Shown: positions 1 through 40,522, numbered from the stretch's first letter. The stretch: DNA of 40,522 nt from an uncultured Lachnospiraceae bacterium (GCA_902797385.1 CADBSR010000045.1:1-40522); one strand, 5' to 3'. Numbers and translations: made by a program. Notes: generated from the letters alone by a model not told the origin.

Positions 1-1
1 C

Positions 2-676
<675 letters not shown>

Positions 677-687
677 TTTCTATGAAA

Positions 688-729
688 GAGAGGCAAGCAT
701 GATCGGCAGAACATGCTTGCCTCTCTTTT
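688..729 (+). terminator. rho-independent terminator of the PFOR gene
   Basis: A perfect 14-bp stem pairs GAGAGGCAAGCATG (688-701) with CATGCTTGCCTCTC (712-725). It has a 10-nt loop and is followed by TTTT. Confidence 0.8.
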
Positions 730-736
730 CTAAAAG

Positions 737-766
737 TTGACGTATCATATTTGATATTCAAATAAT
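737..766 (+). promoter_or_regulatory. candidate sigma-A promoter with no downstream CDS (orphan unit)
   Basis: TTGACG (737-742), an 18-nt spacer, then AATAAT (761-766). About 100 nt downstream lies a plus-oriented terminator (844-877). Confidence 0.25.
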
Positions 767-843
767 ACCGCATTCAGCGGACTCGCAACAGCATCTGTTA
801 TCATATGTTTCGTTTCTTTTCCGCGATAACGGTTTTTCGTCAG

Positions 844-877
844 TTCCCTGTTCGGGTCTTGAACAGGGGATTTTTTT
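844..877 (+). terminator. stem-loop with T7 run (plus-oriented; overlaps the stop of the minus-strand glycerate kinase gene)
   Basis: TTCCCTGTTC (844-853) pairs with GAACAGGGGA (861-870), including one G-U pair. The loop is 7 nt and is followed by TTTTTTT (871-877). Confidence 0.6.
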
Positions 878-2108
878 ATCGGATCAGTGCCATGCTGACA
901 TCGTTGACGTTTGTCCCGGTCGGTCCGGTTATGATGAGGCCACCGATTCTCTGAAGGGCATGGTAGGCGTCGTTGTCCTGCAGGACAGCATCCACACTAA
1001 GTCCCTGGGCAGCTAGTTCGCTCATCGTATCAACGTCCACGTACCCGCCGGCCGCATCGGTGGGACCGTCCGTCCCGTCGCTGCCAACGGAAAAGACTGC
1101 CGCATTCTTTAAGCCGCTGATTCCAGCGGCAGCTGCCAGGGCCAGCTCCTGATTCCGTCCGCCCTTGCCGTGGCCGGTGAGTTTCACCACGGTTTCACCG
1201 CCGGCAATAAAGGCCAGGGCTTTTCCGTCCCCCGCGTGCGTTTTTAAGATCGAAGCCAGGAAGCTCCCGGCTTCCTTTGCCTGGCAGCAGAGCTGATCGG
1301 TCAGGAGGATCGGTTCATAGCCCAGTTCCGTGCAGACCTTGGCCGCGGCCGAGCAGAGCTCGCGGACACTGCCGTTGACCTGGGTGTGCACATTGTCAAG
1401 TACCTTCGGCGTTTCACGGCTTAAAAGCCCGGCCGCCGTTTCGGAGAGCTTCAGTTTGTACTTGCGGGCAATGCGCTGCGCATCCGCACTGGTGGAGGAA
1501 TCCGGGCAGGTAGGCCCGGAGGCGATCATATCCAGCGGATCGCCCAGAATATCAGACAATATTACGGCCTCGACCCGGGCCGGGGCACAAAGAAGAGCAA
1601 AACGCCCGCCCTTCACCTGAGAGAGACGCTTGCGAATGGTGTTGATCTCCACAATATCCGCCCCGCTGGCTAAAAGCTGGTTCGTGATATCCCGGAGCTC
1701 TTCGCCGGAAATAAAGGGCTTTTCAAAGAGCGCGCTGCCGCCGCCGGAGAGCAGAAAGAGGACGGTATCCTCCGGCTTCAAGCCTGTCACCAGATCCAGC
1801 GCGGCCTGCGTTCCTTTAAAGGAGTTTTCATCCGGGATGGGGTGGCCGGCTTCATAGCAGTCAAAATTCGCGATGGGTCCCATGACGTGATCGTACTTGG
1901 TTACGACCACGCCTTTTTCGATTCGGCCGCCCAGTACCTCGGAGGCGGCCTTCGCCATCTGCCACGCGGCTTTTCCGGCCGCCACCAGCAGGACGCGCCC
2001 GGGGAAATCCAGGCCTTTAAGCGCCCGCCTGACTGCCGCGTCCGGCAAAACGGCAGCGATGGCTTCCTGCACAATGACGTCTGCGTGTGAGCGTAACAAC
2101 TGATTCAT
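876..2108 (-). CDS. glycerate 2-kinase (DUF4147/MOFRL family; hydroxypyruvate reductase-like TtuD)
   Basis: Motifs GHPIPDENS, LLSGGGSALF, GGETVV...GKGGRNQE and GSDGTDGPTDAAGG are present. I moved the start to ATG 2108 (MNQLLRSH...), which has a purine-rich SD-like tract GGGAAGGAAGAAGG just upstream. The N-terminal extension of the longest ORF (to 2297) looks non-coding. Confidence 0.85.
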   Translation of the reverse strand: MNQLLRSHADVIVQEAIAAVLPDAAVRRALKGLDFPGRVLLVAAGKAAWQMAKAASEVLGGRIEKGVVVTKYDHVMGPIANFDCYEAGHPIPDENSFKGTQAALDLVTGLKPEDTVLFLLSGGGSALFEKPFISGEELRDITNQLLASGADIVEINTIRKRLSQVKGGRFALLCAPARVEAVILSDILGDPLDMIASGPTCPDSSTSADAQRIARKYKLKLSETAAGLLSRETPKVLDNVHTQVNGSVRELCSAAAKVCTELGYEPILLTDQLCCQAKEAGSFLASILKTHAGDGKALAFIAGGETVVKLTGHGKGGRNQELALAAAAGISGLKNAAVFSVGSDGTDGPTDAAGGYVDVDTMSELAAQGLSVDAVLQDNDAYHALQRIGGLIITGPTGTNVNDVSMALIR

Positions 2109-2190
2109 GGTCCTTCTTCCTTCCCTGACGATGCGCCTGAAAGTCGTTTTATGCAGCGAATTCTCTGCGGTGTTTCGATGATTTTGATTC

Positions 2191-2219
2191 ATTTTCCCAC
2201 GAGGCAGGATCAATGTCAA
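2191..2219 (-). promoter_or_regulatory. candidate promoter for the glycerate kinase gene
   Basis: On the minus strand: TTGACA (rc of 2214-2219), a 17-nt spacer, then GAAAAT (rc of 2191-2196). Confidence 0.4.
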
Positions 2220-2322
2220 GCGATAGAAGAGGCTTTGACTGAAAAACTGACAAAACAGACAGCTTTTGAACAGGAAGCGGTCAAGCAGAGCGGTCAAGAG
2301 ATAGAAGAAAAAATCCGTAAAT

Positions 2323-2351
2323 TTGCAATATGCCAGTGAATATGCTACTAT
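2323..2351 (+). promoter_or_regulatory. candidate promoter for the MATE gene
   Basis: TTGCAA (2323-2328), a 17-nt spacer, then TACTAT (2346-2351). It lies about 75 nt upstream of ATG 2426. Confidence 0.35.
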
Positions 2352-2425
2352 AAAACCGGACAGATGCGGAGGGTTCCTTCCGACTTTATGTATTTCGTAC
2401 CCTTTTTGCAGCGAGTTTATTCATT

Positions 2426-3763
2426 ATGCAGACTTCACAGTATCTGATGACCGAGGGATCGGTCCGGAAAAAGATCATTACCTTTGCCATACCGGTTTTT
2501 ATCGGGCAGCTTTTTCAGCAGATGTACAATACCGCCGACTCTCTGATCGTCGGGAAATTGATCGGCAAGACAGCGCTGGCCGCGGTTACGTCCGTGGGCT
2601 CGTTGGTCTTTCTGATCGTCGGCTTTTTCATGGGCTTTTCCATGGGTGCCGGCGTGGTCATTGCCCGGGATATCGGGGCAGAGGACCATGACGCGGTCTC
2701 AAAATCGGTCCATACCACGGTTGCCATGGGATTGGCAGCGAGTCTGATCATGACCCTGTGCGGGGTATTCGGGACGCCTGTTATTCTGAGGTGGATGGAT
2801 ACGCCGGCGGACGTCTTTCCGGAGGCGGAGCTGTATCTTAAGGTTTACTTCCTGGGCAGCGTCGGTCTCGTGTTTTACAATCTTCTGGTCGGCGTGCTGC
2901 AGGCCAGCGGCGACTCCCGCCATCCCCTTTACTATCTGATTTTCTGCGCCATTTTGAATATTATTCTGGACTATTCGTTCATCCGCTTTTTCGGGATGGG
3001 CGTGGAAGGGGCGGCGCTGGCCACCATCATCGGTCAGTTGATCAGCGCGCTGCTCGTGCTGCGGCGTCTGCTTCGGACGGAGGAGTCGATCCGCATTGAG
3101 CCGAAAAAGATCCGTTTTCACGGGGAAAAACTGCGTCAGATCGTGCATATCGGTCTGCCTTCCGCCCTGCAGGCCTGCGTGATCGACCTGGCCAATATGA
3201 TGATCCAGGCCTATATCAATTCCTTCGATTCCAGCGCGATGGCCGGCATCGGTGCCAGCTCGAAGCTGGAGGGCTTTATCTTCCTGCCTGTCAATGCGTT
3301 TTCCATGGCGCTCTCGACCTTTGTGGCGCAGAACCTCGGGGCCGGGAAAAAGGACCGTATGCGGGAGGGGATCCGCTTCGGTCTTGTGAGTGCGGTCGTG
3401 GTGGTCTTTGCGGTCAGTGTCATGAATTATATTTTCAGCCCGACTCTGGTCGGCTTCTTCAATTCCGAACCGGACGTTATTGCCTATGGAACGCTGCGCA
3501 GCCGCATCTGCAGCTTCTTCTTCTGTCTGTGCGGCTTCTCTCATGTGGCGAGCGCCGTGATGCGCGGCCTGGGGAGGCCCATCGTGCCTACCATCGTGAT
3601 GCTGACCTGCTGGTGCGCGGTCCGCGTCGTTACCCTTATGACGATCGGACGGATCTATCACGAGATCCTGCTGGTCATCTGGATCTATCCCATTACCTGG
3701 GCCTTGAGCAGCATTGTCTATGTGTTTTATCTGAGGCATTTGAGAAAACTTCAGATCTACTGA
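2426..3763 (+). CDS. MATE family efflux transporter
   Basis: 445 aa and hydrophobic throughout (about 12 TM helices). The N-terminus ...ITFAIPVFIGQLFQQMYNTADSLIVGK... is the typical MATE signature. Confidence 0.9.
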   Translation: MQTSQYLMTEGSVRKKIITFAIPVFIGQLFQQMYNTADSLIVGKLIGKTALAAVTSVGSLVFLIVGFFMGFSMGAGVVIARDIGAEDHDAVSKSVHTTVAMGLAASLIMTLCGVFGTPVILRWMDTPADVFPEAELYLKVYFLGSVGLVFYNLLVGVLQASGDSRHPLYYLIFCAILNIILDYSFIRFFGMGVEGAALATIIGQLISALLVLRRLLRTEESIRIEPKKIRFHGEKLRQIVHIGLPSALQACVIDLANMMIQAYINSFDSSAMAGIGASSKLEGFIFLPVNAFSMALSTFVAQNLGAGKKDRMREGIRFGLVSAVVVVFAVSVMNYIFSPTLVGFFNSEPDVIAYGTLRSRICSFFFCLCGFSHVASAVMRGLGRPIVPTIVMLTCWCAVRVVTLMTIGRIYHEILLVIWIYPITWALSSIVYVFYLRHLRKLQIY

Positions 3764-3785
3764 AAAACGGAGGTGGCTGAATAAA

Positions 3786-6700
3786 ATGGAAAGTGTCTGG
3801 AAAAAACTGGGGAGGTTTCTTGTATGCTATGCCGTAATCCCTGGTGTGGCATCGATTGCCGGAGCGCTTTGCTGGATCCTGATTCAGAACCTGATTCCCG
3901 CCATCAGGAGAGCTGATGCGATCCAGGTGGGGCTCACGGTTTTATTTACGGTGCTGCTGTACGTGCTGTTCCGTAAGAAAATGGATCTTTGCGCGATGGC
4001 GAAGATGAATGCCGGGATCCTTCTGGTACTTACGGCTGTCTACACCGGTCTTATGATCGCCGTATCCGGAAGCATCGAAGGGAGTGTGTTTCCGTCGGCG
4101 GATTGGCTGATTGCCCCTTTTGCTGGGATTCTTGTTCCGCTCCGCCTGATGGGCCGCAGTGTTCTTCTGTATCTGTCTGTATTTCTGACCTATCTTGCAG
4201 CGTGGCTCAGCTGTCTTGTTTTAGGGGGCGTGAAACCCAAGGTCGGCCCCGCTCTGGCCGTCGGAAGTTTTCTGCTGCTTTGCCTGGTGACTGATCTCGT
4301 CCTTTATACAAACCGGCCGGCTGTGCGCTACGGCGGACACGGCTTTCAGTATATGCACGGCTACTCCAGCACGGATTTTTCCGACTATATGGTTTACAGT
4401 GAACCATCCAAACTGGTCACACTGGATCATGCGCCGTCTTTGGTGATTGAAAACGAAGCGGATATGCCGATCCTGAACGGGGCGGAGGCCTGCTATCCGG
4501 TCTATGCAGCCGCCGCAAAGGCGGTGTACCGGGATATTGCAGCGATTGAAAAAAATGCGCTGGACCTGGAGGAGTATAAATACCAGAACGGGAGGATCGT
4601 GAAGTTTACCAATACCGTGGAAGGCTTTGAGAGTCTGATCCGCGGCGCAGGAACCTACAGAATTCCGAGCGGTACGGATATGCTCTTCGGTGCCAGACCC
4701 TCCCGGGATCAGCTGAAGCGTGCAAAAAGTGAAAATATAGCGCTGAAAATTACGCCCATTGGGCGGGAGGCCTTTGTCTTTTTCGTAGAGAAGGATAATC
4801 CTGTAGATGGTTTGACAAGTGAGCAGGTAAAGGCGATCTATCACGGCGATATTACCAACTGGAAAGAGGTCGGCGGCAAGGATCAGCCGATCGCCGCGTT
4901 CCAGCGGCCGGTAAATTCAGGCTCGCAGACCATGATGGAATATTTTATGGGGGATCTTGCCTTAAAGGAACCGAAAACCTATGAAATGGTTGATGCCATG
5001 GCCGGCGTGATCAAACAGGTGGCACAGTATGCGAATGAAGACGGCGCGTTGGGCTATACCTTCCGTTATTTCCTGGAGGGACTGCAGCAGGAGGAGGGCG
5101 TGAAGATGCTGACGATCGACGGCGTATCACCGACGCTGGACAATATAGAAAACGGCAGCTATCCGCTGACAACGGATCTCTGCCTGATCACAAGAGAAAA
5201 CGATCCGAACCCGAACGTGCAGAAAATGATCGATTTTATGCTTTCCGAAGACGGTCAATATATCGTTCATCAGACTGGTTACGGACGTTTGCCCCGGGAA
5301 GAAGGAACGGACCCGGAGGCGAGGTACACGCCGGATCAGCTGAAAAGCATGAATCAGCAGGAAGCCCTGGCCTTTTTAAAACAGCTGGGGATCGAAAAAC
5401 CGGAAGAAGCTGCCGGAGACAGCCAATGGGATGAGATTGTCTATCAGATCTTTCAGGAAAGTCTGGATCCGAGCAGAAAATTCGGGACGTATATGTTATA
5501 CAGCTCCATGATCGTATTTACCGGTGATGAGATCTGGTCGAAGGTCCGCCACTATGTAGGCTGGGACAGCGCTTCCGAATTCCTGAAGGCCCGCTGGGAT
5601 ACGCTGGGACTGGCGGAAGGGGAAACGCCCGGGATGCTGCAGGAGATGCTGGCGCAGGAAAATGCTGTGGTAGTCCGGGACGGAGAGATCCTGTCCGGCG
5701 ATGCTGTCTGGTCCCAGTTTTGCCAGCTGACGCAGAGGGGAGCCGAGGATGAGCTGCTTTTGATGAAGATCTTTACGCTGACCGGTCAGCGGCTGACCCC
5801 GGAGCTTTTTGAAGAAGAAGACCCGGAATACCCGCAGGCCTATCTGTACCGGATCCGCTTTGACGGGGAACGCTATACGGTTACAGTCCGAAAGAGCGAT
5901 GCGAAGGAGCCGGAGGAAGATGGAGAACAGTCGTTTCATTTCCTGTACCGCCTGGAGGGAGAAGAGCCTAAGGCAAGTCATAAACGGTATGTGCGTTACG
6001 TGCTGACAGACAAAGAGAATGTAAGCTGGGAGGAACTCGCGCACGGCATGTTCAGCTCGCAGCACGATGATTATATTCCGTTCCTGCGGATCTTGTATTC
6101 TTCTTATGATGATCTGGAATGGCTGGAGGCAACCTACCCGAATCTTTCTTATCCGGCTTCGGAGGAGCTGCCATACTGGAGAACTTTAAGTGCTTTAGAA
6201 AGAGCCGGCTGGCAGTATAAAGCGGCGGATCTGGAAACGGCAGACCGTCAGATGGTCTTTCGCGGCACCGCGCCGGATGTGCGCTCGCTTCTGGGGCTGG
6301 GTGATGAGCAGCGGATCTTCTGGCAGGTTCCCCTTCCGTACATTCTGGAAGATTTTGCCGTGTTTCCTGACGGGATCCTGACATGCGGCCCTGTCAGCGA
6401 TCCGTCTGAATCTGCCGAGACTGGCAAAGTGTATCTGGAACGCTACAGTGCCGGAGGAGAGCGGATCTGGAGCAGGGAATTGTCTGCCGCGCCTATGGAC
6501 TTGATCTGCGCTGCGGAAAACGGCGGACGGACGCTGGCAGCTTTTCAGTTTTATGACAGGGAAAAGCAGGCGCAGTACCTCCGGATTCTGCATATCAATG
6601 AGGCAGGAGAGCTGATTAAGGAAACCAAAATGCTCCTGCCCTCCGGCTATGTGGCTGACGGTGTTTTTGACGGCGAAAAGCTTTTGCTTTGTATCACGCA

Positions 6701-7271
6701 GCCTTCCGGCAGGAAAGCATCACTCCTTCTGCTGGGGATCGATTCTGAAGGCGAGATAACAGGCCAGATTGTGATGGACGATCCTGAAGGAAGACAGTGG
6801 GAGAAACCGTATCTTTTCATTTGGAATGGGAGATTGCTCCTTTCCGCATCAAGGCGAAGCTTTCATCAGAGCTTTGCGGCAGATACCGCGGAAGGCCGCG
6901 CGCTTAAGGCGCAGTGGGAGGATATCACGAAGACTTACGGGACTCATATTCCGGGAGACGTGATGACCGAATTTGAGAAAAAAACCGTCCATGGGATTCT
7001 TATGGAAGCCAAATTGCCGGCGGAAGGTCTGCCGCCTGCGGAGAGCTTTACGACAGTTCTTGTCCGCCCGGGCTGTATGGGCGGTCCGCTTTCCGTAAAC
7101 GAAAATGCCGAGCTTTGCTGGGACGTTGAGGAACCGAAAAACCTGCTTTACTCTTCGAAAACGAGCGCATACAACGTTTTCGGCAGCTGCCGCGTCTTGC
7201 GGTACATCTTTTTCGGCTTAAGACTCGAAGCCGTGATGCTGACCAGTCAAAGCGCTGCTTACAGACGGTAA
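3786..7271 (+). CDS. large membrane-anchored protein: about 6 N-terminal TM helices, a PstS-like (PBP type-2) substrate-binding domain, and an about 600-aa C-terminal region of unknown function
   Basis: 1161 aa, with GGAGGTGG upstream of the ATG. Residues about 230-500 (...ITPIGREAFVFFVEKDNPVDGLTSEQVKAIYHGDITNWKEVGG...FQRPVNSGSQTMMEYF...GALGYTFRYF...IDGV.PT..NIENGSYPL) resemble phosphate-binding PstS-family periplasmic binding proteins. I could not place the C-terminal half. Confidence 0.75.
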   Translation: MESVWKKLGRFLVCYAVIPGVASIAGALCWILIQNLIPAIRRADAIQVGLTVLFTVLLYVLFRKKMDLCAMAKMNAGILLVLTAVYTGLMIAVSGSIEGSVFPSADWLIAPFAGILVPLRLMGRSVLLYLSVFLTYLAAWLSCLVLGGVKPKVGPALAVGSFLLLCLVTDLVLYTNRPAVRYGGHGFQYMHGYSSTDFSDYMVYSEPSKLVTLDHAPSLVIENEADMPILNGAEACYPVYAAAAKAVYRDIAAIEKNALDLEEYKYQNGRIVKFTNTVEGFESLIRGAGTYRIPSGTDMLFGARPSRDQLKRAKSENIALKITPIGREAFVFFVEKDNPVDGLTSEQVKAIYHGDITNWKEVGGKDQPIAAFQRPVNSGSQTMMEYFMGDLALKEPKTYEMVDAMAGVIKQVAQYANEDGALGYTFRYFLEGLQQEEGVKMLTIDGVSPTLDNIENGSYPLTTDLCLITRENDPNPNVQKMIDFMLSEDGQYIVHQTGYGRLPREEGTDPEARYTPDQLKSMNQQEALAFLKQLGIEKPEEAAGDSQWDEIVYQIFQESLDPSRKFGTYMLYSSMIVFTGDEIWSKVRHYVGWDSASEFLKARWDTLGLAEGETPGMLQEMLAQENAVVVRDGEILSGDAVWSQFCQLTQRGAEDELLLMKIFTLTGQRLTPELFEEEDPEYPQAYLYRIRFDGERYTVTVRKSDAKEPEEDGEQSFHFLYRLEGEEPKASHKRYVRYVLTDKENVSWEELAHGMFSSQHDDYIPFLRILYSSYDDLEWLEATYPNLSYPASEELPYWRTLSALERAGWQYKAADLETADRQMVFRGTAPDVRSLLGLGDEQRIFWQVPLPYILEDFAVFPDGILTCGPVSDPSESAETGKVYLERYSAGGERIWSRELSAAPMDLICAAENGGRTLAAFQFYDREKQAQYLRILHINEAGELIKETKMLLPSGYVADGVFDGEKLLLCITQPSGRKASLLLLGIDSEGEITGQIVMDDPEGRQWEKPYLFIWNGRLLLSASRRSFHQSFAADTAEGRALKAQWEDITKTYGTHIPGDVMTEFEKKTVHGILMEAKLPAEGLPPAESFTTVLVRPGCMGGPLSVNENAELCWDVEEPKNLLYSSKTSAYNVFGSCRVLRYIFFGLRLEAVMLTSQSAAYRR

Positions 7272-7306
7272 ATACAAGAAGAGCGATAAAGCGGAAATCG
7301 CAAAAG

Positions 7307-7483
7307 AAAGACAGGGGACGGTTCTCTGTCTTTGAACTGTCCCCTGTTTTTTGTTGCGCTTTTTTGTTGTGGGAGGTATCAAGAAAAAGAAAAGACAGAG
7401 AACCGTCCCCTGTCTTTGGGGTCAAGACAGAGAACCGTCCCCTGTCTTTGATGCCAAGACAGAGAACCGTCCCCTGTCTTTTT
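7307..7483. repeat. cluster of about 26-27-nt hairpin-forming repeats (one inverted copy, one partial copy, three tandem copies with a 32-bp period)
   Basis: The unit is AAAGACAGAGAACCGTCCCCTGTCTTT, with 8-bp arms AAAGACAG/CTGTCTTT. Tandem copies are at 7391-7417, 7424-7449 and 7456-7483, separated by 6-nt spacers. An exact reverse-complement copy is at 7307-7333, and a partial copy with 1 mismatch is at 7334-7347. Confidence 0.85.
7311..7353 (+). terminator. rho-independent terminator of the 1161-aa protein gene (built from repeat copies)
   Basis: ACAGGGGAC (7311-7319) pairs with GTCCCCTGT (7339-7347), with an inner GTTC/GAAC extension. It is followed by TTTTTT (7348-7353). Confidence 0.6.
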
Positions 7484-7492
7484 GTCTTTTGG

Positions 7493-8197
7493 CTAGGCTT
7501 TGCAGGTGCCGCCGGCGGCCTGGATGGCGGCCAGGGCCAGAAGACGCGTCGGATCCGCGAAGCAAAAGCGCGGGTCATCCTCATGAAAGACGAGCGGCAG
7601 CTCGGTGCAGGCGAGCAGGAAGACTTCGGCTCCCTGGTTTTTTAATGCCTCCAGTTCCGGCCAAAGCACTTCGGGATGAGCCGGCTTCCCGGCTTTGACT
7701 TCGTCGTAGATCAGATGCATCAGCTTTTTGATCCCTTCCGGGGAAGGGGTCAGCAGGCGGATGCCTCTTTCGGCAAAGAAGCGATCGTAGATCCGGCTGC
7801 GGATGGTTCCTTCCGTTGCCAGCAGAGCGGCGCAGCGAAGTCCTTTTTCGGCACAGTATTCGGCCGTGATTTCCGGCATGTTGAGAACCGGAAGATGTGT
7901 GTGTTGGCAGAGCGGCTCATAGAAATAGTGAGCGGTATTGCAGGGCATGATCAGGAGATCGGCCCCCTGCGCCTCCAGCCTCCGGGCGGCCTCCGCCATG
8001 GGCTTTAAGGGCGCATCGCTGCCGATCAGGATATTCGCGGTCCGGTCCGGAATATCCGTATTGTTGTCGATTAAAACGTGCAGGTGCTCCTGATCCGAGG
8101 CAGCCTGCGTATTTTCAATGATTTTCATGAACAGATCAGCGGTGGCCATGGGCCCCATCCCGCCGATGATACCGATCACTTTTCTCCCGTTGATCAT
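7493..8197 (-). CDS. aspartate/amino-acid racemase (Asp/Glu/hydantoin racemase family)
   Basis: 234 aa. It has GIIGGMGP and the two catalytic-Cys motifs MPCNTAH and LLACTELP. GAAAGGAAAA lies upstream of the ATG. The start is 21 nt downstream of the ABC permease stop on the same strand. Confidence 0.85.
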   Translation of the reverse strand: MINGRKVIGIIGGMGPMATADLFMKIIENTQAASDQEHLHVLIDNNTDIPDRTANILIGSDAPLKPMAEAARRLEAQGADLLIMPCNTAHYFYEPLCQHTHLPVLNMPEITAEYCAEKGLRCAALLATEGTIRSRIYDRFFAERGIRLLTPSPEGIKKLMHLIYDEVKAGKPAHPEVLWPELEALKNQGAEVFLLACTELPLVFHEDDPRFCFADPTRLLALAAIQAAGGTCKA

Positions 8198-8218
8198 ACT
8201 GTTTTCCTTTCGTTTGGT

Positions 8219-11200
8219 TTATTCAGCCGCCTTCAGCGCTGCCGCCATATCGATCTTTGAAAGTTTGCGCATCATCAGCAGATACACTAACACCGAGAAG
8301 AACAGTGTAAAGCCGATCGCCCATAAGAAGCTCGGGAATTTGACGCGGGCTTCAAAATGTACCAGATCCACCTGAATGGCGCTCATGACGTAGCGGTTCA
8401 GAAGGATCCCGAGCGGAACGCCGAGCAGGGCGCCGAGGGCCGTGAGCAGGATGTTCTCGCGCAGTACATAAATGGCAGACTCACCCGCATAGAACCCCAG
8501 TACCTTGACGGTGGCGATCTCGCGCATGCGCTCTGTGATATTGATATTGATCAGGTTGTAGATGACAATAAAGGCCAGCGCCGCCGCACTGACGATGGTC
8601 AGGAGGACGATATAGATCAGATTGTCCATAATACTGCCGATCCGGTCCTTTAAGAGGCTGCCGGCGGTGACATTGATCACGCCTTCCACATTTAACAGAC
8701 GGGCGGTCGCATCCCCGGATCCTTCCCGCTTTAAAACAAACGCGTCTTTTTTCACGGGCGCGGAGCCGGTCAGGCTTTCGTAGGTCTCGTCCGAAATGAT
8801 CAGATAGTTGTAAATATAATTATCGAATACCGCCGAGACCGTCAGCTCGTAGCGGGTATCATTCAGCAGGAAGCTGAGGGTATCGCCGACGCCGACACCC
8901 AGCTCATTGGCCAGTCCGTTGTTCAGTACGGCCTGGGACTGGCCGGGGAAGGGAATGGCTTCATCTCCCTTGTGCAGGTGGATGTAGCGTGAGAATTCAG
9001 CCCCGCCTTCAGCCGAGAGCAGAAAAGCCGTTTTTTCTGTTTTGCCGTGAAAGGCCGTGACGGACTCCATGGAGACGAAGAGGGTATCGCCGCTGTAGCG
9101 GCGGGCTGTCTGGCGGAAGGCTTCCTGTACCTCGGGGCTCGGTGCCTCGCCGAACGTGACATCGTACTCGTAGAGCGTGATCTCTCCGTACTGGAACCCG
9201 ACGACGTCCTGGATCGAGTCACGGATCCCGTAGCCTGTGATCATGAGCGCCGTACAGCCGGCTACGCCGAGCAGCATCATCAGAACGCGGCTCCGGTAGC
9301 GGAAGATATTGCGCATGGTGACCTTCCACATGAAATTCAGATGATTCCATATAAGGGGGATCCGTTCCAGCAGGACCCGCTTGCCGAGCTTGGGCGCTTT
9401 GGGTCTGAGGATGACGGCCGGCATCTGTTTTAACTGGCCCCGCAGGGAGAACCAGGTCACGAGCATCATGACGGCGACATACAAAGCGGTAATGATCCCG
9501 TACAGCGGCCAGTCAAGATGGTAAAGCAGGCGGGGCGAGAAACTGTACATGATCCGGTAGGCCTGCCAGATCAGCTGAGGGAATACAAACGTAAAGAGAG
9601 GGACCCCGATCCCGCAGCCTAAAAGCGCTGCGGAGCCGGCGTAGAAGAGGAATTTGTTCATGACCTTCAGCTTGGGATAGCCAAGCGCCAGCAGGATCCC
9701 GAGCTGGCCCCGCTGTTCATCTACCATGCGGGCCATGGTGGTTACGCAGATCAGCGCGGCAACGGCAAAGAAGAAGACCGGAAAGACGCGGGCCACGCTG
9801 CGCACGATCTCGGAATCGTTGTCCAGGCAGGCATAGCCGATATTGGACCAGCGGCCCAGAACCATAACGGAAGGCGCCTTCAGCTCCTCCAGCTTTTTCC
9901 ACCCATCGTCCAGCTCGGCGCGGGCATCGGCCAGTTCGGCTTCGGCCTTGGCAAATTCGGCTTCCGCTTCTTCTTTGGCGTTGGCTAAATCCTCCAGGCC
10001 CTGATCATACTCGGCCTGCCCTTCTTCCAGCTGGCGGGCTGCGTCAGCCAGCTCGGCTTCAGCCGCCTCGAATTCTTCTTCGGCCTTGGCTTTGGCGTCG
10101 CGGAGCGCCTGCTCCCCTGCAAAATATTCATCCCAGCCATCATCCAGCTCTTTGCGGGAAGCGGCCAGTTTGGCCCGGGCCTGATTCAACTGGAGCCGGG
10201 AGGCTGCCAGCTGTTTGCGGGCATTTTCCATCTGTGTCCGGATATCGGAAGCCTGGCCGGTAAAATCCTGCATGATCGCGGCAGCGCTGTCATAAAGGGC
10301 AAGGCTGCTGTCCAGAAGATCCCGCAAAGAAGTGGCGAAGGATTCATCGTCAAGGGTCTGCTGTATTGCCTCCAGTCTGTCGATTGCCTGCCGGAAAGCC
10401 TTTATGGCATCCGTCTCTCCGAACTGTGCGCTTAAGCTGTCTGCCAGGGCATTGGAAGAGGCAATCAAAGTGCCAAGAGAAAGATCCAAAGTGCCTTTCG
10501 CACCTTCCCAGAGGAGGCGGACGGCTTCCTCGCGCTCTTCCTGTGTCAGGTCCGGATCCAGACTGATATCGGTATAATCCGTCAGCAGATTCCCCAGACG
10601 GGAGCGGACATCCTCGGAAGCAGTCCGGAAATCCATGTATTTATCCACAAGATCCAGGATCCCGGCATAATTCTGCGAAGACGATTCATACTGTGCCAGT
10701 CCGGCTGCATAGGAGGCTTCGCCGGCCTGATACTGTGCCAGCCCCTCTCCGTAGGCCTTTTCTCCGTCGGAAAGCTGCTGCAGGGCATCGTCGAGCTCTT
10801 TCTGGGCTGCGGCAAATTTTTCTTCGGCCGTAACTTTTCCTTCTGCCAGGGCCGCTGTCCCGTCGTCATATTCTTTCCGACCGTCCGCAAGCTGCTTCGC
10901 GGCATCGGCCAGCTCGGCCTCCCCGTCCGCGATCTTTTGCAGGGCATCTTCCTTCTGGCGCTCGTATTCGGCCAGACCGTCGGCATACTCGGCTTCCCCG
11001 TCCTCCAACTGCTTCCGGCTGTCGGTCAGGATCTGATCGTAGCGGGCCGAGGCGCCTGCTTCGGCAAGCGGCTTTAAGAGCGGTTCCATCGCATCGGCGG
11101 CCTGGTCGTAGGTCTCGGTATAGATCTCGCCCAAATGACCGCCGTTTACATAGAGCGAAGTATAATAATCCAGGGTAAAGCCTTCCGGCAGGATATAGGC

Positions 11201-11791
11201 AAAGGCGCTGACAGCCCCTGTTCCCAGAGAGGAGTTGCCGCGCTCATAATTCAGATAAAGCGGAGAATGCCCGAAGCCTGTCACGGTATAGCTTTTCCGG
11301 GCAAAAGAGGAGAGAGTGTCTTCGGTGTTCAGATCGGATAAAACGACTTCGTCCCCGATGACAAACGCATGGGCGGCAGCGGTGTCGAGCAGGACTTCAT
11401 CGTCTCTTTCAGGCGCCCGGCCGGAGGTCACGGAGACCAGATTGACCTTTGCGGGCAGGGCGTGGAAGCGTATGACCTGATCATCTTCGGGGTATGAGAC
11501 CAGGGCGTCCGCCTGCATGGCGCCTTCTGCTTTCAGGATCCCCGCCTGCCCTTCCAGCGTGTCGGCGGCATCCTTTTTAAAGCCAAGCGTGGAGATCAGC
11601 TGGAAATCGTAGAAGGAAGAGCGGTCAAGATAATCATCCGCGGTGATGACAATGGCGTCCCTTGTCCCCCGTAAGCCCGCAAAAAAGCCGGCCCCCAGCA
11701 TAATGATGCCCAGGATAGCCAGATATCGGCCCGGAGATTTAAAGATCTCCCGAAGCGTATTCTTGCGGAGTGCGGATTGATTTTTTACCAT
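8219..11791 (-). CDS. ABC transporter permease with two FtsX/MacB-type modules and a long extracytoplasmic coiled-coil insertion
   Basis: 1190 aa. Two FtsX-type junction motifs are present (...MARMVDEQRGQLGILLALGY... and ...ITERMREIATVKVLGF...), each followed by TM helices. An Ala/Glu/Asp/Gln-rich heptad-like region of about 450 aa has recurring ...AEAELADA..QL..G..EYD.G... segments. Confidence 0.85.
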   Translation of the reverse strand: MVKNQSALRKNTLREIFKSPGRYLAILGIIMLGAGFFAGLRGTRDAIVITADDYLDRSSFYDFQLISTLGFKKDAADTLEGQAGILKAEGAMQADALVSYPEDDQVIRFHALPAKVNLVSVTSGRAPERDDEVLLDTAAAHAFVIGDEVVLSDLNTEDTLSSFARKSYTVTGFGHSPLYLNYERGNSSLGTGAVSAFAYILPEGFTLDYYTSLYVNGGHLGEIYTETYDQAADAMEPLLKPLAEAGASARYDQILTDSRKQLEDGEAEYADGLAEYERQKEDALQKIADGEAELADAAKQLADGRKEYDDGTAALAEGKVTAEEKFAAAQKELDDALQQLSDGEKAYGEGLAQYQAGEASYAAGLAQYESSSQNYAGILDLVDKYMDFRTASEDVRSRLGNLLTDYTDISLDPDLTQEEREEAVRLLWEGAKGTLDLSLGTLIASSNALADSLSAQFGETDAIKAFRQAIDRLEAIQQTLDDESFATSLRDLLDSSLALYDSAAAIMQDFTGQASDIRTQMENARKQLAASRLQLNQARAKLAASRKELDDGWDEYFAGEQALRDAKAKAEEEFEAAEAELADAARQLEEGQAEYDQGLEDLANAKEEAEAEFAKAEAELADARAELDDGWKKLEELKAPSVMVLGRWSNIGYACLDNDSEIVRSVARVFPVFFFAVAALICVTTMARMVDEQRGQLGILLALGYPKLKVMNKFLFYAGSAALLGCGIGVPLFTFVFPQLIWQAYRIMYSFSPRLLYHLDWPLYGIITALYVAVMMLVTWFSLRGQLKQMPAVILRPKAPKLGKRVLLERIPLIWNHLNFMWKVTMRNIFRYRSRVLMMLLGVAGCTALMITGYGIRDSIQDVVGFQYGEITLYEYDVTFGEAPSPEVQEAFRQTARRYSGDTLFVSMESVTAFHGKTEKTAFLLSAEGGAEFSRYIHLHKGDEAIPFPGQSQAVLNNGLANELGVGVGDTLSFLLNDTRYELTVSAVFDNYIYNYLIISDETYESLTGSAPVKKDAFVLKREGSGDATARLLNVEGVINVTAGSLLKDRIGSIMDNLIYIVLLTIVSAAALAFIVIYNLININITERMREIATVKVLGFYAGESAIYVLRENILLTALGALLGVPLGILLNRYVMSAIQVDLVHFEARVKFPSFLWAIGFTLFFSVLVYLLMMRKLSKIDMAAALKAAE

Positions 11792-12489
11792 TCGATCTCC
11801 TCAATGGGAACCGGAGCCGGATTGATCTCCACCGAACTGACGGTTCCGTTCTTCACGCGGACCACCCGGTCAGCCATGGCGGTCAGCGCACTGTTATGGG
11901 TAATAATGATCACGGTCATACCGGTCTCTTTTCCGGTATCGGCCAGGAGTTTCAGGATCGCCTTGCCGGTTTCGTAATCCAGCGCACCGGTCGGTTCGTC
12001 GCAGAGCAGGAGCTTGGGGTTCTTGGCCAATGCGCGCGCAATGGCGACACGCTGCTGCTCCCCGCCGGAGAGTTGGGAGGGGAAGTTGTTCAGTCGGTGC
12101 CCAAGCCCTACTTTTTCCAGGGTCGTCCGGGCATCCAGGGGTTTGTCGCAGACCTGAGCGGCCAGCTCTACATTTTCCAAAGCGGTCAGATTCTCGATCA
12201 GATTGTAAAACTGGAAGACAAAGCCGATCTCTTTGCGCCGATAGGTGATGAGGGCACGCGGAGACAGGGCGGAGATATTTTCCCCGTCCAGCAGGACCCG
12301 TCCGTCCGTCAGGGTATCCATGCCCCCGAGTATATTGAGCAGCGTCGTTTTGCCGGCTCCGGAAGGCCCCACGATGACACAGAGCTCCCCTTTTTCTACG
12401 GTGAAACTGACGTCATGCAGAGCCGGGATCTCGACCTCTCCGGACTTATAGATCTTTTTGACATTTTCAAAACTGATGAAAGAGTACAT
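11785..12489 (-). CDS. ABC transporter ATP-binding protein (MacB/LolD-like)
   Basis: Walker [11 protein letters not shown]-loop, signature LSGGEQQR, Walker [13 protein letters not shown] and H-loop ITHN are all present. It overlaps the permease start by 7 nt. Confidence 0.9.
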
Positions 12490-12520
12490 ATACTGCCCTT
12501 GCTATTTAGGATAGACCAAT

Positions 12521-12549
12521 ATTTTACCAGTTTACGGCCAGTTTGTAAA
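12521..12549 (-). promoter_or_regulatory. candidate promoter of the ABC-racemase operon
   Basis: On the minus strand: TTTACA (rc of 12544-12549), a 17-nt spacer, then TAAAAT (rc of 12521-12526). The spacer contains two AAACTGG direct repeats 11 nt apart (plus-strand CCAGTTT at 12527-12533 and 12538-12544). Confidence 0.5.
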
Positions 12550-12637
12550 GGAAAAGAGACCGCAGAGGCAACAAAATAAGGAAAAACCGGGACGGGAAAA
12601 GGCTTTGCGGGAAGGGGTTCTCTTTTGGTCCGGACTA

Positions 12638-12646
12638 TGATACAAT
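12638..12646 (+). promoter_or_regulatory. candidate extended -10 promoter element for the 142-aa lipoprotein gene
   Basis: TGaTACAAT (TG at 12638-12639, TACAAT at 12641-12646) lies about 40 nt upstream of ATG 12686. The -35 is weak. Confidence 0.3.
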
Positions 12647-12685
12647 ATATTCGGCGTTGGACGCCCTTTTACATGGAGGAACAAA

Positions 12686-13114
12686 ATGAGAGTACAAACA
12701 AGGATTCTTTCACTGCTGTTGGTCCTTCTCCTGGCACTCGCTGCCTGCGGGGAGGAGACTCTGCCGGAAGGGGTTGATGTGGATCTCAGCCGTATGAGCG
12801 GAACGGTGGTATACGGAAAAGTGTACGATATGGTCACCAATGGGAAGAACTATCAGGATCAGATCGTACGGATGCACGGAACCATGTCTACGATAGATGT
12901 CAAAGAAAAAGGGAAACTGGTCGACACGCTTTATTCCTGCGTGATTTTTGACGCAGCCGGCTGCTGCTCGCAGGGAATTGAATTTGTGCTGCAGGATCAG
13001 AATGCGGAATACCCGCCCATCGGGAAGGAGATCACGGTCGAGGGCCGCTGGGACTGGTATCAGCTGTACGGGATCGACCGCTACCGTCTCCTGGACGCGG
13101 TCATGGTCAAGTAA
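12686..13114 (+). CDS. hypothetical lipoprotein
   Basis: 142 aa with a signal peptide and lipobox ...LLLALAA|C. GGAGGA lies 6 nt upstream of the ATG. I recognised no family. Confidence 0.7.
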   Translation: MRVQTRILSLLLVLLLALAACGEETLPEGVDVDLSRMSGTVVYGKVYDMVTNGKNYQDQIVRMHGTMSTIDVKEKGKLVDTLYSCVIFDAAGCCSQGIEFVLQDQNAEYPPIGKEITVEGRWDWYQLYGIDRYRLLDAVMVK

Positions 13115-13167
13115 CAGGCTGCAGCACGGTGCTTCAAAAAGACAGGATAAGGATTGTCTGACCGATC

Positions 13168-13674
13168 ATGATGGATTCTCTGCTCCAATGGTTTATGGAT
13201 CTGCTGAACGGCATGCCGAATCAGCTGATCGTCTTTATTGTTTCTATGGTTCCCCTGATCGAGCTGCGCGGCGGACTGATTGCGGCAGCTCTGCTTGGCA
13301 TGCCCTTATGGGAAGGCGTGCTGTTCTGCCTGGCGGGGAATATCGTTCCCATTCCGTTTATTCTGCTATTTATAACGCCCCTGTTCAACTGGCTGAAGAA
13401 AACGAAGCTTTTCCGGCCGATGGTGGAGAAGCTGGAAGCCAGATCCATGGGCAAGAGCGAAAAGATCCAGAAATATCAGTTCTGGGGTCTGGTGCTTTTC
13501 GTCGGCATCCCGCTGCCCGGGACCGGGGCCTGGACCGGGGCACTCATTGCTTCCCTGCTGAATATTAAGCTGAAGAAAGCGGTGCCGGCTATTTTCCTGG
13601 GCCTGCTCCTGGCGACCACCATCATGTGCGTTATTACCTACGGGATCCCCGCAGTAGTGAGATTGTTCTCATAG
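13168..13674 (+). CDS. small multidrug-export-like membrane protein (COG2426 / Sm_multidrug_ex-like)
   Basis: 168 aa with 4-5 TM helices. ...PLIELRGG... and ...GIPLPGTGAWTGA... resemble that family. Confidence 0.7.
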   Translation: MMDSLLQWFMDLLNGMPNQLIVFIVSMVPLIELRGGLIAAALLGMPLWEGVLFCLAGNIVPIPFILLFITPLFNWLKKTKLFRPMVEKLEARSMGKSEKIQKYQFWGLVLFVGIPLPGTGAWTGALIASLLNIKLKKAVPAIFLGLLLATTIMCVITYGIPAVVRLFS

Positions 13675-13700
13675 AAAGGCGTAAGGGAGGAGATACTTTC

Positions 13701-15173
13701 GTGAGTGTAAGAGAGCGTCTGGAAACCTGCTATCAAATGTGCGACCTGATCACAGCGGCCGAGGTCAGCGATTCCGCTCATCGGAATCTGCGGAGCCTTC
13801 TGCGCGTGGACCTGGTCAATTTTTGCGTCTATCTGGCATATGCGGACAATATCATGACCCAGGAAGAAGAAGCGTATATCCGCGAAGTGTTTGCGTATCC
13901 GTTAAACTGGGCCAACCGTTCGGATGCCCTGAACGCATTGAATAAGGAAGGCGGCTTCCCGAAAAAGATCCCGACCGCCATCAAGTATTTTATATTGGCC
14001 GATGCGGGACGGCGCGTCAAAAACGATCCCTTCCGTCATCAGAAAACGGCCTATCTGATTCAGACCTACGACGAGATCGGACGGGCCATGAGTCTGCTTT
14101 CGGACAAGGAAGAAGTGGGAAAAACCGCCGACGCCTACGTCAGGATGCTGGATAAATTCATAGAAGGCTACGGACTGTTCCGCAATAAAAACGTCCGTAT
14201 CAGCGGCGGGAAAAAAGCGCCCGTTACCCCTGTCAGACCGGGCGGAACCGGCGGCAGCGCGACGGCGGCCGCCACCCCCGGAGAGAAAGTCCCTGCGGGG
14301 AACGGAACGCAGCCGGAGGAACAAAAGCCGCAGCCGCTGCCCGAACTGGATCAGGCCAGGATCGACGAAATCATGGGGGAGCTGAATCAGCTCGTCGGAT
14401 TGAAGACCGTGAAGGAGGAGATCATACGGCTCGTGGATCTTTTGCGGGTCCAGCGGATGCGCAGTGAGGTAGGTCTGCAAAATAAAGGGACTTCACGGCA
14501 TATGGTCTTTTACGGCAACCCCGGCACGGGCAAGACCACGGTGGCCAGACTGTTGGCGGATATTTACCGCGAGCTGGGTCTGCTGCCGACCGGTCAGTTG
14601 GTGGAGGTGGACCGCTCGGGCCTTGTGGGCGGCTACGTGGGACAGACGGCGATCAAGACGAGCGAGGTCATTGATCAGGCCATGGGCGGCGTGCTGTTCA
14701 TTGATGAAGCCTATACGTTGACGGCCAATAAAGGCCAGAACGATTTCGGGCAGGAGGCCGTGGATACGATCCTCAAAGCCATGGAAGATTACCGGGAGCA
14801 GATGATCGTGATCGTGGCCGGCTATACGGAGCTCATGAAGGAGTTCCTGGAGACGAATCCGGGTCTTAAGTCCCGTTTCAATTATTTTATCGAGTTTCCG
14901 GATTATACCCCCGAAGAACTGGTGGCGATCCTGGAACTGCAGTGCAAAAAGAATGAATACACCCTGTCTCCGGAAGCAAAAGAGAAAGCGGTGCAGCTCT
15001 TTACGGCACGTTGCGAAAACAAACCCGAGAATTTTGCCAATGCCCGGGAAGTCCGGAATTTCCTGGAAAAAGCCATGCTGAACCATGCGGCCCGGGTCAC
15101 GAAACTGCCGAAAAAGGCCAGGACCAAAAAAGTCCTCAGCCAGCTGGAGGCGGAGGATCTGGGCGAATTATGA
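13701..15173 (+). CDS. AAA+ ATPase of the SpoVK/CbbX subgroup with an extra N-terminal domain
   Basis: Start set to GTG 13701, which has AAGGGAGGAG 7-8 nt upstream; the longest-ORF start at 13626 overlaps the previous gene. Walker A GNPGTGKTT, Walker B VLFIDEAY and ...NPGLKSRF... are present. An N-terminal helical region of about 170 aa and a Pro/Gly/Ala-rich linker precede the ATPase. Confidence 0.8.
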   Translation: MSVRERLETCYQMCDLITAAEVSDSAHRNLRSLLRVDLVNFCVYLAYADNIMTQEEEAYIREVFAYPLNWANRSDALNALNKEGGFPKKIPTAIKYFILADAGRRVKNDPFRHQKTAYLIQTYDEIGRAMSLLSDKEEVGKTADAYVRMLDKFIEGYGLFRNKNVRISGGKKAPVTPVRPGGTGGSATAAATPGEKVPAGNGTQPEEQKPQPLPELDQARIDEIMGELNQLVGLKTVKEEIIRLVDLLRVQRMRSEVGLQNKGTSRHMVFYGNPGTGKTTVARLLADIYRELGLLPTGQLVEVDRSGLVGGYVGQTAIKTSEVIDQAMGGVLFIDEAYTLTANKGQNDFGQEAVDTILKAMEDYREQMIVIVAGYTELMKEFLETNPGLKSRFNYFIEFPDYTPEELVAILELQCKKNEYTLSPEAKEKAVQLFTARCENKPENFANAREVRNFLEKAMLNHAARVTKLPKKARTKKVLSQLEAEDLGEL

Positions 15174-17170
15174 AAGTAGCAGTCATTGGCGGCGGAGCCG
15201 CCGGCATGATGGCCGCCCTTTCGGCAGCGGAAAGCGGCGCCGAGGTGATCCTTCTTGAAAAAAATGAAAAGCTCGGGAAAAAGCTCTTCATTACCGGGAA
15301 GGGACGCTGCAACCTGACCAACGATGCGGAGAAAGAGGCGTTCTTTGCCCATATCCTGCGGAATCCGCGCTTTCTGTATTCCTCCTACGGGCGCTTTGAC
15401 AACCGGGCCATGATGGACTTGATGGAAGCGGCCGGCCTGCGCCTCAAGGTCGAAAGAGGCGGGCGCGTCTTCCCGGCTTCGGACAAATCCTCCGATGTGA
15501 TCCGGACGCTTGAAAAGCTCCTTTCACAGCGCGGCGTTACGGTACGCCTCCATACGGAAGTGAAGGAAATCCTGACGGAGAAACAGGATCCGCCTGCTTC
15601 CCGGAAAAAGGACGGACCGGCGTTACGGGTAAAAGGCCTTTTGATCCAGAGCAAAGGACAAAAGGAGAAGCTGACGGCGGAGAGGGTCATTGTGGCGACC
15701 GGGGGACTCAGTTATCCGTCTACGGGCTCTACCGGCGACGGTTATCGCCTGGCCGAAGCCGCCGGACACAGTGTAACGCCCTTAAGCCCTTCCCTGGTTC
15801 CGGTGGAAGCGGTTTTTGCCAAAAAAGAGGTCGCTGCCAGACTGAAACCGGCCGATCTGATGGGGCTGAGCCTCAAAAATGTTTCCCTCAGCGCCTTCGT
15901 AAAAGACAAAAAAGTCTTTGAGGAACAGGGCGAAATGCTCTTTACGCACTTCGGCGTCACCGGACCCCTGGTCCTGTCCGCATCGGCTGTGATAGGAGAG
16001 GCCGTTGCCGTGAAACAGGAAAGTGCGGAGCTTCGGATCGACCTCAAGCCCGCCCTGACGGAAGAACAGCTGGAGGCGCGGCTGATCCGGGAAAGCGCGG
16101 CGGCCGGTGCAAAACAGTTGAGCACGTTCCTGGGCGCCTATCTGCCCCGGGCCATGGTCCCGGTGATCCTGGCGCAGGCAAGCTTAAGCGGAAGCAGCAA
16201 GGCGGCAGATCTGGGGAAAAACGAACGCCGCAACCTGATCCGGAGCATGAAGTCACTTCCGATAAAAGTACTGGCGCTGCGGGGGTACCCGGAGGCGGTC
16301 GTTACGCGGGGCGGTGTCTCGGTGAAGGAAATCAATCCCCGGACCATGGAATCCAAATATGTCAAAAACCTGTATTTTGCCGGTGAGGTCCTGGACCTTG
16401 ACGGAACGACAGGCGGCTATAATCTGCAGATCGCCTGGACAACAGGCCGGACAGCCGGAGACGCGGCTGCGAAAGAAGAGGTTATTATGAAAAATACAAT
16501 TTTGAACCGCAATATTGCCATCGACGGCCCCGCCGGATCCGGAAAGAGCACCATCGCCAAGAAGATCGCGAAAGAGACCGGCCTGATTTATGTGGATACC
16601 GGTGCCATGTACCGCGCCATGGCCATCTATTTCCTGCGCCGCGGTCTGACGCCGGACGATGAGGCCGGGATCACGGCTGCCTGCGAAAAAGCCAATGTTT
16701 CCATCGGTTACGAAAACGGTCAGCAGCAGGTCTACCTGAACGATGAAAACGTGACGGCCTTCCTGCGGGAGGAAGCGGTGGGACAGATGGCTTCGGCTTC
16801 TTCCGTCTATGGACCGGTCCGTGAAAAAATGAAGACGCTGCAGCAACGCCTGGGCCGGGAAAAGAATGTGGTCATGGACGGCCGGGATATCGGGACCGTG
16901 ATCCTGCCGGATGCGTTCCTGAAGATCTATATGACGGCTTCCGTGGAAGTCCGCGCCAAACGTCGTTTCGAAGAACTGCTTTCCAAGGGACAGGATGCGG
17001 ATCTGGCCGTGGTGGCCAGGGCGATCGAAGAGCGGGATTACCGGGATACCCACCGGGAAATCGCGCCGCTCAGACAGGCAGAGGATGCCGTTCTGATCGA
17101 CACCTCCGATCTTTCGATCGAAGAGGTGACAGAGACGGTGCTTCGCTTGTACAAGGAGAAGCTGAAATGA
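15170..17170 (+). CDS. cmk: in-frame fusion of an HI0933/YhiN/BaiN-like FAD flavoprotein (about 15170-16486) and cytidylate kinase (about 16487-17170)
   Basis: ATG 15170 overlaps the SpoVK-like stop (ATGA). The N-terminal part has VIGGGAAGMMAA (a dinucleotide fold), ...GKGRCNLTN... and ...YFAGEVLDLDGTTGGYNLQIAWTTG.... There is no stop codon before the Cmk part (MKNTILNRNIAIDGPAGSGKST...VMDGRDIGT...). An internal SD AAGAAGAGG plus ATG 16487 is retained at the junction. Confidence 0.75.
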   Translation: MKVAVIGGGAAGMMAALSAAESGAEVILLEKNEKLGKKLFITGKGRCNLTNDAEKEAFFAHILRNPRFLYSSYGRFDNRAMMDLMEAAGLRLKVERGGRVFPASDKSSDVIRTLEKLLSQRGVTVRLHTEVKEILTEKQDPPASRKKDGPALRVKGLLIQSKGQKEKLTAERVIVATGGLSYPSTGSTGDGYRLAEAAGHSVTPLSPSLVPVEAVFAKKEVAARLKPADLMGLSLKNVSLSAFVKDKKVFEEQGEMLFTHFGVTGPLVLSASAVIGEAVAVKQESAELRIDLKPALTEEQLEARLIRESAAAGAKQLSTFLGAYLPRAMVPVILAQASLSGSSKAADLGKNERRNLIRSMKSLPIKVLALRGYPEAVVTRGGVSVKEINPRTMESKYVKNLYFAGEVLDLDGTTGGYNLQIAWTTGRTAGDAAAKEEVIMKNTILNRNIAIDGPAGSGKSTIAKKIAKETGLIYVDTGAMYRAMAIYFLRRGLTPDDEAGITAACEKANVSIGYENGQQQVYLNDENVTAFLREEAVGQMASASSVYGPVREKMKTLQQRLGREKNVVMDGRDIGTVILPDAFLKIYMTASVEVRAKRRFEELLSKGQDADLAVVARAIEERDYRDTHREIAPLRQAEDAVLIDTSDLSIEEVTETVLRLYKEKLK

Positions 17171-18012
17171 TCGTCGAAACATGTGAGCATGCCGGATTCT
17201 GCTTTGGCGTGGAACGGGCTGTGACCTTGCTGGAGCAGCGGCTCCGGGAGGGGACGGCACCCCTTTACACCTACGGCCCCATTATCCACAATGAAAGTGT
17301 GGTGGAGTCATTCGAGGCAAGGGGCGTCAGGATCATAGACGGGGAGGAAGCGCTGAAAAAGACGGCGCCCGGAACGATCGTGATCCGCTCCCACGGGGTC
17401 TCACGCCGGGAGCAGGAGGAGATGGAAGCGCTCGGGTTCCGTATCGAGGATGCGACCTGCCCCTTTGTCAAGGCCATTCACCGCAGAGTGGAAGAGGCTT
17501 CCGCCGGCGGCCGCACGGTTTTTATCTGCGGTGATCCCGACCATTCCGAAGTGAAGGCAATCGTCGGCTGGTGCGAAACAAAGCCCTATGTGATCCGTGA
17601 TGAGGACGATATTCCCCTCCTTCCGGCCGATACACCGGTGACGCTCGTCAGTCAGACAACATTTTATGAAAAGAAGTTTAAAAAACTAGTTGAAATCATT
17701 TTAAAAAGATATTATAATACGTTTGTTGTGAATACAATTTGCAATGCCACACAGATCAGACAGCAGGAAACGGAGGAAATGGCGCGGAAAGCGGACGCGA
17801 TGATCGTCATCGGAGGAAGCAAAAGCTCCAACACACGCAAACTGGTGGAAATCTGTGAGGCCAATTGTGCTAAAACCTACTATGTCCGGACTTTTGAGGA
17901 CTTATTGCAGCAGGGTTTCCAACCGGTACGTTTCGTGGGCATCACAGCAGGGGCCAGCACCCCAAAGAATATTATCGAGGAGGTTCAAAATTTTGTCAGA
18001 GGTGAGTTTTGA
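17167..18012 (+). CDS. ispH: 4-hydroxy-3-methylbut-2-enyl diphosphate reductase
   Basis: 281 aa. It has ...AGFCFGVERAV..., ...IVIRSHGV... and ...VVNTICNAT..., consistent with the three Cys ligands of the IspH/LytB Fe-S cluster. The ATGA overlaps the preceding stop. Confidence 0.9.
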   Translation: MIVETCEHAGFCFGVERAVTLLEQRLREGTAPLYTYGPIIHNESVVESFEARGVRIIDGEEALKKTAPGTIVIRSHGVSRREQEEMEALGFRIEDATCPFVKAIHRRVEEASAGGRTVFICGDPDHSEVKAIVGWCETKPYVIRDEDDIPLLPADTPVTLVSQTTFYEKKFKKLVEIILKRYYNTFVVNTICNATQIRQQETEEMARKADAMIVIGGSKSSNTRKLVEICEANCAKTYYVRTFEDLLQQGFQPVRFVGITAGASTPKNIIEEVQNFVRGEF

Positions 18013-19177
18013 ACAATTGCTGAATGAAGAAGGTTCTCTGAACCAGATACGTACGGGCGCAGTCGTGACCGGCACCGTGATCGGCGTGAAAGACAACGAG
18101 ATCAACCTGAATATCGGCTACAAGGCCGACGGTGTCATTACGAAATCAGAGTACACCAACGATGCCGCTCTGGACCTGAAGGAAGCGGTTCATGTCGGGG
18201 ACGAACTGCGTGTGAAAGTTCTGAAAGTCAATGACGGGGAAGGTCAGGTACTGCTGTCTTACCGTCGTCTGGCCGTGGACCGGGCTTATGAGACCCTGCA
18301 GGATTCCTGCGAGAACGGGACCGTTCTGAAGGGGAAAGTCTCTCAGGTCACGACCGGCGGTTTAAGCGTTATGGTCGGCGGCGTACGCGTTTTCATCCCT
18401 GCCAGCATGGTATCGGATCATTTTGAACGCGATCTGAGCCACTATCAGGATCAGGAAATCGAATTCGTGATCACTGAATGCGTGCCCCGCAAGCGCCGCG
18501 TGATCGGTAACCGGAAGAAAGTTCTGGTCGAGCAGAAGGAAGCGGCCGAACAGGCTCTGCTTTCCTCCATCGAAGAAGGCATGATCCTGGAAGGCACCGT
18601 ACGGAGCCTGACAGATTTCGGTGCTTTCATCGATCTCGGCGGAGCGGACGGACTGCTGCACATTTCCGAAATGGGCTGGGGCCGTTATGAGCATCCCAAG
18701 AAGGTCTTTACTGTCGGCCAGAAGGTTGAAGTTTTTGTCAAGAGCATCAAGGGCAAGAAGATCAGCCTGTCCATGAAGTTCCCGGATCAGAATCCCTGGC
18801 TGAACGCGGATGAAAAATATGCGATCGGGAATGTTGTGAAGGGCACGGTTGCCCGTATGCAGGACTTCGGCGCTTTCGTACAGCTGGCTCCGGGCGTAGA
18901 TGCTCTGCTTCACGTTTCCCAGATCTCTCCGGATCGTATTGAAAAGCCTTCGGACGTTCTGCAGGTTGGTCAGGAGATCGAAGCCAAGGTCGTGGAATAC
19001 GACAGCGAGAACAAGCGGATCAGCATTTCCATCAAGGCTCTGGAAATGGATCGGGAACGCCCTTCGGCCGCTCCGACCATTGAGATCCCTGAGGAAGTCA
19101 GCGCCGCCGTTCAGGAAGGCGAAGAAGCCGTCCAGACGCTGGGCGATGTGCTGAACGAGATCCCGGTCGAAGAATAA
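17993..19177 (+). CDS. rpsA: 30S ribosomal protein S1-like (four S1/OB-fold repeats)
   Basis: Start set to TTG 17993, with GAGGAGG at 17977-17983 and 9-nt spacing. This overlaps the ispH 3' end by 20 nt in another frame. S1 repeats recur, e.g. ...G.VV.G.V......G..V....G..G..H.SE.... Confidence 0.8.
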   Translation: MSEVSFEQLLNEEGSLNQIRTGAVVTGTVIGVKDNEINLNIGYKADGVITKSEYTNDAALDLKEAVHVGDELRVKVLKVNDGEGQVLLSYRRLAVDRAYETLQDSCENGTVLKGKVSQVTTGGLSVMVGGVRVFIPASMVSDHFERDLSHYQDQEIEFVITECVPRKRRVIGNRKKVLVEQKEAAEQALLSSIEEGMILEGTVRSLTDFGAFIDLGGADGLLHISEMGWGRYEHPKKVFTVGQKVEVFVKSIKGKKISLSMKFPDQNPWLNADEKYAIGNVVKGTVARMQDFGAFVQLAPGVDALLHVSQISPDRIEKPSDVLQVGQEIEAKVVEYDSENKRISISIKALEMDRERPSAAPTIEIPEEVSAAVQEGEEAVQTLGDVLNEIPVEE

Positions 19178-19197
19178 AGACCGGTCGTTTACGGAAG

Positions 19198-19226
19198 AAA
19201 AGGCAGGGCGCGGCCCTGCCTTTTTT
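19198..19226 (+). terminator. rho-independent terminator after rpsA
   Basis: GGCAGGGC (19202-19209) pairs with GCCCTGCC (19213-19220). The stem is flanked by an upstream A-rich tract and TTTTTT (19221-19226). Confidence 0.8.
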
Positions 19227-19236
19227 GGTAAATGAC

Positions 19237-19265
19237 TTGCTTTTCTTTCCGCTTTGCGCTATGAT
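19237..19265 (+). promoter_or_regulatory. candidate promoter of the 249-aa lipoprotein gene
   Basis: TTGCTT (19237-19242), a 17-nt spacer, then TATGAT (19260-19265). Confidence 0.45.
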
Positions 19266-19297
19266 AAGTCCAAACTGTGATTTTAGGGAGGGAGCTA

Positions 19298-20047
19298 ATG
19301 CGTTCCTTAAAGAAATACCTAATCCCTGTTCTTCTCATCCTGGCCCTGGTCCTTTCCTTAAGTGCCTGCCAGGGAGATGAACCCATCGAGACAACCCCGG
19401 GCCTGACCCTTCCGGTCAGCAGTCCCAATCAGACATATAACCCCGGAACAGAAACACAAAGACCGGATCCGACGGTCTCCACGATCGAAGACCCGTTAGA
19501 GGATTATCCTTTTGCTCCCGAGCTGACGGGCATCTACCTGACAAGAGACGGAAAGATCCAGAGCGCGGAAGTGACGGATTTTGACAACAGCCCTTATCCG
19601 ACAGCCCGTTACAGCCCGGTCGAACTGAAGACCTTCGTTGAAAAGAGAGTAGCCGCGTACAATGAAGACAACGGTCAGGATGCCGTAAAGATCGAACGTC
19701 TGGAAGTAAAGGACAAGACGGCTGAGCTCGTTCTGTCCTACAAGACCATGGACGATTTCATGAATTTCCAGGGCGCTGAATTCGGGGTAAAGCACCTGAA
19801 TCTGCTGTCCCGGGAAGACGCGATCCGCAAGTATGACGTCAAGAACCTGGTCGACACCAAGGGCAACAAGGCCGATCTGCTGACCGCCCTTTCAGCCAGA
19901 GATTCAAAAGTTCTGGTCATCGTCGGCAAGACGCATGTGACAGTCAACGGAGATATCGGGTATCTGTCGGAAAACATGATCCTTACGGGAAACAACTCGG
20001 CCCACTGTGATTCGGACCAGGGGTATTCCTACATCATCTTCCGCTAA
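19298..20047 (+). CDS. hypothetical lipoprotein
   Basis: Start set to ATG 19298, with AGGGAGGGAG upstream. It has a signal peptide with lipobox ...LVLSLSA|C. I recognised no family. Confidence 0.7.
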
Positions 20048-20074
20048 GACCCGTAAAAAGAGTGCATTGAATGT

Positions 20075-20105
20075 ACGGGAATGGGCAACCACTCCCGTCT
20101 TTTTG
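20075..20105 (+). terminator. rho-independent terminator between the lipoprotein gene and glyQS
   Basis: ACGGGA (20075-20080) pairs with TCCCGT (20093-20098), with inner TGG/CCA pairs and a GCAA loop. It is followed by CTTTTTG. Confidence 0.55.
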
Positions 20106-20135
20106 AAAGAAGACTTCAGAAACAGGAGAACAAAC

Positions 20136-21530
20136 ATGGAAAAAACAATGGATAAGATCGTGGCATTATGCAAATCGCGGGGCTTCATTTTCCCCGGTTC
20201 AGAGATATACGGCGGCCTGGCCAACACCTGGGATTACGGCCCGCTGGGTGTAGAGCTGAAAAACAATATCAAAAAGGCCTGGTGGCAGAAATTTGTTCAG
20301 GAGAACAGCTATAACGTAGGTCTGGATGCGGCGATCCTGATGAATCCGCAGACCTGGGTGGCGAGCGGTCACCTGGCCGGTTTCTCGGATCCATTAATGG
20401 ACTGCCGGGAATGCCATGAGCGCTTCCGGGCGGACAAGCTGATCGAAGACTGGTGCGGCGCTCAGGGCTTCACCCTGCCGAAGCCGATCGATGCCTTCTC
20501 ACAGGATGAGATGAAAGCGTTCGTGGAAGAGCACAATATCCCCTGCCCGACCTGCGGCAAGCACAACTTTACCGACATCCGTCAGTTCAACCTGATGTTC
20601 AAGACCTTCCAGGGTGTGACGGAAAACAGCAAAAACACCCTGTATCTGCGGCCGGAAACCGCACAGGGCATCTTTACGAACTTTGTCAATGTTCAGCGTA
20701 CGACCCGGCGGAAGCTGCCCTTCGGCATCGGCCAGATCGGAAAATCCTTCCGGAACGAGATCACGCCCGGCAACTTTATCTTCCGTGTCCGTGAGTTTGA
20801 GCAGATGGAACTGGAATTCTTCTGCAAGCCCGGAACCGACCTGGAATGGTTTGACTACTGGCGCGCCTTCTGCAAAAACTGGCTGCTGAGCATCGGCTTA
20901 AAGGAAGAAGATATCCGGCTGCGTGACCATGATCCGGAAGAGCTGGTGTTCTATTCCAAGGCAACCACGGACTTTGAGTATCTGTTCCCCTTCGGCTGGG
21001 GTGAACTCTGGGGCGTGGCGGACCGCACGGATTACGACCTGACCCAGCATATGAACACCTCCGGACAGGATCTGACCTATTTTGATCCGGATACAAATGA
21101 GCGCTATGTGCCTTATGTCATTGAGCCTTCGTTGGGGGTCGAGCGCAGCGTGCTGGCGGTCCTGTGCGGCGCATACGATGAAGAAGTTCTGGATGAGGCG
21201 AAGGGCGATGTCAGAACCGTCCTGCACTTCCATCCGGCCATCGCTCCGGTCAAGGTGGCGGTCCTGCCGCTTTCCAAGAAACTGAGCGAAGGCGCGGAAA
21301 AGGTTTTTGCGGATCTTTGCCGCTACTACAACTGCGAATTTGACGTGACCGGCAATATCGGAAAGCGTTACCGCCGTCAGGATGAAATCGGGACGCCGTA
21401 CTGCGTGACCTATGACTTCGACTCCGAAACGGACGGTGCCGTAACCATCCGTGAAAGAGATACCATGAGCCAGGTCCGGGTCCCGATCGCAGAATTAAAG
21501 AACTGGTTTGAGGATAAATTCCGTCTGTAA
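20136..21530 (+). CDS. glyQS: glycine--tRNA ligase (alpha2 dimeric type)
   Basis: Start at ATG 20136 (AGGAGA 6 nt upstream). [38 protein letters not shown]... is the canonical GlyQS N-terminus, and class II motifs are present (...[25 protein letters not shown]...). Confidence 0.92.
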
Positions 21531-21553
21531 GGACGGCTCCGGAAAGGAGACGT

Positions 21554-23011
21554 ATGAAACGATTCGTGTACAGTCTCTGTCTCTGCATTCTGATGGGCAT
21601 CTGTGCCTGGTCAGCTTCCATCCGCGCCGATGAAGTCGCGGAAAAGGAAAGCGAAGTGCAGGAGATAGAGGATGACATCAAAAAACAACAGGAACAGCAA
21701 AAGAAAGCAGAGGAAAACGCCAACTGGATCAAATATCTGCGCGGCAAGCTCCAGGAAGAGCTGGATGTGGCGCAGGTGGAACTGAATGCCATCCTGGATG
21801 AACTGATTGAACTGAACAAGCAGGTCGAGGATACCAGTTCGTTTGTTGACTACTATCTGGAGCAGAGAGTGGAGTCCGAACAGAAACTGGCCGAACAGAA
21901 GGCCGCCATGGCGCTCCGGATCCAGTATACCTATGAGACCGGGAGCACATCCTTCTGGGAGATCCTGTTCGGGGCCAAGTCTCTGGGGCAGATCCTCAAC
22001 AGCGCGGAATATATCAGCTCCATGTCGACCTATGACAAGACCATGCGGGACGAATATGAAGCAACGCTGGCGGAATGCTCAGAAAATCTGGATCTGATGA
22101 TGGAAGAAGAGAGCCGTCTGATGGATCTTCTGGATCAGTCTGCTCAAAAAGAAGCTGAATATACCGCCAAAACGAATGAGATGCTCGCGAAGATCGAGGA
22201 ATACAATGCCCGTGCCGCGGCTTATTCGGAACAGGCGGCCGCATATCAGGAAGAAGTCCTGAGACAGCAGGAAAACCTGATCCAGGCACGGGAAGCGGCC
22301 AGGAAGGCGGCGGAAGAGGCCGCTCGCCGCAAGGCTGAGGAAGAGGCGGCCAGAAAGCGCGCGGAAGAGGAAGCTGCCAGACAGAAAGCGGAAGCCGATG
22401 CCAGACGGGCCGCCGAGGAAGCCGCCAAACGGGCGGCCGAGGAAGCAGCCCGGATAAAAGCGGAGGAGGAAGCCGCTGCAGCGGCAGCCAAAGCCGAGCA
22501 GGAGCAGATCGAACGCGAAAGACAGGAACTTCTGGAGAGGACCGCAGAAGAAAAGCGGGCAGCGCAGGAAGCGGCCCTCATCGCCTCTGACAGACGTGCA
22601 GTGGGATCCATTATCATCGATCCGGACCTGATCAATCCCAGCGGCTATACCAATCTGGAACTGCTGGCGGCGATCATTGACTGTGAAGCCGGCGGCCAGA
22701 CTTATGAAGGCCGGGTCGCGGTCGGGAACGTCATCATGAACCGGATCCTGGATCCGCGTTTCCAGACGACCATTTATGACGTCGTATACGGCCCGGGACA
22801 GTTCTCCCCGGTGAAGAACGGCTTTTTAGCGCGGAAGCTGGCGCAGGGCGCCAGACCGGAGTGCGTCGCGGCTGCGAAGGATGTTCTGGCCGGCGTCTGG
22901 GTCATTCCAAAGGAATATCTGTATTTCTGCACGCCGGAAGCGTTTGAAAAACGGCCGCCGAGACACTATACCTCCAAGATCACCGTCTGCTGGCATGTGT
23001 TCTATTACTGA
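21554..23011 (+). CDS. secreted cell-wall hydrolase: N-terminal coiled coil, Ala/Glu/Arg/Lys low-complexity linker, and a C-terminal SleB-type (Hydrolase_2) domain
   Basis: It has a signal peptide MKRFVYSLCLCILMGICAWSASIRA and a long heptad-like region. AEEAARRKAEEEAARKRAEEEAARQKAE... repeats follow. The C-terminus ...ELLAAIIDCEAGGQTYEGRVAVGNVIMNRI......VVYGPGQFSPV matches the SleB family. Confidence 0.8.
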   Translation: MKRFVYSLCLCILMGICAWSASIRADEVAEKESEVQEIEDDIKKQQEQQKKAEENANWIKYLRGKLQEELDVAQVELNAILDELIELNKQVEDTSSFVDYYLEQRVESEQKLAEQKAAMALRIQYTYETGSTSFWEILFGAKSLGQILNSAEYISSMSTYDKTMRDEYEATLAECSENLDLMMEEESRLMDLLDQSAQKEAEYTAKTNEMLAKIEEYNARAAAYSEQAAAYQEEVLRQQENLIQAREAARKAAEEAARRKAEEEAARKRAEEEAARQKAEADARRAAEEAAKRAAEEAARIKAEEEAAAAAAKAEQEQIERERQELLERTAEEKRAAQEAALIASDRRAVGSIIIDPDLINPSGYTNLELLAAIIDCEAGGQTYEGRVAVGNVIMNRILDPRFQTTIYDVVYGPGQFSPVKNGFLARKLAQGARPECVAAAKDVLAGVWVIPKEYLYFCTPEAFEKRPPRHYTSKITVCWHVFYY

Positions 23012-23045
23012 CATGAAATAAAGATTTGCGGATAAAGGAAACCCT

Positions 23046-24449
23046 ATGAAGATCTTTAATACATTATCCAGAACCAAGGAAGAGTTTGTCCCTCTTGAAG
23101 CCGGAAAGGTCCGCATGTATGTGTGCGGCCCTACGGTCTACAACCTGATCCATATCGGCAATGCCCGCCCCATGATCTTTTTTGATACGGTGCGGCGTTA
23201 CCTGGAATATAAAGGCTATGAGGTCAATTACGTCTCCAACTTTACGGACGTCGATGACAAGATCATCAAGCGGGCCATGGAAGAGGCGGTGGATGCCTCT
23301 GTCATTTCCGAGCGTTATATTGAAGAATGCAAAAAGGACATGGCGGGCATGGACGTCCGTCCTGCCACCACGCATCCCAAGGCGACCGAGGAAATTGACG
23401 GGATGATCGACATGATCCGGACCCTGATCGAAAAAGGCTACGCTTATGAGGTGAACGGAACGGTTTATTACCGCGTGCGCCGCTTCCGTACCTACGGCAG
23501 ACTTTCCGGCAAAAACCTGGACGATCTGATCAGCGGGAACCGCACCCTTCTGGTAACGGGAGAGGAAGAAAAGGAAAATCCCGGGGACTTTGTCCTGTGG
23601 AAACCCAAGAAAGAAGGCGAGCCTTACTGGGAATCTCCCTGGGGACAGGGCCGGCCCGGCTGGCATATCGAATGCTCGGTCATGTCCAAAAAATACCTGG
23701 GTGAGCAGATCGATATCCACGGCGGCGGAGAAGACCTGATCTTCCCGCATCATGAAAACGAGATCGCGCAGAGCGAAGCCGTTTCCGGCAAGACTTTTGC
23801 GCGTTACTGGATGCACAATGCCTTTTTGAACATTGACAACCGCAAGATGTCCAAGTCGCTGGGCAATTTCTTTACGGTGCGGGAGATCGCTGCAAAATAC
23901 GATCTGAAAGTGCTGCGCTTCTTTATGCTGAGCGCGCATTACCGCAGTCCATTAAACTTCAGTGCCGAGCTGATGGAAGCGGCCAAGAACGGTCTGGAAA
24001 GGATCGAAACGGCGCTCCTGCGCCTGTCGGAGGAAGCCGGCAAGTGCCCGGAACAGGCTCCGGCCGATGCGGCGGAAAAGCCTCTGGAGATGCTTCAGCA
24101 GTTAAAAACGCGCTTTGAGGAAGCCATGGACGACGACTTCAATACGGCTGATGCCATTTCCGTATTGTTTGAACTGGTCAAGTTTGCCAATACGCTGGAA
24201 CCGTCCCGGGTCAGCCGTGCCGACTGGGACGCCGTGCGGGAAACGGCGCTCCTCCTGTCGGACGTTCTGGGCATCCGGGAACCGGTCAAGGAACTGCTGG
24301 ATGCCGATATAGAGGCACTGATCGAAGAACGTCAGGCCGCCCGTAAGGCAAAGAACTACGGCCGTGCGGATGAGATCCGGAAGCTCCTGTCCGAAAAAGG
24401 GATCCTTCTGGAGGATACCCGGGATGGCGTCAAATGGAAGAGAGCATAA
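23046..24449 (+). CDS. cysS: cysteine--tRNA ligase
   Basis: 467 aa. It has the HIGN (HIGH-type) motif ...[16 protein letters not shown]..., GWHIECS and KMSKS. Confidence 0.95.
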
Positions 24450-24856
24450 GAAAAGCCTTTGAACTGTCTGCTCCCTCCGTCCGTCAGGTCCCCGCTTTGT
24501 CGCTGGCGTACCTGGGCGATGCAGTTTATGAGCTAGTGGTCCGGACGGTGCTTCTGGAACAGGAAGGCGGAAAAAACGGAGCCCTGCATCATCGGACGCT
24601 GCCGTATGTTTCAGCGGTCGGACAGGCCAGAATGGCCCAAGGGCTTCTGCCGGAGTTGACGGAAGAAGAACAGGCCGTATACCGGCGTGGAAAAAATGCA
24701 AAACCCGAGCACGGTGCCAAAAGCGCCAGTGCACAGGAATATCATATGGCGACGGGTCTGGAGGCCCTGATAGGGTCATTGTACCTGGAAGGAAAAACAG
24801 ACCGGATCCTGGAACTCATCAGAAAGGGGATGGCGTATGCCGCAGGAAAGGATTGA
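24434..24856 (+). CDS. mrnC: mini-ribonuclease III
   Basis: 140 aa. ...LSLAYLGDAVYELVVR... is present. It occupies the conserved Firmicutes position between cysS and rlmB and overlaps cysS by 16 nt. Confidence 0.85.
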   Translation: MEESIRKAFELSAPSVRQVPALSLAYLGDAVYELVVRTVLLEQEGGKNGALHHRTLPYVSAVGQARMAQGLLPELTEEEQAVYRRGKNAKPEHGAKSASAQEYHMATGLEALIGSLYLEGKTDRILELIRKGMAYAAGKD

Positions 24857-25577
24857 AGGCCGCAATGCCGTTCGCGAAGCGTTAAAAGCCGGCCGGCCGC
24901 TGGAAAAGCTGATCCTTCAGAAAGGATTGACAGATCCGGCTCTGCGCCAGATCACCGACCTGGCCAGGGAACAGGGGATCCGGCCTCTTTTATTGGAAAA
25001 AGAGCGGCTGGATGAGCTTTCCCCGACCGGGCATCATCAGGGGGTCATGGCCGAGATGGCAGCCTATTCCTATGCGTCCGTGGAAGAGATCCTTGCCGCT
25101 GCGAGAGCAAAAAAGGAAGACCCTTTCCTGCTCCTTCTGGACGGGATCGAGGATCCGCACAATTTGGGCGCTATCCTGCGCTCTGCCCACCAGGCAGGAG
25201 CTCATGGCGTTATAATCCCCAAAAACCGCGCGGTCGGACTGAATGCAACGGTTGCAAGAGTTTCGGCAGGCGCCATCAATTATATTCCGGTCGCCCGGGT
25301 CACCAATATCTCCCGGACCATGGAAGAACTGAAGAAAGAAGGCCTGTGGTTTGTCTGCGCAGACATGGACGGGGAAGTGATGTACCGCCAGGATCTGACA
25401 GGGCCGATCGGCCTCGTGATCGGCAGCGAAGGTGACGGTGTCTCCGCACTGGTCAAAAAACACTGTGATCATATCACCTCGATCCCCATGAGCGGGCAGA
25501 TCGACTCGTTAAATGCTTCGGTCGCCGCAGGGATCCTGGCGTTTGAGATCGTAAGACAAAGAAAGTTCAGGAATTGA
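24837..25577 (+). CDS. rlmB: 23S rRNA (guanosine-2'-O)-methyltransferase, TrmH/SpoU family
   Basis: 246 aa. It has an N-terminal ...EGRNAVREAL... substrate-binding region and SpoU motifs ...LDGIEDPHNLGAILRSA..., ...LVIGSEGDGVS... and ...IPMSGQIDSLNASVAAGI.... Confidence 0.85.
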   Translation: MPQERIEGRNAVREALKAGRPLEKLILQKGLTDPALRQITDLAREQGIRPLLLEKERLDELSPTGHHQGVMAEMAAYSYASVEEILAAARAKKEDPFLLLLDGIEDPHNLGAILRSAHQAGAHGVIIPKNRAVGLNATVARVSAGAINYIPVARVTNISRTMEELKKEGLWFVCADMDGEVMYRQDLTGPIGLVIGSEGDGVSALVKKHCDHITSIPMSGQIDSLNASVAAGILAFEIVRQRKFRN

Positions 25578-25607
25578 TATTGATTGTAGAAGGAGACGAA
25601 ACAATTT

Positions 25608-26831
25608 ATGTCAGTTTGTGTTCGAAGTGAGATCGGCCGGTTGAAACGGGTCCTGCTGCAGACCCCCGGCCAGGAGCTGGAACATCTGGTGCCGGAGACA
25701 ATGGGAACCCTGCTTTTTGACGATATCCCGTATCTGCGCCGGGCCAGGGAAGAGCATAACGAATTTGCCACACTACTGCGAAGTCAGGGAGTTGAAGTCC
25801 TTTTCCTGGACGAGCTGACTGCGCAGACTCTGAAGGCTGTGCCCGGGCTTCGTGACCAGTTTATTCGGGACGCGGTGGAGCAGGCCGGCAGCATTGCCCG
25901 GGGATACCGGGACGCTGCCGTAGAGTATCTGCGAAGCATTCCGGACGATCTGGACATGATCCGCCGTATCATGGCCGGGATCCCGCGCCAGGAAATCTTT
26001 CCCCGGAATTCAGGCCATCTGATCGATCAGTTGGGAGAGCGTTCCGATTTCATTATTCCCCCCATGCCGAATTTGTATTTTACCCGCGATCCGTTTGCCA
26101 TTATCGGCACCGGGGTCAGTCTGCATCATATGCACACGAAGACCCGCAAGCGGGAAGTCATTTTCGGCCAGTATATTTTCAATTATCATCCGGACTACCG
26201 GGACAGCGTGCCGCAGTATTATAAGCGGGAAGCGTATTTCAGCATCGAGGGCGGCGATATCCTGAACCTCAGCGCGAAGGTGCTGGCGGTGGGGATCTCC
26301 GAGAGAACGCAGGCGGAAGCCGTGGAGGAACTGGCTCGGAACATCTTCGCGGATGAGAACGGGCAGATCGAAACGGTCCTGGCGTTTGCCATTCCGCATT
26401 CGCGGGCCTTTATGCACCTGGATACGGTTTTCACCCAGGTCGATACCGACAAGTTTACCGTTCATCCCGGCATCCTTCCCTTCCTTAGGATCTTTGAGAT
26501 CAGAGGAAAAGGGGAAAAGACACTCTCGATTCGGGAGCTGGAGGAGAGTCCGGAAACAATTCTGGCCAGATATCTGGAACTGGACAAAGTTCAGTTGATC
26601 CGCTGCGGCGGCGGCGACAGGATCGCGGCCGACCGGGAGCAGTGGAATGACGGGTCCAATACCCTGTGCATCAGTCCGGGCAAGGTCCTGGTCTATGACA
26701 GGAACTATGTGACGAACCGTCTTCTGGAAGAAAGCGGGATTGAGGTCCTGGCTTTCAACGGATCGGAACTGTCCCGGGGACGGGGCGGCCCGAGATGTAT
26801 GAGCATGCCTTTTGACAGAGAGCAGATCTGA
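25608..26831 (+). CDS. arcA: arginine deiminase
   Basis: 407 aa. The N-terminus ...SEIGRLKRVLLQTPGQELEHL..., then ...FTRDPF..., ...HLDTVFT... and the C-terminal catalytic ...GGPRCMSMP are present. Confidence 0.9.
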   Translation: MSVCVRSEIGRLKRVLLQTPGQELEHLVPETMGTLLFDDIPYLRRAREEHNEFATLLRSQGVEVLFLDELTAQTLKAVPGLRDQFIRDAVEQAGSIARGYRDAAVEYLRSIPDDLDMIRRIMAGIPRQEIFPRNSGHLIDQLGERSDFIIPPMPNLYFTRDPFAIIGTGVSLHHMHTKTRKREVIFGQYIFNYHPDYRDSVPQYYKREAYFSIEGGDILNLSAKVLAVGISERTQAEAVEELARNIFADENGQIETVLAFAIPHSRAFMHLDTVFTQVDTDKFTVHPGILPFLRIFEIRGKGEKTLSIRELEESPETILARYLELDKVQLIRCGGGDRIAADREQWNDGSNTLCISPGKVLVYDRNYVTNRLLEESGIEVLAFNGSELSRGRGGPRCMSMPFDREQI

Positions 26832-26859
26832 AGATAACTCATGAAAGGAAACAGTTGCC

Positions 26860-28242
26860 ATGATCACACGTGAACTGTGCGAAAAAGTCCTGGCCGCGGC
26901 GGCTTCCACTGGCGCCGATTATGCCGAACTTTTCGCCGAAAAAACCTTCAATCGTTCTGTCAACATGCTGGACAGCCGTGTACAGCAGATGAATGACAAT
27001 GTGGTAGCCGGTGTGGGCATTCGGGTCTTTAAAGGACTTCGAAGTGTGGCTGCCTCAACCGTGGATACTTCAGAGGAGGGCTTGATCCGCTGTGCGAAAC
27101 AGGCTGCCTCCGCCCTGGGAGAAGGAAATGCCCAGATCTCTATTGTCCTGAAGGAGCGCCGGTTTGGAGATATCCATCCCATCCGTATCGTTCCCGGCAG
27201 TGCCAAGGCGAAAGAGAAGGTCGATATCCTGAAAACCGCGTATTTTGCTGCGAAAGAAGCAGATCCGGCTATCGTTCAGGTCTCAGGCAGTCTGCTGGAT
27301 GTGGATCACAATATCCTGGTGGCAAACTCGGAAGGGATCTATGCCGAAGACCGGCAGATCCGTGTTCGTCTGGCCATCAGCGCGATTGCCGATAAGGGCA
27401 TGGGAACACAGACAGGCAGCGCCGGTCCCGGGGGAAGAAAGGGACTGGAATTCTTTACGGAAGACGTGGATCTTGCGGCTGTCGGAAAAGAAGCGGCCCG
27501 CCAGGCACTGGTCATGGCCGGCGCCGGTTATTGCCCGGCCGGTGTCATGCCGGTCGTCATTGACAATGGCTTCGGCGGTGTCATTTTCCATGAAGCCTGC
27601 GGACATTCTCTGGAAGCCAGCAGCGTGGCCTACGGCACCAGCCAGATGGCCGGCAAGCTGGGACAGAAGATCGCCAACGAAAAGGTAACCGCCGTAGATG
27701 ACGGTACGATTCCGAATGCCTGGGGCTCCGTCAACTTTGACGATGAGGGAACGCCTTCCCGCCGGAATGTTCTGATCGAGAACGGGATCTTAAAGAGCTA
27801 TATGATCGATAAATTCGGCGGCCGCCGCATGGGAATGGCTCCCACCGGAAATGCCCGCCGCCAGAGCTATGCGTATGTTACGACCTCCCGCATGACCAAC
27901 ACCTTTATCTGTGCCGGAGAAGATAAGAACGAGGATATCATCGGCTCCGTGGAATATGGCCTGTATGCCAAGGATATGGGCGGCGGTTCCGTCAATCCTG
28001 CCACGGGCAGCTTCAACTTTGCCGTCAAGGAAGGCTATCTGATCCGGAACGGAAAGATCTGTGAGCCGGTCCGAGGCGCTTCTTTGGTCGGCACCGGTTC
28101 CGATATCCTGATGAAGATCGATATGGTCGGCCAGAATCTGGCCCGGGCGCAGGGCATGTGCGGTTCCAGCTCGGGCTCCATCCCGACGGATGTCGGTCAG
28201 CCCATGATCCGTGTTTCTTCCATTACGGTAGGCGGAAGATAA
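26860..28242 (+). CDS. tldD: TldD-family metalloprotease
   Basis: 460 aa. It has the HEACGHSLE zinc motif, and the C-terminus ...GMCGSSSGSIPTDVGQPMIRV... is typical of TldD. Confidence 0.9.
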   Translation: MITRELCEKVLAAAASTGADYAELFAEKTFNRSVNMLDSRVQQMNDNVVAGVGIRVFKGLRSVAASTVDTSEEGLIRCAKQAASALGEGNAQISIVLKERRFGDIHPIRIVPGSAKAKEKVDILKTAYFAAKEADPAIVQVSGSLLDVDHNILVANSEGIYAEDRQIRVRLAISAIADKGMGTQTGSAGPGGRKGLEFFTEDVDLAAVGKEAARQALVMAGAGYCPAGVMPVVIDNGFGGVIFHEACGHSLEASSVAYGTSQMAGKLGQKIANEKVTAVDDGTIPNAWGSVNFDDEGTPSRRNVLIENGILKSYMIDKFGGRRMGMAPTGNARRQSYAYVTTSRMTNTFICAGEDKNEDIIGSVEYGLYAKDMGGGSVNPATGSFNFAVKEGYLIRNGKICEPVRGASLVGTGSDILMKIDMVGQNLARAQGMCGSSSGSIPTDVGQPMIRVSSITVGGR

Positions 28243-28252
28243 GGAGGCAGAC

Positions 28253-29599
28253 ATGAAATACGAAGATTTTAAAAACCGGGTCATTGCCGAAGCGAAGGCA
28301 CAGGGACTGACGGATTATGAACTGTATTATACGGCTTCCGAAAGTGTCAGTGTGGATACTTTCCGCCATGAGATCAATGAATTTTCGGCCTCCAACGAAG
28401 GCGGTGTCTGCTTCCGGGCCCTGGTCGGCGATCAGATGGGCTATGCCTCCACGGAGGATCTGAGTGAGGAGGAAGCGGTCGCCATTGTCAGACGAGCTGC
28501 AGAAAATGCGACTGTTCTGGAATCGGCGGAAAAGGTGTTTCTGGGCGAAGCCGGCGGTCAGTATGAACAAACAAGTGCCAAGCCCTATCCCCTGCCGGCA
28601 CCGGAGGAACTGGTAAAGGCAGCTCTGGCTGGTCAGGAGATCGCTTATCAGGCAGATCCCCTCGTTATCGACGGAACGGCTACCAATCTGATCAATGCCC
28701 GGGACAGCGTTGCCATTTACAACTCGAGAGGTCTGGACCTGCACTGTGAAAATTCGGCGACGATGCTTGTCAGCTCTGCCGTTGTCAGCAACGGGAAGGA
28801 GATGAACAACGCCTATGAAATGAAATCCGGCGCACTCTCCGAACTGAACATGAAGGAGATCATTGAAAAAGCGGTAAAGGATGCCAAAATGAAGCTTGGC
28901 GCAGGTGTTGCACCGACCGGCGCTTATCCGGTCGTTTTCGCGCCGAAGGCCATGGCGACACTGCTGGCTACCTTTTCCTCTGCTTTTTCCGCAGAAGCAG
29001 CGCAGAAGGGCCTTTCTCCGCTTCAGGGGAAAGAGGGCAGTGTGATCGCGGCGCCTTGTGTGACCCTGATCGATGATCCTTTCTACCCGGAGAATCCGAT
29101 GCAGCGGCCGTTTGACGCCGAAGGCATGCCGAGCTGCCGCAAGGAAGTGATCTGCAAGGGCGAACTGACCACGCTTCTTCATAACCTGAAGACGGCGGCG
29201 GTGGCCGGTGTCAAAACCACAGGGAATGCTTCCAAGCGCGGTTACGCAGCGACTGTCGGTGTCAGCCCCTTCACCTTCGTGCTGGAGCCGGGATCCCTGA
29301 CGGAAGAAGAGCTTCTGGCTAAGGCGGACCATGGCGTTTACATCGATTCGCTGCAGGGCACGCATGCCGGCGCCAATCCGATTTCCGGCGATTTCTCTCT
29401 TCAAAGCGGCGGTTTTATGATCGAAAACGGTGCCAAGACCGAAGCGGTCAAGGCTTTTACGGTGGCAGGCAACTTCTATGAGATGCTGAAACATGTGGAA
29501 GCCCTCAGCAAGGAGGCAAAACTGAGCGGGATGGGCGGTGTGACAGCCTTTGCAGCCCCCGCCGTTCTGGTAAGCGGTCTGAGCATCGCTGGCAAATAA
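28253..29599 (+). CDS. pmbA: PmbA/TldE-family protein (partner of TldD)
   Basis: 448 aa and paralogous to the preceding gene. It lacks the HExxxH motif, and its C-terminus ...GANPISGDFSLQSGGFMIENG... is typical of PmbA. Confidence 0.85.
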   Translation: MKYEDFKNRVIAEAKAQGLTDYELYYTASESVSVDTFRHEINEFSASNEGGVCFRALVGDQMGYASTEDLSEEEAVAIVRRAAENATVLESAEKVFLGEAGGQYEQTSAKPYPLPAPEELVKAALAGQEIAYQADPLVIDGTATNLINARDSVAIYNSRGLDLHCENSATMLVSSAVVSNGKEMNNAYEMKSGALSELNMKEIIEKAVKDAKMKLGAGVAPTGAYPVVFAPKAMATLLATFSSAFSAEAAQKGLSPLQGKEGSVIAAPCVTLIDDPFYPENPMQRPFDAEGMPSCRKEVICKGELTTLLHNLKTAAVAGVKTTGNASKRGYAATVGVSPFTFVLEPGSLTEEELLAKADHGVYIDSLQGTHAGANPISGDFSLQSGGFMIENGAKTEAVKAFTVAGNFYEMLKHVEALSKEAKLSGMGGVTAFAAPAVLVSGLSIAGK

Positions 29600-29713
29600 G
29601 CGAACCGGAAGAGAAACGTATATCATCAAAAAAGGGATCCCTCGGGGCGCACTCCGTAAGGATGTTGCCCCGAGACGGCCGTTGTATCTGAATTAATTGT
29701 TTTTCGTTGAGAT

Positions 29714-29747
29714 ATCGGTGTAACGCGCATGGTTACACCGATTTTTT
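29714..29747 (+). terminator. rho-independent terminator downstream of pmbA
   Basis: An 11-bp stem pairs ATCGGTGTAAC (29714-29724) with GTTACACCGAT (29732-29742). It has a 7-nt loop and is followed by TTTTT. Confidence 0.7.
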
Positions 29748-30006
29748 GCTTCTTGACATGCTTGTAAAGCGGTGCTCCCTTATGATCGACCGATCCACAG
29801 GTCGGAGGCCGTGGATCGGGATTTTGTGGGGCAAAATCCGATGCTCGCTATTTCTTAGGACAATTCTTATGGAATGTCTTTCTGTGTATGTTTCCTGTTG
29901 CATTATTCCTATCACCTCAATCAAACTTGGCTATCATCAACACAATACATGAAGATATACACTCTGCCTCAGCGCTGTTATGCTATGAAAATATGTTGAC
30001 AAGCAT

Positions 30007-30036
30007 ATGATAGAACACATGTTCGATTGATGTCAA
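30007..30036 (-). promoter_or_regulatory. candidate LexA-repressed (SOS) promoter: TTGACA-N18-TATCAT with a Cheo-box-like operator in the spacer
   Basis: The minus strand reads TTGACA tcaatCGAACATGTGTTC TATCAT. The -35 is rc of 30031-30036 and the -10 is rc of 30007-30012. The box CGAACATGTGTTCT is rc of 30012-30025 and fits the Firmicutes LexA consensus CGAAC-N4-GTTCG. Confidence 0.35.
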
Positions 30037-30238
30037 GAGGGTTTCCATTAATTTTGTGGAAACACTCGAATGCAAAACCAACTTGTTGAAAATGATTTGA
30101 TTATTTTGAAGATTAATTCTGATGGCTCAACGGTCACCTATTTATTAATTATCATCCCTGCTGAAAGACTGCTTGATTTAAACTAAACGATAAGAAAACC
30201 TTTTTTTATCAAATATCCGTTCGAAAAGGAAAAATGTA

Positions 30239-30267
30239 TTGACTAAATAGAGGAGGTTCCATATAAT
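30239..30267 (+). promoter_or_regulatory. near-consensus sigma-A promoter of the four-gene cassette
   Basis: TTGACT (30239-30244), a 17-nt spacer, then TATAAT (30262-30267). An A-rich tract (GAAAAGGAAAAATG) sits immediately upstream. Confidence 0.6.
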
Positions 30268-30368
30268 ATACTATACAGACAGCCGTAAGGAACAGCTGCG
30301 CTCAGAAATTAGCAAAGCTATGTCTTTTACGAGCCGTGTCTGTAATAAAAGACTGGAGGAATCTGCAA

Positions 30369-30869
30369 ATGAAACAATTTAGAAAAACAGCAGCCGTTTT
30401 CCTGTGTCTGTCTGTGCTTATCTTTTCTGTCTACGTACCTGTACGCGCAGAGAATGAGACACCTTATTTCTATTCCGGCGCAGCAACAGCCGGGTATTGG
30501 AAAACAGAAGGGTCACACACCGTGAGCAGTTTGACGCTGCCGAGCCTTTATGGCGGAGATGTTGGCATAAATTTCTTTTACAATGCCGTCGGGCTACAGT
30601 CCTCGTTTGTTTACACGTCAAGCCGAACAGTCGATATTACATTCTATAACGAGGATCTAATCTGCGCACATCATTATCGTGGGTATTTTGGACTGACAAA
30701 TAATTATTATCGCCCGATAAGCTATAGTACGGTACATGCCTATTCCAGCCTTATATCCAGTACGTCTTCAGCTGATATGCACCTTGTATTCCAGGTTGGT
30801 ACAATTAGCGGGGACTTATCGGCTTCGGTCAAAATCGGCCTTCTAAAATATAAATTCTGGGCCTATTAA
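30369..30869 (+). CDS. small secreted protein of unknown family (Tyr/Ser/Gly/Thr-rich mature part of about 137 aa)
   Basis: Start set to ATG 30369, with GGAGGA 8 nt upstream. It has a Sec-type signal peptide MKQFRKTAAVFLCLSVLIFSVYVPVRA|ENE. The mature part has a single Cys and many aromatic residues, and ends ...LLKYKFWAY. Confidence 0.65.
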   Translation: MKQFRKTAAVFLCLSVLIFSVYVPVRAENETPYFYSGAATAGYWKTEGSHTVSSLTLPSLYGGDVGINFFYNAVGLQSSFVYTSSRTVDITFYNEDLICAHHYRGYFGLTNNYYRPISYSTVHAYSSLISSTSSADMHLVFQVGTISGDLSASVKIGLLKYKFWAY

Positions 30870-30886
30870 AAGTATTCGTTATGACA

Positions 30887-30915
30887 AATGGGGCAGAAGC
30901 GCATTCTGCCCCATT
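30887..30915 (+). promoter_or_regulatory. 12-bp intra-operon hairpin after the small secreted-protein gene (possible partial terminator or RNA stabiliser)
   Basis: AATGGGGCAGAA (30887-30898) pairs with TTCTGCCCCATT (30904-30915), with a 5-nt loop. There is no clean U-tract beyond the stem. Confidence 0.4.
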
Positions 30916-30941
30916 CAGACTTATGAAAGGAGGTCTGTTCG

Positions 30942-31949
30942 ATGACGCAAAAAACGGGATATACCGGCAGATTTTTGGCCTTTATGCTCAGCCTTTGTCT
31001 TCTTTGTACATCATGTCAGTCTCATACAGAGTTGGATGGTTCAGACAGTCCTTCTTCAGGAACAGGCAGTCCTTCTTCACAAACAAGCGTTGCCTCCTCG
31101 CAGGAGAGCAAGCCTGTTGTTGTTGCCTTTCAGCGGAAAATTGCCCATATAATGTGTGATGACGGATGGTGTTTCCAATTTGTGGAGGAAAAAAATAAAC
31201 CAGGTCTTATGGAGGACCATAGAGCATGCGTGTTCCTTGGGTTCAACCTTCGCTACCGCTATGATGAAGACTACGCCATTACGGAAGAGCTGATGGATGG
31301 CAACAAACTGATTGCTATTGAAACCTATCTCCCCAGCGGTATGATCTGGCAGGAAGGCCCGGAATCTCATAAGCGAGATTCTGCTATTATTCATGATTTT
31401 TTTGAACTTTCTGAAGAAGAAATGCTTCAGGCAGACCCGAAGGACTATAGCTTCGAAGCTTTGGATAAGGATATGTTCTTCGAGCTGGTGCATACGGCCC
31501 TTGAGGGCGATCCGGAGGAGGTAGGCTCTTTTGAATATCTTACCACGCTTCCTTCTTTTGCGATGACAGCAGAGCCTGAATATCTGGATGGTTATAAGAT
31601 TCAGATCGGATACATAGAGCCGATGGGAAACATCGATGAATTGTTTATTGATATCTGCTATCAAACGGGCGATGCCTATCACGATTATGTCCAGCTTTCC
31701 GATATGGTTGAGGATGGCTCTGCGAGTCCTGAACAGGCGGAAGCCTACCGAAAACTGAAGGAGATCGAGCGCGCGATCGTCGAACATAACCAGTTGAACT
31801 ATGGAGCAGAATCATACCGGACGCTTGAACTGGGCGGCATCCAGTTTGAACGACTTGCCACTTATTTGGAAAACCTTCATCAGGGGAAGTATGAAGGATA
31901 TCTTGGCGAAATGATCGAGCTGAGTCTTGAGTGGATGATTCCGCGGTAA
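30942..31949 (+). CDS. acidic probable lipoprotein of unknown family
   Basis: 335 aa, with AAAGGAGG 8 nt upstream of the ATG. The signal peptide ends ...LCLLCTS|C (a non-canonical lipobox) and is followed by a Ser/Gly/Pro-rich linker. The remainder is strongly Asp/Glu-rich. Confidence 0.65.
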   Translation: MTQKTGYTGRFLAFMLSLCLLCTSCQSHTELDGSDSPSSGTGSPSSQTSVASSQESKPVVVAFQRKIAHIMCDDGWCFQFVEEKNKPGLMEDHRACVFLGFNLRYRYDEDYAITEELMDGNKLIAIETYLPSGMIWQEGPESHKRDSAIIHDFFELSEEEMLQADPKDYSFEALDKDMFFELVHTALEGDPEEVGSFEYLTTLPSFAMTAEPEYLDGYKIQIGYIEPMGNIDELFIDICYQTGDAYHDYVQLSDMVEDGSASPEQAEAYRKLKEIERAIVEHNQLNYGAESYRTLELGGIQFERLATYLENLHQGKYEGYLGEMIELSLEWMIPR

Positions 31950-31959
31950 AAACATCAAT

Positions 31960-33948
31960 ATGATCGAATTCAGCCACGTCACAAAACATTACGGCAGTGA
32001 GTGCGTTCTGCGGGAGAGAAACGACCATTTCGGTGATCACGGCTTTTTTCTCCTTCTGGGAGAAAGCGGCAGCGGGAAAACCACCTTTTTGAATGTTCTT
32101 TTTGGCCTGCTTCCTTTCGATGCCGGCACCATTACGGTAGACGGTGTGACTTACAACGGACAGGTGGACCGGGAGACGATCTCGCAGAAGGCGGATTATA
32201 TCACGCAGGATCCGTTCTTTGTGGACTTTCTTACAGCAGAGGACAATCTTCGCATGGTTTGTGATGACCGGGAAGCGATCCGTGCAGAAGCCAGACGATT
32301 CGGCCTGGAGCCCTGCCTTGATCAGCTTCCCGCAACGCTTTCCGGAGGGGAGCAGCAGCGTCTGGCGGTGATACGCTCTCTGCTGCGCGGGAAAAAGATC
32401 CTGCTTCTGGATGAACCAACCGCTGCATTGGATGCGGAAAATAAGAAAAAACTGTTCGGGTTCCTGGCATCGCTGAAGGATCAGGCCTTGATCCTCTGTG
32501 CGTCGCATGACCAGGTCGCATCAGACTATGCGGATGCGGTCGTATCCTTTGATAAAGGAGGGAACCGGGATGAGGAGGCTGAAGCAGGAACCGAAAACGG
32601 TACCTGTGCCGGTGAGCTCCCGGCAGAGACTTTGGCTTCGGAACTGCCCCGGAAGGAGGCGGCAAATTCCCGTGGTGTTGCTGAGAAGGATCCCCGGCCG
32701 TGGCTGAGGCGCTGGTTCCGCAGTACCGGACTCGGAGGCATGCTGGGCAAAGCTGTTCTGATCCTTTTTCTCCTTACAGCATCTATCCTGTATATTTATG
32801 CGGATACGCCGAAGCACAAAATGGACAGTGTCAATGCATATGTTTATCATTTGACATTCGTTGAAGTCATAACGGATAATTACCATGACTGGGATGAGTT
32901 GTGCCCCTCCTGGGAAGACGTGCGGAAGGTGGTTCTGGATTACCGGCAGACCTGCCCGGATGGCAACGAGAACACGGGGTTTGAGGTTGGAGTGCCGGGT
33001 ACAGGCCCGGATTATGAATTGGATTTTGCCCTGACCGTTCCTTTTGAGGCGGAATACTTCCCCCTTGCGAAGCGGATTGTATACGGAACCTATTTTACCG
33101 GAGAGAATCAAATCATCCTGACATGGGAAGCCGCGAAGCTCCTGCGGCCGTACAAGCCTGAAAGGCTGATCGGAGAGACGCTTCAGAAGACATTTTACGG
33201 ACTGGGAACACTGGATATGGAGGTCGTAGGGATCCTGGGAGAGCTAAGTGAAGAAGAAAAATGGACTCTGGATCAGTTTGGAACAAGCAGGGGCATCTAT
33301 GATCACTATTATTTTATCAATTCGAAGCTGACGGATCGTTTGGCGGCAGATCCGAGCTTTTATTATAGGACAAGAGCCAACGGAAGACGGCATTATAACA
33401 TATATTTCGATTCCTACTTTGATGCGCAGCGCTATTATAAGCGTTATCTGCCGGAAGCGGGAACCGGGGCGGACTATACGCTTCAATTTGTATCCAGTCC
33501 GAATTTAGAGCTCTATCAGGACTTTCAGGGGACCTTCCCGGTTCTGATGCCGCTGTCGATTCTGGTCAGTGTCCTTGCATTGCTTTTCTATCTGCAACTC
33601 AGGAAAATGGAATATGATCACCGACATCGCTTTATTTCTGCCTTCGAATACGACGGTTACAATAAAAAGCGCGTCATACGGGATTTCCTACTGCTGAATA
33701 TCCGCAGCCTTTTGCGATGCATTCTGGCTGCCGCAGGCAGCGCGCTGCTGATAACGGCAGCGGTGAATAGGCTCAACGCGCAGCACCATTGGGTGCCGTA
33801 TCTTATCTTCAGCTATAATCTTCCCTTGCTGCTTGCCTATTTTATAGGAATGCTGTTGTTCGGGGCTCTATTTACCTGGCTTTTCTACCGAAAAGTCCGT
33901 GTAATGTCCTGGTATGAGGATCTGATTGATACCAGAGATCTGCTCTGA
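31960..33948 (+). CDS. fused ABC ATPase plus FtsX/MacB-type permease (paralog 1)
   Basis: 662 aa. It has Walker A GESGSGKTT, signature LSGGEQQR, Walker B ILLLDEPTAALD and H-loop ASHD. These are followed by TM1, an extracytoplasmic domain of about 270 aa and three C-terminal TM helices (MacB topology). Confidence 0.8.
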   Translation: MIEFSHVTKHYGSECVLRERNDHFGDHGFFLLLGESGSGKTTFLNVLFGLLPFDAGTITVDGVTYNGQVDRETISQKADYITQDPFFVDFLTAEDNLRMVCDDREAIRAEARRFGLEPCLDQLPATLSGGEQQRLAVIRSLLRGKKILLLDEPTAALDAENKKKLFGFLASLKDQALILCASHDQVASDYADAVVSFDKGGNRDEEAEAGTENGTCAGELPAETLASELPRKEAANSRGVAEKDPRPWLRRWFRSTGLGGMLGKAVLILFLLTASILYIYADTPKHKMDSVNAYVYHLTFVEVITDNYHDWDELCPSWEDVRKVVLDYRQTCPDGNENTGFEVGVPGTGPDYELDFALTVPFEAEYFPLAKRIVYGTYFTGENQIILTWEAAKLLRPYKPERLIGETLQKTFYGLGTLDMEVVGILGELSEEEKWTLDQFGTSRGIYDHYYFINSKLTDRLAADPSFYYRTRANGRRHYNIYFDSYFDAQRYYKRYLPEAGTGADYTLQFVSSPNLELYQDFQGTFPVLMPLSILVSVLALLFYLQLRKMEYDHRHRFISAFEYDGYNKKRVIRDFLLLNIRSLLRCILAAAGSALLITAAVNRLNAQHHWVPYLIFSYNLPLLLAYFIGMLLFGALFTWLFYRKVRVMSWYEDLIDTRDLL

Positions 33949-33963
33949 AAAGGGAGGCCGCGT

Positions 33964-35814
33964 ATGGAATTTCGTGCAGTTCATATTGGTAAGTCGTACG
34001 GAGACAGGATGGTCCTGAAGGATGTTTCCTACCACTTTTGCGAGGGACGGCTCTATGTAATCAAGGGCGTATCCGGCTGTGGAAAAACAACGTTCCTCAA
34101 TATTCTCGGAGGGATCGAAAAGGAGCATGAGGGCGAGGTCGTCTTTGATCAGCCGGAGGCGAGCGGCCAGATCCGCATCGGGTATCTGTTTCAAAAAAGT
34201 CTGCTGCTTTCTTCCCTGACAGTGGAAGAGAATCTGAGGCTGATTTGCTCAGACGCGGAGAAGATTTATGCCCTCTGCGACATGTGCGGCGTGAGCAGGC
34301 TGCTTGCCCGCAGGCCGGAACAGCTGTCTGGCGGGGAGAGACAGCGTATTTCTGTTGTACGCGCCCTGCTGACGGATCCTCAGCTGCTGCTTTGTGATGA
34401 GCCGACAGCTTCACTGGACGGGGTGAATTCGGAGAAGATTGCAGCTCTGATTGCGGAGCAGAAACAGGCAGGGCGCATCATCATTGTGGCAACGCACGAT
34501 CACTGTTTCGATGCGCTTGCCGATGAAATCCTGCAGCTGGACTATGGCACACTACTGCCTGCGAAAGAGAATGATCATGCATTGCAGGAACTGTTGCCGG
34601 AGCCGCAAAAGAGCGGAGATACGTTTCCTCCGGAAGAGCCTGCGGCTGCAGAAGGTGCGAAGGCTCCAGGGGGCAGGATGAATAAACCGTATGGCCTGAA
34701 TCCTTTCCGCTATGTGCTTCGGCGCCGTCCCGGACTTTTTTCGTTCGGATCTCTTTTTGCCCTTGTATTCGGTTTATTGCTTGTTATTCTGACCAGTACA
34801 GTTCGCACGAACTTCAGCCGGGAATACCAACGTATCCTTTTGCGCGGATATCCGACAGATTTGGTGATTTACTATAGATTTAATCTGGCTACTTTCCCTG
34901 AACAGTACCGCAGTATCATTACTTTTTATAAGGACCTTCATGCCTCAGAGGACAATGTGGAAGCGATGTACCTGCCAGTGCGAAAAGCAAGCGTCCTGAT
35001 CATAGAGGGGATGATTCCCTATGGAAGATTCCCGAATCGGGCGGATGAGGTCCTGGCAAGTCCGGAATACGCAGAGGCTAAATTCCCTGGAATGGATTTC
35101 AATGAGGTGGTTGGACAGAAGATCCGCTTCTGCGGGCTGGATCTAACGATTTCCGGTGTGATGGTGCCGGATACGGACAAAGAGCTCCAAATCAATTACC
35201 ATAATGATGTTTATTATCATACCTGGTACCGTCATCGGACGACTCGCGAGATCCTACTGATCCCCTATGAGACTTTGGAAAAGATCGGGACAGATGAGGA
35301 TAATAGTTTTCAGGTTGCCTATGTCCCCAACCTGGCGGAAGATGCGGTTATGCTGCAGGCGTTTATGGATTTTCTCAAATCAAACCCGAATCAGTACTAT
35401 TCCGAAATGCGGAAGGCGGAGCGGCAGGTGGAGCGGGTCAGCGGGAATATCACAAAGCTTATGACCATGACGGTCGGAATCATCTGCGCGTTCATGATTG
35501 CGGTGGTTTCGGCAGATCTTTCTTACCGGCGGCGCGAACTCGGTTATCTGCAGATCTTCGGCGTTCCGAAAAAAACGGTGGTGAAACTGGTCTTTACGGA
35601 ATATCTGATGAGAGTGCTGGCCTCCCTGATTCTGGCTGTAGTGATCGGGCTGCTTCTTATTACTGCCTATCGTCTGATTTTCGGAGCCTGGCTCTTCCCG
35701 GAAGCACGGTATACAACAAGAATGTGTCTGGGGATCGTTGCGGCTTTTCTGCTGACAGTCTTCGCCGCGATCAGGCTGTTTTTACGCCGTAGTATCATGC
35801 GCCTGATCCACTGA
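33964..35814 (+). CDS. fused ABC ATPase plus FtsX/MacB-type permease (paralog 2)
   Basis: 616 aa, with AAGGGAGG 6 nt upstream of the ATG. It has Walker A GVSGCGKTT, signature LSGGERQR, Walker [13 protein letters not shown] and H-loop ATHD. These are followed by TM1, an extracytoplasmic domain of about 230 aa, the FtsX junction ...RRRELGYLQIFGVPKK... and three TM helices. Confidence 0.8.
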   Translation: MEFRAVHIGKSYGDRMVLKDVSYHFCEGRLYVIKGVSGCGKTTFLNILGGIEKEHEGEVVFDQPEASGQIRIGYLFQKSLLLSSLTVEENLRLICSDAEKIYALCDMCGVSRLLARRPEQLSGGERQRISVVRALLTDPQLLLCDEPTASLDGVNSEKIAALIAEQKQAGRIIIVATHDHCFDALADEILQLDYGTLLPAKENDHALQELLPEPQKSGDTFPPEEPAAAEGAKAPGGRMNKPYGLNPFRYVLRRRPGLFSFGSLFALVFGLLLVILTSTVRTNFSREYQRILLRGYPTDLVIYYRFNLATFPEQYRSIITFYKDLHASEDNVEAMYLPVRKASVLIIEGMIPYGRFPNRADEVLASPEYAEAKFPGMDFNEVVGQKIRFCGLDLTISGVMVPDTDKELQINYHNDVYYHTWYRHRTTREILLIPYETLEKIGTDEDNSFQVAYVPNLAEDAVMLQAFMDFLKSNPNQYYSEMRKAERQVERVSGNITKLMTMTVGIICAFMIAVVSADLSYRRRELGYLQIFGVPKKTVVKLVFTEYLMRVLASLILAVVIGLLLITAYRLIFGAWLFPEARYTTRMCLGIVAAFLLTVFAAIRLFLRRSIMRLIH

Positions 35815-35984
35815 AAATGAGTTACTTTTCCCGAGTTACCCACCTTCAGGAAGCGGAATCGCCGGAGCCTCCTTTCTGGTCTTGTATGGTTCTGGGTAGT
35901 TCAGTTCATGTCAAATGAGATCTGCGATCTCCAAAAACTATCGAACGCACGTTTGACTTCGATCCCCCTATGCTCCACGAAATA

Positions 35985-36012
35985 AAAGGTCAGCCGTATT
36001 GCTGGCCTTTTT
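35985..36012 (+). terminator. rho-independent terminator closing the cassette
   Basis: AAAGGTCAGC (35985-35994) pairs with GCTGGCCTTT (36001-36010), including one G-U pair. It has a 6-nt loop and a T-run through 36012. Confidence 0.55.
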
Positions 36013-36200
36013 GTTACTTAATTGCGAAACTAACGTCCGGTTTGCAGAAGTAAAACTCATATGGGAGGCTTTCATCTATGTCTTCTCCAAAGGTTCGTGA
36101 TAGATGGGCAGAAAGAGATAGGCCTATTATACCGTCGGTCACATTCATGGTCTTTACGTTAAAAATGAGATATATTTTTATAAATATTACGTAAATTATG

Positions 36201-36229
36201 TTGACAGAACAAAGGCCGTTTGATAAACT
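36201..36229 (+). promoter_or_regulatory. candidate promoter of the Rhs gene
   Basis: TTGACA (36201-36206), a 17-nt spacer ending in TGa (extended -10), then TAAACT (36224-36229). It lies about 60 nt upstream of ATG 36290. Confidence 0.55.
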
Positions 36230-36289
36230 AAATTCAGAAACCTCGTGTAAGTTACTTATCTGTTCCCATCTTAAAAGGAGGATCGTTTT

Positions 36290-39200
36290 ATGTCTAAGAA
36301 CCATCTTTTCAAGAGTATAGCGATAATTCTTTGCGCTGTTCTATGTGTTAACCTGATTTCCCCTGCTGCAAATGCGGAGGATATTCCGGAGCCGACTACT
36401 GAAGCAGAAAGCGATTCCCCTGAGACAGATGCCAATCCGGAGTATCCGGAAACTCTGTTGCCGGCGTTAAACGCGCCAACCGGGGAGAATCGGAGTGCAA
36501 ATGTTTTTTCGGATATCCCGATTGAACTGAATGATGATACGATCCTGGACGAACTACCCGAAAAACGTGAGATTGGTGCAAAACATTTCCGCCTTTCTGA
36601 CGGGAGCCGGGCAGCTGTCGCTTATGGCTATCCGGTGCATGAAGCGGATGAAAACGGTCAGTTGATCGAAATTGATAACACGCTTCAGCAAACGGAAGCT
36701 GGCGGTCATATAAACTACGTACAAAAAAGCATATCCAGGCAGACGACCTTCTTCGGCAATCCGGAGGACGGTCGTCTGTTTCGTTATGATCTGAAAGACG
36801 GTTCCATGGAGTGGGGGCTTGTATCTGAATCCCTTCAGGTGCCGCAGATCAGCTATGAACCATCCCATGCTGAGAAAGGCAAAGAAAAGCTGGCGACCAA
36901 AGCCCTGAGCGGTCTTCTGACCTATCATGAAATCCTTCCTGCCCTGAACCTGGAATACGGCTTAGTCGGTCATGACTTAAAGGAAAACCTGGTCCTGTTT
37001 TCTCCCGAAGCAGCTGCCGCTAATCCGCAGGGCTTTACCTTCCGCCTGTATCTGGAAAACCGCCGCGCGGAGCAGGCGGATGAAAAGACAATCCGGATCC
37101 TGAATGCTTCCGGCGAGGAAGAGTATATCATTTCCGCTCCTTACATGATGGATGACGCGGGAGAAATCAGCAGTAAGCTACAGCTGCTCCTTGCGGAAAC
37201 CGAGGAAGCAGGAACATACACAGTCAGCCTGATTCCGGATCAGTCCTGGCTGCTTGATGAAGAACGCGCATACCCTGTCAGAATCGATCCCTCCATTGCC
37301 CTCGCTTACAGCGGGTACCATACGCTCCAGAATGCGACGCTTGCGTCTGTGGATCCCAATGCCAACCTGTATAACTATGGCAGCATGTATGTAGGCCGTC
37401 AGGGCAGTATGCAAAACGTACGCGGGGCCTATAAGATCCAAAATCTGCCGGTCTTAAGCGAATCGGACATGATCATCCAGGCTTCGGTCAGCTTTAAGGT
37501 GATGTCCTACAGCCAGATGGGATCTTCTCACAGCGGAACCATGGTTTTAAACATGTTCCCTCTGACCACGGATGTCGCCATATCGGCTCTCAACTGGGGA
37601 AATCTTGCCGGCTATACCGGCGATTATGTCATTGATTCCCAGCGGGTCGAACCAAATGAAGCGGCGAATATCAAGCCGCGCATCACCTGGGATATCACCA
37701 GGGCTGTCAAGACCTGGTATAACGACGGAACCAACTACGGCATGGTCATTGCTTCAGAAAATGAGTCTCCGACAACGATACGTTTTGTGCAGCTGACAAC
37801 TGCCACCAATTCTCAGTATATCAATGAAAACAGCCCGATCTTTACCCTTACCTATCTGAATCAGGAAGGGCTGGAAAGTTATCTCTCCTATCACAGTTCC
37901 GGCTCCGGAACCATGGGTTCTATCCATGTGGGCGACTTTAACGGAAACCTGGTGTATACCTACTCTGATCTGGATATGAGCGGAGCGTATCTGCCCATCA
38001 GCATTTCTCATGTATACAATCACAGCCGAAGAGGCACGTCTGCCCTGGTTGGCAGCGGCATGTATTACGGCAACGGCATGCGCTTAAATCTGTCCATGCG
38101 GATCGAAAGCTGTTCTGTCCAAGGTTACCCTTATCAGTTGACGGATGCGGATGGAACGGTTCACTATTTCTCCTTAAAGAGCGGCACATCCGGCGCAACA
38201 GGCTCCGTTTATGAAAAAGAGTTTGAGACGACTACGACCTTAAGCAAGACCTCCTCCGGTTATACGCTGGATGATGGAGGAACGATCCTGTATTACTTTA
38301 ATACCAGCGGCTACCTGACGCAGATTTCAGATATCACTAACAGCAAAACACAGACATTAACATACACCAGCGGCCTCCTGACAAAGGTGACGGACGGCGC
38401 GGGCCGATACGCGGCTCTTACGTATAACAGCAGCGGATATCTGACTGGGATCACCGACCCGGCCGGCAGAATGACGTCTTACAGCTATGCAAACGGAAAC
38501 CTGACGACGATCACAAGACCGGATGGATTGACGGTTACTCTTACATACACGTTAACAAACAGTACCTACATGCTGACAAAGGTGAAGGACGTCGATAACC
38601 GCAGCATAGGGATCACTTACGATACCCACGCGCCTTACCGCGTTAAGCAGCTATTGGAATACGGGGCGGATAACAGTCAGGGCCAGCGGCTGCAGTGGAC
38701 CTACTCAGAAGGGGAAACAACGATCATCGACCGTCAGGGAAGAAGCGAAACCATGCTCTTTGACAACAGCGGCCACACCGTAGTGACCCGTGACGGAGAA
38801 GGACATGCGGTCTACGGCGGCTACGGTGAAACGGCAGACAACCTAAAGCACTCCCTGCTGTACCTGTCCAAGATGAGGGGGAGCATAAGGAACCTGGCGG
38901 TCAATCATGATTTTGAAGCGAGTGCAACCAGTCCGTGGACGGCCTTTGCTAATGGGGAAGGTAGTATCACTTTAGACACTGCAACAGTCAGGGAAGGACA
39001 AAAGAGTTTAAAAATCATCAGCACTAACAGCAACTCTCTTACATATGGTACGTGCCAGCAGATTTCAATTCCGGGTGTGGCCGGAAAGACCTATACTCTT
39101 TCCGGCTATGTGTACTTCAGCAATTATAATCCAACATCTACGGTAGGGTTTAAACTGGGCTTCAGTTATCTCAATACATCCAACAGCTGGCAGAATATCT

Positions 39201-40522
39201 ATGGTCCTATTGTCCCGGCCCAAAATGGATGGACCCGATTCTCCATGACGTATACAGTCCCGACAAGCATCGGTCAGGAGAAGCTCCGTGTCTTTTTCCT
39301 GATGGGAGGAACAGGAACCTGCTATCTGGATTCCGTTCAATTGGTTGAGGGCTCCGTCTCCGAATCCTACAACATGCTGGAAAACGGACATTTCAGCGAT
39401 GCCACCGGAACTACCTCTCCCAGCAAGTGGACAGTCATTTCTTCCGGGACGGGTGATGGCGTAACGACCGGTCGTGGTGGAAACGGCTACGGCTTAAACG
39501 GAGAGGCACTGGTAGAAAAAGGAATCTATCAGGTCATTCCGGTGAAGAACGGCCTGGCCGGCGATAACTATGTCTTCGGTGCCTGGGCAAAGGCAGAGTC
39601 TATTCCACGGATCGGCCTTTTTAAGAATGACAGCCGCGACTTTGCCGTACGGATCCGCTTTATCAAGAGCAACAACACGTATGAAGAGAGCGTCTTTAAT
39701 TTCGAGGCAAAAACACCGAACTGGCAGTATCTGTCCGGCTCGGTGGCAGCGCCATGTGCCTACGTCAGTATCCAGTATGCTCTCATTTACAACAATCAAA
39801 AGAACCCGGTCGTCTTTGATGATGCGGAACTTTACCGGGAACGTTTCGGCGACCGGCTGGAGTATGATACATATGGGCGGATCACCTCCCGCACGGATCC
39901 GGATGGTCTTACAACGACATACGAGTATCAGTGGGCCGGCCGGCCGGAGATCAAAAAAGTCACTTTCCCGGACGGTACCAGCACGACTTACAGTTACAAC
40001 AGTAGCAACCGCCGGCTTCTGACGGTCACCGACGCCAGCGGAAAGGTACTGACCTACAGTTATGATACGAACGGCAACGCTACCTCCGTCAGCACTACCG
40101 TGGGTGGCCAGACCTTAAGCAGCGGAACAACCGCTTACAGCGGCAGCTACGTCAGCAGCGTAACAGATCCCTTCGGAAACGTTACGAGCTTTGCTTACAC
40201 GCAGAACAAAGGCCTTCTGACAACGGTCACGAATGCCAAGAGCGTAGCGACCAGCTATACCTACAACGCGAACAATGACCAGCTGACACAGGTGCAGACC
40301 GGCTCCAGCCAGGTGCAGTACGGGTATACGAATACCCGTCTGGTCTCGCTGACGCACAACACGTCCACGTCCACTTCCTGCAACGTCGTTTATAACCTCA
40401 GCTATAACACCTTCGGCACGCAGACAGCCATTAAGGTCGGAACGCAAAACCTGGCTTCCTATACCTATGCCGCAAACAACGGAGAACTCACCCGGACCAC
40501 CTACGGCAACGGACAGTATTCC
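36290..40522 (+). CDS. Rhs/YD-repeat polymorphic-toxin family protein with Sec signal peptide (3' end outside window)
   Basis: This gene is not in the supplied ORF track because it has no stop in the window. AAAGGAGG lies 7 nt upstream of ATG 36290, and my own translation gives 1411 codons open to base 40522. The signal peptide is MSKNHLFKSIAIILCAVLCVNLISPAANA|ED. A DNRLRE-like lectin region spans about 37283-37870 (...ITWDITRAVKTWYNDGTNYGMVI...). Many YD repeats follow, e.g. LTYTSGLLTKVTDGAGRYAALTYNSSGYLTGITDPAGRMTSYSYANGNLTTITRPDG, YDTYGRITSRTDPDGLTTTYEY and YSYDTNGNATSV. Confidence 0.85.
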   Translation, partial: MSKNHLFKSIAIILCAVLCVNLISPAANAEDIPEPTTEAESDSPETDANPEYPETLLPALNAPTGENRSANVFSDIPIELNDDTILDELPEKREIGAKHFRLSDGSRAAVAYGYPVHEADENGQLIEIDNTLQQTEAGGHINYVQKSISRQTTFFGNPEDGRLFRYDLKDGSMEWGLVSESLQVPQISYEPSHAEKGKEKLATKALSGLLTYHEILPALNLEYGLVGHDLKENLVLFSPEAAAANPQGFTFRLYLENRRAEQADEKTIRILNASGEEEYIISAPYMMDDAGEISSKLQLLLAETEEAGTYTVSLIPDQSWLLDEERAYPVRIDPSIALAYSGYHTLQNATLASVDPNANLYNYGSMYVGRQGSMQNVRGAYKIQNLPVLSESDMIIQASVSFKVMSYSQMGSSHSGTMVLNMFPLTTDVAISALNWGNLAGYTGDYVIDSQRVEPNEAANIKPRITWDITRAVKTWYNDGTNYGMVIASENESPTTIRFVQLTTATNSQYINENSPIFTLTYLNQEGLESYLSYHSSGSGTMGSIHVGDFNGNLVYTYSDLDMSGAYLPISISHVYNHSRRGTSALVGSGMYYGNGMRLNLSMRIESCSVQGYPYQLTDADGTVHYFSLKSGTSGATGSVYEKEFETTTTLSKTSSGYTLDDGGTILYYFNTSGYLTQISDITNSKTQTLTYTSGLLTKVTDGAGRYAALTYNSSGYLTGITDPAGRMTSYSYANGNLTTITRPDGLTVTLTYTLTNSTYMLTKVKDVDNRSIGITYDTHAPYRVKQLLEYGADNSQGQRLQWTYSEGETTIIDRQGRSETMLFDNSGHTVVTRDGEGHAVYGGYGETADNLKHSLLYLSKMRGSIRNLAVNHDFEASATSPWTAFANGEGSITLDTATVREGQKSLKIISTNSNSLTYGTCQQISIPGVAGKTYTLSGYVYFSNYNPTSTVGFKLGFSYLNTSNSWQNIYGPIVPAQNGWTRFSMTYTVPTSIGQEKLRVFFLMGGTGTCYLDSVQLVEGSVSESYNMLENGHFSDATGTTSPSKWTVISSGTGDGVTTGRGGNGYGLNGEALVEKGIYQVIPVKNGLAGDNYVFGAWAKAESIPRIGLFKNDSRDFAVRIRFIKSNNTYEESVFNFEAKTPNWQYLSGSVAAPCAYVSIQYALIYNNQKNPVVFDDAELYRERFGDRLEYDTYGRITSRTDPDGLTTTYEYQWAGRPEIKKVTFPDGTSTTYSYNSSNRRLLTVTDASGKVLTYSYDTNGNATSVSTTVGGQTLSSGTTAYSGSYVSSVTDPFGNVTSFAYTQNKGLLTTVTNAKSVATSYTYNANNDQLTQVQTGSSQVQYGYTNTRLVSLTHNTSTSTSCNVVYNLSYNTFGTQTAIKVGTQNLASYTYAANNGELTRTTYGNGQYS

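Follow-up and report, generated by a model that had tools for sequence, protein, structure and literature searches.

What is the function of a bacterial cassette in which two fused ABC proteins stand behind a secreted small protein and an acidic lipoprotein that resemble no described family? The question is raised by a locus in a stretch of 40,522 nucleotides from an uncultured Lachnospiraceae bacterium (GCA_902797385.1 CADBSR010000045.1), the whole of which was analysed and is hereafter called the window. Comparison with related sequences identifies the cassette as one copy of an undescribed module of gut and rumen Clostridia, which may serve antagonism and self-protection.

Organization of the cassette

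The cassette (30369-35814) consists of four real co-directional genes with a promoter on one side and a terminator on the other (Table 1). The intergenic gaps, from 5' to 3', are 72, 10 and 15 nt, in agreement with the four same-strand genes and gaps of 10-72 nt described in an earlier sequence-only reading of this DNA. The ATG of the small gene carries a GGAGG 8 nt upstream. A mechanical ORF list opens this gene earlier, at GTG 30336.

Table 1. Features of the cassette and of its borders, in window coordinates
Feature	Position	Strand	Basis
Sigma-70-type promoter, TTGACT-17-TATAAT	30239-30267	+	11/12 consensus positions
Small gene	30369-30869	+	ORF, 166 aa, ATG start
Stem-loop of 12 bp without T-run, between small and lipoprotein genes	30887-30915	+	Folding
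Lipoprotein gene	30942-31949	+	ORF, 335 aa
ABC-A gene	31960-33948	+	ORF, 662 aa
ABC-B gene	33964-35814	+	ORF, 616 aa
Intrinsic-terminator-like hairpin, 11 pairs, then TTTTGTT	35984-36016	+	Sequence scan; stem-loop 35984-36011

Both of the borders that had been claimed for the unit, a near-consensus promoter and a stem-loop with a T-run, were located. A scan gave 15 promoter-like sites in 7.3 kb, the expected number being 9.6 +/- 3.1, and the consensus match alone is therefore weak evidence. The promoter call is strengthened by the homology to the related contig L007, which opens at 30272, just past the -10 box, with unrelated DNA upstream. At the other end, the terminator lies about 170 nt beyond the ABC-B stop codon. 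The cassette is flanked by housekeeping genes on one side and by an Rhs gene (start 36290) on the other. Upstream the GC content is about 0.55; its drop to 0.41-0.46 at 29.5-32 kb corresponds to the A/T-richer segment previously noticed directly upstream of the Rhs gene. An Rfam search of 29.5-36.4 kb gave no match.

The 72-nt spacer that follows the small gene has a folding energy of -27.8 kcal/mol (z = -4.5). L007 retains the stem but has a different loop, and hairpins of unrelated sequence occupy the same position in four further relatives (L009, L018, L021 and L040), with a weaker one in L008. A strong hairpin 3' of the small gene is seen at six ABC-containing loci and is absent from those loci where the small and lipoprotein genes abut.

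The small secreted protein

A single N-terminal hydrophobic segment (residues 7-25), a VRA/EN cleavage site and a mature part of 137 aa rich in Ser (14.6%), Tyr (10.9%), Thr (8.8%) and Gly (8.8%) fit the protein with a Sec signal and a Tyr/Ser/Gly-rich composition that had been anticipated. Similar signal peptides are present on all the homologues, and the protein is probably beta-rich; its single-sequence AlphaFold model (pLDDT 31) is unusable as a fold. Single-protein word-index searches returned almost no homologues. These were revealed by pattern scans together with tblastn and HMM searches, which found small-protein homologues (23-81% identity) directly upstream of lipoprotein homologues at other loci. 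Judged by such relatives, the small protein and the lipoprotein are not orphans, and the former is classed as the founder of an unannotated family.

Neither protein has a family match in Pfam, NCBIfam, PHROGs, PADLOC or the PDB, as the statement that no family could be assigned had implied, and profile HMM comparisons, together with Foldseek for the lipoprotein, related neither of them to housekeeping or substrate-binding families. NCBIfam, including TIGR01653, gave no match for the window small protein nor for 12 family members. A toxin, enzyme or pore-forming domain was not recognisable in the small protein by Pfam, NCBIfam and PDB profile searches, and no relation between the small and lipoprotein families was found with hhalign. 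The mature members of the small family are mostly acidic to neutral (pI 4.3-7.1) and differ in this from bacteriocins, for which a cationic charge is typical. For the single close pair of small genes a dN/dS of 0.33-0.38 corresponds to purifying selection, with no diversification.

The lipoprotein and its domain

The 335-aa protein is a probable lipoprotein in which a low-complexity linker accompanies a globular domain of roughly 280 aa. Its very acidic character, as first described, is borne out by a pI of 4.3, but the lipobox in the window (LLCTSC, with Cys at position -3) is non-canonical with respect to [LVI][ASTVI][GAS]C, the homologues showing LVSC, LCAC, VSCS and similar motifs. An exhaustive HMM search collected 223 representatives of the family at E <= 0.001. 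No meaningful Pfam match was seen in any of 110 members, and profile searches of the small and lipoprotein families against PDB sequences yielded nothing significant. With the AlphaFold model (pLDDT 96.4, pTM 0.91), Foldseek comparison to the PDB and BFVD libraries gave no match at E <= 0.001.

The best structural match, which covers about 120 residues of the model, is CPE2226 (PDB 3o6u; E = 0.022, probability 0.99, target-normalised TM-score 0.50), described as an FMN-bind1 domain (PMC10339131, PMC11334425). It could accordingly be asked whether the lipoprotein is a divergent FMN-binding domain flavinylated by ApbE, with a redox function for the cassette. The match spans less than half of the lipoprotein domain (query-normalised TM-score 0.24), Pfam FMN_bind matches 0/110 members, and no apbE gene occurs in the cassettes examined. 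The flavinylation motif Dxx[S/T]GA[S/T] is not present in the family; at the corresponding site the sequence is G-[K/T/E/S]-A-[T48 S36 D16 N8], a helix N-cap pattern in which a hydroxyl residue is not required, and of 110 members 22% have D or N at the last position. On the missing motif this candidate was rejected, and a flavoprotein is scarcely credible here.

In BlaR1-type M56 sensors that have BlaI upstream, the same domain forms the extracytoplasmic part and takes the place of the sensor domain of BlaR1/MecR1; it is also found in an anti-sigma-like protein whose gene overlaps an ECF sigma gene. No small gene lies near the genes of these proteins. Because it is reused as a sensor part, the domain is likely to be a ligand- or protein-binding module, whose ligand may be something other than the small protein. 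That an anti-sigma factor can serve as receptor for an antimicrobial protein is known from RsiV, which binds lysozyme directly (PMC4183432). By Foldseek the lipoprotein domain is unrelated to the penicillin-binding and RsiV domains and, unlike the BlaR1 and RsiV sensors, the window version is a free lipoprotein without a signalling part. It is tentatively suggested, as a doubtful but real possibility, that the domain is a dedicated receptor for secreted toxins or signals of about 15 kDa, used as a free immunity lipoprotein, together with a heterodimeric MacB-type extruder, or as the part of BlaR1-type proteases and anti-sigma factors that does the sensing.

The pair of ABC proteins

ABC-A and ABC-B each contain an N-terminal ABC_tran domain and a C-terminal FtsX domain, with one transmembrane segment, a large external domain and three further transmembrane segments. 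The fusion of an ATPase to a 4-TM FtsX permease thus stands as first read, with external domains of about 247 aa in ABC-A and 222 aa in ABC-B in place of the estimated 230-270. In ABC-A (transmembrane segments 261-279, 527-545, 584-602 and 623-641) the Pfam match to ABC_tran is strong (8e-25) and that to FtsX (1.3e-4, 22.4 bits) lies under the 25.5 cut-off; its Walker A, signature, Walker B and H-loop motifs are complete, and orthologues conserve them. ABC-B (segments 258-276, 499-517, 548-566 and 589-607) matches ABC_tran at 1e-27 and, unlike ABC-A, FtsX above the cut-off (1.6e-8). Its match to MacB_PCD is weak (4.6e-4, 21.0 bits against a 27-bit cut-off), and ABC-A has none.

The two proteins are alignable in the ATPase domain only, with 37% identity, and their orthologues always occur as a pair. 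Since two divergent paralogues are always found together, ABC-A and ABC-B most likely form a heterodimer. The top NCBIfam match of both ATPases is the lactococcin-972-group family TIGR03608 (118.6 and 158.2 bits, well under the 254.85-bit cut-off), and ABC-B is 30% identical to the Orf3 ATPase of pBL1. Among PDB sequences the permease half matched only PsdB, a lantibiotic-resistance permease (E = 0.04, one FtsX repeat). The external domains could not be aligned with solved structures, and PADLOC and PHROGs gave generic ATPase matches only.

Among the MacB/type VII ABC proteins (MacB, LolCDE, FtsEX, BceAB), ABC-A and ABC-B share the plan of E. coli MacB, with the external domain between TM1 and TM2. 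The cassette differs from MacB in its paired divergent paralogues, in having no membrane-fusion protein and in its lipoprotein partner of unassigned fold. In BceAB, BceB has 10 TMs, BceA is separate and a BceRS-type two-component system is adjacent, whereas here 4 TMs are fused to the ATPase. A BceAB-type transporter was ruled out by this fusion, by the marginal PsdB match and by the agr/LytTR-type regulators found in relatives.

Distribution, linkage and regulation

At all of 15 distinct Clostridia loci (15/15) the small gene precedes the lipoprotein gene, and the two are adjacent in 13; in L017 a LytTR regulator gene lies between them, and L007 breaks off after 89 nt of the lipoprotein gene. 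At L004, L010, L015, L020 and L038 the lipoprotein gene is present without the small gene; a small gene alone was never found among the loci surveyed. The ABC pair, which extends the core in most Lachnospiraceae-type copies, is missing from two-gene versions, one of them inside an SPbeta-like prophage. In place of the self-contained four-gene unit first proposed, these loci define the module as a two-gene core (small protein and lipoprotein) with an optional ABC pair. The linkage itself, which the sequence-only reading had made a point to be checked, is conserved across many Clostridia.

A natural deletion is seen between close relatives. L040 and L038/L039 are 97.3% identical over the lipoprotein, ABC-A and ABC-B genes, and in L038/L039 the small gene is cleanly missing with its ribosome-binding site, the promoter being retained. 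Two cassettes coexist in one Butyrivibrio MAG, L017 with the small gene and L010 without it. In the SPbeta-like prophage the two-gene version is inserted in reverse orientation among YonD_N, YonG_N, YonK, ANT and a YonO-like RdRP, and other copies of the module adjoin resolvase or restriction-type genes. The window copy is itself an insert of low GC next to the Rhs gene, and the module is regarded as mobile. No match to the small or lipoprotein family was obtained in IMG/VR, INPHARED phages or PLSDB plasmids, and a metagenome scan with A1 gave three loci only. In a mirror-tree comparison of low power (7 near-saturated loci), small-protein and lipoprotein distances correlate at r = 0.12 and those of the lipoprotein and the ABC proteins at 0.36-0.59.

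Five relatives adjoin agr-type quorum-sensing genes. Directly upstream of two of them (L009 and L021) lie genes for a LytTR response regulator, an AgrC-like kinase, AgrB and AgrD-like peptides, and parts of this set (LytTR, AgrC-like, AgrB, AgrD-like) accompany L016, L017 and L018. A two-component system, AgrB and quorum-sensing genes were not found in the window; its 640-nt upstream spacer holds no agr gene remnants, and no LytTR-type direct repeats or shared upstream motif lie upstream of its small gene. The earlier remark that a membrane-fusion protein, a C39 exporter and a two-component system are missing is true of the window, but the relatives do have quorum-sensing regulators. A membrane-fusion (MacA-like) gene is absent from 13 related cassettes as well.

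Comparison with known systems

Lactococcin-972-type loci (pBL1 lcn972-orf2-orf3; pneumococcal scbABC) resemble the cassette in that the gene of a Sec-dependent unmodified protein comes first, followed by membrane/ABC genes, which in those loci are assigned to immunity and transport. A Sec signal without a dedicated C39 exporter is a further feature of such loci that the cassette shares. LytTR-type control is met in both, through a ComE site for scb and the agr neighbours of the module relatives. Similarly, just as the small gene is missing from some module loci, the bacteriocin gene is missing from some scb strains, about 25% of strains being without a functional bacteriocin peptide and competence regulatory region at streptococcin B loci (PMC11796350).

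This likeness in logic, which the sequence-only reading had pointed out, holds for the Sec-dependent protein and the ABC genes behind it and does not extend to homology. A lactococcin-972 relative was rejected for the small protein, given an hhalign probability of 0.6% against Lcn972 (with a sequence 100% identical to that of pBL1) and the missing TIGR01653 match; its mature form is twice the length of Lcn972. The permease halves match FtsX and are unrelated to Orf2/DUF1430 (TIGR01654), the best BLASTP E-value of ABC-B against pBL1 Orf2 being 1.4. Unlike Lcn972 loci, the cassette has an ATPase fused to a 4-TM FtsX permease, two paralogues and a lipoprotein as obligatory partner.

In lantibiotic producers LanI (e.g. 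NisI) binds the producer's own antimicrobial and LanFEG (NisFEG) expels it from the membrane, each being partly dispensable. The same logic is proposed for the lipoprotein and the ABC pair, although LanI/LanFEG have no sequence or fold match to the cassette proteins (NCBIfam, Foldseek). The product would be an unmodified, Sec-exported protein of about 15 kDa and not a modified peptide, and the ABC proteins belong to the MacB/FtsX type and not, as LanFEG does, to the ABC-2 type. From these comparisons the cassette is regarded as analogous, not homologous, to lactococcin-972 or LanI/LanFEG loci.

Proposed function and alternatives

The preferred reading, evenly poised between right and wrong, is that the small protein is secreted by Sec and antagonistic, that the lipoprotein binds it and that the ABC pair is a heterodimeric extruder of the MacB type; toxicity, binding and extrusion are all features that we infer. 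The small protein would be a bacteriocin-like exoprotein directed at the competitors' envelope, and the stem-loop 3' of its gene is proposed to let it be made in larger amounts than the downstream products. The lipoprotein would act as the cognate protection factor, binding the small protein at the producer's own surface, and ATP-driven movement of the large external domains of the ABC pair would dislodge it from the membrane or wall. The operon would be wired to agr-type quorum sensing in relatives, with only a strong, constitutive-looking promoter in the window genome.

Effector and self-protection, as originally hypothesized, fit the linkage and the asymmetric presence and absence of the genes, including the natural deletion and the two cassettes of one Butyrivibrio MAG. 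The agr/LytTR neighbours, carriage on mobile elements, the hairpin behind the small gene, the TIGR03608/Orf3 affinity of the ATPases and the use of the lipoprotein domain as a binding module also argue for antagonism. Points against it are the lack of a recognisable toxin domain, the acidic to neutral pI, purifying selection, the r of 0.12, the missing quorum-sensing genes and repeats in the window, the unusable small-protein model and a lipoprotein ligand that need not be the small protein.

Several of these points bear on other explanations. The lipoprotein and ABC pair are found and maintained in loci from which the small gene is absent, and their distances co-vary while those of the small protein do not, as might be expected if they detect and remove an exogenous envelope-active compound (cf. 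BceAB and YknWXYZ-type systems) with the small protein as a non-toxic decoy, co-receptor or modulator. Sensor proteins that carry the domain without a neighbouring small gene, and PsdB as the sole PDB sequence match of the permease half, also point to such envelope defence. It is nevertheless unlikely: the small gene never stands alone and comes first in the operon with a hairpin behind it, small and lipoprotein pairs exist without ABC genes, and an accessory role for the small protein leaves the carriage of the pair alone by a prophage or mobile element unexplained.

The precise loss of the small gene, with lipoprotein and ABC genes retained, weighs against a system in which the small protein, a surface or matrix factor and not a toxin, is released, folded or modified after Sec export by the lipoprotein and MacB-type pair (cf. 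MacB-like Aat/dispersin), for it is the supposed substrate that is lost; the ABC pair is, moreover, dispensable at several small and lipoprotein loci. Such export or maturation is quite improbable, although MacB-type transporters handle Sec-exported proteins in Gram-negative bacteria, the order of small gene and partner genes is conserved, and quorum-sensing control would suit a biofilm or surface factor too. The opposite-strand insert in the SPbeta-like prophage could be taken for a surface module of prophages or mobile elements, in which the lipoprotein keeps out phage or conjugative DNA (cf. Ltp-type exclusion lipoproteins) or mediates adhesion, with the small protein as partner. Most copies are chromosomal, however, alongside ABC and agr genes, neither protein matches PHROGs or PADLOC, and IMG/VR and sequenced phage records gave no matches, which makes this explanation very improbable.

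Significance

The module brings two unannotated protein families, the lipoprotein family with a confident model that has no significant PDB match, and an ABC pair that is possibly the first obligately heterodimeric fused MacB-type transporter in monoderm bacteria. The lipoprotein domain would link immunity with BlaR1-type and anti-sigma signalling. If it is indeed a receptor, an undescribed network of protein-mediated antagonism and detection would exist, in which non-producers carry immunity-only or sensor-only versions. The natural variants without the small gene offer ready-made sets of producer, immune and sensitive strains. If the antagonism reading is true, the cassette represents Sec-dependent protein bacteriocins of a new class, which have a lipoprotein immunity factor of their own. 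The weapons that Lachnospiraceae, Ruminococcus and Oscillospiraceae use against other bacteria would thereby be extended; these taxa are dominant in the gut and rumen, yet little is known of their antagonism systems, which current annotation libraries miss.

Organization of the cassette in the window

The four co-directional open reading frames claimed by the sequence-only reading are all present on the plus strand as described, and the four-gene finding is real. They encode, in this order, a small Sec-secreted protein, a lipoprotein and two ABC proteins (ABC-A and ABC-B), with intergenic gaps of 72, 10 and 15 nt. The promoter and the terminal hairpin were located by a consensus scan with a high background (15 promoter-like sites in the region vs 9.6 ± 3.1 expected), and the promoter call gains weight mainly because homology to the related contig L007 begins directly past the −10 box, the two being alignable only from position 30272 on, with unrelated DNA upstream. 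The GC content at 29.5–32 kb is 0.41–0.46 vs about 0.55 in the upstream housekeeping block (CysRS, SpoU methylase, arginine deiminase and TldD/PmbA). The absence of a two-component system and of a membrane-fusion gene, previously claimed for the vicinity, extends to the whole window, where AgrB is absent too.

Features of the cassette, of the second ABC system and of the lipoprotein-domain sensor fusions
Feature	Position	Strand	Remarks
Promoter TTGACT-17-TATAAT	30239–30267	+	consensus scan
Small gene	30369–30869	+	166 aa counted from ATG; GGAGG 8 nt 5' of ATG
Lipoprotein gene	30942–31949	+	335 aa
ABC-A gene	31960–33948	+	662 aa
ABC-B gene	33964–35814	+	616 aa
Hairpin, 11 pairs, T-rich tail	35984–36011	+	consensus scan
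1190-aa permease, two FtsX domains and MacB_PCD domain	8219–11791	−	second ABC system
Separate 234-aa ATPase	11785–12489	−	second ABC system
Lipoprotein-domain sensor fusions (BlaR1-type M56; anti-sigma-like)	L022 376–2533; L033 5624–7869; L031 4045–5705		

Several further elements were seen around the cassette. An AT-rich spacer of about 640 nt (29600–30238), with no convincing gene, lies between the PmbA terminator (29714–29742) and the cassette promoter; it holds several short palindromes (e.g. 30037–30067) and no recognisable agr remnants. Directly 3' of the cassette, a large Rhs-repeat protein, which bears a Sec-type signal peptide of its own, is encoded from 36290 to 40522, where it runs off the end of the window, so its C-terminal toxin end lies beyond; the DNA of this gene is also lower in GC, and an Rhs neighbour is seen only for the window copy of the cassette. 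A 61-nt stretch just past the cassette terminator (36012–36072), containing the imperfect inverted repeat TTGCGAAAC-N9-GTTTGCA, is present once in the window and, among the other loci, only in L007 (233–293, 77% identity), where it precedes the cassette by about 330 nt. This stretch may represent an operator; alternatively, it may be a scar left by recombination and record a shift of the cassette relative to it. The start of the lipoprotein gene is overlapped in another frame by a 92-aa ORF (30881–31159), whose equivalent is called as a gene at the L007 contig end; since conservation follows the lipoprotein frame, this ORF most probably arose as an artefact of gene calling. A second, unrelated FtsX-type ABC system occupies 8219–12489 on the minus strand.

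The small protein and lipoprotein families

The small protein shows a single N-terminal hydrophobic segment and a cleavage site at VRA/EN, and the mature product of 137 aa is abundant in Ser, Tyr, Thr and Gly. Searches of Pfam, NCBIfam, PADLOC and PHROGs gave zero matches for either this protein or the lipoprotein. Word-index searches with the two unassigned proteins returned merely 2–3 relatives, a misleadingly low number: a pattern scan with three lipoprotein sequences, covering one genome per species, located 14 lipoprotein loci in gut and rumen MAGs (Lachnospiraceae, Butyrivibrio, Ruminococcus, Oscillospiraceae and other Clostridia), and an exhaustive HMM search gave a lipoprotein family of 223 cluster representatives. 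When the loci were searched with tblastn and HMMs, small-protein homologues with 23–40% identity turned up directly 5' of lipoprotein homologues; they have in common the motifs GGDxGxWF, SR, ExD, GxF, SGDxS..P and a C-terminal Y..W. Curated families were matched by none of 12 small-family and none of 110 lipoprotein-family members.

The lipoprotein has a pI of 4.3 and an atypical lipobox (LLCTSC) in the window, and its homologues carry canonical lipoboxes. An AlphaFold model from a 110-sequence alignment (pLDDT 96.4, pTM 0.91) predicts a five-stranded N-terminal sheet, then a helical stretch and a further alpha/beta portion. In the BlaR1-type M56 proteins P0035 and P0053 the lipoprotein domain forms the extracytoplasmic C-terminus, with a BlaI gene upstream, and in the anti-sigma-like protein P0017, encoded by a gene that overlaps one for an ECF sigma factor, it constitutes the external part. 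Judged by sequence, the family member P0078 has an M56-type N-terminus like that of P0035 and P0053, and the N-termini of two others (P0022 and P0073) resemble that of P0017, being single-pass and anti-sigma-like. Given these natural fusions to BlaR1-type and anti-sigma-like proteins, the lipoprotein domain is a predicted binding or sensing domain. A precedent for sensing of an antimicrobial protein is the anti-sigma factor RsiV, which binds lysozyme (PMC4183432). One BlaR1-type fusion comes from a small contig that also carries Mob_Pre and AAA_25 genes and looks like a mobilisable plasmid.

The ABC pair

ABC-A and ABC-B each contain ABC_tran and FtsX domains, with one transmembrane segment, an external domain of about 247 (A) or 222 aa (B) and then three transmembrane segments, and both retain intact Walker A, signature, Walker B and H-loop motifs. 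The two proteins have the architecture that defines MacB-type transporters; unlike these, they are paired paralogues with no fusion-protein partner, and their external domains match no solved structure by sequence. They can be aligned to each other in the ATPase domain alone (37% identity), and A-type and B-type orthologues are always found together wherever ABC genes occur, which points to an obligate heterodimer.

Degraded copies were observed at two loci. At L016 (10789–16407) the ABC-A orthologue is truncated to 401 aa and followed by putative relaxase and integrase genes, which suggests that the cassette was interrupted by a mobile element. At L019 the lipoprotein gene is followed by a 116-aa remnant of ABC-B.

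Modular architecture across loci

The small gene was found at 15 distinct loci, including the L007 contig, which breaks off after the first 89 nt of the lipoprotein gene. The lipoprotein gene is always downstream, directly 3' in 13 of the 15; at L017 a LytTR regulator gene is placed between the two. Conversely, the lipoprotein and both ABC genes are present without the small gene at L004, L010, L020 and L038/L039, and L015, a contig ending inside the lipoprotein gene, has no small gene upstream. L040 and L038/L039 are 97.3% identical across the lipoprotein, ABC-A and ABC-B genes; L038/L039 lack, with precise boundaries, about 560 nt that comprise the small gene together with its ribosome-binding site, and the retained promoter abuts the lipoprotein gene. 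A single Butyrivibrio MAG carries the complete locus L017 together with the small-gene-less locus L010.

The small and lipoprotein genes also occur as a pair. At L029/L030 they stand alone among housekeeping genes, with abutting stop and start codons and no ABC genes; at L011–L013 they lie beside resolvase, methylase or helicase genes; and at L023–L028 (e.g. L023 6001–7392) they form an opposite-strand insert within an SPbeta-like prophage, with YonD_N, YonG_N, YonK, ANT, HU and YonO-like RdRP genes around them. Neither family was found in IMG/VR or INPHARED. The self-contained four-gene cassette of the sequence-only reading is conserved across loci but modular, with a two-gene core and an optional ABC pair.

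Regulatory elements

Directly upstream of the cassettes at L009 and L021 lie genes for a LytTR response regulator, a GHKL (AgrC-like) kinase, AgrB and an AgrD-like peptide, the peptides containing ..SACIWITHQEKMPEN.. and ..CRCIYHQPKLPEEL..; a partial set of these genes is present at L016, L017 and L018. The AgrD-like precursors beside AgrB map to 5795–5941 in L021 and within 9027–9260 in L009 (..VENSACIWITHQEKMPENARRLRKF; ..GATCRCIYHQPKLPEELLKK..), and just 30 nt separate the AgrB stop codon from the small-protein start codon in L021. The window contains no agr-type genes and no LytTR-type repeats.

The spacer between the small and lipoprotein genes of the window (folding energy −27.8 kcal/mol, z = −4.5) contains a 12-bp stem-loop at 30887–30915 with no T-run. 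The stem is conserved in L007 with a different loop, and the equivalent site in L009, L018, L021 and L040 holds a hairpin of unrelated sequence, with a weaker one in L008; none is seen where the two genes abut. We infer that the stem-loop boosts the amount of small-gene transcript over that of the genes downstream.

Comparison with known systems

The nearest known systems in logic are the lactococcin-972 loci, whose Sec-dependent bacteriocin gene precedes two genes to which immunity and transport are ascribed; in scb, the pneumococcal locus of this type, a ComE (LytTR) site is present, and neither a functional bacteriocin peptide nor its competence regulatory region is found in about 25% of strains (PMC11796350, PMC4055356). 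The cassette ATPase domains are nearest to this group, TIGR03608 being their top match, with a score below cut-off; ABC-B has 30% identity to Orf3, the ATPase of the lactococcin-972 plasmid pBL1. Membership was nevertheless rejected on two points: the small family bears no relation to Lcn972, and the permease halves bear none to the pBL1 membrane protein Orf2. LanI with LanFEG would be the closest functional analogy for the lipoprotein and ABC proteins, and no homology between them and the cassette proteins was found.

Proposed function

The small protein would be a Sec-exported, bacteriocin-like antagonist, which the lipoprotein would bind at the producer's surface and the ABC heterodimer would clear mechanically from the envelope. 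We give an even chance to this combination of antagonist and protection, which is proposed because a small gene is invariably accompanied by the lipoprotein gene, which itself often occurs without a small gene, because the small gene has been cleanly lost with retention of its promoter, and because of the carriage on mobile elements and in prophage, the quorum-sensing neighbours and the hairpin that sets off the first gene. No toxic domain is recognisable in the small protein, which disfavours an antagonist. Nor is this reading favoured by the acidic character of most small-family members, by the small-gene dN/dS of 0.33–0.38 (one close pair) or by the poor correlation between small-protein and lipoprotein distances (r = 0.12, with 0.36–0.59 among the lipoprotein and ABC proteins, at low power).

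A module for resistance or sensing, in which the small partner is non-toxic, is an unlikely alternative to the antagonist, an export or maturation system serving the small protein is distinctly improbable, and a prophage surface or exclusion module has a slim chance of being correct. Foldseek searches of the PDB and BFVD libraries with the lipoprotein model gave no match at E ≤ 0.001, and the top match, 3o6u (CPE2226; E = 0.022, probability 0.99, target TM-score 0.50), is an FMN-bind1 domain (PMC10339131, PMC11334425), as would suit a flavoprotein. However, the flavinylation motif Dxx[S/T]GA[S/T] is absent from the lipoprotein family, the residue at the equivalent position being T, S, D or N in a helix N-cap pattern, and no family member matches Pfam FMN_bind, which makes a flavoprotein very hard to credit.

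Both core families are undescribed in the libraries and literature searched, and the cassette would be of a kind that joins a secreted bacteriocin-like protein, of putative toxicity, to an immunity function with putative binding of that protein.
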